NCBI GenBank assembly: GCA_045656725.1
Contig: JAZORS010000088.1
Location: 1 to 31,107 of the forward strand
Direction: 5' to 3'
DNA from: Eubacteriales bacterium
GTDB taxonomy: Bacteria > Bacillota > Clostridia > Oscillospirales > CAG-272
Length of the DNA: 31,107 bases
Part shown: positions 1 through 31,107 of the stretch, in pieces
Layout: each line of letters starts with the position of its first letter
How positions within the stretch are numbered: the stretch's first letter is position 1
The notes under the pieces: generated by a model
Told to the model about the DNA's origin: nothing
What the model saw: the letters and a program-made list of their open reading frames with translations, nothing else
Databases searched by the model: none
Position numbers and translations under genes: made by a program

Positions 1-225
1 AAGGTCGGGCGTTCTTATGCACTTCTGGCAGGTGCAAACGCGGTTTCTCGGCGGCACTTCCTCTCCTGTGAAAAACTTTTTCATAGGAGCCATACCCGAA
101 TTTATGAGAAGAAGCGATTTGTCGCCCTTCGGAACGAGAGAAAAGCTGGGAAGTCTGAGATGTCCCTTGCTCTCAAAGAAAGAGAGAAATTTTTCTCTTA
201 AATCGTTAAGTGATGTCCATTTCAT
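1..225 (-). CDS. alaS: Alanine--tRNA ligase, N-terminal part (runs off window start)
   Basis: Manual translation from ATG at 225: [75 protein letters not shown], the typical AlaRS N-terminus; GGAG SD upstream. Not in the supplied ORF track. Confidence 0.95.
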
Positions 226-282
226 TGTATCTATCTCCAAAAATTATTTATAGAGTGAAGCTTTAAGGGTGGTTTATTCGAA

Positions 283-852
283 TCAGAAATTTATTATTCC
301 CAAGTGCTCGAGCAGTATTTTAAGTCCCATAAGAATGAGAACCGCGCCGCCCGCAAGCTCCGCCCATTTTTTATATTTTGCGCCGAAGAACGCGCCGAAT
401 TTAATACCGAGGGCGGAAAAGACGAAAGTAATTGTACCGATAAGGCCGACCGCAAGCCAGATTGAAACGTCGGGCAGGAGCGCATAAGTAACACCGACTG
501 CCAGCGCATCTATGCTCGTGGCAAGAGCCATAAGGAACATTGTTTTAACACCGAAGGATGCGCTTTCGGCATCACATTCGCCCGAAAGGGATTCCTTTAT
601 CATATTCGCTCCGATAAGACCGAGAAGCAAAAAGGCAATCCAGTGGTCAAAGCTTTCGATATACGAGGCAAAGCTCTTTCCTATAAAATATCCGATAAGG
701 GGCATCAGCGCCTGAAAGCCGCCGAACCACGCGCCCGTTACGGCCATGTGTTTCAGTTCAACCTTATCCGTTGCAAGTCCCTTGCAAACGCTTACGGCAA
801 AGGCGTCCATAGAAAGCGCGAGCGCCGCAAGTATCAATTCCCAAACCTGCAT
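283..852 (-). CDS. mntP: Manganese efflux pump MntP family
   Basis: 189 aa; two repeats [10 protein letters not shown] / [10 protein letters not shown], six hydrophobic segments. Confidence 0.92.
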
Positions 853-891
853 AAAGGGTTCTCCTATACTTTAATGAAGTCATACCAAACT

Positions 892-920
892 ATTGTATCA
901 TAAAAATATTTATTTGTAAA
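892..920 (-). promoter_or_regulatory. sigmaA-type promoter of mntP
   Basis: TTTACA-17bp-TACAAT with extended -10 TG. Confidence 0.65.
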
Positions 921-981
921 TACCCGTGCGCGCGAATTTTAAATATTTATGCTGTGATGCGCTCGCTACCCGTGGAAATTA

Positions 982-1010
982 TTGACAGAAGCTTTTATTT
1001 CGTGTAAAAT
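982..1010 (+). promoter_or_regulatory. sigmaA-type promoter of Pr6Pr gene
   Basis: TTGACA(982-987)-17bp-TAAAAT(1005-1010). Confidence 0.75.
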
Positions 1011-1040
1011 ATAAGTGTAACTTGATTTCGGAGAGAAAAA

Positions 1041-1772
1041 ATGAAAAAAACGAGTCGGATTCTGAAAATTCTGATAATTTGCGCGGCGCTTTTCGGAATG
1101 ACGCTTGCTTTTGTTAACGCAAAAACAGACGGATATTCTCATTGGCTGACGCGGCTTTTGTATTTTACAAATCAATCGAATATATGGATTGCGGCAACGG
1201 CGGCAGGGCTTCTTGTTCTGGATTTTTCGGGAGCGAAAAAGAGCGAAAAAGCCTATCGGCTCTTTTACTCGCTGAAATTCGTTTTCACCGTGGCGATAAG
1301 CATAACCGCGCTTATATTTTTCGTTGTTTTAGCGCCCGGCGCCGCAAACGAGAATTACCGCGCCTTTACCTTGTCGAGCATAATGGTTCACGCGGTAACG
1401 CCTGCCCTGGCTATCTTGGATTTTTTTATAGAACGCGACGAGACGGTTTTTTCGCGCAAAGAGGTTTTTTATTCCGTGATACCTCCCGTTTACTATCTCG
1501 TTTTTTGCATAGTCCTTTATTTGTTTGAGGTGGATTTCGGCAGGGGCGACAATTTTCCGTATTTCTTTTTGAATTTCGGCTCGCCTGCCGGCATTTTCGG
1601 CACGTCAAGCGAAGCGCCCTACATAATCGGCTCGTTTTATTGGATGGCTTTCATTCTGTTTCTGGTGCTCGGCTTGGCCTATGTCTATTTTATTCTCCAC
1701 CCCGCAACGAGAAGGGTACGCAAAGAGGCAAAACGTGGCGGAAAACATCCGATTTCAGGCAAAACAAAATAA
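1041..1772 (+). CDS. Pr6Pr family (FAR-17a/AIG1-like) membrane protein
   Basis: 243 aa, multiple TM segments, YFTNQSNI motif and HAVTPALAILDF. Confidence 0.8.
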   Translation: MKKTSRILKILIICAALFGMTLAFVNAKTDGYSHWLTRLLYFTNQSNIWIAATAAGLLVLDFSGAKKSEKAYRLFYSLKFVFTVAISITALIFFVVLAPGAANENYRAFTLSSIMVHAVTPALAILDFFIERDETVFSRKEVFYSVIPPVYYLVFCIVLYLFEVDFGRGDNFPYFFLNFGSPAGIFGTSSEAPYIIGSFYWMAFILFLVLGLAYVYFILHPATRRVRKEAKRGGKHPISGKTK

Positions 1773-1785
1773 AAATTCAGAAAAG

Positions 1786-1835
1786 AAAAGGCGAGGATAC
1801 TGCACGGAAGCAACACCCTTGCCTTTTTCATTTTT
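1786..1835. terminator. Probable bidirectional intrinsic terminator
   Basis: AAAAGGCGAGG...CCTTGCCTTTT stem with A- and T-tracts, between convergent genes. Confidence 0.6.
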
Positions 1836-1836
1836 A

Positions 1837-2994
1837 TTAAAGAGAATCTACGTAAGATTTTAAACGGTCAAGACCGTCTTTGATAAGTGCCCTTTGCGTT
1901 GCAAGGTTGATTCTTACGAAGCATTCGCCGCCCTTGCCGTATTCCTTGCCGTCGTTTATCCAAAGCCCCGTTTTTTCTCGGAGGTCATTCGCAAACTCCT
2001 CGGAGTCGCACGAGTAAGCGGAAATATCAACCCAAAGAAGATAGCTCGCGTCCGATTTTACGGCTTTAAGCCTCGGAATATTTTTCTCTATATATTCTTC
2101 CGCAAAGGAGCGGTTTTCAAAAAGATAAACACGAAGCTCGTCAAGCCAATCTCGGCTGTCGCGGTATGCCGCGATATTTGCGTTCATTGAAAAAATATTC
2201 GGCTCGCCAACCTCGTCTGTGTTAATTCCGCGCCAAACCTTATGGCGCAGGTGTGGGTCGGCTACGTAAAGGGTTGATGCTTGAAGTCCCGCAAGATTGA
2301 ACGCCTTTGATGCCGCAACACAGCTGACGGAAATCCGCCTTGCGCACTCGCTTACGGAAGCAAAGGGCACGTAGCTTGTGCCGGGGCGCGTCAGGGGCGA
2401 ATGTATTTCGTCAGAAATGACGGTAACGCCAAATCTTTCGCAAAGCTCGGCAAGCCGAGCGAGCGTTTCCCTATCCCATATTTTTCCCACGGGGTTATGG
2501 GGATTGCAAAGAATCATAAGCGAGGTCTGCTTATCCGCGAGCTTTTCTTCAAGGTCGGAAAAGTCCATTCTGTATTCGCCGTTTTCGTAAACAAGCTCCG
2601 AGCAAACGACGTTTCTGCCGTTGTTGAGAATACAGTTGTAGAAAATATTGTAAACCGGCGACTGCACGAGAACGTTCTCGCCGGGGGTGGTAAGCTTTCT
2701 TACCATAGAGCTTATCGCGGCAACGATGCCTGAGGAATATACCATTTCCTCCGCCCGAAAGCCGGCACCGTATCTCTCGTTATAGAAAGCGGCACATTCC
2801 GAGAAAAATTCGTCGGGAATCGCCGAGTATCCGAAAACAGCATGGTTTGCAGTTTCAAGAATAGCATTCTTTATCGGGGGCGCGGCTTCAAAATCCATAT
2901 CCGCAACCCACATAGGAAGCTCGTTTTCCTTGGCACACCATTTTAAAGAGGGAGTGCCGCGCCTATCTTTCGGAGCATCAAAATTATATTTCAT
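1837..2994 (-). CDS. patB: PLP-dependent C-S lyase, MalY/PatB family
   Basis: 385 aa; LPMWVADMDF, LCNPHNPVG, SDEIH, ASKAFNLAG (PLP lysine). Confidence 0.92.
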   Translation of the reverse strand: MKYNFDAPKDRRGTPSLKWCAKENELPMWVADMDFEAAPPIKNAILETANHAVFGYSAIPDEFFSECAAFYNERYGAGFRAEEMVYSSGIVAAISSMVRKLTTPGENVLVQSPVYNIFYNCILNNGRNVVCSELVYENGEYRMDFSDLEEKLADKQTSLMILCNPHNPVGKIWDRETLARLAELCERFGVTVISDEIHSPLTRPGTSYVPFASVSECARRISVSCVAASKAFNLAGLQASTLYVADPHLRHKVWRGINTDEVGEPNIFSMNANIAAYRDSRDWLDELRVYLFENRSFAEEYIEKNIPRLKAVKSDASYLLWVDISAYSCDSEEFANDLREKTGLWINDGKEYGKGGECFVRINLATQRALIKDGLDRLKSYVDSL

Positions 2995-3003
2995 TTTTTC
3001 TCC

Positions 3004-3858
3004 CTATTCTTCCGTTATTATTTCGGTTTTTGCGGGGTCTATCAAATCACCGTCAAGAATTATCTCGCCTATGGACTTTGCCTTGATTTTACCCGATTTA
3101 GGATTTTTTACGCTGATAATGTCCGTCACAATTTCTGCATTTGCGCTTGAAAACTCAAAAGCGAGGTCTGTATTTATGACCTTGCAGTTGATAAGCTCAA
3201 CGCCCTCCATATAACAAAGGCCCTGGTTGGATTCAATCGTGCAGTTAACAAAGCGCACGTTTTTGGAATTCCAGCCGAGGTATTCGCCAACAATCGTGGA
3301 GTCGTAAACCTCAACGTTTTCCGTGTTCCAGAAAGCATCCTTCGACAGAAGCCTTGCGTTTTTGATTTTAACGTTTTTCGCTCCGTCAAAGGCGTAGTTG
3401 CCGTCAAGGGTGAAGTTTTCGGCGGTAAGGTTCTCCGAATTCATAGCGAAATAATCGCCTCTTGCCGAAACGTTTTTCATAACAACGTCGCGGCAGCTCC
3501 AAAGAGTTTCATCCGCGCGCGAGAGTGTCGTGTCCTCGAGTGTTATTCCCGATGAGCGACGAAAGGTTTTCGGCGCTTGCACCGCGCAGTTTTTTAAGGA
3601 GATGTTTTGCGTATACCAGATTCCCGAGCGAGCCGTGTCAAGCAAGCTCGAATCGGAAAGAGATACGTTTTCCGAATACCAAAGCGGATATTTCCACCTG
3701 AAAACAGACGAAAAAATTTCAAGCTCACTGCTTTCTTTAAGCGGAGATTCTCCGTTCTGAAAGACTGCGTTCACGATTTTTGCTCCGTGGGTATTATATA
3801 GGGCGCGTTCTCCTTCGAAAACGCCGCCGTCGATAAGAGTTTTCGTATTTTTCATCAC
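3004..3858 (-). CDS. DUF3737 family protein (beta-helix-like repeats)
   Basis: 284 aa; GERALY, GESPLKES, RWKYPLWY and repeated W-x-x-x-N-V/I units; ATGA overlap with upstream stop. Confidence 0.85.
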   Translation of the reverse strand: MMKNTKTLIDGGVFEGERALYNTHGAKIVNAVFQNGESPLKESSELEIFSSVFRWKYPLWYSENVSLSDSSLLDTARSGIWYTQNISLKNCAVQAPKTFRRSSGITLEDTTLSRADETLWSCRDVVMKNVSARGDYFAMNSENLTAENFTLDGNYAFDGAKNVKIKNARLLSKDAFWNTENVEVYDSTIVGEYLGWNSKNVRFVNCTIESNQGLCYMEGVELINCKVINTDLAFEFSSANAEIVTDIISVKNPKSGKIKAKSIGEIILDGDLIDPAKTEIITEE

Positions 3859-4457
3859 TGTTCTATCCTCAAAGAAAGCATTTCGGGTGTTATTCTTGCG
3901 GCTTTGTTTCCCGATACGACGAGGTGGTACAAAAGCTTTATCCCCGCCTTGTCAAAAAGGTCCTTTATAATGAGAGTCGAGGTAAAATCCTCTGCCGAAG
4001 GCGCAGGGTCGCCTGCCGGGTGGTTGTGCGCGATAATTGCCGCCAGAGCGCCCTTGCGAGTCGCTCTTTCAAGAAGCTTTATAGGAACGACGTCGGAATA
4101 ATTTGCCGTACCCTCGTTAACAAGCTCGTAGCTTATCGGGCGCATTTGCTTATCGAAGAGCATAATGCATACAACCTCAACGGGGATACCGCGGAATGAA
4201 GCTACGATAAAATCGCATATCTCGGCATCCGTGTGAGAAATTCCGAAGCGGAAGCCGTCGCAAATGCGTCTTGCCGAAAGTGCCGCCGCAAGTGAAAGGA
4301 GCCTTGCCGCCCCCTCATCGCCCGAAATTTCGGCAAGAGTATCGCGCGAAGTGGCGAAAAGGCGCTCCTTCGTTTTGATTTCTTCGGCAAGTCTTTTTGC
4401 CGCAAGCGGCTTTTTTATCAGGGAGAGCGCGTCAAGAAGCTCGTTTTCAAGGTTCAT
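3855..4457 (-). CDS. RadC-like JAB-domain protein, second shorter paralog
   Basis: 200 aa; E...HNHPAGDPAPSAED JAB motif; reduced N-terminus. Confidence 0.8.
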   Translation of the reverse strand: MNLENELLDALSLIKKPLAAKRLAEEIKTKERLFATSRDTLAEISGDEGAARLLSLAAALSARRICDGFRFGISHTDAEICDFIVASFRGIPVEVVCIMLFDKQMRPISYELVNEGTANYSDVVPIKLLERATRKGALAAIIAHNHPAGDPAPSAEDFTSTLIIKDLFDKAGIKLLYHLVVSGNKAARITPEMLSLRIEQ

Positions 4458-5223
4458 TTCCCTTTTGCGCCTCCATTTTTGATTTTATAAATTTCGCAAC
4501 CGCGCCGCCGGCTTCCCGGTCGTCAAGCTGCGAGAACGCAAGTGATAGGTTGTTCTGATAACCGACAAAGCGGTCGCCCGATACGATATAGCTTTCAACA
4601 AGCCGTATTCCCGATGCCGCAAGCGAGGCTTCAAGAAGGTGCGTTGTTTGCATATCCGCCTCTGACGGAAAAAGCGGTCCGTGCGGATGGTTGTGTCCTA
4701 TCATAGCGAGGCATGCGCCGCATTCAACGGCGGCGCTGATAAACGGTGAGGGCTTGACTCCTCCCGAACCGAGATCGAGTGAGTAAAGCTCGCGAGTGCC
4801 GAGATGGCACATATTGCCGTCAAGTAAAACGAGCGCTACCGTGTAATCGCGCTTTTCTTCCAAAAGGCGAAGAAAATATCTGCCGCAATACGAGTAGTCG
4901 TCAAAGCTCTTTTCGCCGACATCCTCCGTTTCCTTGGCAACAGCTGTGAGCCGACCGAGAGCGAGAAGAAAATCGGCGCACTTTCCGCCAATACCCTCAA
5001 CGGACATAAGCTCATCGCGGCTTGCTGAAAAGATAGCGTCAAGCGAGCCGAATCGGGAAATAAGCCGTCTTGCCGTGTGATTCGTGTTCATTTGCGGAAC
5101 TACGTGGTAAAGCGCCATTTCGAGAAGCTCGTGGGTTTCAAAAACCTTTGCTCCGTGTTCGTCGAATTTTCGGCGCATTCTTTGTCTGTGGCCCTTATGA
5201 AGATTCTCTTTTTCAGTCATCAT
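4447..5223 (-). CDS. radC: RadC family protein (HhH + JAB)
   Basis: 258 aa; HKGHRQRMR N-terminal motif, FGSLDAIF...VEGIG HhH, HNHPHGPLFPSEAD. Confidence 0.85.
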   Translation of the reverse strand: MMTEKENLHKGHRQRMRRKFDEHGAKVFETHELLEMALYHVVPQMNTNHTARRLISRFGSLDAIFSASRDELMSVEGIGGKCADFLLALGRLTAVAKETEDVGEKSFDDYSYCGRYFLRLLEEKRDYTVALVLLDGNMCHLGTRELYSLDLGSGGVKPSPFISAAVECGACLAMIGHNHPHGPLFPSEADMQTTHLLEASLAASGIRLVESYIVSGDRFVGYQNNLSLAFSQLDDREAGGAVAKFIKSKMEAQKGNEP

Positions 5224-5945
5224 TACCTTGTCTTTTGACCTTTATTGTATCTTTTTCTTTCGCGAGAAAGCTCCTCGGGAACGTCGGGGCAAAAGCCCGC
5301 GGGTTTTACAACTTCGAGCATATTGATTTTATAGCCCTGCGAGGAGAAATTCTCTTCGTATTCGGTTCTGACGTTATCTTTGTTGTATTCCGAGGCGTGC
5401 AAATCTCTCGTTACGGTAGAGGGGGTGAGTCCAAAGGACTCGATTTCTTCAAGCGTGAAATCGAAGAGCCCCGTGTTATCCGTTTTGAAGCGGAGCTTGC
5501 CGCCGTCCTTTAAAAGATTGAAGTAAACGGCAAGATATCTTCTGTGAGTCAGACGGCGCTTTGCGTATCCCTTTTTAGACCAGGGGTCAGAAAAATTAAG
5601 GAAAAGCGCATCTATCGCACCGGGAAGAAAAATATCCGTAAGGTTGTCCGCCGTATCGATAAGGAAGCGCAGATTTTTTGCGCCGCCCTCCGAAAGAGCC
5701 GCTTCCGCGCCCAGCATAACACAGTCGGTTACCTTTTCCATGGCTATATAAAAGACATCGGGGTTGCGCCTTGCCATCTCTCTTGCAAATCCGCCCTTGC
5801 CCGCGCCGATTTCAAGCCAAATGGGCGCGCCCGGCATGCCTAAATCTGCCGGCGGCTCGCCAAAGGGCTCGTTCGGGGAGGCAAGAAGAAGCTCCTTGCA
5901 TTTCAAAAGACGCTCATACCCGTGTTTCTTTTTTCTCATTCTCAT
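5223..5945 (-). CDS. trmB: tRNA (guanine-N7)-methyltransferase
   Basis: LEIGAGKG, LNFSDPWSKK...RRLTH, FKTDN, TEYEENF. Confidence 0.95.
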   Translation of the reverse strand: MRMRKKKHGYERLLKCKELLLASPNEPFGEPPADLGMPGAPIWLEIGAGKGGFAREMARRNPDVFYIAMEKVTDCVMLGAEAALSEGGAKNLRFLIDTADNLTDIFLPGAIDALFLNFSDPWSKKGYAKRRLTHRRYLAVYFNLLKDGGKLRFKTDNTGLFDFTLEEIESFGLTPSTVTRDLHASEYNKDNVRTEYEENFSSQGYKINMLEVVKPAGFCPDVPEELSRERKRYNKGQKTR

Positions 5946-5982
5946 ATAGTTAACACCTGCTTAAATGTAAATAAAAGTTAAC

Positions 5983-7581
5983 TTAATCCTCTTGACTGCG
6001 ATTGAATTCCGCAAGTTCAAGCCCGGGGTTGTCTTCAAGCACCCATCTTATCGACCATTCGCTTGTGAAAATGAGCAAATTGTTGCCCTTGTAGTCCTGC
6101 ACCCACTTGGTGTCATGCGAGAGCTTCAAGGTCTTGGGGTCGAGTCCTTCGTTCTTTATCCAGCGTATCTGCTGATAGTTAAGGTTTGAACGGCGCAAAT
6201 CACAGCCGTATTCGTTTTTGAGTCGGTATTCGAGCACCTCGAATTGAAGAACGCCGACAACTCCGACGATAACTCTTTCAAGTCCCGAATTCGGCTCGAA
6301 GAATATCTGAATCGCGCCTTCTTGGGCGATCTGGTTCATTCCCTTGGCGAACTGCTTTCTTTTCATAGAGTCCACCTGCTCGACCATTGCAAAATGCTCG
6401 GGCGCAAAGGTGGGAATTCCCTCAAATTTTATTTTTGAGCCGCGCTCGCACACGGTGTCGCCTATCGAGAAGATTCCAGGGTCGAAAACTCCGATAATAT
6501 CGCCCGCATACGCCTCGTCGATAACCTCTCTTTCCGCCGCCATCATTTGCTGTGGCTGGGAAAGGCGGAACGATTTTTGCCCTTGAACGTGATAGTAATC
6601 CTTGCCGCGCTCGAACTTTCCCGAGCAGATTCGCATAAAGGCAATTCTGTCGCGGTGCGCCTTGTTCATATTCGCCTGAATTTTGAAAACAAATGCTGAA
6701 AATCCCTCGTCAAAGGGGTCAACGGTATTTCCCTCGGCAACTCTCGGCAGGGGGGATGTCGTCATTTTAAGGAAATGAACGAGGAATGGCTCAACTCCGA
6801 AATTGTTGAGCGCAGAGCCGAAGAACACGGGCGAGAGCTTTCCGTGTCTTACTGCGTCAAGGTCAAAGTCAAAGCTTGCGCCGTCAAGAAGCTCTACCTG
6901 CTCAACCAGCTCCTCGCGCATATTCTCTCCGATAAGCGAGTCAAGCTTTTCCGTGTCGGTAATATCGCAGTCGATTCCCTTGATTCTTTCTCTGCCGCGG
7001 TGTCTGTCGTCAAAGGAAAGAATGGAATGGCTTGTTCTGTCGTAAACGCCCTTGAATCTCTGTCCGCTTCCAATCGGCCAGTTCATAGGATAAGTGCCGA
7101 TTCCGAACTCGCGTTCAAGCTCGTCAAGCAGGTCAAAGGGATCTCTTGCCTCACGGTCCATTTTATTTATAAAGGTAAAGATGGGAATATCCCTCATAGC
7201 GCAAACCTTGAAAAGCTTTCTCGTTTGCGGCTCAATACCCTTTGCGGCGTCAATTACCATAACTGCGCTGTCTGCCGCCATAAGAGTTCTGTACGTGTCC
7301 TCGGAGAAGTCCTGGTGACCGGGAGTGTCAAGAATATTTATGCAGTATCCGTCGTATTCAAACTGCAAAACGGACGAGGTTATAGAGATACCTCTTTGCT
7401 TTTCAAGCTCCATCCAGTCCGAAACCGCGTGCTTGTCCGATTGCTTTCCCTTTACCGAGCCCGCGGACTGTATTGCGCCGCCGTAGAGGAGGAATTTCTC
7501 CGTCAGGGTGGTTTTTCCCGCGTCGGGGTGAGAGATTATCGCAAATGTGCGCCGCCTTTTTATTTCCTCTTTAAAATCCAT
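5983..7581 (-). CDS. prfC: Peptide chain release factor 3
   Basis: RRTFAIISHPDAGKTT, DWMELEKQRGISI, DTPGHQDF, NKMD; start moved to ATG 7581 (GGAG SD, 532 aa). Confidence 0.96.
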   Translation of the reverse strand: MDFKEEIKRRRTFAIISHPDAGKTTLTEKFLLYGGAIQSAGSVKGKQSDKHAVSDWMELEKQRGISITSSVLQFEYDGYCINILDTPGHQDFSEDTYRTLMAADSAVMVIDAAKGIEPQTRKLFKVCAMRDIPIFTFINKMDREARDPFDLLDELEREFGIGTYPMNWPIGSGQRFKGVYDRTSHSILSFDDRHRGRERIKGIDCDITDTEKLDSLIGENMREELVEQVELLDGASFDFDLDAVRHGKLSPVFFGSALNNFGVEPFLVHFLKMTTSPLPRVAEGNTVDPFDEGFSAFVFKIQANMNKAHRDRIAFMRICSGKFERGKDYYHVQGQKSFRLSQPQQMMAAEREVIDEAYAGDIIGVFDPGIFSIGDTVCERGSKIKFEGIPTFAPEHFAMVEQVDSMKRKQFAKGMNQIAQEGAIQIFFEPNSGLERVIVGVVGVLQFEVLEYRLKNEYGCDLRRSNLNYQQIRWIKNEGLDPKTLKLSHDTKWVQDYKGNNLLIFTSEWSIRWVLEDNPGLELAEFNRSQED

Positions 7582-7587
7582 ATAGGT

Positions 7588-7654
7588 CTCCATTCTGTCG
7601 CCAAAGCGACCGCACAAATTACAGATGAATTTTCGGTATCGCTTTGCCACGATT
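7588..7654 (-). promoter_or_regulatory. Candidate 5'-leader motif, copy 1 (prfC)
   Basis: 54/68 aligned positions identical to 18700-18767; ends in the SD in both. Confidence 0.65.
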
Positions 7655-7790
7655 CGGGGTTGGGTACCAAATCGCGAAAATTCGAGGTGTGAACGCATGA
7701 AGCTCCATAGAGATAAACGTTAATTCACGCTAAAACACCTGTGTTTCCGGTATTTGAGATTAGCCCATAATACCCCATTATCAACTATTT

Positions 7791-7819
7791 ATTTTACCAT
7801 AACACACTGTTTTTGTCAA
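7791..7819 (-). promoter_or_regulatory. sigmaA promoter of prfC operon
   Basis: TTGACA-17bp-TAAAAT with extended TG. Confidence 0.8.
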
Positions 7820-7854
7820 TAATTTAGCCAGAGAAAAAGGGGCGCGAAGCAAAA

Positions 7855-8010
7855 GGTGATGTTCTTGACGGAGAATTTGAAAAGTGCCATTAAGTGTGAG
7901 TGTCGCATTTGACCGGTCAAACGCATTACGGGCTCCCAAACTCATATAACGACAGAAAGAGAGAACAAATCGGTTTGTAGCCGAAATGCCCTCTCTTTTT
8001 CTGTTGTTTT
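7855..8010 (+). repeat. Dispersed palindrome module, copy A
   Basis: Homologous to reverse complement of 28909-29072; TTTGACCGGTCAAA at 7908-7921 followed by a long hairpin. Confidence 0.8.
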
Positions 8011-8166
8011 TTAGTTTAGAGTTATGAGGTTATGCTCCACCGTTATGAGCTTGGGTAAACCCAAGCGTTATGATATGATTGCCCATCAAACATTAAACTT
8101 GGCGAAGCCAATCATAACGATACGAAGTATCTCATAACTCATAACTTGCCCTTGGGGCAATCATAG
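8011..8166. repeat. GTTATGA/TCATAAC hairpin array, copy 1
   Basis: GTTATGA at 8021, 8042, 8067; TCATAAC at 8112, 8132, 8139; interspersed mini-hairpins; homologous to 15711-15855. Confidence 0.85.
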
Positions 8167-8167
8167 T

Positions 8168-8201
8168 TTAGCGTGCTTCTCCGTTTCGAGAAGCACGCTA
8201 A
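8168..8201. terminator. Perfect 14-bp hairpin downstream of MATE gene (terminator or 3' stability element)
   Basis: TTAGCGTGCTTCTC-CGTTTC-GAGAAGCACGCTAA; no clear U-tract. Confidence 0.45.
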
Positions 8202-8227
8202 GCCGCGAGCGCCCCTATAAATATTTT

Positions 8228-9598
8228 TCAGTTTGAAAAGCTCATTTGGGAAAATGCCTTTTTCGTTACGTGTCTGACAAAAACAATAGCAAGCACGAGA
8301 GCCACGAGCTCCGCTAACGGGAACGATAGCCAGATCAGGTCGACAATTCCCGTGAGCGAAAGCAAAAATGCCGCGGGAATGAGAACCACGAGCTGTCTTA
8401 TCATACTGAGATACAAGCTGTATATGCTTTTTCCAAGAGCCTGGCAGGTTGAGGAGCAGATAATCGAGATTCCCGCAAACGGGAAACAAATGCTGATCAG
8501 GCGCAACGCCGGTTTTCCAAGCGCGAGCATGGCTTCTCCGGCATTGAAAATCGAAAGAAGCGCGCCGGGGAAAAGCTGGAAAACGAGAAGTCCGAGGATC
8601 ATATACCCAACCGCCAGAGCCATCGAAAGCTTCATTGCGGCAAGTATTCGCTCTTTTTTATTTGCCCCGTAGTTATAAGCGATTATCGGAATCATTCCGT
8701 TGTTAAGACCGAAAACGGGCATAAAGATAAAGCTTTGAAGCTTGAAGTAAACGCCGAAAACGTTAACCGCTTCCGTGGAAAAGGCGTAAAGAATATTGTT
8801 CATGGAAAGCGTCATAAGCGAGCCTATTGCCTGCATAAGAACGCTTGGAATTCCTATTATGAGCATGTCCTTTATAACGCGGAGCTTGGGTATAAAATTC
8901 TTCAAAATCAGCTTGATTTCCTTGTTACAGACAAGGTTAAGCGTGATTCCTATGGTGGCGGAAACCATCTGTCCGATAACGGTGGCGATAGCTGCGCCGG
9001 CAATACCGAGCGCGGGAAGCCCGAACATTCCGAAAATGAGAATGGGGTCAAGAATAATATTGATTACAGCACCCGACAGCTGCGTTACCATACTTAATAT
9101 GGATTTTCCCGTTGATTGAAGCAGGCGCTCCGCGAAAATCTGCACGAAAACACTGACAGCGCCAATAGAGACTATCGAGAGATATTCTACACTGTAAGTA
9201 TAAAGAAGTCCGGCGTCTCCGACCTGCGCCTCAATAAAGGGGCGCACAGCAAAGAGTCCGAAAAACAAAAACGGCAAGTACCCTGCCAAAAGAAGCGTCA
9301 AGCCCTGACCGGCAATAAGGTTTGCCCTCTTAAAATCCTTTTGACCGAGAGCACGCGAGAGAAGCGCGTTCATACCGACCGCAAGACCGACGGCAACCGC
9401 AATTATTAAGTTCTGAATGGGAAAGGCAAAGGTCAGAGCACCCGTTCCTGCAATGTTGTCGTACTTGGCGACAAAAACCGAGTCAACGATATTGTAAAGC
9501 GCCTGCACGAGCATTGATATGATTATGGGCACGGAAATCGAAATGAGGAGCTTCGGCACTCTCTCCGTTCCCATTTTGTTTTCTTTTATATTTTCCAT
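8228..9598 (-). CDS. MATE family efflux transporter
   Basis: 456 aa, ~12 TM; QALYNIVDS, NIILDPILIFG, AGAAIATVIGQ. Confidence 0.93.
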   Translation of the reverse strand: MENIKENKMGTERVPKLLISISVPIIISMLVQALYNIVDSVFVAKYDNIAGTGALTFAFPIQNLIIAVAVGLAVGMNALLSRALGQKDFKRANLIAGQGLTLLLAGYLPFLFFGLFAVRPFIEAQVGDAGLLYTYSVEYLSIVSIGAVSVFVQIFAERLLQSTGKSILSMVTQLSGAVINIILDPILIFGMFGLPALGIAGAAIATVIGQMVSATIGITLNLVCNKEIKLILKNFIPKLRVIKDMLIIGIPSVLMQAIGSLMTLSMNNILYAFSTEAVNVFGVYFKLQSFIFMPVFGLNNGMIPIIAYNYGANKKERILAAMKLSMALAVGYMILGLLVFQLFPGALLSIFNAGEAMLALGKPALRLISICFPFAGISIICSSTCQALGKSIYSLYLSMIRQLVVLIPAAFLLSLTGIVDLIWLSFPLAELVALVLAIVFVRHVTKKAFSQMSFSN

Positions 9599-9607
9599 AA
9601 GTCCTGT

Positions 9608-10354
9608 TTATTTTCCGTAGGTGAGTATTTTTTCAAGCATAAGCTTTGCTTCGTTCTGGAGCTTTTCATTGCCTGATTCGAGATATCCTCTGACGCGCAG
9701 GCAAATCACGGTGTCCTCCGGTAAGTCCGAAAATCCGGGAAGCGCGGCAAAGGGCGTTGAATGAAGATAGATTGCACCCGTGTCGTAATATTCGTGGCTT
9801 CCCAGCGAAGAGTAGCCTTCAAGATTCTCGAAATATTGCGTTCCTTCAAATTTATATTGGAATTCATTATAAAGGGTGCTTGAAAGGAAGAAAAGGTAGT
9901 AGTCGCTCTTTGATATAATGTTGTTAAAGGTCGTGTTGTTGTTCGTTATCAGATGGTAATTGACTTCAATTTCGTCGTCCTTTTCCGCCTCTTCTATTTC
10001 CGCCGAGGAGAGCATAAACAAATCAAGCAGCGAGATGTTGGTTTCTCCGTCACCGTTAGCGTCGCGCGAAACTTGCAGAAGCGAGGAGCAAAACTTCATA
10101 TATTCGACCTCGCCGTTTTCTGTTTTGTGCGAAATTTCCTTCGGGCCCGCGTAAACTACGAATGAGTCGTAGCTTGTTTTTCCGCACATCTGTAAAGAGC
10201 AAACCGTGATGGCAAAAACCAAAAAAAGCGCGATTATGCTGTGCCACTTATAGTGATACCAGAAGTTGTCGAGCCAAGCGAGAAAGCCGTTTTTCTTTAT
10301 TGTAATATCGGGGCTTGCCTCGTAGGGCTCGTCCCGAAAATTTCTTTCGTTCAT
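9608..10354 (-). CDS. Hypothetical single-TM protein with extracellular domain
   Basis: 248 aa; WLDNFWYHYKWH followed by one TM helix; SD present; 9-nt gap to MATE. Confidence 0.75.
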   Translation of the reverse strand: MNERNFRDEPYEASPDITIKKNGFLAWLDNFWYHYKWHSIIALFLVFAITVCSLQMCGKTSYDSFVVYAGPKEISHKTENGEVEYMKFCSSLLQVSRDANGDGETNISLLDLFMLSSAEIEEAEKDDEIEVNYHLITNNNTTFNNIISKSDYYLFFLSSTLYNEFQYKFEGTQYFENLEGYSSLGSHEYYDTGAIYLHSTPFAALPGFSDLPEDTVICLRVRGYLESGNEKLQNEAKLMLEKILTYGK

Positions 10355-10400
10355 AAAAATCCTTTCACGGCTGAAAATCAGCCGAAGCTTAATTCAACCC

Positions 10401-10430
10401 ATTGTATCATATAGCGCGACACCCATTCAA
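10401..10430 (-). promoter_or_regulatory. Probable promoter of hypothetical-MATE operon
   Basis: TTGAAT-18bp-TACAAT with extended TG. Confidence 0.5.
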
Positions 10431-10441
10431 GAGCAATTTGT

Positions 10442-10483
10442 AAACAAATGAGGAAAACCGCGGTTTTGACCTCGGTTTCCCTC
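10442..10483 (-). terminator. Intrinsic terminator of lysS transcript
   Basis: GAGGGAAACCGAGG-loop-CCGCGGTTTTCCTC followed by ATTTGTTT on minus strand. Confidence 0.6.
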
Positions 10484-10507
10484 AAAATTTATTCTTTTAA
10501 TAGATAA

Positions 10508-10536
10508 AGCTTTATACTTCCGGTTTCATAGTCGGG
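10508..10536 (-). repeat. Duplicate of lysS 3' end (att-like direct repeat)
   Basis: 25/29 identical to 10669-10697; exact 15-bp core GGTTTCATAGTCGGG; encodes PTMKPEV* versus PTMKPEA*. Confidence 0.85.
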
Positions 10537-10672
10537 TAGCAAGTCAAAAACAACTGAGTGTTGTTTTTACGCAGCGAAACCGCAGGGAGCAACGAGCTGA
10601 AGGAGAGGTTAATCCTCGACACGCAGCGACTATAGGGCGGTGGAGGGGCTCGGTACGTGGGTGATGGTAGCT

Positions 10673-12175
10673 TTAAGCCTCAGGTTTCATAGTCGGGAAC
10701 AACAGTACATCACGAATTGAAGCCGAGTCTGTAAGAAGCATAACGAGTCGGTCAACGCCGAAGCCAAGTCCGCCTGTGGGGGGCATACCGTATTCAAGCG
10801 CGGTGATAAAGTCGGTATCAACCTCTGCCTTGCAGTTCGGCTCTTCCTTGCGCTTTGCCTCAACCTGACGCTCGAATCTTTCCTTCTGGTCGATAGGATC
10901 GTTAAGCTCGGAGAATGCGTTTCCGAATTCCATGCAGTTGATAAAGTATTCAAATCTTTCGGTAAATGCGGGATTTGAGGGCTTTTTCTTTGCAAGGGGG
11001 CTGTTTTCAACGGGATAGTCGTAAATGAAGGTGGGCTGAATGAGCTTGTCCTCGACGTAAGCGTCAAAGAGCTCGATAAGCACAGTTCCCTTCGTTGCGT
11101 CAGCGGGAACTTCAACGTGCATTGCCTTTGCAACCTCGCGCGCCGCCTCGTCGCTTTCCCATTCGTTATAATCTACGCCTGCATATTTCTTAACTGCTTC
11201 AACCATGGTAAGACGCTCCCAGTGTCCGAGGTCTATTTCGTTACCCTGGTAGGTAATCTTGGTGTCACCGCAGATTTCCTTTGCAAGCATCTTGTAAAGG
11301 TCTTCAACGAGGTCCATCATTCCGTAATAATCAGTAAATGCCTCGTAAAGCTCGATTGTGGTAAATTCGGGGTTGTGCTTGGGGTCCATTCCCTCGTTTC
11401 TGAATATTCTTCCAACCTCGTAAACCTTGTTCATACCGCCAACGATAAGACGTTTGAGGTAAAGCTCGGTTTCAATGCGGAGATACATATCCATATCGAG
11501 AGTGTTGTGGTGGGTTATGAAGGGGCGCGCCGAAGCTCCGATTTCAAGGGGCGTGAGTATGGGCGTGTCAACTTCAAGATATCCGCGGCTGTCAAGGAAT
11601 TCTCTTGTGAGTTTAAGTATTTTAGAGCGCTTGATAAAGGTGTCCTTAACCTCGGGGTTGACGATAAGGTCAACGTATCTCTGTCTGTATCTCTGCTCGA
11701 CGTTGGTAAGGCCGTGGAACTTTTCGGGCAGGGGAAGAAGAGACTTTGCAAGCAGGGTTATCTTCTTTGCGTGAACGGAAACCTCTCCTGTTCTTGTGCG
11801 GAAAAGATTACCTTCAACGCCGACAATGTCGCCGATATCCCATTTTTTGAATGCCGCGTAATCCTCTTCTCCGAGGTCGTCGCGCGAGGTGTAGAGCTGG
11901 ATTCTTCCCTCTCCGTCAAGCACGTGAGCAAAGGATGCCTTGCCCATAACGCGTCTTGCAACCATTCTTCCTGCGATGCGAACGGTCATTTCCTCGCCGC
12001 TTTCGGCAAGCTCCGCTTCACGCGCGGTAAATGCGGCAATTGCCTCGGTGCTTACCGCGGTAACGTCGTAGCTCGTTATTTCAAAGGGGTTTTTGCCCGC
12101 TTCGACGAGAGCTTGAAGCTTCTCGCGGCGAACAACCAATTCGTTAGTTGAGTTAATCTGATTTTCGTTTGCCAT
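10673..12175 (-). CDS. lysS: Lysine--tRNA ligase (class II)
   Basis: RRVMGKASF, RYRQRYVDL, LRIETELYLKRLIVGG, FRNEG, YGMPPTGGLGFGVDRL. Confidence 0.98.
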   Translation of the reverse strand: MANENQINSTNELVVRREKLQALVEAGKNPFEITSYDVTAVSTEAIAAFTAREAELAESGEEMTVRIAGRMVARRVMGKASFAHVLDGEGRIQLYTSRDDLGEEDYAAFKKWDIGDIVGVEGNLFRTRTGEVSVHAKKITLLAKSLLPLPEKFHGLTNVEQRYRQRYVDLIVNPEVKDTFIKRSKILKLTREFLDSRGYLEVDTPILTPLEIGASARPFITHHNTLDMDMYLRIETELYLKRLIVGGMNKVYEVGRIFRNEGMDPKHNPEFTTIELYEAFTDYYGMMDLVEDLYKMLAKEICGDTKITYQGNEIDLGHWERLTMVEAVKKYAGVDYNEWESDEAAREVAKAMHVEVPADATKGTVLIELFDAYVEDKLIQPTFIYDYPVENSPLAKKKPSNPAFTERFEYFINCMEFGNAFSELNDPIDQKERFERQVEAKRKEEPNCKAEVDTDFITALEYGMPPTGGLGFGVDRLVMLLTDSASIRDVLLFPTMKPEA

Positions 12176-12187
12176 AGCCGTCTCCTG

Positions 12188-12664
12188 TTATTTTGCTCTT
12201 TTTACGTCAAGGACTCTCAGGTGCTGAATCTTTATTCCCTCAACGGTGACCTCGTCGCCTGCTCTTGCTCCGAGAAGCTTCTCGCCGATGGGCGAGGAAT
12301 CGGAAATTTTGCCGTTCTGCGGGTCGGTTTCGTACGAGCCGACGATATGATAGGTAAACTCGCGGTTTCTTTCCACATTAAAAACGCTAACGATAGAGCC
12401 GACGCTGACAACGCTTTCGTCTATTTGCGACTCGTCAATAATCTCTGCGTTCGCAATCATTTCTTTGAGCTCGGCAATGCGCGCGTGGATTTTTCCTTGC
12501 TCCTCTTTTGCCTCGTCGTATTCGCTGTTTTCCGAAAGGTCGCCGAAGGAGCGCGCGGTGGAAATGTCCTTTTTGTTTTCTTCGGCGCGTACGTTTACAA
12601 GATAATCGAGCTCGTCTTGAAGCGCCTTGAAGCCCGCGGGGGTATAGGTCTTTTTCTCTGCCAT
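12188..12664 (-). CDS. greA: Transcription elongation factor GreA
   Basis: ARSFGDLSENSEYDEAK, ISDSSPIG; start set at ATG 12664 after GGAG. Confidence 0.95.
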   Translation of the reverse strand: MAEKKTYTPAGFKALQDELDYLVNVRAEENKKDISTARSFGDLSENSEYDEAKEEQGKIHARIAELKEMIANAEIIDESQIDESVVSVGSIVSVFNVERNREFTYHIVGSYETDPQNGKISDSSPIGEKLLGARAGDEVTVEGIKIQHLRVLDVKRAK

Positions 12665-12695
12665 TTTAAATATCTCCAATATATGTTAATCTTTT

Positions 12696-14027
12696 TTATT
12701 TCGAATTTATGAGGTATAAGATTTCCGCTTTTGCCGCCGCCATTTGCTCGTCACCCTCGGTGTTCGCGACTGTTATGTCCGGCGTGATTCCGACTCCGTG
12801 GTAATTTACTCCCGACGGGGGATTGTAATAAGCGACGGTGAGGGTTATCGCGGAGCCGTCAGAGAATTTGTAGGTGTTCTGCATAATTCCCTTGCCGAAG
12901 CTTTGCTCTCCGACGATTGTCGCTCGGAAGAAGCCCATATCCGAGAAATCTCTGATAGCCGCGGTGAAAAGCTCCGCGGCAGATGCCGTGCCGCCGTTAC
13001 ACAAAACGACGGTGGGAAGAGAGAGCGAGTGCTCGCTTTTTGAAACCTCGTCTTTTTTATAGTCGTTTGTGAAGCTCGCGATGGTCGTGCCCTTTGGGGC
13101 TATATAATCCAGCATATCCGTGACGGTTGCAAGATAGCCGCCGCCGTTCGAGCGCAGGTCGTAAACCACGCCCCTGACTCCGTTTTCCGAGAAGGAATCA
13201 ACGATATCCTTAAACTGACTGAATCCCGATTCCTTAAAGCCCGTTATCGTTACGTAGGCAATACCGTCCTCGATTGTGCAAAAAACGGATTCCTCGGTTA
13301 TTTTCGTGCGCTTTACGTCAAATTCAAGCTCTTTTCCCTCTCGGAGAACTCCGATTTTAACGAAGGTATTTTCTTCTCCGCGGATTGAGCTTACCGCCTC
13401 GTTGTATCCGATATCGGATACGTTTTTGCCGTCAACGGACACGATAAGGTCGTCGGGAAGAATTCCCGCCTCCTCTGCTCCTGAGCCCGAGTGAATCTTC
13501 ACTACCGTTATAACGCCGCCGTCCTCGGAGTACCTGACGGTGACGCCGATACCGACAAACGAGCCGCTCATTGATGAAACGTAGTCCTTGTATTCGTTCT
13601 TCGTTCTGTAAATGGAATATCTGTCACCGACGGTTGAAACGTAAGCCCTGATAAGCGCATCCGTTACCTCCTCGGGCTCGGAAAGCTCCGTGCTTTCATA
13701 ATGGTTTTCGAGAAACTCCGCGGCACATTCCTTTGCTTTTTCAAAGGCGGACGGCATATCTTCTACGAATTTTGCAAAAAATACGTTTTCGAGGCTTCGC
13801 ATCTTTGAGATTAAAAAACGCGGAAAGCTCCACGCGTCGAGATAATCCGATGCATATTCAAAGCCCTCGTCCTCTGCCGAAGATATCGTCGCGAGAAGCT
13901 CATCCTTCGGAAGAATATCAGCGCTTCCGCCAAAGCTTTGGCACGAGCAAAGACCGATGAGCAACGAAAGGGTGAGCGCAAGAGCCAAAACAAAGGATAA
14001 AAGCTTTTTTGATTCAAAATTTTTCAT
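12696..14027 (-). CDS. ctpA: S41 carboxy-terminal processing protease (PDZ), probable lipoprotein
   Basis: GSFVGIGV PDZ, DLRSNGGG, ASAAELF (Ser), FGKG (Lys); LCSC lipobox; start uncertain (14027, 14039 or 14048). Confidence 0.88.
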   Translation of the reverse strand: MKNFESKKLLSFVLALALTLSLLIGLCSCQSFGGSADILPKDELLATISSAEDEGFEYASDYLDAWSFPRFLISKMRSLENVFFAKFVEDMPSAFEKAKECAAEFLENHYESTELSEPEEVTDALIRAYVSTVGDRYSIYRTKNEYKDYVSSMSGSFVGIGVTVRYSEDGGVITVVKIHSGSGAEEAGILPDDLIVSVDGKNVSDIGYNEAVSSIRGEENTFVKIGVLREGKELEFDVKRTKITEESVFCTIEDGIAYVTITGFKESGFSQFKDIVDSFSENGVRGVVYDLRSNGGGYLATVTDMLDYIAPKGTTIASFTNDYKKDEVSKSEHSLSLPTVVLCNGGTASAAELFTAAIRDFSDMGFFRATIVGEQSFGKGIMQNTYKFSDGSAITLTVAYYNPPSGVNYHGVGITPDITVANTEGDEQMAAAKAEILYLINSK

Positions 14028-14055
14028 TTTAAGTTCCATTGTGAACAATAGTTTA

Positions 14056-14084
14056 GCCGTAAGGGAGTCGAACTCCCTTACGGC
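14056..14084. other. Perfect 12-bp hairpin upstream of ctpA
   Basis: GCCGTAAGGGAG-TCGAA-CTCCCTTACGGC. Confidence 0.6.
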
Positions 14085-14173
14085 AGGCGCAAAGAAGCGT
14101 TTGCTTCAAGCTCCGATTAAGTTTTCTTTTTAGTATACTCTATTCGTTTTGAGAAATCTGTCGAAATCAGGCC

Positions 14174-15259
14174 TTAAAATTTAGTGGGCTTGCTCGTCAG
14201 GTATTTTTTAACCATAAGAGCGACCTTAAAGGTTATCGCATGGTCGAAATCTCTTAAATCAAGACCGGTCATTTTTCTTATTTTTTCAAGACGGTAAACG
14301 AGGGTGTTTCTGTGAACGAAAAGCTTTCTTGAAGTTTCGGAAACGTTAAGATTGTTCTCAAAGAAGCTCTGGACCGTCATAAGCGTTTCACGGTCAAAGG
14401 ATTCAAGCGAGCCCTTCTTAAATACTTCTCCGAGGAAAATCTCGCAAAGGGTGGTCGGGAGCTGATAAATAAGGCGACCGATGCCGAGATTTTCATAAGA
14501 TATAACGGGCTTTTCAACGTCAAAAACCTTTCCGACTTCAAGGGAGATTCTTGCTTCCTTGTAAGCTCTTGCGAGGTCTTTGAGGTTTCCGACTATTGAG
14601 GAAATACCGATGAGCACCTTTGCCCCGAATTCTCCCGAAACGGTTTCGTGAAGCTCGTTAGCGAAATTCACAAGAGCCTCCGCGCTGTCAGCGGACTCAA
14701 CCTCTTTCACGATAACGATGTCCTGCTCGCTGATGCTGATAACAAAATCACGTGCCTTGTCGGTAACGATGTTCTGTATAATCTCGTAAGGCGGCGTTGC
14801 GGTTGCGCCCTGGAATTTAACGACAACAACTGCGCGCGCCTCGTCGTTTGAGAAATGAAGCTCGTTAGACTTTATGTAAATGTCGCTGGGGAGTATATTG
14901 TCCAGAATGATGTTTTTTATGAAAGAGCTCTTGTCGTATTTTTCGTCATAAAGCTTTTTGATGTTGGAAAGGGCGATGGCGAGCATTTGAGAGGATTTTT
15001 GCGAGTGTACGTCGCCGCCTTCAACAAAGACGATTGCTTCGTTCTTTCCCTCACCGGAAATGTATCTGTAAGTGTATCCTTCATAAACCATTCCGTCCTT
15101 TGAAAAAGCGAGCTCCTCGCGGATTCGCTGACGCGATTCGCCTATTCTCGAAAGGTCGCTTGAAGCAATTATGATGCCGCTTTCGTCAATGACGCCGACG
15201 GTGCGTCCGATAACCTCTTTCATCTGATGGATTATAGTTTGATAAAGTTTGTTTGACAT
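14174..15259 (-). CDS. CdaR/PucR family transcriptional regulator
   Basis: Sugar-diacid recognition N-terminus, GGDEF-like middle, C-terminal LNVSETSRKLFVHRNTLVYRLEKI HTH; start moved to ATG 15259. Confidence 0.9.
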   Translation of the reverse strand: MSNKLYQTIIHQMKEVIGRTVGVIDESGIIIASSDLSRIGESRQRIREELAFSKDGMVYEGYTYRYISGEGKNEAIVFVEGGDVHSQKSSQMLAIALSNIKKLYDEKYDKSSFIKNIILDNILPSDIYIKSNELHFSNDEARAVVVVKFQGATATPPYEIIQNIVTDKARDFVISISEQDIVIVKEVESADSAEALVNFANELHETVSGEFGAKVLIGISSIVGNLKDLARAYKEARISLEVGKVFDVEKPVISYENLGIGRLIYQLPTTLCEIFLGEVFKKGSLESFDRETLMTVQSFFENNLNVSETSRKLFVHRNTLVYRLEKIRKMTGLDLRDFDHAITFKVALMVKKYLTSKPTKF

Positions 15260-15387
15260 AAATAAGGAACTCCAATCAAAAACAACTTGTTTTGTACTCA
15301 CTGGCGACTGTGCTTAAAGAGAAAAGTGCACGTGAAATCAATATGATCTCACGCGTCTTTTTATGCAATTTGTAAATACTGTACTAT

Positions 15388-15416
15388 ATTTTAAACTATC
15401 TTTTGACATTTTTCAA
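15388..15416 (-). promoter_or_regulatory. Probable promoter of cdaR
   Basis: TTGAAA-17bp-TAAAAT. Confidence 0.55.
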
Positions 15417-15636
15417 TAGTTTTTTCAAAAAAAGTCAAAAAATATACAAAAAAGTTACTACCCCTTTGTGCAATTTGCATTTTGCATAGAAAACTCTACA
15501 AAAACGAACAGAGCAAGAATAAATCCGCTCCGTGAAAGCGGAGATTAAAATAAGAAGCTCCTGCGGCAGAATAGAAGCATCTACCACCGTGTGTCTGCGG
15601 TAGAGGAGTATGAAATTGAATATACCCACCAACATG

Positions 15637-15674
15637 AAAAGGACAGAGAATTTTTACGTTCTCTGTCCTTTTTT
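15637..15674. terminator. Bidirectional intrinsic terminator
   Basis: AAAAGGACAGAGAA-loop-TTCTCTGTCCTTTTTT. Confidence 0.75.
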
Positions 15675-15710
15675 CTTGACAAGCACTGCATTTGTAGACA
15701 CAAATACCTT

Positions 15711-15855
15711 TTTAGTTATGAGTTATAAGGATTGCTTGTGCTCACCGTTATGATGTGATCGCCCGTTTACTTCAAGCTGTGCCGAAGGCACATCATAACT
15801 TGGCGTAGCCAATCATAACTTTAAACTCGCCGTAGGCGATCATAACTGCGTAACT
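15711..15855. repeat. GTTATGA/TCATAAC hairpin array, copy 2
   Basis: GTTATGA at 15715 and 15747; TCATAAC at 15793, 15813, 15840; shares AACTTGGCG(A/T)AGCCAATCATAAC and ACCGTTATGA with 8011-8166. Confidence 0.85.
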
Positions 15856-15914
15856 GCTTTATGGCAGGTACGCCGCGGCAGGAGTTTTTTGGATTGTTCA
15901 AAAGTGTGCCCGCG

Positions 15915-16649
15915 TTAAAGCTCTTTGGCGTAGGAAATTGCCGAAAGCACGTAAAGCGGCGCGGTTTCGCAGCGCAAAATTCTCGGCCCGAGATTGGCAA
16001 GAGAAAGCCCCGCCTCTTTTGCCGCAAGACATTCCTCCGGGGAAAAGCCGCCCTCTGCGCCGATAACGGCGGAAATTGTGCCGGCGCCGCTGTTTTTTTC
16101 AAGAAGCGTTTTCAGCGACTCCGTGCCCTCGCCCTCGTAGCAGAAAAGCGCAAGCTCGCTTTTTGTCGCCTCACTTATTGCCGCTTTGAACGGGAGGGGC
16201 TGTGTCACCGTCGGCACCTTTGCTCTGCCGCACTGCTTTGCGGCCTCCTCTGCAATTTTTGAAAGGCGCGCGTTTTGCTTTTCCGCTTTTTCCGGCTGCG
16301 GCTTTTTGATGCAGCGCGAGGATTCAAACGGAACGATGCGCGAAGCACCCAGCTCAACCGCTTTCTGTATTACAAGTTCAAGCTTGTCGCCCTTTGGATA
16401 AGCAACGAAAAGCGTTATTTCAACAGGGGATTCCGCGCGGCTTTTTGCGCTTGAAAGAATTTCGCATTCGCAGATTTCATCTCTTATACGGGTAAGACGG
16501 CACAGATATTCACAGCCCTCTCCGTCGCAAACGGTTATTTCGTCACCCACTGCCATTCGCAAGGAGCGCGCGATATGACGGGCGCTGTCACCCTTAATTA
16601 CTACCGCACCCTCTGAAAAGTCGGGTGCTTCGGCAAAAAATCTTGGCAT
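15915..16649 (-). CDS. rsmE: 16S rRNA m3U1498 methyltransferase
   Basis: HIARSLRM, KLELVIQKAVELG, IGAEGGFS, LGPRILRCETA; start moved to MPRFF. Confidence 0.94.
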   Translation of the reverse strand: MPRFFAEAPDFSEGAVVIKGDSARHIARSLRMAVGDEITVCDGEGCEYLCRLTRIRDEICECEILSSAKSRAESPVEITLFVAYPKGDKLELVIQKAVELGASRIVPFESSRCIKKPQPEKAEKQNARLSKIAEEAAKQCGRAKVPTVTQPLPFKAAISEATKSELALFCYEGEGTESLKTLLEKNSGAGTISAVIGAEGGFSPEECLAAKEAGLSLANLGPRILRCETAPLYVLSAISYAKEL

Positions 16650-16686
16650 AATTTTACCTGCTTCAGAATTTATTTTCGCTTCTTGT

Positions 16687-17604
16687 TTAAAGCTTTTTAA
16701 CGAGAATTGCAAGCCAATCGTTTTCGTTTTCCTCTCGGATTATTGTGAATCCGGCAGATCTTGCCGCCGCTCTAACCTCGTCTGCTCTCGGCGCGATTAT
16801 TCCGGAAAGAATAAGGGGCGCACCGTCTTTAAGATAATCTCCGACGTCGGGAAGCATACGGATAAGGATATCCGCAACGATATTGGCAACGCAGAAATCG
16901 TATTTGCCGCGGCTTCTGTCAACGCCTGAAAGAAGGTCCGATATTCCGACGGTGACGTTCCTGCAACCGTCTGCCTCCGCGTTTTCCTTTGCTACTTTAA
17001 CGGCAACGGGGTCTATATCGTAGGCATTGCAGTGGGATGCGCCAAGCTTTGAGGCGCAAATCGAAAGTATGCCCGAGCCCGTTCCGAGATCGAGGAAAAG
17101 CTCTCCGCCAAGGAGCTCGTCCTGCATCAGCTTAATGACGAGGCGCGTGGTTTCGTGAGTGCCTGTGCCGAACGCCATTCCGGGATCCATTCTGACAATT
17201 ACCTCACCGTCCTTTGCCTCGTATTTCTCCCAGGCGGGAACAATGGTTACCCGTCCGAGAGGGATGGGCGTGTAATATTTTTTCCAGGCTTCCGCCCAAT
17301 CGTCCTCGGAAAGACCGACAACCGATATATCCGCCTCGACTTCAAGCGAGGTAAAGCGGTCTTTAAGAAAAGAAACGTATTCGAGGGTGTTCTTTTCCTC
17401 CGGAACGAAGATTGAAACCTTTGCGTGCGTTTTGTCGCTGTTTAAAATTGAATCGTCAACGAGGTCGCCGTACATTCCGTTTAAGGTAAAATCGCTGTAA
17501 TCCTCAATCATAAGGCCGTTGTCGAGCATGCTCATAACAGCCGTGACTGTTTCAAGATCCTCGGTTTTGATTTTTACACTGACCTGATTCCAATTGCCTG
17601 ACAT
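16687..17604 (-). CDS. prmA: Ribosomal protein L11 methyltransferase
   Basis: DPGMAFGTGTHETT, DLGTGSGIL, VANIVAD, LSGII. Confidence 0.95.
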   Translation of the reverse strand: MSGNWNQVSVKIKTEDLETVTAVMSMLDNGLMIEDYSDFTLNGMYGDLVDDSILNSDKTHAKVSIFVPEEKNTLEYVSFLKDRFTSLEVEADISVVGLSEDDWAEAWKKYYTPIPLGRVTIVPAWEKYEAKDGEVIVRMDPGMAFGTGTHETTRLVIKLMQDELLGGELFLDLGTGSGILSICASKLGASHCNAYDIDPVAVKVAKENAEADGCRNVTVGISDLLSGVDRSRGKYDFCVANIVADILIRMLPDVGDYLKDGAPLILSGIIAPRADEVRAAARSAGFTIIREENENDWLAILVKKL

Positions 17605-17605
17605 T

Positions 17606-18535
17606 TTATATTCTCCAATCGCTCTTTTCGTATTTCTCTTTTGCTTCTTTGATATTCTTCTCTATTTCGAGAAGAAGCAAATCTTTGTTTTCAAAACGTT
17701 TTTCTTCTCTTATAAAGTCGAGAAGGTGGATTCTTACGCGCTCTCCGTATATCTCTCCCGAAAAGTCGAGAATAAAGGTTTCCGCGTGCGTTTCTCTTTC
17801 TCGGAAGGTGGGGCAAGAACCGATATTGGTAAGACCCGTGTAAAAATTATCACCGATTTTTATTCTCGAAAGATAAACGCCTCTTGAAATGTCGCGGCAG
17901 CTGTCGGGTAAAGAATTGTTTACGGTTGGAATTCCGAGCTTGCGGCCTAGCGAAAGACCGCGCTCAACCCTCGCGTCAAAGAAAAACGGTGCGCCTAGAA
18001 GCTCATTTGCTTCGCTGACGCGGCACGAGGTGAGCAGTTTTTTAATCATGGTGGTGGATATTTTCTCACCGCGGAAGCTTTCGTCGGGAACGGTTATTGC
18101 CTCACCGCCGCCATCTTTCATAAGACGTCCAAGGTCACGGGCGTTTCCATTTGCGCCCTTGCCGAAGCGAAAATCCTCGCCGCTGACCGCAACGCGGCAG
18201 GCGAGGGAATCTATTAAAATGTTATTTACGAACTCCTCGGGAGAAAACGAGGACAGCTCGGAAAAATCCGCAAGATAAACGCGCTCGACACCGAGCGAGC
18301 CGAGAAGCTCGCATTTTGCCTCTGTGGAATAAAGGCGCGAGGGAGAGCCCTTTATTTCCTTGCATTCGGAATAAAAGGTGAAAACCGAGAGTAAAAGCCC
18401 TCTTTTTTTTGCTTCATCCCTCGCTCTTTTTATAAGAGCTCTGTGCCCAAGGTGCACTCCGTCAAAAAAGCCGAGCGCAACGACGGATGGCGCTGTGCCG
18501 AAATTTATTCCCTTTTTAAATTCTATGATATCCAA
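17606..18535 (-). CDS. ribF: Bifunctional riboflavin kinase/FAD synthetase
   Basis: GFFDGVHLGH, GEDFRFG, ISTTMIK, GRKLGIPTVN, ETFILDFSGEIYG. Confidence 0.93.
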   Translation of the reverse strand: MDIIEFKKGINFGTAPSVVALGFFDGVHLGHRALIKRARDEAKKRGLLLSVFTFYSECKEIKGSPSRLYSTEAKCELLGSLGVERVYLADFSELSSFSPEEFVNNILIDSLACRVAVSGEDFRFGKGANGNARDLGRLMKDGGGEAITVPDESFRGEKISTTMIKKLLTSCRVSEANELLGAPFFFDARVERGLSLGRKLGIPTVNNSLPDSCRDISRGVYLSRIKIGDNFYTGLTNIGSCPTFRERETHAETFILDFSGEIYGERVRIHLLDFIREEKRFENKDLLLLEIEKNIKEAKEKYEKSDWRI

Positions 18536-18564
18536 GGCGCACCTCCGTTCTTTCTTTCTTACAT

Positions 18565-18593
18565 ATTATACAACCGCAGAGCAAAAAAGTCAA
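18565..18593 (-). promoter_or_regulatory. sigmaA promoter of ribF-prmA-rsmE
   Basis: TTGACT-17bp-TATAAT. Confidence 0.75.
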
Positions 18594-18641
18594 CTGCCGT
18601 ATAATTCCCCAAAAAACCGCCGATAATTTTAAATATTTAAT

Positions 18642-18670
18642 TTGACAAAACGGGTAACGTGTGGTAAAAT
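18642..18670 (+). promoter_or_regulatory. sigmaA promoter of MFS gene
   Basis: TTGACA-17bp-TAAAAT with extended TG. Confidence 0.8.
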
Positions 18671-18699
18671 ATGTATGCATGAAAAAACGGAGTTTTCCA

Positions 18700-18767
18700 A
18701 ATCGATGCCAAGCATTACCGAAAATTCATTTAAAATTTGCGCAGTCGCCATCGGCGACGGAATGGAG
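18700..18767 (+). promoter_or_regulatory. Candidate 5'-leader motif, copy 2 (MFS)
   Basis: Homologous to reverse complement of 7588-7654; GTCGCC-ATC-GGCGAC hairpin directly before GGAGG. Confidence 0.65.
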
Positions 18768-18774
18768 GTTTTTT

Positions 18775-20229
18775 ATGAAGCTGAATTACAAAAGAACAAT
18801 ACTTGTCGGTTTTGCGTTCTTTCTTATAAGCGCATTCTGGCAGGCGTATGACACGATAATTCCTCTTGTTCTGACAAATCATTACGGTATGCCGCAGGAT
18901 TTATCGGGACTTATAATGTCTGCGGATAACGTTCTGGCGGTGTTTATGCTCCCGATTTTCGGAGCGCTTTCGGATAAGATCACCTCAAGATTCGGAAGAA
19001 GAACGCCCTTTATCGTTGTCGGAACGGTTCTCGCTATAATTTTCTTCGGACTTCTTTTTATAATCAACGCGAATCAGCTCAACGAGATTTTAGCATCCAA
19101 TATTCCCACCTTGCGCCAGGAAGCGGATGCGCTTCTTGAAATGGCGGACGCGAGCAAAGACCCGGCGCTTAAAGAGCTTGCAAACGAAAAGCTTGCGGCT
19201 GTTCAGGAAATGACGATGCAGATAACGAAAAATAACGTGGGAACACTCATAGCGTTCATTGTCGTTTTGCTTCTCACCCTCATTTCTATGGCAACCTTCC
19301 GTTCCCCCGCGGTGGCGCTTATGCCCGACGTAACGGTTAAACCGCTTCGCTCCAAGGGTAACGCGATAATCAACCTTATGGGCGCGGCAGGCGGCATTAT
19401 CGTTCTTGTTTTCGGTATGATTTTCAAAACATCGGGCCGTCCTTATATGGAGCTTTCAGGTTACATTTTCGCTGTTTGCGCTCTTATGGCAACGGCGCTT
19501 GTCGTATTCATCTTTACCGTTAAGGAAAGAAAATGGGTTGCTCTTATGGAAGAGGAAACGGAAAAATACGGCATTGAGGAAAAGGCTGAGAATGTTCCTC
19601 TTGAAAACAAAAAGCTTTCAAAGCCGGAGTTTATTTCCTTGATACTCATACTCGCATCTGTTGCGCTCTGGTATATAGGATATAACTCGATAACGAGCAA
19701 GTACTCCGTTTACGCGTCAAACGTTCTTCATTTTGATTATAACGCAACCTTGATAATAGCGCAGGCGGCGGCAATCTGCTCGTATATTCCCGTCGGTGTC
19801 CTTGCATCGAAGATAGGCAGAAGAAGAAGTATTCTTATCGGAGTTGCAATGCTTGCAACCTCGTTCCTTTCCGCCACCTTTATAACCTCCTCGTCAAGCC
19901 CTGTGTTTATGTACGTGGTGTTCATTCTTGCCGGTATCGGCTGGGCAACTATAAACGTAAACTCGTTCCCGATGGTTGTTGAGCTTGCAAAGGGCGGTGA
20001 CGTCGGAAAATATACCGGTTATTACTACACGGCATCGATGTCCGCGCAGATAATAACGCCTATTCTTTCCGGCTTCCTCATTGAAAGAGTGTTCGGTTGG
20101 TCGATATTCTTCCCCTATGCCGCGTTCTTTGTTGCTTGCTCGTTCATAACTATGTATTTCGTTAAGCACGGTGATGCCAAGGCGGAAAAGGCAGATGCTC
20201 TTGAAGCTCTCGGCGGCTCTGACGATTAA
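18775..20229 (+). CDS. MFS transporter (SLC45/maltose-permease-like)
   Basis: GALSDKITSRFGRRTPF, RSPAVALMPDV, GKYTGYYY; start moved to ATG 18775 after GGAGG. Confidence 0.88.
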   Translation: MKLNYKRTILVGFAFFLISAFWQAYDTIIPLVLTNHYGMPQDLSGLIMSADNVLAVFMLPIFGALSDKITSRFGRRTPFIVVGTVLAIIFFGLLFIINANQLNEILASNIPTLRQEADALLEMADASKDPALKELANEKLAAVQEMTMQITKNNVGTLIAFIVVLLLTLISMATFRSPAVALMPDVTVKPLRSKGNAIINLMGAAGGIIVLVFGMIFKTSGRPYMELSGYIFAVCALMATALVVFIFTVKERKWVALMEEETEKYGIEEKAENVPLENKKLSKPEFISLILILASVALWYIGYNSITSKYSVYASNVLHFDYNATLIIAQAAAICSYIPVGVLASKIGRRRSILIGVAMLATSFLSATFITSSSSPVFMYVVFILAGIGWATINVNSFPMVVELAKGGDVGKYTGYYYTASMSAQIITPILSGFLIERVFGWSIFFPYAAFFVACSFITMYFVKHGDAKAEKADALEALGGSDD

Positions 20230-20240
20230 AAGATAACGCT

Positions 20241-20292
20241 ATAACCGAAAAAACAGGCAGGTGCATTGTTAAAAACACAGTGCCTCTGCCTG
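20241..20292 (+). repeat. Partial copy of terminator-bearing repeat
   Basis: ATAACCGAAAAAA followed by hairpin containing GCATTGTT..ACACAGTGCC, as at 23733. Confidence 0.6.
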
Positions 20293-20322
20293 AAATAATT
20301 TATAAATTCAGAGGTTTATTTT

Positions 20323-21180
20323 ATGCAGTGGTGGCACATTTTGCTTATATGCATCGGCGCGCTTTCTGTTTTTGCCTTTGCTCTTTTTATATTTCTTATG
20401 AAGCCGAGCGCTAAACGCCGCGGACAAATGGCGGCTTTTTCAAACGTAAGATACGCGCACCGCGGCCTTCACGGAAACGGCATTGCCGAGAACTCAATGT
20501 CGGCATTTCTTGCGGCAAAGAAGGCGGGCTACGGAATTGAGCTTGACGTGCGTCTTTCAAAGGATGGCGAGCTTGTGGTTTTTCACGACGACGACCTTTC
20601 GCGTGTTACGGAATTCCGGGGGCTCGTTTGCGAGAAAACCTACGCGGAGCTTTCCGAAATGAAGCTTTCGGGCACGGAGGATACGGTTCCTCTTTTCAAA
20701 GACGTTCTTCGCGCCGTTGACGGCAAGGTGCCGCTTCTCGTTGAGCTTAAAGAAGCCGAGGGCTCGTACGGAGTAGCCGAGGCGGCAGTCAAAATCCTTC
20801 GTGAATACGACGGCCCTTACATTATAGAGTCCTTTAATCCGCTTTCTCTTGCGCGCGTTAAGAAAATCGCGCCTGAGGTTTTGCGCGGCATACTTTCACA
20901 GCATTTTACGAAGGATGAAAAGTATAAGGGAATAAAGTTTTTCCTTTTACAGCATCTTTGCCTTAATTTCCTCTCTCGCCCCGATTTTGTGGCGTATAAT
21001 TTCAGGCACGCGAAAATGCCCGCGTTCCGCCTTGCAAAGGCATTCGGCACGCCCTGCCTTGCCTGGACCACGGAGTCGGAGGAGGACGATGCCGCGGCAG
21101 TTAAATCGGGCTTTGACGGAATAATATTCCAGTATTATACCCCGGAGCTTAAAGTTACGGATAAAAGGAGCAAAAAATGA
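20323..21180 (+). CDS. Glycerophosphodiester phosphodiesterase family protein with N-terminal TM
   Basis: AHRGLH, ENS, IELDVRLSKDGELVVFHD, LVELK. Confidence 0.92.
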   Translation: MQWWHILLICIGALSVFAFALFIFLMKPSAKRRGQMAAFSNVRYAHRGLHGNGIAENSMSAFLAAKKAGYGIELDVRLSKDGELVVFHDDDLSRVTEFRGLVCEKTYAELSEMKLSGTEDTVPLFKDVLRAVDGKVPLLVELKEAEGSYGVAEAAVKILREYDGPYIIESFNPLSLARVKKIAPEVLRGILSQHFTKDEKYKGIKFFLLQHLCLNFLSRPDFVAYNFRHAKMPAFRLAKAFGTPCLAWTTESEEDDAAAVKSGFDGIIFQYYTPELKVTDKRSKK

Positions 21181-22292
21181 GATTTCCCCTTGTAGCTACC
21201 TGCCTTTTCGGCTTGGAGCATCTTCTCGGTGAGGAGATAGACGCCCTCGGATACGAAAGAATATCCACAATGGACGGCAGAGTTACCTTTCTCGGTGACG
21301 AGGAGGCGGTTGCTCTTTCTAACGTGTTTTTGCGCTACGCGGAGCGCGTATACATTAAGGTCGGCTCTTATCGCGCGGAAAGCTTCGAGGAGCTTTTTGA
21401 GGGCGCAAAGGCGCTCCCGTGGCACGATTTTATTGGAAAACGCGATGCGTTCCCCGTCAAGGGCCACTCTATAAAATCCAAACTCTTTTCAGTACCCGAC
21501 TGTCAGGCAATAATAAAAAAAGCGGTCGTCACCTCTATGGCGGCGCGCTACGGAATCAGTATTTTTCCCGAGGACGGCGTTAAATATCAGATAGAATTCT
21601 TCCTTTTTAAGGACGAGGTGACTCTTATGATTGACACGTCGGGAGTTCCCTTACATAAAAGGGGTTACAGAAAGGAATCAAACAGCGCGCCGATAAGAGA
21701 AACCCTTGCCGCCGCCATTGCCGCGTATTCGCGGCCGAGAGAAGAGGTGCTATTCTGGGACCCGCTTTGCGGAAGCGGAACTATCGCTATCGAGGCGGCT
21801 ATGATGATGCGAGGTATTGCGCCCGGCGCGAACAGAAGCTTTGCTGCGGAGAGCTTTCCTTTTATAGATAAGTCAAGATGGCTCGACGCAAGAGAAATGG
21901 CTAAAGAGGGCGAGCGCGAATCCGGCTTCGAGGTCTTTGCCTCTGATATAGACAAAAACGCGGTGGCTCTCACGGAAAGAAACGCAAGGGCGGCAGGCGT
22001 CGGCTCGACGGTCAAGACGTTTATCAGGGATTGCAGAGAAATTTCAGCTCCCGGCAGGCGAGGCACGATTGTAACCAACCCCCCGTACGGAGAACGGCTT
22101 GGCAGTATTCGCGAGGTCGAGCGGCTTTATCGGGATATGGGGCGGCATTTTCAGTCGCTTTCTCCCTGGCAGGTTTACATTATCACCTCGCACGAGGGCT
22201 TTGAGCGACTTTACGGAAAGCGCGCGGATAAGATAAGAAAGCTTTATAACGGAATGATTCCCTGCTATCTTTATCAGTATTTTAAACGGTAG
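21177..22292 (+). CDS. THUMP-domain class I SAM RNA methyltransferase (RlmL/YpsC-like)
   Basis: LHKRGYR, APIRETLAAA, DPLCGSGT, NPPYGERL; ATGA overlap with GDPD. Confidence 0.92.
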   Translation: MRFPLVATCLFGLEHLLGEEIDALGYERISTMDGRVTFLGDEEAVALSNVFLRYAERVYIKVGSYRAESFEELFEGAKALPWHDFIGKRDAFPVKGHSIKSKLFSVPDCQAIIKKAVVTSMAARYGISIFPEDGVKYQIEFFLFKDEVTLMIDTSGVPLHKRGYRKESNSAPIRETLAAAIAAYSRPREEVLFWDPLCGSGTIAIEAAMMMRGIAPGANRSFAAESFPFIDKSRWLDAREMAKEGERESGFEVFASDIDKNAVALTERNARAAGVGSTVKTFIRDCREISAPGRRGTIVTNPPYGERLGSIREVERLYRDMGRHFQSLSPWQVYIITSHEGFERLYGKRADKIRKLYNGMIPCYLYQYFKR

Positions 22293-22471
22293 ACAAAAAC
22301 CGAACCCCCTTAATTCGGCACTTGTCATTTTTGCAAAGTCTGATTTGCTAAATTTTTATTATTGAAACTCTTTTGTAACATAAATTTAATAATATTAATG
22401 TAAACTATAAATAAAAAATGCAAAACCAAAAGGGCTTTGCAAGTTAAATTCACAGCTGAAAGGCAAAAATT

Positions 22472-23728
22472 ATGAAAAAGAAAATAATCAGCTTGCTGCT
22501 TATTGTTACTCTCATGTTTGGCACGCTCTCAATGAGCTCGTGCTATTTTCTCGGAGATAAGCTCGGCTCACTCGGCTCGCTCGGCAATTCGGGCGGTGAC
22601 ACAACGATAAACGTTACGGGCGGAGATAATTACGATATAACGATAAACACCCAGGAGTCACAGGATATAATCGCGGCTTCAAAGGCGCTCCTTTCCTCCG
22701 TCAGCATAATCTGTAAATTCACTAAATTTTCGGGGCTTTCAATTGGCGGCGGAAATCATAAGGAAGATTATTATTCTGCCGGCTCGGGCGTTATATATAA
22801 GCTTGACAAGGAGCATGGAGCGGCGTATATTATAACTAATTATCACGTCGTTTTCGATTCCGAGGCAAACACGGCAAATCATATAAGCAGTGATATAAGC
22901 GTTTATCTTTACGGACAGGAATATACCAATTACGAAATGAAGGCGACCTACGTTGGCGGCTCTATGCTCTACGACCTTGCCGTTCTTGAAATCAAGGACA
23001 GCACCGTGCTTATGGAAAGCGCGGCTATGAGCGCGAATTTTGCCGATTCCGACGAGCTTGCGGTTCTTGAAAAGGCAATAGCCGTCGGAAACCCCGAGGG
23101 CAAGGGTATTTCCGCAACCGTCGGATATATCAACGTTGACAGCGAGTATATAACGATGACGGCATCTGATTCGCAAACGACAATGGAGCTTCGCGTTATA
23201 AGAACGGACGCGGCGGTTAACCACGGAAATTCGGGCGGCGGACTTTACAATGCCGAGGGCGAGATTATCGGTATCGTAAACGCGAAAATGGCAGACGACT
23301 CGATAGACAATATCGGATACGCCATTCCCTCGAACGTTGCAAGAGCTGTGGCTGACAATATTATTTACTACTGCGCGGGCGGTGAGCGCGAGAACGTATA
23401 CAGAGTTCTTCTCGGAATTACCGTTAAGGTGCGCGAATCCTTTACCGAATACGATAACGAAACAGGCAAGATAAAAAAGCGTGAGGTGATCAGCGTTGAT
23501 TCAATAAATGCTGACTCTGCCGCCGGTGCTTATCTCAATATCGGTGACGTTATCAATTCCATTACGATAGACGGAACGCGTCACGAGGTAACGCGCCTTT
23601 TCCACGTCGTTGACAGCATGCTTGACGCAAGAGTGGGCTCAACGGTGGTAATCAATATTACAAGAGGGGATCAGACGATAGATGTAACGGTTCCGATTCT
23701 TGGATCTATGCTTACTGCATGGGGTTGA
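22472..23728 (+). CDS. HtrA/DegP-like trypsin serine protease with PDZ, probable lipoprotein
   Basis: TNYHV, DLAVL, GNSGGGL triad; MSSC lipobox; C-terminal PDZ. Confidence 0.9.
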   Translation: MKKKIISLLLIVTLMFGTLSMSSCYFLGDKLGSLGSLGNSGGDTTINVTGGDNYDITINTQESQDIIAASKALLSSVSIICKFTKFSGLSIGGGNHKEDYYSAGSGVIYKLDKEHGAAYIITNYHVVFDSEANTANHISSDISVYLYGQEYTNYEMKATYVGGSMLYDLAVLEIKDSTVLMESAAMSANFADSDELAVLEKAIAVGNPEGKGISATVGYINVDSEYITMTASDSQTTMELRVIRTDAAVNHGNSGGGLYNAEGEIIGIVNAKMADDSIDNIGYAIPSNVARAVADNIIYYCAGGERENVYRVLLGITVKVRESFTEYDNETGKIKKREVISVDSINADSAAGAYLNIGDVINSITIDGTRHEVTRLFHVVDSMLDARVGSTVVINITRGDQTIDVTVPILGSMLTAWG

Positions 23729-23732
23729 TTTG

Positions 23733-23942
23733 GGCATAACCGAATAAAAAACAGAGTGGTATTGTTTAACACAGTGCCACTCTTTATACTTTCTGCGAAC
23801 CTGATTATATTAAGGTTGAAAACCTGCGGTTTTCTTCGATTTATTATAGTTTTTTATTCTAGCTCCGTTTTCGCGCTCTGCCGTACAAAGTACGCCTACG
23901 CCCGCGAAGAACGAAGCTTTCTGCACCAAATCTCACTCGCCC
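23733..23942 (+). repeat. ~210-bp terminator-bearing dispersed repeat, copy 1
   Basis: Colinear homology to reverse complement of 30478-30684. Confidence 0.85.
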
Positions 23943-23955
23943 GACGGTGACCTTT

Positions 23956-24008
23956 GGGCATAAACGAATAAAAAATGGGGGTGCTATTTTAAGAAATAGT
24001 GCCCCTTT
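23956..24008 (+). repeat. Partial tandem copy of the same repeat end
   Basis: GGGCATAAACGAATAAAAAA followed by hairpin GGGGTGCTATT...AATAGTGCCCC. Confidence 0.65.
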
Positions 24009-24036
24009 GCAGAAAACTATTCCTTCACCGGAGTAA

Positions 24037-24075
24037 ATAAAAAGGACAAAACCCACCTCTGCGGTGGGTTTTGTC
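24037..24075 (-). terminator. Intrinsic terminator of the small ORF
   Basis: GACAAAACCCACC-5nt-GGTGGGTTTTGTC with U-tract on minus strand. Confidence 0.75.
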
Positions 24076-24100
24076 TATCTAAATTATAAGCTGCCGGGAA

Positions 24101-24241
24101 TTAAGCGCTTTCGTCCTCAAGGAATCCAAAAGGATCAAAATTCTGCTTGAACTGAGCGTTACTAGAGTCTGGCTTGGATGCACTAATAACATCATCTCCA
24201 ACTGAGAGAAACTCTAGATTGAGTGACTCGTAATTCTTCAC
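24101..24241 (-). CDS. Small 46-aa hypothetical peptide
   Basis: GTG start 7 nt after AGGAGG; MKNYESLNLEFLSVGDDVISASKPDSSNAQFKQNFDPFGFLEDESA; own promoter and terminator. Confidence 0.7.
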   Translation of the reverse strand: MKNYESLNLEFLSVGDDVISASKPDSSNAQFKQNFDPFGFLEDESA

Positions 24242-24302
24242 GATAAACCCTCCTGAAATATGTATATGCATAAAACACGCATACGTATAATAATGTATAT
24301 TC

Positions 24303-24331
24303 ATTATACACTGTCAATTATGAATTGTCAA
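24303..24331 (-). promoter_or_regulatory. Consensus sigmaA promoter of small ORF
   Basis: TTGACA-17bp-TATAAT. Confidence 0.8.
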
Positions 24332-24465
24332 GTATTTTTTTCAAAAAAAGATGTTTTTTGTGAATTTTGCCGAAATTTGATAGAAAATTATAAAAATATT
24401 CCGAAAAATTACGCTTTTATACAAGCTAAAAACAATAAATTTGCAACACAAAAGAAAATACTACG

Positions 24466-24550
24466 TGCTTTTGCATATCTCGCACGCGAACCGTATATCG
24501 CATTGTGTAGCAATATATCGCAAATCCCGCAAGAAATTTATATCGCTGCG
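24466..24550. repeat. Half copy of ATATCG hairpin array
   Basis: TATATCGC at 24494, 24514, 24539 separated by small hairpins; TGCTTTTGCAT..CTCGC shared with ~28753. Confidence 0.7.
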
Positions 24551-24667
24551 TGATGCTCTTAACGGAGTATCACGCTTTATGCCGCGGCCTTTTTAACACA
24601 AAAATCTACATTTTATTATATATTATAAAAAGCTTTTCTGTGCGGCTCGCTTTTTGTGGCTTTTGGC

Positions 24668-24697
24668 TTGACTTATGTTGATTATGCGTGATAAAAT
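24668..24697 (+). promoter_or_regulatory. Probable promoter of hydrolase-peptidase operon
   Basis: TTGACT-18bp-TAAAAT with extended TG. Confidence 0.55.
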
Positions 24698-24775
24698 ATA
24701 TCTATATAAAAAGTTCTTGCCTTTGATATTCATACAGGAGCTTGTTTTAGTAAGATATAAGATTTTGGAGGCAAA

Positions 24776-25744
24776 ATGGAGCCATACGCAATCGCGCTTA
24801 CCGTTTTGGGCGGTACTCTTGTTTTTTTGTTTTTCGCGGCAGTCGCGTTTGCATATAGACAGGCGTTTTATTCTAACAGAAAAAAGACGCGTGACCCATA
24901 CCGCACGCTTGATTTGGTAAAGGGCTTTGAGGTGGCGCGCGAGGATTGCCGGAAGAAGATAGACCGTCTTTATTCGCTTCCGTCGGAAAAAATCGAGATC
25001 ACCTCGCGTGACGGATTGAAGCTTTCCGCAAGATTTTATAAGGGCAAGAACGGAGCACCGTATCACCTTATGTTTCACGGCTATAAAAGCACGCCCTTTC
25101 TTGATCTTCTCGGCGGCGGCGTGGAATTTACCAATAAGGGACATAACGTTATACTTGTTGACCAAAGGGCGCACGGAGATAGTGAGGGAAAGACGATTAC
25201 GTTTGGCGTTCTTGAAAGCTATGACGCGCTCGATTGGATAAAATACACGGTGGAGCGCTTTGGCGAGGATATAGAAATCATACTTTTCGGTGTTTCGATG
25301 GGGGCGGCAACGGTGCTTTCGGCGCTTGAATTTCCGCTTCATCCGTCCGTCAGAGGCGTTATTGCGGACAGTCCGTTTTCCTCGCCCATGGAAATCATGC
25401 AATCCGTTGCGAAGAAAATGCACGTGCCGCCTCGCGTTTCCACCTTTCTTCTGCGGCCTGCCGCTCTTATTTTCGGCAGATTTCGGCTTGGGCGGCGCTC
25501 GGCAAAGAATGCAGTTAAAAACGCAGGCGTTCCTGTGCTCCTTATCCACGGCGACGACGACAGCTTCGTGCCGAGATATATGAGTGACGAAATATATAAA
25601 TCCGCAAGGAGTGCGGGGCGGGATATAAGATATCTCGTTTTTCCGGGGGCGGACCACGTTATGAGCTACCTTACGGATATGGAGCGATATATAAGAGAGG
25701 TTAATATTTTTCTTAAATATGCGCTTGATAAAAAGAACACATAA
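24776..25744 (+). CDS. Alpha/beta hydrolase (YqkD-like) with N-terminal TM
   Basis: FHGY, DQRAHGDSEG, GVSMG nucleophile, IHGDDD, GADH. Confidence 0.9.
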   Translation: MEPYAIALTVLGGTLVFLFFAAVAFAYRQAFYSNRKKTRDPYRTLDLVKGFEVAREDCRKKIDRLYSLPSEKIEITSRDGLKLSARFYKGKNGAPYHLMFHGYKSTPFLDLLGGGVEFTNKGHNVILVDQRAHGDSEGKTITFGVLESYDALDWIKYTVERFGEDIEIILFGVSMGAATVLSALEFPLHPSVRGVIADSPFSSPMEIMQSVAKKMHVPPRVSTFLLRPAALIFGRFRLGRRSAKNAVKNAGVPVLLIHGDDDSFVPRYMSDEIYKSARSAGRDIRYLVFPGADHVMSYLTDMERYIREVNIFLKYALDKKNT

Positions 25745-25757
25745 AGGAGAAAAGACA

Positions 25758-28652
25758 GTGTACGAGCTTAAAATAGGAGAAAAAATCGAGGGCTTTGCAG
25801 TCACTCGGAAAACAGAGCTCCCTGATATAGCGGCAACTCTTTACGAAATGGAATACGAAAGGTGCGGCGCAAAGCTTGTTTTCCTTGACAGAGAGGACGA
25901 AAACAAGACCTTTTCCGTCGGATTCAAGACCGTGCCCGAAAACAGCACGGGCGTTTTCCACATAATTGAGCATTCCGTGCTTTGCGGCTCGAAAAAATAC
26001 CCGACGAAAGAGCCGTTTGTAGAGCTTTTAAAGGGCTCTCTTAACACCTTCCTTAATGCGATGACCTTCCCCGACAAAACGGTTTATCCCATTTCCACGA
26101 GAAATCCGAAGGATTTTCTCAATCTTGCTGACGTTTATCTTGACGCGGTGTTCAATCCCGTTATGAAGGATGACGTTAACGTTTTCTATCAGGAGGGCTG
26201 GCGCAGAGAAATTTCGGATTCGGGCGAGCTCTCTTATAACGGAGTGGTTTATAACGAAATGAAGGGCGCGTATTCTTCCCCTGATGAGCTTGGCGAGTCA
26301 AGGGCAAACGCGATGCTTTTCGGGGATAGCTGCTACGGCTACGATTCGGGCGGAAATCCCGATGTGATTCCTGAGCTTACTTACGAGGAATTCGTTGCTT
26401 CGTATTCGAAATTCTATCATCCGTCAAACGCATATTTTTTCATTGACGGAACGCTTGAGCTTTCGGCAATTCTCGCCCTTATTTCCTCTTACATAAAGGA
26501 TTACGAAAAATGCCCCGTTGATGCGGAAATTCCCGAAACCAAAGAGGTTTGTGTGCCGCGCGATACGGTTGAATTTGAGATATCCGACGGACAAAGCGAG
26601 GAAAACCGCACGCGTATTCTTAACAGCTATCTTGCGCAGAAATATGACGATTTTGTTTCCTCGGCCGCATTTGACGCGGCTCTTGATGCTATTGCGGGCA
26701 CGAATGAAGCACCCTTGAAGCGCGCTATACTTGATTCGGGCCTTTGCGAAAAGCTTTCGTTTTATTACGGCGGCTCGCGCCTATACTATACCCTTTCCCT
26801 TGAATTCCAGAACGTGAAGGACGGACGGGGCGAGGAGCTTCTTTCGCTCTTTGAAAAAACGCTTTCGGATATACTTGATAAGGGCATTGATAAGGAGCAT
26901 ATCGAAGCGGCGATAAACCATATGGAGTTCAGCCAGCGCGAGAGGGATATGGGACGGCTGCCCCTCGGAATATTATATAATATTTCCGTTCTCGGAACTT
27001 GGCTCTACGGCGGCGACCCGGCGGCAACGCTTTCTTATACGGAGCTTTTCGGTAAACTGCGCGAGCTTATTCCTACGGGATATTTTGAGGACGTTTTAAG
27101 AGAGTATTTGCTTGAAAACAAAAACAAGGTTACACTCACCCTCAAACCCTCCGCAACACTCGGACAAAGACGCGCCGAGGCGGAAAAAGCATTCTTTGAA
27201 AAGGAGGCGATGGCTCTTTCCGAGGAAGAAAAGAAAGGAATAAAAGAAGAAAACCGCCTTCTCAATCTTCGTCAGAGCGCGCCCGACACGCCACAAGCGC
27301 TTGCAACTATTCCCTCGCTTTCCGTATCGGATATACCGAAGGAGCTTCGCGAAACACCGACCGAGGTGAGCGAGATAAACGGAGTGCCCGTTATAACCCA
27401 CGATATGAACACGGGCGGAATCAGCTACACCGAGCTTTTCTTTGACGTGTCGGATACGGACACGTCCGATATGTATATGCTTCCTCTTTTCTCTGCTATG
27501 CTTACGAATTCTCCCGTCGGTGATAAGGATGCCTACGGCATGCAGAATCTCATTAAGCGCGAGCTTGGCGAGCTTGCCGTATCTCCTTTCGTTATGACAA
27601 GGGACGGGAAAGCAGGTCTTTATATAAAGCTTACCGCAAGCGCGCTTGACGGCAAGCGGCGCGAGCTTGTTTCAATCCTGAAAGAGATGCTTTATTCCGC
27701 GAAAATCGAGGACAAAAATACGCTCTCCGCATTTATCGCGCAAACGAAGCTTCGGCTCGAATCAAGCTTCACCGAGGCGGGTGATTCGGTGGGAACAGGA
27801 CGCGCGCTTGCTATGTGCGATGCGGAATATGCGGTGCGCGAGTACGTATTTGGCTACGAATTTTATCAAAAAATCCGCAAGCTCACCGCAGCGGATGGCG
27901 AGGAGCTTGATTTGCTTCTTGAAAAAATGCGCGCTTTCTATAAAAAAGTATTCGTAAGAGAGCGCCTTACCCTTGCCTCCTCCGGCGCAAAGGACGAAGC
28001 CTTCCTTGATGGGCTTACCCTTGCCGTGAGAGCTTCGGGCGAAAACTTTACACCTGTTAAATACAAGCCGATAAAAGCGGAAAAAGAGGCGATTGCGATT
28101 CCTGCGCAGGTTGGCTTTGCCGCGCTTGCTACGAAGCTTTCCGAAATCGGAGAGCGCGTTACCGGAGCTTTGCTCGTTGCGAAGCTTATACTGAACTACG
28201 AGTATCTGTGGGGCGAGGTCAGAGTTAAGGGCGGAGCTTACGGAGTTGCCTGCCGTGTCCGTCAGGACGGAGCTGTCAGCTTCTCTTCTTACCGCGACCC
28301 AAGCTCTCCGAAGAGCTTTGACGTTTTCAGGGGCAGTGCTGAATTCTTGCGCGAATTTGTCGGGCAGAGGGTGGATTTAACCAAGTATATAATCGGCGCG
28401 ATAGGTGAGTTTGACCCGTATTCGTCAAAGCCCCTTGAAGCATCGGGCGCAACGGCAAATTACCTCACCGGCTTTACAGCCGAAGAAAAGGCGCGTATCC
28501 GAAGGGAAATTCTCGAAGTCGGATATGACGAGCTTCTTTCGGTTGCCGACATTCTTGATAAATTCAGCTCCGCGGCAAATCAGGTGACGGTTGCTCCGAA
28601 ACCTACCCTTGACGAGCACAAGGAGCTTTACGACACGCTTTTATGTATATAA
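25758..28652 (+). CDS. Insulinase family M16C metallopeptidase (PreP/Cym1-like)
   Basis: HIIEH inverted zincin, FLNAMTFPDKTVYP, EVRVKGGAYG, SYRDP; start moved to GTG 25758 after AAGGAG. Confidence 0.93.
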   Translation: MYELKIGEKIEGFAVTRKTELPDIAATLYEMEYERCGAKLVFLDREDENKTFSVGFKTVPENSTGVFHIIEHSVLCGSKKYPTKEPFVELLKGSLNTFLNAMTFPDKTVYPISTRNPKDFLNLADVYLDAVFNPVMKDDVNVFYQEGWRREISDSGELSYNGVVYNEMKGAYSSPDELGESRANAMLFGDSCYGYDSGGNPDVIPELTYEEFVASYSKFYHPSNAYFFIDGTLELSAILALISSYIKDYEKCPVDAEIPETKEVCVPRDTVEFEISDGQSEENRTRILNSYLAQKYDDFVSSAAFDAALDAIAGTNEAPLKRAILDSGLCEKLSFYYGGSRLYYTLSLEFQNVKDGRGEELLSLFEKTLSDILDKGIDKEHIEAAINHMEFSQRERDMGRLPLGILYNISVLGTWLYGGDPAATLSYTELFGKLRELIPTGYFEDVLREYLLENKNKVTLTLKPSATLGQRRAEAEKAFFEKEAMALSEEEKKGIKEENRLLNLRQSAPDTPQALATIPSLSVSDIPKELRETPTEVSEINGVPVITHDMNTGGISYTELFFDVSDTDTSDMYMLPLFSAMLTNSPVGDKDAYGMQNLIKRELGELAVSPFVMTRDGKAGLYIKLTASALDGKRRELVSILKEMLYSAKIEDKNTLSAFIAQTKLRLESSFTEAGDSVGTGRALAMCDAEYAVREYVFGYEFYQKIRKLTAADGEELDLLLEKMRAFYKKVFVRERLTLASSGAKDEAFLDGLTLAVRASGENFTPVKYKPIKAEKEAIAIPAQVGFAALATKLSEIGERVTGALLVAKLILNYEYLWGEVRVKGGAYGVACRVRQDGAVSFSSYRDPSSPKSFDVFRGSAEFLREFVGQRVDLTKYIIGAIGEFDPYSSKPLEASGATANYLTGFTAEEKARIRREILEVGYDELLSVADILDKFSSAANQVTVAPKPTLDEHKELYDTLLCI

Positions 28653-28690
28653 CACCGCGTGTTCTCCCAAACGGAGAACACGCATCGAGA

Positions 28691-28911
28691 TAAATCCCTT
28701 GCTGGATTTTCGATATGTTGCTATCGCAACTCGATATGCCTTCGGCTCGATATGCTTTTGCATTCCTCGCCAAAGGCGAGATATGTCAAAAGCGAGAGGG
28801 ATTTATCTCATATCGAATTGTCGCGAAGCGGCAATATATCGAGCTTGAGCGCAGCGAAAGCATATCGAATTCATCTATCGTGAACATATTTCACGAAAGT
28901 GAATATATCGA
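28691..28911. repeat. TCGATATG/CATATCGA hairpin array
   Basis: TCGATATG at 28710, 28731, 28747; (C/T)ATATCGA at 28809, 28835, 28861, 28904; interspersed hairpins. Confidence 0.88.
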
Positions 28912-29072
28912 CAGAAAGAAAAACAAGAGCAAGAATAGAAGGATTTTTCTCCTTTTATTTTTGCTCTTTCTGCTTGTAATATGGGTTTGGGCTTAGCCCA
29001 TTTGCATTTGACCGGTCAAATGCGATGCTTGCACTTTTGTCAAAGTCAAAATTCTCCGCTAAGGACATCACC
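28909..29072 (-). repeat. Dispersed palindrome module, copy B
   Basis: Perfect 20-bp palindrome GCATTTGACCGGTCAAATGC at 29004-29023; homologous to 7855-8010. Confidence 0.8.
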
Positions 29073-29110
29073 CAATTCGGCGTTCGGCGCGGTTTTTTTG
29101 CGTATTTCAA

Positions 29111-29314
29111 TTATATTTGCTTGTTAACGCTTTTGTATTCATCATAAAAGCGGTAGTATTTGCATTCCCTTGTGCGATGGGAAAGGAAGCTTTCCATCTC
29201 GTCCTCGTCAAGCGAAAGGGAACAGTAGTAGGAATCCGTATATTCGTCGTATTGATAAAATTCACAGCTTTCGCAATTTGCGACTTGCCGTTTTCCGTAT
29301 TTAGAAAAATCCAT
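29111..29314 (-). CDS. DUF6472 family small Cys-rich protein
   Basis: CESCEFYQYDE...YYC.L.LDEDEM..FL...CKYYRFYDEYK; AGGAGG SD overlapping upstream stop; family recognised from memory. Confidence 0.8.
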   Translation of the reverse strand: MDFSKYGKRQVANCESCEFYQYDEYTDSYYCSLSLDEDEMESFLSHRTRECKYYRFYDEYKSVNKQI

Positions 29315-29322
29315 CACGCCTC

Positions 29323-30309
29323 CTAAAAAATGCTTTTATCCACTTTGAGCAGTCCGTCAATCCTCGTTATGCCGTATGAGGTATCTATTGCCATAGTGAA
29401 TATCTTTTCTCCGTTAACACCTACGCAGTTATCAATGGAATTGAGAAAATCAAGAGCCGACGGATGAAAATCGGAGCTGGTAACGAAAATTCCGCGCGAG
29501 CCCTGCGCAGCGCAAACGGCTCCGTAAAATCCGCGTACTTCCGTTTCGGAAGCGAAATCTATTCTGTTCTTGGTCTGCACCATAATAGTTTCGCGGAATC
29601 CGAGGGAATCAACGGTTTTCACGATTCCGTCTATTCCTCCGTCCGCCGAACCGCCCGTAACGCTGCTTTCGGTGACGGTTTTTCCGCATCTGACAAGGTA
29701 TTTTGAGAGAAGGTTCATAAAATAGTGCTCAAAAAACTCTCCGCCCTTTGAGTGCAAAAGAGCGAGAAAATCAGCCCTTAAAGAAAGGATTTGCTGTCTG
29801 TTGCCTATTTTTGCTGACATTTCGGGAACGAGGGAAAAATAATCGCCGTTTTGCTTTATAACCCTCTCGTTGACAAGACGTTTCAGTATTTGTCCGATAA
29901 AGGTGAAAAGTCGGTTATCGTCCTTTATTGTATCCGTTTCTTTTATGCGGAAAATTTCTGCGAGATTTTCGCGTAAATCCTTTTTTGTTACAGGTCCTTT
30001 GCGCAACAAATCCAGAAGAACCTGCTCGCACCTTTCAATGCGGATAAGAAGCGGCTTGTCATAATTTCTTACGTATTTTCCGCTTTTAAGCTCTATAATC
30101 CCTTTTGTATCAAGCTCGTTTATAAGAGTTCCGAGCCGGCTTTTTAAAACGTTTTTCCGTCCGTTTGTGGAATTGTCCGCATATTCGTCAGCGGTTAAAT
30201 CAAGCGCGGCAAGAGATTCGTTTATCAACTCGCCTCTTGTAAGGGGAGCTTTATATAAAGCGTCAAGTATCGCGTCGTATATTTCCTTGTATTCGGTATA
30301 AGTTGCCAT
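29323..30309 (-). CDS. Mrr-like restriction endonuclease (Mrr_cat, PD-(D/E)XK) with N-terminal winged-helix-like region
   Basis: FFEHYFMNLL, ADGGIDG...D.LG...VQTK, VRGFYGAV, GIFVTSSDF. Confidence 0.85.
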   Translation of the reverse strand: MATYTEYKEIYDAILDALYKAPLTRGELINESLAALDLTADEYADNSTNGRKNVLKSRLGTLINELDTKGIIELKSGKYVRNYDKPLLIRIERCEQVLLDLLRKGPVTKKDLRENLAEIFRIKETDTIKDDNRLFTFIGQILKRLVNERVIKQNGDYFSLVPEMSAKIGNRQQILSLRADFLALLHSKGGEFFEHYFMNLLSKYLVRCGKTVTESSVTGGSADGGIDGIVKTVDSLGFRETIMVQTKNRIDFASETEVRGFYGAVCAAQGSRGIFVTSSDFHPSALDFLNSIDNCVGVNGEKIFTMAIDTSYGITRIDGLLKVDKSIF

Positions 30310-30377
30310 AGCATTCTCTCCTGTTCCGCTTTTATTTTACTATATATTACGGAAAAAAACAAGGGGCGGAAGATAAA

Positions 30378-30477
30378 AAGCTTCTCACTCGTTGAGAATT
30401 GGGTAAAATCAATGCAAAATCTGAAAAAATATAGTCAGGAGTATAAATTTAGCGAATTTTTAATGAGTGAGAAGCTT
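30378..30477. repeat. 13-bp perfect inverted repeat enclosing 74 bp
   Basis: AAGCTTCTCACTC (30378-30390) / GAGTGAGAAGCTT (30465-30477). Confidence 0.6.
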
Positions 30478-30684
30478 GGGGCGAACGGATTTAGAGTAGA
30501 AATCGTCGTTCTCCGACCGAGAGGCGTATTTTATACGTCGGAGGGAGAAAACGGCGATAGAATAAAAAACTATAAAAACGAGGAAAAACGAAGGTTTTTC
30601 GACCTTAATATAATTAAAGCGGTGAAAAGCACAAAGAGTGGCACAGTGTTAAACAATGCCACTCTTTTTTTATTCGTTTATGCC
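30478..30684 (-). repeat. ~210-bp terminator-bearing dispersed repeat, copy 2
   Basis: Colinear homology with 23733-23942; lies just after the ABC gene stop in the same relative orientation. Confidence 0.85.
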
Positions 30685-30706
30685 TAAATGCGACAGCCAC
30701 AAATTT

Positions 30707-31107
30707 TTATGAAAATTGGCTGTTGTACAGATTCGCGTAAAAACCGCCCTTTGCGAGTAAGGATTCGTGATTTCCCGTTTCGACGATTTTTCCGTCCTTC
30801 ATAACGAGAATGAGGTCAGCGTCCTTGATAGTTGAAAGTCGGTGCGCCACAATAAATGAAGTGCGCCCGCGAATAAGCTTCATAAACGCGTCCTGAATTT
30901 TCAGCTCCGTTCTCGTATCGATAGATGAGGTTGCCTCGTCAAGAATGAGCATAGGAGGCAGGGTGAGCATAATTCTCGCAATACAGATAAGCTGTCTTTG
31001 TCCCTGCGAAAGGCTTGCGCCGTCCGAGGTAAGCATCGTGTTATATCCCTGCGGCAGATGGCTGATGAAGTAATCGGCATTTACAAGCTTTGCCGCCGCA
31101 ACTATTT
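30707..31107 (-). CDS. ABC transporter ATP-binding/permease protein, C-terminal part (truncated by window end)
   Basis: [17 protein letters not shown] signature, [11 protein letters not shown] Walker [10 protein letters not shown]. Confidence 0.93.

Follow-up and report, generated by a model that had tools for sequence, protein, structure and literature searches.

A modular repeat family that probably donates ribosome-binding sites to genes of one uncultured animal-gut Clostridia genus

Our analysis suggests that prfC and an MFS transporter gene have in common a leader which is probably part of a family of non-coding, modular repeats that insert into gene leaders and donate a ribosome-binding site (RBS), and that this family is confined to one uncultured genus of animal-gut Clostridia. 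Its copies have a fixed position and anatomy, are polymorphic for insertion, conserve a fold and form a decay series. In the window, which is the whole stretch of 31,107 nucleotides that was analysed, a sequence-only reading had noticed two similar leaders in sense orientation, one on the minus strand at 7654-7588 (copy A, prfC) and one on the plus strand at about 18701-18768 (copy B, MFS gene). The likeness is real, with 79% identity over 70 nt in BLASTN (E = 4e-10 within the genome), and both leaders lie between a promoter and a start codon as had been proposed, a promoter scan finding TTGACA-17-TAAAAT with a TG extension upstream of each. GGAG, the Shine-Dalgarno (SD) sequence, terminates the prfC and the MFS leader alike, again as described. 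The motif had not been recognised as a known riboswitch, and Rfam 15 agrees, with no match at gathering score in the whole window; a permissive Rfam 15 search with both leaders (E up to 10) returned chance-level matches only.

The motif had been taken to begin at 7654, and here the earlier description falls short: at prfC conservation runs 77 nt further upstream, to 7731, and 7588-7654 is only the 3' half of a 147-nt element (Table 1). The element boundaries come from full-copy alignments of 16 and of 45 copies; positions 1-121 of an nhmmer core model correspond to 7731-7611 in copy A, and a metagenome contig that skips 7584-7732 is in line with the same boundaries. Across copies the full element measures about 147-160 nt and consists, from 5' to 3', of a cap, AGCGTGAA(ATAA), a segment ending in TTCACGC, a three-way junction, an A/T-rich linker, the hairpin P5 and the tail AGAATGGAGATT, after which 3 variable nucleotides and the start codon follow (AGAATGGAGATT-N3-ATG). 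The cap is the invariant left end, with a GTG at the start-codon position relative to the native SD and the stops TGA and TAA in two frames, the left end reading AGC-GTG-AAA-TAA or, alternatively, GCG-TGA. At prfC in the window's own genome, the native leader runs up to AGGTG-TTTT, and then the cap begins. The junction is built from P2 (GAATTTTCG/CGAAAATTC, in copy A as in the general anatomy), P3 (CGATTTGG/CCAAATCG in general, CGATTTGG/CCGAATCG in copy A) and P4, a small hairpin that varies. The promoter upstream of prfC is of a type that is also conserved in congeners.

Table 1. Coordinates in the window of the two element copies, their parts and the genes they precede
Feature	Position	Strand	Basis or remark
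prfC (peptide chain release factor 3) CDS	5983..7581	-	Pfam GTP_EFTU, RF3_C, EF-G_D2
Variable N3 (TAT) and prfC ATG	7579..7584	-	flank, outside the element
Full-length element, copy A, 147 nt, in the prfC 5' UTR	7585..7731	-	nhmmer core model, alignments, metagenome contig
Tail AGAATGGAGACC with element-supplied SD	7585..7596	-	consensus AGAATGGAGATT
P5 GC hairpin, GTCGC-TTTG-GCGAC	7597..7610	-	sequence; 3' end 5 nt before the SD
Three-way-junction module	7627..7683	-	RNAalifold; covariance model R1 match 7624-7686
5' cap AGCGTGAAT	7723..7731	-	invariant columns C15-A20 (45-copy alignment)
Native SD-like AGGTG of prfC	7736..7740	-	sequence; cap now stands where the start codon was
Predicted prfC promoter, TTGACA-17-TAAAAT, TG extension	7791..7819	-	11/12 matches; upstream of the whole element
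Predicted MFS promoter	18642..18670	+	11/12 matches with TG; adjoins truncated copy B
Copy B, 5'-truncated relic	18697..18770	+	nhmmer core positions 72-120 only; alignment
MFS transporter CDS	18775..20229	+	Pfam MFS_1, MFS_2

The A/T-rich linker (7611-7625 on the minus strand of the window, and its equivalents elsewhere) carries a -10-like hexamer such as TATAAT, TGTAAT or TACAAT in about half of the copies and no -35. An internal promoter was rejected on consensus grounds: among 48 copies the best -35 reached at most 3/6 in all, the -10-like hexamer reached at least 5/6 in 24, and only external promoters were called in the prfC and MFS scans. A transcript initiated at the hexamer of the linker would start at the P5 hairpin.

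RNAalifold recovered P2, P3 and P4 from 45 full copies, and the junction was then scored in 51 distinct modules from the window's own genome and at least 12 others. In these modules 96.9% of the cells are paired, double-sided changes occur at 8 of the 22 junction pairs (52 cells), the observed covariation score was reached by 0 of 500 shuffles, and sliding the partners by 1-3 columns lowers pairing to 29-59%. Conservation resides in the stems of P2 and P3, whose sequences are near-invariant across species, while loops and P4 vary and the junction linker measures 3 nt. The pairing AAATT-N7-AATTT that had been proposed within the leader gives way to P2 on the strength of the pairing and covariation of the 51 modules and the drop on sliding: in full copies CGAAAATTC pairs with the upstream GAATTTTCG, which lies outside 7588-7654 and is absent from copy B. 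The other hairpin that had been proposed, GTCGC(C)..GGCGAC, is real and recurs among tails with compensated stems (P5 as GTCGCC/GGCGAC, TGCCGC/GCGGCA, GCCGCC/GGCGGC, GTCACC/GGTGAC and GCCGT/ACGGC), and a hairpin of this type stands at 49% of loosely defined tails compared with 19% of ordinary GGAGG sites. P1, formed by the cap and the TTCACGC segment (GCGTGAA/TTCACGC), is a plausible pairing on which covariation is silent, neither supporting nor refuting it, because its two strands hardly vary. Folded singly, the 91-nt leaders were no more stable than shuffles (z = -0.02 and -1.63). On the sense strand there are 11 G-U pairs against 19 A-C mismatches, the latter being G-U on the opposite strand, so the transcribed strand is not favoured. 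Selection maintains the fold, whether it acts as RNA or in the form of single-stranded DNA.

Copy B retains the 3' strand of P3, P4, the 3' strand of P2, the linker, P5 (18744-18758) and GGAG (18764-18767); missing are the cap, P1 and the 5' strand of both P2 and P3, which leaves P4 and P5 as the only hairpins able to form. The orthologous MFS leader in a congener (G007) resembles a copy that decayed differently from copy B. Just upstream of the MFS promoter, at 18565-18593 on the minus strand of the window, lies a divergent promoter-like TTGACT-17-TATAAT that points toward the neighbouring minus-strand gene.

A search of the genome and of its relatives, which the sequence-only reading had suggested as a check, was run with BLASTN and nhmmer and found a multi-copy repeat that is sense-oriented and proximal to start codons. 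In the window's own genome (G000; 1.64 Mb in 236 contigs, 92% complete), copy A as query gave at least 16 good matches, and the nhmmer core model, which leaves out P5, SD and start codon, detected 20 copies, all in sense and followed by an SD (+19 to +24) and a start codon (+29 to +34); only copies cut by a contig end and one hairpin-less copy, which still ends in GGAGATTATTATG, depart from this spacing. About 15 further genes of this genome have the tail alone or with other upstream modules, cap and tail are 77-160 nt apart at 20 loci, and the genome contains about 20-25 capped copies and about 35 tails. Every copy with readable flanks is in sense and directly upstream of a start codon, and copies in other species show the same arrangement. 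The sequence GAATGGAGATT occurs 18 times in the genome and GGAGG 1825 times, which marks the tail as a signature of the family and not as the usual SD of this organism. Pairwise identity among the copies ranges from 97% to 52% with a median of 72%, which points to several subfamilies and ages. Several contigs of the genome end inside or beside copies (C89, C157, C127 and C5), which makes the copy numbers given here lower bounds, and the family is probably one cause of the fragmented assembly.

The two ends of the element follow simple rules in a sample of 48 distinct full copies. A GGAG/GAGG core is present in the 12 nt before the cap in 34 of the 48, compared with 5.3% of random 12-mers, and in 27 of these 34 it ends 3-4 nt before the cap. 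Apart from this core the left flanks are variable and no fixed 4-5-nt target abuts the left end; because even near-identical copies have different left flanks, these are part of the target, not of the element. At the right end, ATT comes directly after GGAG in 30 of 45 copies, and exactly 3 variable nucleotides separate GGAG-NNN from the start codon in 41 of 45. Tandem junctions, in which GGAGATT is joined directly to AGCGTGAAA, occur on three contigs of the window's own genome (C9, C129 and C27) and in other genomes, with at most two full copies in a row. By these junction rules the element occupies the middle of a 6-7-nt spacer between SD and start codon, and a complete initiation region arises again where its ends are joined. 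The majority of copies are found in 5' UTRs; an upstream ORF (141-403 codons) continues into the element in only 5 of the 48, and each of these ORFs terminates at the cap TGA, in the frame nnR-GCG-TGA that is expected for a native ATGA overlap with an insertion 3 nt before the ATG. Terminal inverted repeats were not detected when the first 30 nt were compared with the reverse complement of the last 30 nt (mean score 5.09, shuffled 5.07), and target-site duplication was likewise not seen, with 0 identical flank bases in 32 of 45 copies and 1 nt in 9; the sole recurrent direct similarity between the flanks is the SD-like GGAG-N3. With neither terminal inverted repeats nor a target-site duplication, no known transposition chemistry is indicated.

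Filled and empty sites were compared among genomes that are all fragmented MAGs. PrfC orthologues of 73-93% identity were found in 27 congeners, and none of their genes carries the element: in the closest congeners prfC has the same promoter type, a leader of 60-90 nt and its own SD and ATG, and congeners have an SD, 5-9 nt and the ATG at the position of the element. Contigs from four ruminant or faecal metagenome runs were aligned to 7200-8100 of the window, and in one of them 7583 is connected to 7733 through 3 letters, 149 nt being absent (AGGTGTTT-ATA-ATATG); its breakpoints coincide with the independently derived boundaries of the element, and as a single contig of depth 3.5 and 85% likeness it is supportive and not decisive. 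Other metagenome contigs have a different short leader, a 5'-shortened prfC copy, a tandem arrangement or cap-to-tail mini-variants.

Similar comparisons could be made at other genes. In relatives coaD overlaps or abuts its upstream gene (ATGA), and in the window's own genome an element lies at this junction, where the upstream gene ends at the cap TGA. At mnmA, for which congeners have an ATGA overlap with the upstream gene, the same genome (C129:4040-4265, L027) has a terminator-like hairpin, a solo tail of hairpin and SD, and a full element. The comEB leaders of two congeners (G003 and G007) are plain, that of a third (G044) has only GGAGATT-N3-ATG, and a fourth (G013) has in the same place a mini-version of about 50 nt made of cap, hairpin and tail. 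Decayed derivatives are thus present at orthologous genes, and older copies have been shortened from the 5' side or by internal deletion with the tail kept, the MFS copy being one example. Upstream of the dCMP deaminase gene (L145, G013:C55) the mini-element of about 50 nt is composed of the cap AGCGTGAAT, a short linker, a GCCG..CGGC hairpin and AGAATGGAGATT; it starts directly after the -10 box TATAAT, so that its transcript would begin at about the cap, and the same gene has a full copy in the window's own genome.

Tabulating the downstream genes, which had been suggested as a further check on the leader, yielded a functionally unrelated set and no coherent regulon. These genes encode RF3, two MFS transporters, a ZIP protein, a cytidylate-kinase-like protein, an acyltransferase, RnpA, MnmA, dCMP deaminase and CoaD, and others resemble MetG, Dxr, MurG, ProC and pyruvate kinase by their N-terminal sequence. 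Among 48 element-bearing genes from at least 12 genomes, homologous pairs were found only between sister genomes (96-97% identity), and the occupied genes differ from genome to genome.

The distribution of the family is narrow and patchy. A pattern scan of the genomes of 185,579 species found both conserved blocks at about 37 loci, all in animal-gut Clostridia MAGs labelled Eubacteriales or Clostridia bacterium or uncultured Ruminococcus sp.; five of these genomes gave 8-16 BLAST matches each, and their PrfC is 88-90% identical to that of the window's own genome, which is within the range of the genus. A covariance model of the junction (R1) matched 33 of 150 sampled congeners, with 1-17 copies each, and none of 150 genomes drawn from 96 other genera in the same order, seven of which are sister genera within the family. 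The tail pattern RGAATGGAGATT was found in 94 of 151 genomes of the genus and is enriched over its reversed control, several junction-negative genomes holding 5-7 copies compared with 0-2 for the control. This wide occurrence of the tail, also without the junction, suggests that the tail is the persistent core and the junction an optional module. These counts required the pattern scan, the covariance model and the tail pattern, as BLASTN with the element missed almost all copies in 40 relatives; the pattern scan of metagenome contigs gave mostly chance matches and a few true ones, exact-protein look-ups for contigs of the same strain (CoaD, dCMP deaminase, RnpA) returned no record, and a look-up among RNA runs found none that contains this stretch.

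The junction module also occurs outside leaders, always co-oriented with the flanking genes. In Clostridia bacterium RGIG8971 (JAGBBQ010000079.1; minus strand of L082 at 4860-6060), about 10 units are arrayed in tandem between two co-oriented genes with a period of about 125 nt. Every unit has GTCGC...GCGAC arms around P2, with the complete P3/P4 insert in some units and a short TGAGATACC loop in others, so that the same junction module is used in a different repeat architecture. Lone junction modules without cap or tail lie between co-oriented genes on the minus strands of L085 (1051-1116) and L097 (5846-5911), and their P2 helices are compensated, with CAATTTTCG/CGAAAATTG in one and AAATTTTCG/CGAAAATTT in the other, as are their P3 helices.

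The sequence-only reading had offered two explanations for the leader, and they have fared differently. An RBS-donating mobile cassette fits the many copies at unrelated genes, the empty orthologous sites, the tandems, the patchy distribution within one genus, the decayed older copies and the metagenome contig that skips exactly the element. A ligand- or protein-binding translational switch is not supported as the primary nature of the leader, given that there is no coherent regulon, that helices and not junction or loop nucleotides are conserved, and that the MFS copy has no main fold. The outcomes that this reading had named as refuting it did not occur: no Rfam family is matched, the copies are not randomly oriented and covariation is present.

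The element thus separates the native SD from the start codon, its 3' end lying about 3 nt ahead of the ATG, and its cap puts a decoy start and immediate stops in the place of the gene start. Our results lead us to propose that ribosomes which initiate at the native SD, or which arrive from an upstream gene that overlaps, would terminate at the cap stops. The right end brings P5 and a new SD, AGAATGGAGATT, and leaves the original 3 nt and the ATG in place, and the host gene would then be translated from the tail SD as its putative working RBS, with P5 beside the SD possibly insulating or stabilising the initiation region. If the tail has become the RBS of the gene, selection would keep it while the upstream modules are lost, and such selection may explain copy B and the many solo tails. 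Spread may take place by orientation-specific recombination between the joined ends (GGAGATT next to AGCGTGAAA) and a target GGAG-N3/N3-ATG, with the three-way junction as a putative recognition module for a partner and a mobilising enzyme that would act in trans. The shape of site-specific recombination is suggested by the likeness of the joined ends to the target, the left junction being target SD plus cap and the right junction tail plus target N3-ATG.

A more specific form of this proposal, which we put forward only tentatively, is that the family represents a site-specific mobile element of an undescribed kind that targets the translation initiation region. Its ends would correspond to the halves of the split region, the right one with the SD and 3 nt and the left one with 3 nt and a start/stop, such that the interrupted gene and overlapping upstream genes stay functional, and it would move by a putative recombinase or guided mechanism with the junction as the recognition module.

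The strict sense orientation and the covariation would also fit a functional RNA, and the family might instead be a protein-binding cis-regulatory RNA regulon similar to REP2/CREN, in which a single regulator or nuclease binds the junction, P5 or both and so controls, jointly for every mRNA with an element, its translation or stability. We find this doubtful as the main explanation, and it would be compatible with an insertional origin. Every copy is in sense and within a transcription unit, the junction covaries strongly and keeps its sense orientation outside leaders, and near-invariant P2 and P3 sequences across species are typical of a specific macromolecular partner; against this, the element-bearing genes are a mixed set that changes from species to species, the junction has been lost from many copies that keep the tail, the MFS copy among them, and the wobble counts do not favour the transcribed strand. 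The inserted RNA may have a secondary cis-regulatory effect, for example one mediated by a protein. That the leader is a ligand-sensing riboswitch gating access to the SD is highly improbable, even though a structured leader that ends at an SD and has no Rfam match could belong to an undescribed class: the downstream genes are functionally incoherent, the stems are conserved and loops and P4 are variable around a junction linker of just 3 nt, a conserved alternative pairing that sequesters the SD was not seen, copy B cannot fold, and the genus-restricted, patchy distribution with empty orthologous sites argues against it as well.

If the fold matters as DNA and not as RNA, the element could be moved in single-stranded form by an HUH nuclease (IS200/IS605 TnpA or RAYT-like) with P1 and P5 as subterminal hairpins, which would suit its strand specificity, the hairpins near both ends, the lack of terminal inverted repeats and target-site duplication, wobble counts that do not favour the RNA strand, and the presence of one IS200-type Y1 transposase (TnpA) gene in the window's own genome (C178:10300-11097, L037). 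We consider this unlikely, because P1 and P5 are unrelated in sequence (GCGTGAA/TTCACGC and GTCGCC/GGCGAC), while such systems use like hairpins at both ends, and because the left end has no fixed 4-5-nt target. This TnpA gene is flanked by GGTGG/CCACC-type hairpins at the end of its contig that are unrelated to the element, and Y1_Tnp is found in 12 of 34 junction-positive and 29 of 117 junction-negative genomes, with none in the richest genome (G041); IS200-type TnpA was rejected as the mobiliser on account of these unrelated hairpins and of the lack of co-occurrence across the genus. The genome gave no match for RVT_1 (reverse transcriptase), IS110-type or TnpB proteins, which at 92% completeness is no proof of their absence. 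This failure to find a mobilising enzyme, together with the SD-like GGAG-N3 at both junctions as a short direct homology, could be taken to mean that no dedicated mobility exists and that leaders are homogenised or copied by ordinary recombination or gene conversion at short SD-region homology and kept as good initiation regions. Such an explanation also has a low probability in our judgment, as the homology is just 4-7 nt long, more than 40 copies from at least 12 genomes have precise junctions, head-to-tail tandems are found in several species, and each genome has its own expansion of subfamilies.

Few repeats are known to carry expression signals, the examples being REP2, the Borrelia IR repeats and MIRUs. 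By our comparison the Neisseria REP2 and Borrelia IR repeats, together with the mycobacterial MIRUs, form the closest known class. REP2 (CREN; Morelle et al. 2003) is described in PMC3184786 as a repeat of 120-150 bp with 23-26 copies, two internal stem-loops and no terminal inverted repeats, located immediately upstream of genes with a promoter, an RBS and an ATG, 14 of these genes being co-regulated; IR-A and IR-B of Borrelia are described in the same source as sequences similar in kind, with promoter and ATG (PMC3184786). The element studied here shares with them the size class of 120-150 bp, tens of copies, the lack of terminal inverted repeats, internal stem-loops, sense orientation, a position upstream of ORFs and an RBS of its own. 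Unlike them, it has no promoter of its own, there being no usable -35 and the called promoters being external, and the ATG, the 3 variable nucleotides before it and the N-termini are those of the host gene. Further differences are its decoy start/stop cap, the covarying three-way junction, the defined point within the SD-start spacer at which it is inserted and its occurrence in a Firmicutes genus, and no relationship in sequence to REP2 or IR-A/IR-B is seen.

MIRUs (Supply et al. 1997), as summarised in PMC3184786, are actinobacterial repeats of 40-100 bp within polycistrons, with ends that overlap the stop and start of adjacent genes, imperfect terminal inverted repeats and variable-number tandem arrays. 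Like MIRUs, the element is co-oriented with its flanking genes and can stand head to tail; an overlap with the stop of an upstream gene is seen in only 5 of 48 copies, all of which use the cap TGA. It differs by its tail of hairpin and SD, which is not among the MIRU features reported in that source, by the rarity of this overlap and by tandems of at most 2 full copies. MITEs such as Correia, RUP, Chunjie and Nezha and the modular BOX repeats are likewise small, non-coding and multi-copy, with filled and empty sites and deletion variants, and Chunjie has been reported to insert in an operon without disturbing it (PMC3184786). Unlike these, our family has strict orientation and a start-codon position, no cognate IS was found, and, since terminal inverted repeats and target-site duplication were tested for and are absent, it is not a classical MITE. 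With riboswitches and the cis-regulatory leaders of Rfam it has in common a structured 5' UTR element that ends at the SD, and it is set apart from them by the lack of a match in Rfam 15, by an incoherent gene set and by its insertion relative to orthologous leaders. Nothing specific turned up when we searched the literature for an element that inserts between an SD and its start codon.

Within this class the family has an unusually clean anatomy, with a defined insertion in the SD-start spacer, a left end that would stop upstream translation, a right end that would restore initiation, and visible stages of decay. As recurring structured leaders in MAGs may be repeats and not riboswitches, our findings are also a warning for annotation. 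The tail of hairpin and SD may be a portable, context-insulated initiation cassette for Clostridia, and the three-way junction, which is reused in at least 3 repeat architectures, offers a handle for finding its putative partner. Within one genus, the family illustrates how the initiation regions of housekeeping genes, among them prfC, rnpA, mnmA, coaD, metG, murG and others, can be rewritten by a repeat that is selfish or semi-domesticated.

What the first reader, a model, noticed from the sequence alone, without database searches (positions are those of the whole stretch)
7855..8010. Dispersed ~160-bp module with a TTTGACCGGTCAAA palindrome, two copies 21 kb apart
Seen: GGTGATGT.CTT..CGGAGAATTT...AAGTG..AG..TCGCATTTGACCGGTCAAA.GCA..A.GGGCT...CCCAAAC.CATAT.AC...CAGAAAGAG is shared with the reverse complement of 28909-29072. 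The loopless palindrome (14 bp here, 20 bp in copy B) suits a dimeric protein or recombinase site. The adjoining long hairpin has diverged in sequence but keeps pairing, with most mismatches readable as G-U on the homologous strand in both copies, hinting at RNA-level structure.
Basis: partly seen in the sequence, partly recalled or inferred. Interest (0 to 1): 0.68.

Follow-up and report, generated by a model that had tools for sequence, protein, structure and literature searches.

The report
Mobile hairpin repeat nested in terminators
The two look-alike stretches are the conserved "head" of a 350-420-base, gene-less repeat that has been copied into the loops of ordinary transcription terminators in many uncultured gut Clostridia; the element is real and widespread, but what moves it and what it does are still unknown.

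Summary
Window 7855-7965 (+) and 29072-28964 (-) share a ~110-nt block holding TTTGACCGGTCAAA, followed by a diverged long hairpin that still pairs.

It is not a two-copy duplication. The block occurs 7 times in this 1.64-Mb genome, in 22 of 36 genus relatives, and in more than 119 stretches of uncultured Clostridia MAGs, mostly from ruminant hindgut.

The block is the left end of a composite element: block, long hairpin, an array of 3-4 forward and 3-4 inverted copies of a subfamily-specific 8-mer separated by mini-hairpins, then a terminal hairpin. The two ends form ~21-bp inverted repeats.

Each copy sits inside the loop of a locus-specific A-run/stem/T-run terminator. Relatives (MatE 85-91% identical) keep the same MatE terminator, and two keep prfC after it, but lack window 7855-8200, with at most 1-2 nt of target duplication.

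The palindrome is a hairpin with a variable 4-nt loop and is perfect in only 37 of 80 copies. G-T and A-C mismatches are equally common, so the RNA-specific reading fails.

Arrays of sister copies match Rfam Gut-1 (RF01706) at threshold; the window's two copies do not. This scan found the same element kind before on other DNA. The mover and the function are unknown.

The parts
7834..7854 (+). Host side of the MatE terminator: A-run (7834-7838), 5' half of the stem GGGGCGC (7839-7845) and the left part of the original loop (7846-7854)
   Evidence: Pairs with 8209-8215 in the MFE fold on both strands. Homologous to the uninterrupted terminator of relatives L222, L224 and L225.
7855..8200 (+). 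Copy A of the composite element (346 nt, boundaries +/-2 nt), absent from close relatives
   Evidence: In blastn of the window against relative contig L232, window 7854-8196 has no counterpart and the flanks abut with a 5-nt overlap. Manual junction reading comes from alignment A3.
7855..7962 (+). Conserved 5' block (the 'head' module of the finding). Its first ~22 nt are the left terminal inverted repeat.
   Evidence: nhmmer profile hit at 7855-7962, E = 2.6e-26. 80-sequence alignment A2 has mean column identity 80%. Inverted-repeat test.
7905..7924 (+). Palindrome hairpin GCATTTGA-CCGG-TCAAACGC, holding the 14-mer at 7908-7921
   Evidence: Helix 3 of A2 has 89.7% of cells paired, a compensated pair at columns 64/70 and a variable 4-nt centre.
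7953..8003 (+). Long hairpin with A-rich 5' and T-rich 3' shoulders (terminator-like). It also occurs alone after genes elsewhere in the genome.
   Evidence: Stand-alone copies at C116:5858, C187:2296, C159:1487 and C207:2893.
8004..8168 (+). Array: GTTATGA(G) forward copies (first at 8021) and TCATAAC inverted copies (last, degenerate, at 8161-8166), separated by mini-hairpins
   Evidence: This subfamily holds 20 of the 78 classified elements and is at least 90% identical in most columns across species.
8169..8200 (+). Terminal hairpin (TAGCGTG...CACGCTA), the right terminal inverted repeat
   Evidence: The 5' end aligns better to its reverse complement than to its forward sequence in 81 of 85 elements.
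8201..8228 (+). Host side of the MatE terminator: right part of the original loop (8201-8208), 3' half of the stem GCGCCCC (8209-8215) and T-rich tail
   Evidence: The MatE ORF ends at 8228 on the minus strand.
28657..29072 (-). Copy B of the composite element (416 nt): block 29072-28963, palindrome 29020-29007, long hairpin, TCGATAT/ATATCGA array, terminal hairpin 28683-28657
29087..29099 (-). A-run plus 5' half of the DUF6472-gene terminator stem (AAAAAAACCGCGC) flanking copy B
   Evidence: The same A-run and stem form an ordinary terminator after the 93%-identical DUF6472 gene of relatives L219 and L220, which lack the element. Homology to L219 ends at window 29087.
15640..15880 (+). Related element with the alternative 'type B' head (hairpin, then CTTGACAAGCACTGCATTTGTAGACACAAAT) joined to a GTTATGA/TCATAAC array and a terminal hairpin
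   Evidence: Type B heads also precede arrays at C53 (twice), C235, C2 and C152 of the same genome.
24455..24580 (+). Partial array of the GCGATAT subfamily with a terminal hairpin whose loop is inverted relative to the array
   Evidence: Sub-threshold Gut-1 match at 24472-24548 (-), 29.9 bits, E = 0.04.

Best explanation
The finding is the conserved left-end module of a modular, non-coding, non-autonomous mobile repeat. The whole unit is 283-445 nt. It consists of the head block with the palindrome hairpin, a terminator-like long hairpin, an array of 3-4 forward and 3-4 inverted copies of one subfamily-specific 8-mer spaced by mini-hairpins, and a terminal hairpin. The first ~21 nt and the terminal hairpin are imperfect inverted repeats. 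Shown: the unit is dispersed. It occurs as identical copies at different loci of one genome. It is far more alike between species than the host genes are. It lies within the loop of pre-existing intrinsic terminators, next to gene ends and in either orientation. At the MatE terminator it is an insertion (or precise loss) relative to close relatives, with no target loss and at most 1-2 nt of duplication. Inferred: it is moved in trans by an enzyme not encoded in the element and not identified here, one that recognises the inverted-repeat hairpin ends and integrates into the exposed apex of hairpin DNA. Also inferred: the copies are tolerated because the element folds on itself, so the two terminator halves still close around it and termination in both directions survives. 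On this reading the palindrome is one of the element's internal stem-loops. It may matter for recognition or folding during transfer. It is not a host regulator box.
For: Copy number and spread:
- The genome holds 7 blocks and about 25 arrays.
- 22 of 36 genus genomes and 2 other families of the order carry the block.
- The genome-contig scan found more than 119 stretches, almost all in uncultured Clostridia MAGs.

Terminator nesting:
- The flanks of 89 complete elements pair at a mean of -23.5 kcal/mol, against -12.0 for mismatched partners. 74% fall below the control's 5th percentile.
- The flanks read A-run/unique stem ... stem/T-run.
- A gene ends beside 32 of the 5' sides and 47 of the 3' sides. 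Only 1 element has no gene end on either side.

Empty site:
- Three relatives (MatE 91%, 91% and 85% identical) carry the same MatE terminator without window 7854-8196, and two of them (L222, L233) read on into prfC. L225 reads ...TCGCAGCT^TTTGCTTCG... where the window has the element.
- The relative of copy B has the plain terminator with the same A-run and stem.

Recent spread:
- G004 has identical copies behind different flanks, and they break the assembly at contig ends.
- GTTATGA arrays are at least 90% identical in most columns across species, while MatE DNA is at most 69% identical to any of 212 genus genomes.

Other features:
- Terminal inverted repeats: local score 11.1 inverted, 5.75 forward, 4.8 shuffled; inverted beats forward in 81 of 85.
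- No ORF and no conserved promoter lie inside the element.
- The MFE fold closes the outer stem on both strands.
- Heads and arrays recombine: C45 carries the head of copy B with the array of C144, and a metagenome contig joins copy A's head to an ATGAAATC array.
Against: - No autonomous partner was found. No element has a gene between its ends.
- IS110-type genes were not found in the genome.
- The single IS200-type TnpA has unrelated ends. Y1 transposase presence does not track the block: 7 of 10 Y1+ genomes carry it, against 15 of 26 Y1- genomes.
- Inverted-repeat transposons normally leave a clear target duplication, and none is seen here.
- The empty site equally fits precise loss in the relatives.
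- MAGs often lack insertion sequences, so the absence of a mover is weak evidence either way.
- The identity of all eight 8-mers within an array, and their concerted replacement between otherwise homologous arrays, is not explained by this model.
- Hairpin stems show compensated changes, which would also fit selection on a folded RNA.
Confidence: 0.6

Rival explanations
1. It is a structured RNA (a long form of the Gut-1 candidate ncRNA) or a 3'-UTR module. It would be transcribed by read-through from the neighbouring gene, and it would act as RNA, for instance as a 3'-end protector, a termination enhancer, or a sponge presenting repeated single-stranded 8-mers between stable hairpins. The palindrome would be one helix of the conserved 5' domain. 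This reading can coexist with mobility.
For: - Very strong folding: -153 kcal/mol, z = -10.2.
- Compensated changes in the long hairpin and in array hairpins.
- Array halves of sister copies reach the Rfam Gut-1 model at threshold: 50.1, 49.7 and 49.0 bits against a gathering score of 50. Weinberg et al. 2010 rated Gut-1 a likely RNA (PMC2864571).
- The element sits inside transcribed terminators.
- Several gut metatranscriptome runs hold 5-7% of the element's sampled words.
- Loops are strand-biased: C-GNA-G 130 vs 40, GCAA/GTAA tetraloops 32 vs 2.
Against: - The reverse strand folds as well: -151 kcal/mol, z = -10.6. Across 85 elements neither strand is clearly better.
- G-T and A-C mismatches in stems are equal, which is not expected of a helix selected in one RNA strand.
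- No conserved promoter.
- Orientation relative to the reading gene is not fixed: ++ 5, -- 9, convergent 17.
- The four helices an array would form are identical in sequence, so the fold is ambiguous.
- Copies are gained and lost between close relatives.
- The block shows almost no covariation: 18 both-side changes in 2078 cells.
- The loop bias is not phylogenetically independent.
Confidence: 0.22
2. It is a DNA-level protein-binding platform. A dimeric protein or recombinase would bind the palindrome. The phased 8-mers (four direct, four inverted) would be iteron- or centromere-like sites for a sequence-specific DNA-binding protein.
For: - The block's sequence is conserved beyond what its helices need. 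Most pairs never vary.
- 8-mers recur with a modal spacing of 22 bp in the forward arm.
- All eight copies in an array share one word, and the word differs between subfamilies. That is what a specificity determinant looks like.
Against: - The palindrome is imperfect in 43 of 80 copies and its centre varies freely.
- Spacing is broad (20-26 forward, 16-23 reverse) and not helically phased.
- Every spacer is itself a hairpin, which double-stranded binding does not need.
- At least five word classes coexist in one 1.64-Mb genome, with no paralogous binding-protein family beside them. Neighbours are housekeeping genes.
Confidence: 0.08
3. The two copies are leftovers of a local duplication within this 31-kb stretch.
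For: Only that the two copies lie 21 kb apart in inverted orientation.
Against: - The genome holds five further copies on other contigs, and other genomes hold well over a hundred.
- Copy B's head is nearly identical to that of C45, not to copy A.
- Copy A is absent from syntenic relatives.
Confidence: 0.01

Closest known systems
Gut-1 RNA motif (Rfam RF01706; Weinberg et al. 2010, Genome Biol 11:R31, PMC2864571)
   Same: The Gut-1 consensus, three hairpins separated by (G)UGAAAU, is one arm of the ATGAAATC-type array. Arrays of sister copies match the model at or just under threshold: own-genome C144 at 50.1 bits, L028 at 49.7, L029 at 49.0. Gut-1 is likewise known only from uncultured gut bacteria, and its function is unknown.
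   Different: The module of this finding (head block, palindrome, long hairpin) is not part of Gut-1 and matches no Rfam family. The arrays of the window's two copies use other words (GTTATGA, TCGATAT) and are not hit. The paper treats Gut-1 as a free-standing ncRNA. Here it is half of a pseudo-dyad array inside a larger dispersed element nested in terminators.
BOX elements of Streptococcus pneumoniae (boxA-boxB(n)-boxC; see Croucher et al. 2011, PMC3049150)
   Same: Both are modular, gene-less intergenic repeats with conserved end modules. Both have a variable number of internal units, strong predicted secondary structure and no encoded transposase. This comparison rests on my own knowledge of the literature; the paper was listed but I did not read it.
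   Different: No sequence relation was tested. BOX internal units are repeats of one 45-nt module. Here a short word is repeated between unlike hairpins, first forward and then inverted. Systematic nesting in terminator loops is not a described BOX property, to my knowledge.
MITEs (miniature inverted-repeat transposable elements; reviews PMC3184786, PMC10969869)
   Same: Small, non-coding, multi-copy, with terminal inverted repeats, insertion polymorphism between relatives, and subfamilies.
   Different: No clear target-site duplication (at most 1-2 nt) and no identified parent insertion sequence. Target choice is the apex of a hairpin rather than a short sequence.
REP/BIME/REPIN elements with RAYT transposases (PMC3337134)
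   Same: Extragenic palindromic repeats at gene 3' ends that are tolerated in or as terminators. They are thought to move through folded single-stranded DNA without target duplication.
   Different: No RAYT link: Y1 transposase genes do not co-occur with the element, and the one IS200-type gene has unrelated flanking hairpins. The element is ten times longer than a REP and has a composite architecture.

Membership tests
Gut-1 RNA (RF01706) | Match to the Rfam covariance model at or above the gathering score (50 bits) | tested here: not met
   There is no hit on 7700-8300 even at E <= 10. The whole window gives no hit at gathering. At E <= 5 the only hit is 24472-24548 at 29.9 bits. Sister copies do reach it: C144 of the same genome at 50.1 bits, L028 at 49.7, L029 at 49.0.
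Gut-1 RNA (RF01706) | Architecture of three short hairpins separated by a repeated UGAAAU-like word | tested here: met
   Both window copies have the hairpin/word/hairpin layout in their arrays, but with the words GTTATGA and TCGATAT. The head block of the finding lies outside this architecture.
MITE | Short, non-coding, many dispersed copies | tested here: met
   Length is 283-445 nt. No ORF of 60 aa or more lies within either copy; the few listed frames that overlap copy A's 3' end or copy B (8139..8489, 28591..28848, 28659..28883, 28715..28996) are not conserved across copies. The genome holds 7 blocks and about 25 arrays.
MITE | Terminal inverted repeats | tested here: met
   About 21 nt, 17 of 21 identical in the example. 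Inverted beats forward in 81 of 85 elements.
MITE | Target-site duplication of fixed length | tested here: not met
   Comparing the occupied and empty MatE terminator leaves at most 1-2 ambiguous A residues. Two loci (L177, L205) instead show long, unequal duplications of 18 and 48 nt.
MITE | Presence/absence polymorphism at orthologous sites | tested here: met
   Relatives L222, L224 and L225 lack copy A (L222 keeps both flanking genes, MatE and prfC). L219 and L220 lack copy B.
MITE | A parent insertion sequence with the same ends | tested here: not met
   No element has a gene between its ends in 156 block hits. The block pattern is absent from viral contigs. MAGs are poor at assembling insertion sequences, so this is weak.
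REP/REPIN-RAYT or IS200/IS605-derived element | Co-occurrence with a Y1 (HUH) transposase whose flanking hairpins match the repeat | tested here: not met
   The genome has one Y1_Tnp gene (C178), and its flanking hairpins are unrelated. The block is present in 7 of 10 Y1+ and 15 of 26 Y1- genus genomes.
REP/REPIN-RAYT or IS200/IS605-derived element | Insertion without duplication, 3' of a short conserved target word | tested here: inconclusive
   No duplication is seen. The 5' flank shows a loose A-A-W-G preference in alignment A2, but copy A has AAAA, and A-rich terminator loops could produce the same pattern.
Intrinsic (rho-independent) terminator, for the outer flanks | GC-rich stem followed by a T-run directly after a gene end | tested here: met
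   Relatives carry the same stems as plain terminators.

The most novel reading that the evidence does not exclude
The element may spread by a transposition route not yet described. Integration would be free of target duplication and aimed at the apex of extruded hairpin DNA (terminator loops). It would be carried out on a folded single strand by an unidentified trans-acting enzyme. The eight identical, self-complementary 8-mers would act as an exchangeable nucleic-acid 'address' that defines subfamilies. This would also explain why homologous arrays swap all eight words in concert, and it would give the 2010 Gut-1 'RNA' a DNA-level role.
Probability: 0.15. Interest if true: 0.85.

Novelty: new variant of a known kind. 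Interest (0 to 1): 0.5.

Why it matters
- It places the orphan Gut-1 motif, unexplained since 2010, inside a larger dispersed element. That shifts the question from "what does this RNA do" to "what moves this element and why are terminators its home".
- An element that lands precisely in terminator hairpin loops without duplicating its target, and that keeps termination geometry intact, would be a useful natural example of neutral-site targeting. It would also be a marker of horizontal exchange among uncultured gut Clostridia.
- Practically, these repeats break MAG assemblies. Several copies lie at contig ends, and one coincides with a synteny break.
- If the mover is ordinary, or the copies are old and dead, this is simply one more bacterial interspersed repeat family.

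Tried and rejected
- Rfam at gathering score and at loose E-values on the window gave nothing for the finding's module.
- No tRNA or tmRNA.
- Promoter scan: no promoter-like site shared by the two copies. The strong site at 7819-7791 belongs to prfC. A TTGACA-18-ACAAAT match in the alternative type B head coincides with the palindrome arm and was judged unconvincing.
- The strand test by folding energy was indecisive. The test by wobble pairs was null. Loop bias is present but confounded by shared ancestry and by the pseudo-dyad layout.
- IS200/RAYT link rejected. No IS110 family genes found.
- No autonomous long form in 156 hits.
- Viral contigs: 0 block hits and 1 genuine array in 8 pattern hits.
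- Laying metagenome contigs on the window gave only short, mixed-organism pieces and no clean empty-site joint.
- Exact-protein look-ups of the window's own DUF6472 protein found nothing. The empty sites came from homologues instead.
- No genus genome is closer than 69% in MatE DNA, so further empty sites could not be sought in the held genomes.
- TIGR-Tas stem-loop arrays were considered and dropped. Those units carry box C/D motifs and variable spacers beside a Nop-domain gene (PMC12045711). Here the short word is constant and no such gene is nearby.
- CtsR, ParB and Noc-type boxes were recalled for the palindrome. I dropped them because the half-sites vary.
- Small-ORF readings of ATG...TAA at the element ends are not conserved in frame between copies.

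Full report
**1. What is in the sequence.**
- Window 7855-7965 (+) and 29072-28964 (-) share a block of about 110 nt (77% identity, E = 7e-14 within the genome). The block contains the exact 14-mer TTTGACCGGTCAAA at 7908-7921 and 29007-29020.
- A long hairpin follows in both copies. Its sequence differs but both pair.
- The likeness does not end at 8010. Both copies continue with the same layout:
  - an array in which one short word recurs 3-4 times forward and then 3-4 times inverted, each unit separated by a different mini-hairpin (GTTATGA/TCATAAC in copy A, TCGATAT/ATATCGA in copy B);
  - a conserved terminal hairpin (GCGTG..CTCCGTTT..GAG..CACGC).
- Copy A runs from 7855 to 8200. Copy B runs from 29072 down to 28657.

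**2. Census.**
- The head block occurs 7 times in this 1.64-Mb, 236-contig genome (C88 twice, C144, C45, C7, C158, C119).
- It is found in 22 of 36 sampled genomes of the genus, with 1-10 hits each, and in 2 of 24 other families of the order.
The 80 listed rows were almost all uncultured Clostridia, Oscillospiraceae, Christensenellaceae or Eubacteriales MAGs, mostly from sheep, goat, deer and yak hindgut. One looked like a chance hit.
- No phage contig has the block.
- A profile search of everything fetched gave 156 block hits and 85 distinct complete elements. Length from block start to terminal hairpin is 283-445 nt, median 358.

**3. The element is modular.**
- The genome holds about 25 arrays but only 7 head blocks.
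- Many arrays carry a second, unrelated-looking 'type B' head. It still contains a GCATTTGT-N4-ACAAAT hairpin homologous to the palindrome. Window 15640-15880 is one such element.
- The long hairpin also stands alone after genes (C116, C187, C159, C207).
- An optional ~45-nt module is present 1-3 times between block and long hairpin in some copies.
- Heads and arrays are shuffled. C45 has copy B's head almost base for base but C144's array. A metagenome contig joins copy A's head to an ATGAAATC array (loose end at 8010).
- Among 78 classified head-linked elements the array words are GTTATGA 20, GTGAAGT 16, TGAAATC 11, ATGAATT 11, GCGATAT 8, TGATGTT 5, GTGATAT 4 and TCGATAT 3.

**4. The ends.** The first ~21 nt of the block match the reverse complement of the terminal hairpin. 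The mean local score is 11.1, against 5.75 for the forward hairpin and 4.8 for a shuffled one. Inverted beats forward in 81 of 85 elements. The element therefore has imperfect terminal inverted repeats, each lying in a hairpin.

**5. Where it sits.**
- Every complete copy is bracketed by a sequence unique to its locus: an A-run and a GC-rich half-stem upstream, the complementary half-stem and a T-run downstream.
- Flank-to-flank duplexes average -23.5 kcal/mol, against -12.0 for mismatched partners.
- The brackets start about 20-35 nt after stop codons. A gene ends beside the 5' side in 32 cases and beside the 3' side in 47. Only one element has no gene end on either side.
- Orientation relative to the reading gene is not fixed: ++ 5, -- 9, convergent 17. 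An earlier, cruder ORF call overcounted divergent contexts and is superseded.
- In the window the neighbours are housekeeping genes: prfC, a MatE transporter, a PreP-type peptidase, a DUF6472 protein and an Mrr-like nuclease.

**6. The decisive comparison.**
- Homologues of the MatE protein at 91%, 91% and 85% identity lie on ENA/Logan contigs, and those that reach past the terminator (L222, L233) keep the MatE-prfC order. In L222 the two genes are 162 nt apart, against 529 nt in the window.
- In blastn against the 21-kb relative locus, window 1-7853 and 8197-10395 are collinear at 79-84% identity, while 7854-8196 has no counterpart. Five bases (GCAAA/GCTAA) align to both sides.
- Read by eye in alignment A3, the relative L225 has the terminator GGCGC-TCGCAGCT^TTTGCTTCGT-GCGCC-TTTT. 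The window has GGGGCGC-TCGCGGCT[element]TTTTGCTTC-GCGCCCC-TTTTT.
- So the outer stem is the pre-existing MatE terminator. The element occupies its loop, no target bases are lost, and at most 1-2 A residues could be duplicated.
- For copy B, the 93%-identical DUF6472 gene of a relative is followed by an ordinary terminator using the same A-run and CCGCGC stem, without the element. Homology to the window stops inside that terminator, and the downstream genes differ (rplM-rpsI versus a convergent PreP).

**7. Signs of recent spread.**
- In G004, a 99%-complete genome, identical copies over at least 137 nt sit behind different flanks and end contigs.
- GTTATGA arrays from 20 loci in different species are at least 90% identical in most columns, and the block has 80% mean column identity over 80 diverse copies.
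- By contrast, the MatE gene is at most 69% identical in DNA to any of 212 genus genomes.
- Either the element moves between species or it is under very strong constraint.

**8. Structure and strand.**
- Copy A with its flanks folds at -153.4 kcal/mol (z = -10.2), and the fold closes the outer terminator stem. The reverse strand gives -151.2 (z = -10.6). Over 85 elements neither strand is clearly better.
- In the block, four proposed helices are 87% paired but nearly invariant. Only 18 of 2078 cells show a both-side change, mainly one pair of the palindrome stem.
- The 14-mer is a perfect palindrome in 37 of 80 copies. Its centre reads CCGG 31, CTGG 23, CTAG 15 and CCAG 3, which is stem-loop behaviour.
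- G-T versus A-C mismatches are 127/124 in the block, 71/89 in the other hairpins and 35/24 in the outer stems. There is no RNA-strand signature.
- The long hairpin does keep pairing through at least six compensated variants.
- Array loops are biased on the strand shown: C-GAA-G 76 vs C-TTC-G 10, C-GNA-G 130 vs 40, GCAA/GTAA 32 vs 2. C-GNA-G and C-GNNA-G are the consensus of very stable DNA mini-hairpins (abstracts of PMC13037366 and PMC3201870, seen in the listing; neither paper was read). However, the counts are not independent events, and the array is a pseudo-dyad, so I treat this as a lead only.

**9. Relation to known families.**
- Earlier reports of this scan on other genomes tied look-alike elements to the Rfam Gut-1 motif. 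I tested this.
- The Gut-1 model hits one arm of the arrays of sister copies at 50.1 (own-genome C144), 49.7 and 49.0 bits against a gathering score of 50, and weaker in other word classes.
- In the window only 24472-24548 scores, at 29.9 bits. Copies A and B and the head block score nothing.
- Weinberg et al. 2010 list Gut-1 as a likely RNA known only from human-gut metagenomes, with no function.
- The module of this finding is therefore an undescribed companion of Gut-1-type arrays. Literature searches for terminator-targeting repeats found nothing matching.

**10. The mover.**
- Nothing in the element codes for protein.
- No long form with a gene between the ends was seen.
- IS110-type genes were not found.
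- The one IS200-type transposase has unrelated ends, and Y1 transposase presence does not track the element.
- The mover is unknown. MAG incompleteness limits this negative.

**11. Reading.**
- Best supported (about 0.6): a modular, non-autonomous mobile repeat that nests in terminator loops and is tolerated because it folds on itself and lets the terminator close.
- RNA function (about 0.2) is not excluded and can coexist with mobility. Weak support comes from gut metatranscriptome runs holding a few of its words.
- A double-stranded protein-binding platform is unlikely (about 0.08). Word spacing is broad: 20-26 forward, 16-23 reverse.
- Unexplained: why all eight words of an array are identical, and why they are replaced in concert between arrays that share other landmarks (the central TGCCC and the TTGCCC..GGGCAA hairpin).

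Noticed in passing
window 15640-15880: A second kind of element: a terminator-like hairpin, then CTTGACAAGCACTGCATTTGTAGACACAAAT (a palindrome homologue that also reads as TTGACA-18-ACAAAT), then a GTTATGA/TCATAAC array and a terminal hairpin. The same 'type B' head precedes arrays on C53 (twice), C235, C2 and C152.
   Followed up: partly
window 24455-24580: Half-array of the GCGATAT class. The loop of its terminal hairpin is inverted relative to the array (CTCTTAACGGAG instead of CTCCGTTAAGAG). The same flip occurs in L066 and L062. This region gives the only Gut-1 hit in the window (24472-24548, 29.9 bits).
   Followed up: partly
L208 (G013:C4:1200-2800): An IS3-family insertion sequence, judged by eye from its orfA-like HTH/leucine-zipper product, has landed in the loop of the long hairpin of one element. 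This recalls IS3-family members that target REP loops.
   Followed up: no
L108, L052/L203, L050, L058, L116: An optional ~45-nt module (ACCCCCAAAGCTCATACTTCGCTTCGGGGAACCC...) sits between the head block and the long hairpin. It is present once, or three times in tandem in L108.
   Followed up: no
G000 C116:5858, C187:2296, C159:1487, C207:2893: The long hairpin (AGAAAGAGAGAACAAATCGG...CCGAAATGTTCTCTCTTTTT) occurs alone directly after genes, looking like an ordinary terminator. In C207 it is followed at once by a terminal hairpin with no array.
   Followed up: no
window 28650-29110 versus L219 2700-3010: Synteny breaks exactly at the terminator holding copy B. The relative continues with rplM-rpsI on the same strand. 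The window continues with a convergent PreP-type peptidase whose stop codon lies 5 nt from the terminal hairpin.
   Followed up: partly
L177 (G028:C106) and L205 (G017:C21): Two loci show long direct duplications of the target around an element. One is 18 nt (terminator 5' half plus loop). The other is about 48 nt (tRNA 3' end plus terminator 5' half). This differs from the clean nesting seen elsewhere.
   Followed up: no
alignment A2, columns 65-69 (palindrome centre): The loop reads CCGG 31, CTGG 23, CTAG 15 but CCAG only 3. This is a one-sided series of C-to-T transitions at a CCGG site, possibly deamination of a methylated or single-stranded C, or simply shared ancestry.
   Followed up: no
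window 10395-10640 versus L232 1473-9203: The close relative has about 7.7 kb (VanY, fumarase subunits, PGA_cap, M20 peptidase, DUF4387, AtuA, AraC regulator) between lysS and the 248-aa gene. In the window these two genes are adjacent.
   Followed up: no
G000 C178:10550-10906 (-): The genome's single IS200-type Y1 transposase gene, flanked by CCACC..GGTGG hairpins unrelated to the element.
   Followed up: yes

Follow-up and report, generated by a model that had tools for sequence, protein, structure and literature searches.

Weinberg et al. 2010 (PMC2864571) described the Gut-1 RNA motif, found in human gut metagenomes, as an orphan candidate for a non-coding RNA. The Gut-1 model (RF01706) consists of three hairpins separated by the word GUGAAAU and corresponds to one arm of a sister of the array that we describe here; the published description is without the inverse arm, the mobile framework, the position in terminator loops and the neighbouring genes, all of which are present in the family analysed here. 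In the REP/REPIN/BIME-RAYT systems (Bertels and Rainey 2011, PMC3337134), short extragenic palindromes occur in inverted sets that fold into one long hairpin, and this is also the case for the family described below. Published knowledge consists only of the one arm of a sister array and of the general REP/REPIN-RAYT and IS200/IS605 paradigms (PMC2864571, PMC3337134). In our literature searches, we did not find descriptions of the comb architecture and its many words, of the position in the loops of terminators, or of a link with IVP genes or with RAYT-like units of Clostridia, and a search for MITEs in terminator loops returned nothing matching.

Here we analysed contig C88 (31,107 nucleotides, referred to as the window) of a metagenome-assembled genome of 1.64 Mb in 236 contigs, with 44% GC and 92% completeness, which is labelled G000. 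The window contains an array of words and small hairpins that is part of a larger composite, and the identity of this composite as a non-autonomous modular mobile repeat inserted in a terminator loop is well supported. We give even chances to the reading that the array forms the core of one MITE- or REPIN-like copy in a modular mobile family of gut Clostridia, with a RAYT-like nuclease as the mover in trans.

Words, hairpins and the conserved unit

GTTATGA and its complement occur 19 times in the window, compared to 2.7 +/- 1.8 times expected from shuffled sequences (0 of 100 shuffles reached 19), and 11 of the 19 words lie inside two clusters, the F1 arrays at 8011-8166 and 15711-15855. An earlier note on this DNA had described the first cluster as a left arm of GTTATGA and a right arm of TCATAAC words with hairpins in between, and had reported the second cluster as a copy. 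We confirmed the two arms, with three words each, as well as all the hairpins that had been named, and the copy is real, with a word order at 15715-15846 (++---) that matches the layout of the first cluster. The extent that had been assigned, 8011-8166, does delimit a real array, but this is only the core of the repeat. When the four GTTATGA clusters of the genome (two on C88, one each on C119 and C227) were oriented alike, the same framework order was seen around them. The conserved unit is 7856-8200. This composite of 345 bp is gene-less, and its sense strand is the minus strand of the window. From left to right on that strand come a hairpin (H0), the word-hairpin array, a hairpin that resembles a terminator (X) and a 3' module, which ends in half of H0, inverted. 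The features are listed below by their positions in the window.

7835-7846, minus strand: right arm and U-tract of the MatE terminator, GCGCCCCTTTTT on the sense strand; 7847-7855 is leftover loop
7856-7947, minus strand: 3' module, with TATATGAGTTTGGGAGCCC, the palindrome TTTGACCGGTCAAA (7908-7921), ATGCGA and the terminal CAAATTCTCCGTCAAGAACATCACC (7856-7880)
7948-8008, minus strand: X, an A-tract, a long hairpin and a T-rich tail (terminator-like); inverted repeat I2
8011-8166, minus strand: word-hairpin array; on the sense strand CTATGA, a hairpin, three GTTATGA words with hairpins, the centre, GGGCAA-TCATA, three TCATAAC words with hairpins and the end TCTAAAC
8021, 8042 and 8067, plus strand: GTTATGA words from the word count
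8049-8066: mini-hairpin GCTTGGG-TAAA-CCCAAGC
8099-8111: mini-hairpin TTGGC-GAA-GCCAA
8112, 8132 and 8139, minus strand: GTTATGA words from the word count
8119-8131: mini-hairpin GATAC-GAA-GTATC
8146-8160: fourth mini-hairpin, TTGCCC-TTG-GGGCAA
8169-8200, minus strand: H0, a 32-nt hairpin TAGCGTG..CACGCTA, with which the composite begins on its left side; the left terminal inverted repeat corresponds to the 5' half of H0
8209-8216, minus strand: left arm of the MatE terminator, AGGGGCGC on the sense strand, complementary to 7839-7846, which precedes the T-run; 8201-8208 is leftover loop
15570-15872, minus strand: second, decayed F1 composite, with the array at 15711-15855, a degenerate H0 and no 3' module
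24400-24575, minus strand: partial sister copy with the word GCGATAT, consisting of H0 (24548-24575) and the left arm only; weak match to the Gut-1 model at 24472-24548
28655-29073, plus strand: complete sister composite, word CGATATG/CATATCG, with H0, array, X and 3' module in the same order; fold z = -8.5

The units of the array are hairpins of 5-7 bp that are closed by a C-G pair and have GNA triloops in most cases; on the sense strand each GTTATGA word is followed by a hairpin of 5-6 bp. Across the family, the closing pair is C-G in 186 of the 200 distinct units made of a perfect hairpin plus TCATAAC (93%). Triloops are present in 149 of these 200 units, with GNA in 104 of the 149 (70%) and GAA in 70. 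A strict automatic census of arms with a perfect hairpin and the same word returned one arm only, as the criterion was too strict, and a scan of the window for tRNA and tmRNA genes found none.

H0 is conserved with compensatory changes in 18 aligned copies. X is present after the array, and the long copies also have the 3' module, which reads TATATGGGTTTGGGC..GCCC, the palindrome TTTGACnnGTCAAA, ATGCGA and the end CAAATTCTCCGCTAAGAACATCACC, an inverted 5' half of H0; in the composite of the window, the terminal CAAATTCTCCGTCAAGAACATCACC is likewise an inverted copy of this half. The module is common to 31 distinct copies and is present in 40 of 63 genomes of the genus. X, which reads AACAGAAAAAGAGAG..CTCTCTTTCTG with an inner CGG..CCG hairpin, is also an independent repeat: standalone copies that are about 90% identical occur at many loci (for example on C187, C207, C116 and C159 of the same genome), and two other families of the order have X as well. 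At two loci in relatives (L004 and L005), another short repeat, GGGGTTCCCCGAAGCGAAGTATGAGCTTTGGGGGTTC, lies in tandem 3' of F1 composites, in genomes G003 and G017. Two observations concern the gene that lies beyond the 3' end of the composite in the window. One concerns its start, at window 7590-7698: the RF3 proteins of relatives align from residue 35-41 of the 571-aa open reading frame, and therefore prfC probably begins some 110 nt downstream of 7698. The other is a TTGACA-17-TAAAAT promoter, which is conserved and lies at about 7800-7835.

Spread of the family and its position in terminator loops

The earlier note had proposed a dispersed REP/BIME-like family and had suggested a genome-wide count of copies. 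Such a family does exist, mosaic in structure and REP/BIME- or REPIN-like, and further copies were found: at least 10 composites are present in this 1.64-Mb genome, and an exact 20-mer of the array occurs in at least 118 stretches in GTDB species representatives, all of which are MAGs of uncultured gut Clostridia (labelled Candidatus Scatosoma, Eubacteriales, Oscillospiraceae bacterium and similar). There were zero exact matches to array 20-mers in the viral contigs of IMG/VR. Among the 24 genomes of the genus that were sampled first, 18 had matches, with several copies each. When 27 copies from 12 genomes were compared, almost no flanking genes were in common, and the copies lie at non-orthologous loci across the genus. 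A comparison of occupied and empty sites had also been suggested by the note. The spacer from rsmE to PucR, which contains the 15570-15872 copy here, measures 140-250 bp and is without an array in five related genomes. In 22 other genomes no array is present upstream of prfC, but the synteny of that region is not conserved and there is no clean empty site between MatE and prfC. No conspecific pair of an occupied and an empty site was found, and among public sequencing runs the best match contained only 16% of the words searched and consisted of contigs. Identity among the copies of this genome is only 74-80%, and the best foreign copy is 84% identical. The copies here look old.

The framework is not restricted to GTTATGA, as at least 10 word subfamilies share the same architecture. 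Sister words in the same genome are GTGATGT, GTGAAAT/ATGAAATC, CGATATG and ATGAAGTC, and relatives have GTGATAT, ATGAAGC, ATGATGT, ATGAATT and GGTATT. In every array seen, the word of the right arm is that of the left arm in reverse complement. The Gut-1 model matches an ATATCAC array (locus L005) with 56.7 bits, the gathering score being 50, and it has 16 matches in the genome analysed here, 4 of them above the gathering score. Rfam searches, both at the gathering score and at E = 10, returned no family on the F1 arrays (7650-8300 and 15250-15950). The GTTATGA array has the Gut-1 layout of three hairpins and a repeated 7-nt word, with GUUAUGA replacing GUGAAAU, and its identity as a word variant of the Gut-1 array is well supported.

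The composite at 7856-8200 interrupts the loop of the terminator of the MatE gene, directly after the MatE stop codon, and leaves the arms AGGGGCGC and GCGCCCCTTTTT on its two sides. The same holds for 26 distinct long copies, where the left flank of H0 and the right flank of the 3' end are the two arms of a hairpin with an A-tract, a stem and a T-tract. The longest exact complementary run between the flanks of these copies has a mean of 10.9 nt, compared to 5.8 nt for mismatched pairs of flanks, and a run of at least 7 nt is found in 81% of them (21/26), compared to 26% of the controls. Because these flanks are complementary hairpin arms, the family lies at the tips of intrinsic terminators. 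Sister copies in the same genome also have split terminator flanks, and the decayed composite at 15570-15872 lies between the split hairpin arms 15873-15890 and 15547-15569. H0 starts about 20 nt past the stop codon of the upstream gene. The upstream open reading frame has the same orientation as the element in 64 cases versus 18, compared to 45 versus 41 for the downstream one, and the composite at 7856-8200 points the same way as its upstream gene.

At the 26 long copies there is no consistent target-site duplication of fixed length, and a clear target-site signature was not found. A few short copies (L007, L033, L076 and L113) have a direct repeat of 15-33 nt of the left arm of the terminator. 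We rejected this repeat as a general signature of insertion, as only 2 of 27 short copies exceed the controls. One of these copies, on G058:C317 (L113), lies 3' of a RAYT-like gene; it is a short composite with the word GATGTT between direct repeats of about 33 nt of the flank (AAAATCCATAAAA.CAAGAAAA.CCCC.TGCC), which is much longer than usual target duplications. The terminal inverted repeats of about 22 bp (5' GCGTGATACTCTTAACGGAGTATT compared to the reverse complement of the 3' end, GGTGATGTTCTTAGCGGAGAATT) and the insertion at the tips of hairpins would also fit an ordinary MITE that is moved by a palindrome-preferring DDE transposase, as is the case for IS1397 with REP loops. We regard this as highly improbable, as no duplication of fixed length was seen at the long copies, no longer element with these ends and a DDE gene was found among 82 F1 copies, and the RAYT-like gene discussed below is the one enzyme gene that was observed between ends of this kind.

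In both arms of the array, GNA sits on the strand that reads a hairpin followed by TCATAAC (28 of 50 triloops versus 1 TNC in one arm, and 116 of 143 versus 0 TNC in the other), and the array is thus symmetric in the two-fold manner of the REP pair of a REPIN. C-GNA-G triloops stand out for their stability in DNA, not in RNA. In 18 aligned copies the words are fixed and the stems vary by compensatory double substitutions, such as GC/AT/TA at one stem position and CG/TA at a second one. The single strand of the array folds as a branched rod (z = -10 compared to shuffles) in which the words of the left arm are paired with those of the right arm and the mini-hairpins protrude.

These properties must also be weighed in terms of RNA. 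The array could act as a Gut-1-type non-coding RNA or as a 3'-UTR element, transcribed by read-through into a comb-like rod that stabilises the 3' end of the mRNA, restores termination or binds a protein, with its spread being secondary. Gut-1 was indeed proposed as a non-coding RNA (PMC2864571), and its model covers one arm of the sister arrays. The orientation bias with respect to the upstream gene is strong, the array lies inside a transcribed terminator, the fold is strong and its stems covary, and GUUAUGA is able to pair with itself through G-U pairs on the sense strand only; RNAalifold inflated the number of G-U pairs by this self-pairing. The two-fold symmetry, on the other hand, argues for a role at the level of DNA on both strands and not of one RNA strand, as a single RNA strand would not select GNA on the TCATAAC strand in both arms, and the stability of C-GNA-G triloops is a property of DNA. 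In addition, inspection by eye showed no promoter of its own and the copies have no conserved sequence upstream of H0, a search of public sequencing runs gave no RNA run that contains the region, many units with an IVP gene (see below) have a sigma70 promoter after the array, which places the array outside that mRNA, and the stem mismatches between copies, 13 G-T versus 7 A-C, show no clear strand. For these reasons we think that a primary function as RNA is unlikely.

Candidate enzymes and neighbouring genes

A RAYT-like HUH nuclease is the first candidate enzyme for the array family. A weak Y1_Tnp match led to a RAYT-like gene of 169 aa in relatives, in which both the HUH motif (MPNHIH) and the Tyr motif (YIYENP) are conserved. 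The protein best matches the NCBIfam family 'REP-associated tyrosine transposase' with E 6.6e-18, below the curated cut-off, and its best PDB match is TnpArep of E. coli (4ER8). RAYT-like matches, partly fragments, are present in 11 of 63 genomes of the genus, and RAYT-like units are multi-copy in one MAG. With tblastn and further searching, the gene was not found in the 92%-complete assembly analysed here, and because of this the copies in this genome are probably stranded relics.

A profile of X plus the 3' module (31 copies) matches the DNA directly after the stop codon of the RAYT-like gene at four loci (E 8e-5 to 8e-4), and at one locus, L121, it matches again with its terminal 33 nt about 520 nt further downstream (E 1.3e-4). 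At the same locus, the H0 profile matches the right end of the RAYT-bearing unit in inverted orientation (E 6e-6). Two more metagenome contigs repeat this layout, in which a promoter hairpin is followed by the RAYT-like gene, the 3' module, a variable cargo open reading frame, a terminator, the inverted H0 end and the right arm of the terminator. In genome G006, a unit composed of a hairpin, an array, the RAYT-like gene and the 3' module lies between complementary terminator arms. The homology consists of short profile matches (E 1e-3 to 1e-5) at a handful of loci in two MAGs and two metagenome contigs and is visible to profile searches alone, as blastn of the composites against the RAYT unit gave nothing. 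Of the 11 genomes that have a RAYT-like match, 10 contain the 3' module, compared to 30 of the 52 other genomes; the one-sided hypergeometric p value of about 0.035, computed by hand, overstates this evidence, as the genomes are related. Because the 3' module and H0-type ends recur around RAYT-like genes, the composites look like gene-less derivatives of RAYT units, and they may have arisen as deletion derivatives of units that encode the RAYT-like Y1 HUH nuclease between the same ends.

The trans-acting HUH nuclease that the earlier note had proposed, together with its suggestion that Y1_Tnp or RAYT genes might be flanked by the repeat units, finds its counterpart in the relatives, where RAYT-like Y1 genes have the 3' module of the composite and inverted H0-type ends, but not in this genome, which has no detected RAYT-like gene and only an unflanked IS200. 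The interpretation of the earlier note is supported in part. An array adjoins only a single RAYT-like gene, that of G006, the palindromes that recur in or beside RAYT-like genes are GTAG-tagged and form a separate repeat, unlike the heptamer word-hairpin units, and arrays are much more often found beside 23S_rRNA_IVP genes than beside RAYT-like genes. The RAYT-like genes each have two in-frame, GC-rich, GTAG-tagged palindromes (L098:1442-1465 and 1600-1625; L274:168-195 and 340-366; also in L092 and L100). The two members of a pair are mutually inverted and lie on either side of the HUH motif, and they differ in sequence between genes at the same position; in G061:C227, the stretch between them is deleted. 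Among the 82 F1 copies, we found none in which the array marks one end of a long element and the 3' end lies far away. The array-rich genome G017 has no RAYT-like match and G013 has a short fragment only, both are without IS200, and many array-rich genomes lack a RAYT-like gene as well as IS200.

The genome does contain one intact IS200 tnpA gene (C178:10550-10906). The right end of this element (C178:10300-11097, L021) consists, on the top strand, of the hairpin CCACCGGC-ACG-GCCGGTGG directly followed by (G)TTATGA, the 7-mer of the array, which is a striking coincidence, and the same IS200 subtype with a hairpin and then GTTATGA at its right end is present in G000, G062, G014 and G061. It is conceivable that the F1 arrays are mobilised by the TnpA of a resident IS200 and that a hairpin with GTTATGA mimics the right end of this element. 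The hairpin of IS200, however, has a GC-rich stem of 8 bp, unlike the triloop hairpins of 5-6 bp, only one of the array words matches, and the ends of the composites (H0 and the inverted end) are unlike those of IS200. Moreover, Y1_Tnp is present in 16 of 47 genomes of the genus but not in those richest in arrays, G013 and G017, and the search of this genome for a Y1_Tnp gene with flanking arrays gave only the classical IS200, which has none. Mobilisation by IS200 therefore appears very unlikely to us.

If a RAYT-like nuclease is the mover, it would act in trans and recognise the H0-type hairpin ends on single-stranded DNA, and possibly also the units of a GNA-loop hairpin and a word. It would cut and rejoin these ends in the way that the TnpA of IS200/IS605 and RAYT do, and it would target the tip of an extruded terminator hairpin, where the loop is single-stranded. 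As the inserted rod folds on itself, it would bring the two arms of the terminator back together, so that the insertion may be tolerated. We infer this transposition of the composites from comparisons of sequence, and we give the RAYT-like HUH mechanism roughly even chances.

Genes of the 23S_rRNA_IVP family (PF05635) are multi-copy and present in 56 of 63 genomes of the genus. An array lies directly upstream of both IVP genes of this genome and of about 15 of the 22 that were sampled, each with its own word. The two loci in this genome are C46:5030-5250 and C153:19030-19290 (L263 and L264), with the words ATGAAGTC/GATTTCA and CGATATG, and in both cases the last word of the array lies within about 25 nt of the start codon. 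There is often a sigma70-like promoter between the array and the IVP gene. Units of an array and an IVP gene are often found right after a tRNA gene and its terminator (L244, L248, L249, L251, L254, L256 and L259), and upstream of the IVP genes of L245-L247, L255 and L260 there are plain tandem repeats of a word without hairpins.

It is possible that the words are binding sites for an IVP/Avd-like protein and that the array with the IVP gene is the real functional or mobile unit. Arrays without a gene would then be orphans, which may titrate the protein, and the RAYT-like gene would be one cargo of several. The abundance of PF05635 genes and the arrays upstream of them are in line with this, and subfamilies differ in their words but not in the layout, which would be expected if the variants of the protein each read a word of their own. 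The IVP units, however, are without the H0 and the 3' module that bound the composites, binding to double-stranded DNA alone does not explain the covariation of the hairpins, and we know of no strand-transfer chemistry for the four-helix bundle that these genes encode. We therefore consider it quite unlikely that the words are IVP binding sites and the array with the IVP gene the real unit. A comb that binds protein, like a function as RNA, is not mutually exclusive with mobility.

A more far-reaching proposal, which we regard as speculative and rather unlikely to hold in full, is that the family belongs to an undescribed class of single-stranded DNA transposons that target the tips of hairpins, in terminators and, in relatives, perhaps in rRNA helices. 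The comb of words and GNA hairpins would then be a programmable recognition module in which each word is read by its own partner, a RAYT-like HUH protein for movement and an IVP/Avd-like protein for binding or control. Gut-1, the open reading frames of 23S rRNA intervening sequences and the RAYT clade of Clostridia would in that case be one system.

Comparison with known systems

What is new here are the units in relatives and metagenomes that encode a RAYT-like Y1 HUH protein and bear the 3' module and the ends of the composite. If the mobile-repeat reading is true, the orphan Gut-1 RNA motif obtains a concrete origin and context, and biology of the REP/RAYT type would extend from Proteobacteria to abundant uncultured Clostridia of the gut. 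The element would be one that spares its host, as it lands in the loops of terminators and refolds so that the terminator stem can form again. If the RAYT-like nuclease is the mover, this would be a compact DNA insertion system that is specific for the tips of hairpins and has many natural word variants, and the spread of REP-like repeats could be tested with a defined enzyme and defined substrates. For annotation, many of the long 'intergenic' gaps and of the contig breaks in gut MAGs are accounted for by these inserts of 200-400 bp.

In 23S rRNA, intervening sequences are located at a hairpin tip, as are the inserts described here, and the genes that follow sister arrays belong to the Pfam family (PF05635) of the S23p/IVP gene of these sequences. 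The arrays differ in being located in the terminators of protein-coding and tRNA genes and not in rRNA helices, and the copy at 7856-8200 is gene-less. With IS200/IS605 elements and PATEs the family would share Y1 HUH chemistry on single-stranded DNA hairpins, and it has in common with them the lack of an evident target duplication, the strand or orientation bias and, for one subtype, an end consisting of a hairpin plus GTTATGA. The composites, however, have inverted ends, a symmetric array and no tnpA inside, whereas the left and right ends of IS200 are asymmetric. The 7-mer after the hairpin is all that is common with the resident IS200; the ends differ, and there is no correlation with the presence of IS200.

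The resemblance to REP/REPIN-RAYT systems extends beyond the folding of inverted sets. In both cases the clusters are mosaic, modular and non-autonomous, lie at the 3' ends of genes and are flanked by A- or T-runs, and gene-carrying relatives encode a Y1 HUH protein between inverted hairpin ends. A RAYT gene flanked by its own repeats in the same genome, as is characteristic of REP systems, was not found in G000. A REPIN has one GTAG-tagged REP per arm, whereas the array here has several C-GNA-G hairpins per arm, each with a word of 7-8 nt; where REPs have a conserved GTAG (or CGTC) at the 5' foot of the palindrome, the feet here carry words such as GTTATGA, GTGATGT, GTGAAAT and others. Classical RAYTs are single-copy, whereas the RAYT-like units here look mobile and are multi-copy in one MAG. 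Finally, the family described here differs from the known REP/REPIN-RAYT systems in its word subfamilies, of which there are at least 10, in its precise position in the loops of terminators and in its Clostridia host.

Follow-up and report, generated by a model that had tools for sequence, protein, structure and literature searches.

Modular extragenic repeats of gut Clostridia carry mirrored Gut-1 arrays and point to 23S_rRNA_IVP proteins as candidate partners

Two composite elements in the window, each built from a hairpin array, a long hairpin and a palindrome-bearing module, are on balance best regarded as non-autonomous members of a repeat family of gut Clostridia, modular in build and spreading horizontally. 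The window is the whole stretch of DNA that was analysed, 31,107 nucleotides in length; it is contig C88 of G000, a MAG of 1.64 Mb in 236 contigs, with a GC-content of 44% and a completeness of 92%. Judging from sequence comparisons, the best candidate for a factor acting on these repeats in trans would be a non-enzymatic protein of the 23S_rRNA_IVP family (an Avd-like four-helix bundle), not a nuclease or a transposase.

Two elements with one architecture

Followed from the stop codon of the gene upstream, locus B (28657-29075, plus strand; word pair TCGATATG/CATATCGA) and locus A (8198-7855, minus strand; word pair GTTATGA/TCATAAC) present their parts in identical order and differ in the word alone. 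The order is head hairpin H1 (27-28 nt), left arm, right arm, short linker, long hairpin and 3' module. In the left arm a word, W, alternates with small hairpins and the arm is closed by a stem of 11-13 bp (S/S'); in the right arm it is the complementary word, W', that alternates with small hairpins. The long hairpin comprises some 50-60 nt of purine/pyrimidine sequence, and the module, of about 100 nt, combines a small hairpin with the palindrome and a tail that is similar to H1's 3' strand (Table 1). The first-pass annotation had described the same succession of array, long hairpin and palindrome at 28691-29072 (plus strand) and 8166-7855 (minus strand), with different words, and this is how both loci read. 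The loci were placed correctly, but the element is longer at both ends, taking in H1 (28657-28683 and 8198-8171) and a tail that runs to about 29075 in locus B and to 7855 on the minus strand in locus A.

A gene for a PreP-type M16 peptidase lies 5' of locus B, on which a Mrr-like gene converges; locus A has a MatE transporter gene on its 5' side and prfC after it. As RNA, both loci are predicted to fold far more stably than their dinucleotide shuffles (z = -9.5 and -9.3). A tRNA scan of the window detected zero tRNA genes, and an exact-protein look-up of the flanking genes returned no record. Among the public sequencing runs searched, none contained more than 18% of the locus words, and those first listed included no RNA run.

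Table 1. Features of the composite elements in the window (positions are those of the window).
Feature	Positions	Strand	Remarks
Locus B, host flank stem, 5' half (ACCGCG)	28653..28659	+	Pairs with 29088-29094; overlaps the first bases of the element; weak in locus B
Locus B, head hairpin H1	28657..28683	+	11-bp stem, 5-nt loop, 100% complementary; type present in 27 complete copies
Locus B, left arm	28687..28809	+	S/S' 28687-28699 with 28797-28809; encloses TCGATATG x3 (28710, 28731, 28747) and small hairpins
Locus B, right arm	28809..28911	+	CATATCGA/ATATCGA x4 (28809, 28836, 28861, 28905), alternating with GNA/GNNA-loop small hairpins
Locus B, long purine/pyrimidine hairpin, CAGAAAGA...TCTTTCTG	28912..28972	+	Compensatory pairs over 38 copies
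Locus B, conserved 3' module	28973..29075	+	Small hairpin; palindrome hairpin 29004-29023; TIR-like end 29052-29075
Locus B, host flank stem, 3' half and T-run (terminator tail)	29088..29099	+	Inverted repeat
Locus A, host terminator stem, 5' half (AGGGGCGC)	8209..8216	-	A-rich tract before it
Locus A, head hairpin H1	8171..8198	-	27-28 nt hairpin
Locus A, left arm	8074..8165	-	S/S' 8165-8155 with 8084-8074; encloses GTTATGA x3 (8146-8112) and small hairpins
Locus A, right arm	8021..8073	-	TCATAAC x3 and one partial word, alternating with small hairpins
Locus A, long hairpin	7953..8003	-	Inverted repeat; compensatory pairs in the family
Locus A, conserved 3' module	7855..7952	-	Palindrome 7908-7921; TIR-like end
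Locus A, host terminator stem, 3' half (GCGCCCCT) and T-run	7833..7845	-	Pairs with AGGGGCGC
Third composite in the window, second type	15590..15880 (about)	-	Head hairpin, GTTATGA/TCATAAC array, palindrome, long hairpin, end
Truncated copy in the window	24330..24575	-	H1, then a GCGATAT array that breaks off after its left arm; Gut-1 match of 29.9 bits

The array is a mirrored form of the Gut-1 motif

The Gut-1 motif was put forward in 2010 as a candidate noncoding RNA, then on record from human gut sequence alone: it consists of three small hairpins with a repeated linker of 7 nt (GUGAAAU) between them, comes from gut metagenomes and is without a known function (Weinberg et al. 2010, PMC2864571). 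At the gathering score an Rfam search gave no match anywhere in the window. Applied on its own, the Gut-1 model (RF01706) scores 17.3 bits (E 1.1) on the left arm of locus B (28683-28758), below the gathering score of 50, and gives no hit in locus A. Sister copies that carry the same module do match, however, with 54.7 (L006), 53.8 (L003), 51.3 (L019) and 50.1 bits (contig C144 of G000), and the right arm of one sister copy matches the model on the minus strand. Both loci of the window likewise have at least three small hairpins separated by a repeated linker of 7-8 nt, the word of which differs from the GUGAAAU of the model. The arm of the array is Gut-1, and the array is a mirrored two-arm variant of it, the copies at loci A and B falling below the curated threshold. 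The earlier suggestion that the array might be undescribed must therefore be given up: its arm is in Rfam, with sister copies at 51-55 bits.

The Rfam model, however, covers one arm and one word class. The array described here has two mirrored arms and at least 9-12 word classes, and is either embedded in a gene-less composite, complete copies of which measure 333-415 nt, or placed before IVP genes. Matches to Gut-1 are present in 52 of 61 genomes of the genus, with up to 45 in each and 18 in G000, and in 64 of 150 genomes of the order. The motif is scarcely mentioned in the literature that we searched.

The mirroring extends to the loops of the small hairpins. Across 29 arrays, left-arm loops are of the form T..C in 55 of 113 cases and of the form G..A in none of the 113; right-arm loops are G..A in 28 of 65 cases and T..C in one of 65. 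Because the copies share ancestry, these counts do not represent independent events. The arm-specific asymmetry that the first-pass annotation had noticed in locus B generalises over the 29 arrays, and means that each arm resembles the reverse complement of the other in design, the individual hairpins differing.

A repeat family with interchangeable parts

The module has eight matches in G000, which beyond the window lie on contigs C45, C144, C7, C119, C158 and C146. Twenty of 41 relatives carry it at 2-11 copies per genome, many of these at contig ends, as expected because such a repeat breaks assemblies. Among 200 other genomes of the order it was found in five, belonging to five different families, at 87-89% identity to the window; so patchy an occurrence across families at this level of identity speaks in favour of horizontal spread.

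Arrays are the commoner part. There are 22 strict two-arm arrays in G000 (0.013 per kb), compared to seven modules, and arrays are far more frequent without the palindrome module, combining with other heads and tails. All seven modules in G000 adjoin an array or an array remnant. In the genus an array, of one or other of nine word classes, stands directly upstream of about 33 of the 42 module copies with enough upstream sequence, and modules that lack an adjoining array are deletion derivatives or truncations. The adjacency of module and array is not chance. Mapping of the modules against the arrays, proposed at the outset as a check, thus leads us to reject the possibility that the two are independently distributed.

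Heads, arrays and tails are shuffled within the family. In a second type of composite the palindrome precedes the long hairpin, so that the order of these parts is swapped. The module on C45 is 98% identical to that of locus B, yet follows a GATTTCATC array; the array on C2, whose head and tail are unrelated, looks by eye closely similar to that of locus B; and a single lineage of ATGATGTT arrays occurs with two different tails. Across word classes several small hairpins are kept while every copy of the word has changed (GTGAAGTT versus ATGATGTT, for example), which shows that the word evolves in concert across about eight sites. The idea of a modular, non-autonomous element with an interchangeable array word is supported by these observations: the family is gene-less with shuffled heads, arrays and tails, and nine word classes are found beside one module.

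Most copies are nested in host terminators

In most copies the outer flanks are complementary to one another, with an A-run on the 5' side and a T-run on the 3' side, and vary from copy to copy. In order to judge this complementarity, flanks of different copies were paired with each other as a control. The stem formed by matching flanks has a median of 12 matched bases over 27 complete copies, compared to a mean of 6.9 for the mismatched control, and in 18 of the 27 copies it lies above the control's 95th percentile; locus B, with its weak flank stem, is among the nine that do not exceed the controls. The gap between flank stem and element is 0-13 nt. The ends of the element, TAGCGTGAT... on the 5' side (itself a complete hairpin) and ...ATCAC(G/C)CTA on the 3' side, can pair at about 8-10 of 11 positions, and a folded element would for this reason prolong the terminator stem.

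PreP orthologs in other species have plain terminators with the element absent; those compared in the search for empty sites are 31-52% identical at the protein level. That search, in a collection of species that are too distant from one another, yielded no empty site, and the flanks of one copy from G006 had zero DNA matches there. No consistent target-site duplication was present at 21 junction pairs. Orientation relative to neighbouring genes was surveyed from ORFs, and this survey is too noisy for a fixed orientation to be claimed.

A copy thus usually occupies the apical loop of an intrinsic terminator of the host, with the head hairpin and the TIR-like tail continuing the terminator stem. 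The interrupted terminator could still close, and termination may in this way be preserved by the nesting; insertions are probably tolerated because the nested terminator could still close.

Arrays stand before 23S_rRNA_IVP genes

Members of the IVP family are encoded in rRNA intervening sequences and are functionally uncharacterised (PMC11270868). G000 has two genes of this family (PF05635, 23S_rRNA_IVP; scores of 88.5 and 81 bits, cut-off 33.8), and the protein has a homologue of solved structure in PDB 2RLD, whose entry comprises five chains (E 3.8e-24). Both genes are directly preceded by a full two-arm array, the W' arm of which abuts the ribosome-binding site, and the gene on contig C153 carries TCGATATG/CATATCGA, that is, the word of locus B. 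An IVP gene is present in 54 of the 61 genomes of the genus. For 29 of these genes enough upstream sequence is available, and 25 of the 29 have a two-arm array at most 340 nt upstream, where the base rate predicts about 1.2; downstream of IVP genes in the genus the count is zero of 30.

The arrangement takes two forms. In the first the last W' ends 41-58 nt ahead of the start codon, and the -35 box of a sigma-70 promoter directly adjoins the word; in the second this distance is 17-32 nt and the promoter is absent. In 12-14 of the IVP cassettes a terminator precedes the array and the gene's own promoter follows it, and an array upstream of the promoter need not be transcribed. The cassettes are discrete units: one of 514 nt is 97.5% identical between two genomes, with flanks that are unrelated. 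The linker after the last word in locus A is the same as in IVP cassettes of the GTTATGA type, which indicates that the long hairpin and module stand where in the cassettes the IVP gene stands.

Word classes follow the phylogeny of the proteins. Placed on a tree of 32 IVP proteins they require 15 changes, the minimum possible, compared to a mean of 23.5 after shuffling, and none of 200 shuffles gave a number as low. Plain co-inheritance of a linked gene and array is another possible source of such congruence between word and clade. Among 150 genomes of the order, 55 have both Gut-1 and an IVP gene, nine Gut-1 only, 16 IVP only and 70 neither, an odds ratio of 26.7, with a Spearman coefficient of 0.70 over 30 families (statistics that ignore shared ancestry); the IVP gene is absent from nine of the 64 Gut-1-positive genomes. 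Within single genomes the match between gene-less and IVP-linked words varies. It extends to every gene-less word class in G014 and to the most abundant ones in G050 and G000. The top class of G004 (ATATCGC, nine copies) is without an IVP-linked array among that genome's six IVP genes, and for five word classes of G000, among them that of locus A (GTTATGA), the 92%-complete assembly contains no IVP partner.

The IVP family is common in gut bacteria, in cyanobacteria, at cas loci and among rRNA insertions. It includes Avd, a pentameric, nucleic-acid-binding accessory protein of the reverse transcriptases of DGRs, which likewise belongs to PF05635. The present setting differs from a DGR: no match to a reverse transcriptase (RVT_1) was found in G000, which is 92% complete, a pair of template and variable repeats is absent, and the IVP genes stand alone, with the array upstream. 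We know of no catalytic activity of IVP proteins, and an IVP protein can therefore not by itself explain copying. The first-pass annotation had envisaged specificity variants of a trans-acting enzyme. A family of word-matched factors is plausible on the evidence above; the enzymatic part, a nuclease or a transposase, finds no such support, IVP being the candidate instead.

Structure and strand: do the elements act as RNA?

It is conceivable, but in our judgement unlikely, that the elements are structured RNAs serving the host, embedded in 3'-UTRs or terminators, where they would stabilise mRNA, tune termination or be excised by RNase III in the manner of intervening sequences, and multi-copy because they are useful. 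The predicted folds are indeed very stable (z about -9.4). The long hairpin shows many compensatory pairs over 38 copies (at one pair, for example, AU occurs 17 times and CG 14 times), and the small hairpins show compensatory changes too. Their position inside terminators and downstream of genes also speaks for such an RNA, as does the original proposal of Gut-1 as an RNA motif (PMC2864571). With RNA parameters the left arm has its better fold on the plus strand in 27 of 29 arrays, and relatives of the head hairpin, the array and the module occur in RNA-library contigs from at least three studies. These contigs, however, lack the flanking genes of the loci and are silent on transcription, strand, ends and level, so that they cannot show that the elements are transcribed.

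Against a host-serving RNA stand several features of the family. Some copies (those of C144 and L017, for example) appear, from heuristic gene calls, to be antisense to the only gene able to read into them, and in the 12-14 IVP cassettes noted above the array sits between terminator and promoter. An RNA made from one strand would not be expected to have loops in mirror symmetry, the module has zero strand preference in folding energy, and patchy occurrence across families at 87-89% identity speaks for transfer rather than vertical conservation. The preference of the left arm for the plus strand contradicts the simple reading from the GNA loops, and taken together the folding energies carry no clear signal of strand. 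An excess of G-U pairs in the RNAalifold table was considered as evidence for the plus strand and dropped, the MFE folds of both strands being similar in this respect (223 versus 233 G-U pairs).

Taken with the GNA triloops, the mirror symmetry would favour a level at which both strands count, and the putative recognition as ssDNA, as had been suggested for the array, fits this symmetry. The palindrome had been interpreted as a protein-binding site. It stays complementary while its centre changes (GAC..GTC, GTC..GAC, GGC..GCC); since pairing is kept, this fits a hairpin better than a fixed dsDNA site, and the palindrome looks more like the former.

Comparison with REP sequences and other repeats

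Copying of the elements as ssDNA hairpins by a RAYT or an IS200-type Y1 HUH transposase, as for REP, BIME or REPIN sequences, would account for the GNA-loop mini-hairpins found on each arm's own strand, for the extragenic and mosaic nature of the repeats and for the solo head hairpins in terminators, and G000 does have one Y1_Tnp gene. We nevertheless regard this as improbable. The gene in question is that of an ordinary IS200 with its own, unrelated hairpins. Y1_Tnp genes occur in 18 of the 61 genomes of the genus, compared to 52 of 61 for Gut-1, and an array lies within 1.5 kb at just one of 22 Y1 loci, a head hairpin or module at none. The first-pass annotation had advised looking for nuclease or transposase genes flanked by matching words; the Y1 loci lack such an association, and it is the IVP genes that have an array upstream, in 25 of 29 cases. 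Across the order the two-by-two counts for Gut-1 and Y1 are 23, 24, 41 and 62, with Y1 absent from 41 of 64 Gut-1-positive genomes; the suggested test of co-occurrence, over the same 150 genomes, gives an odds ratio of 1.45 for the Y1 transposase as against 26.7 for IVP.

In other respects the likeness to REP, BIME and REPIN sequences is close. These, too, are extragenic mosaic hairpin repeats, multi-copy, alternating in orientation and often situated at gene ends and terminators, and they, too, form several classes that can coexist in one genome, each associated with a protein gene of its own that lies between repeats of that class. They differ in that the partner is a Y1 HUH transposase and the REPs are about 35 nt long, whereas here IVP goes with arrays of words and hairpins, copies are nested in terminator loops and a module of 100 nt is conserved; a cognate Y1 gene flanked by the repeats, as in REP/RAYT systems, was not found. 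In location the family resembles the intervening sequences of 23S rRNA, which likewise lie in the apical loop of the hairpin of a transcribed gene with ends that extend the stem, a situation found here in 18 of 27 copies. Such intervening sequences extend the stem by inverted ends of their own, exist in ORF-bearing and ORF-less forms, and in some cases carry an IVP/S23p ORF. Their host, however, is rRNA helix 25 or 45, whereas the host hairpin here is a terminator or leader of an mRNA or tRNA, and arrays of words and hairpins have not been described for them, being a feature of the present family. By analogy, the family may be called REP/BIME-like, being a mosaic repeat to which a protein family is dedicated, and in its location it is comparable to the intervening sequences of rRNA.

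Pneumococcal BOX and RUP and the Correia elements of Neisseria are short, gene-less, multi-copy intergenic sequences with exchangeable modules and strong structure, some acting as terminators. They are unrelated in sequence; word arrays, linkage to IVP and nesting in terminator loops are specific to the family described here. That the elements are MITEs descended from a conventional DDE insertion sequence, with word arrays that would be multiple transposase-binding sites of two abutted ends, we consider very improbable: the TIR-like ends (TAGCGTGAT... and ...ATCAC(G/C)CTA) and the words inverted between the arms (3-4 versus 4-5, as at the ends of Tn7/Mu-type elements) speak for it, but a consistent target-site duplication is absent, no transposase-bearing relative or parent exists among 54 module copies and 32 IVP cassettes (gene-bearing relatives carry IVP only), the words are merely 7-9 nt in length, the selected hairpins between them have no role in such a model, and the arrays are internal to the ends rather than at them.

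Discussion

Of the explanations considered, we lean toward a mobile repeat nested in terminators, the core of which would be an array that serves as putative platform for an IVP protein. The functional core would be the two-armed array – three to five copies of a word of 7-9 nt with small hairpins, followed by the complementary word with hairpins. This array may be the cognate nucleic-acid platform of an oligomeric IVP protein, and the words would then be determinants of specificity. Where the array precedes an IVP gene and abuts the -35 box or the ribosome-binding site the arrangement looks autoregulatory. In gene-less composites the long hairpin and palindrome module would take the place of the gene, and we infer that these copies are non-autonomous derivatives which use, or titrate, the IVP protein in trans.

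A repeat of about 350 nt in the loops of terminators would be a case of a selfish repeat that inserts without breaking a signal of its host. The repeats also matter for annotation: they fragment assemblies and can be annotated in error as small-RNA genes or CRISPR-like arrays.

Rfam has listed Gut-1 since 2010 without a function. Because the motif is half of a mirrored array, because the array lies constantly upstream of IVP and because its word follows the clade of the protein, two orphans, Gut-1 and IVP, become a testable pair of protein and nucleic acid with a readable code of specificity. The link between Gut-1 array and IVP gene provides each of the two orphans with a likely partner. A further and more tentative possibility is that IVP proteins are word-reading oligomeric binders of nucleic acid, each lineage with its own word of 7-9 nt, which together with their arrays might constitute a new class of loop-nesting mobile elements, gene-bearing and gene-less, that colonise the loops of terminators, tRNA leaders and rRNA helices. 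If this is true, then a word-reading IVP would explain at once Gut-1 and the IVP family, both of them orphans, and how the intervening sequences of rRNA arose.

A second composite type

A second type of composite is present in the window and at four further places in its genome (G000), and consists of the parts of the type 1 composite (head hairpin, two-arm array, long hairpin and palindrome-bearing module) in a rearranged order. It begins with a different head hairpin, followed by a two-arm array, a palindrome (ATTTGT..ACAAATGCAGTGCTTG), which is placed before the long hairpin, then the long hairpin itself, which is terminator-like (GGACAGAGAA..), and lastly a tail that resembles the element's own head.

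Composites, partial copies, array-less IVP genes and other repeats. C, contig; L, fetched locus.
Feature	Genome	Location	Strand	Content
Second-type composite	window	15590-15880	-	
Second-type composites	G000	C2:6990-7360; C152:650-1010; C53:8230-8480; C53:11640-11900		
Truncated family member	window	24330-24575	-	head hairpin and left arm of GCGATAT array
Solo head hairpins or solo element 3' ends	G000	C176:1840-1900; C183:14190-14250; C153:26570-26610; C76:200-240		
Array-less IVP genes	G041; G060; G023; G057	L054; L056; L057; L058		
One-armed tandem arrays	G050	L147-L149; L152; L155; L157; L168-L170		
Short GGGGTTC-containing repeat (GGGGTTCGCGTATT-like)		L016; L106; L114; also L150; L154		

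Truncated copies and other repeats

The truncated copy in the window breaks off before an AT-rich stretch. Solo head hairpins and solo 3' ends stand alone within terminator loops of G000, and may be the collapse products of full elements. Behind a tRNA gene in G017 (contig C21, L002) lies a copy truncated at its 5' side; the tRNA terminator's 3' half, together with ~45 nt downstream of it, occurs twice, one occurrence preceding the element and one following it.

The one-armed arrays of G050 comprise 4-10 tandem copies of AGTTATG or CATAACT, with neither a complementary arm nor an IVP (23S_rRNA_IVP, PF05635) partner in this 99%-complete genome. In some copies the GGGGTTC-containing repeat interrupts the module's first small hairpin; it occurs in tandem runs elsewhere too. 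In other species of the genus, this same position at the gene end, downstream of orthologs of PreP, the M16 peptidase gene, is taken by other, unrelated structured repeat families (L026, L034, L047 and L048).

IVP genes with and without arrays

A lower-scoring IVP subfamily in G004 (L202 and L203, on contigs C2 and C10), with frames of 126-150 aa, also has two-arm arrays upstream; their word, GTATGTAAT/ATTACATAC, is less uniform, and they were overlooked by exact-word detection, so that 25 of 29 IVP genes with an upstream array is a conservative count. We compared a gene-less array in G000 (C158:270-560) with the sequence downstream of the IVP gene of L060, a cassette from another genome: some 45 nt beyond the array comes the same tail as is found after the stop codon of IVP in L060. 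The gene-less array looks like a cassette that has lost its ORF.

Upstream of four IVP-cassette arrays (L074, L062, L061 and L081) are tRNA-gene terminators that share a conserved apical core, TTTGTC-TACC(A/G)-GACAAA, within variable surrounding stems. The core belongs to the palindrome family of the module, and here lies 5' of the array; GCATTTGCC-AT-GGGCAAATGC is similarly placed upstream of an array on contig C46 of G000.

The array-less IVP genes form a separate clade. Four tandem 7-nt words (e.g., TTGAAAG/TTGAAAA) lie 5' of the ORF and their complements 3', together making a stem of ~28 bp that encloses the gene, an arrangement that resembles an rRNA intervening sequence. At L057 and L058 this unit has a promoter on one side and a tRNA gene on the other.
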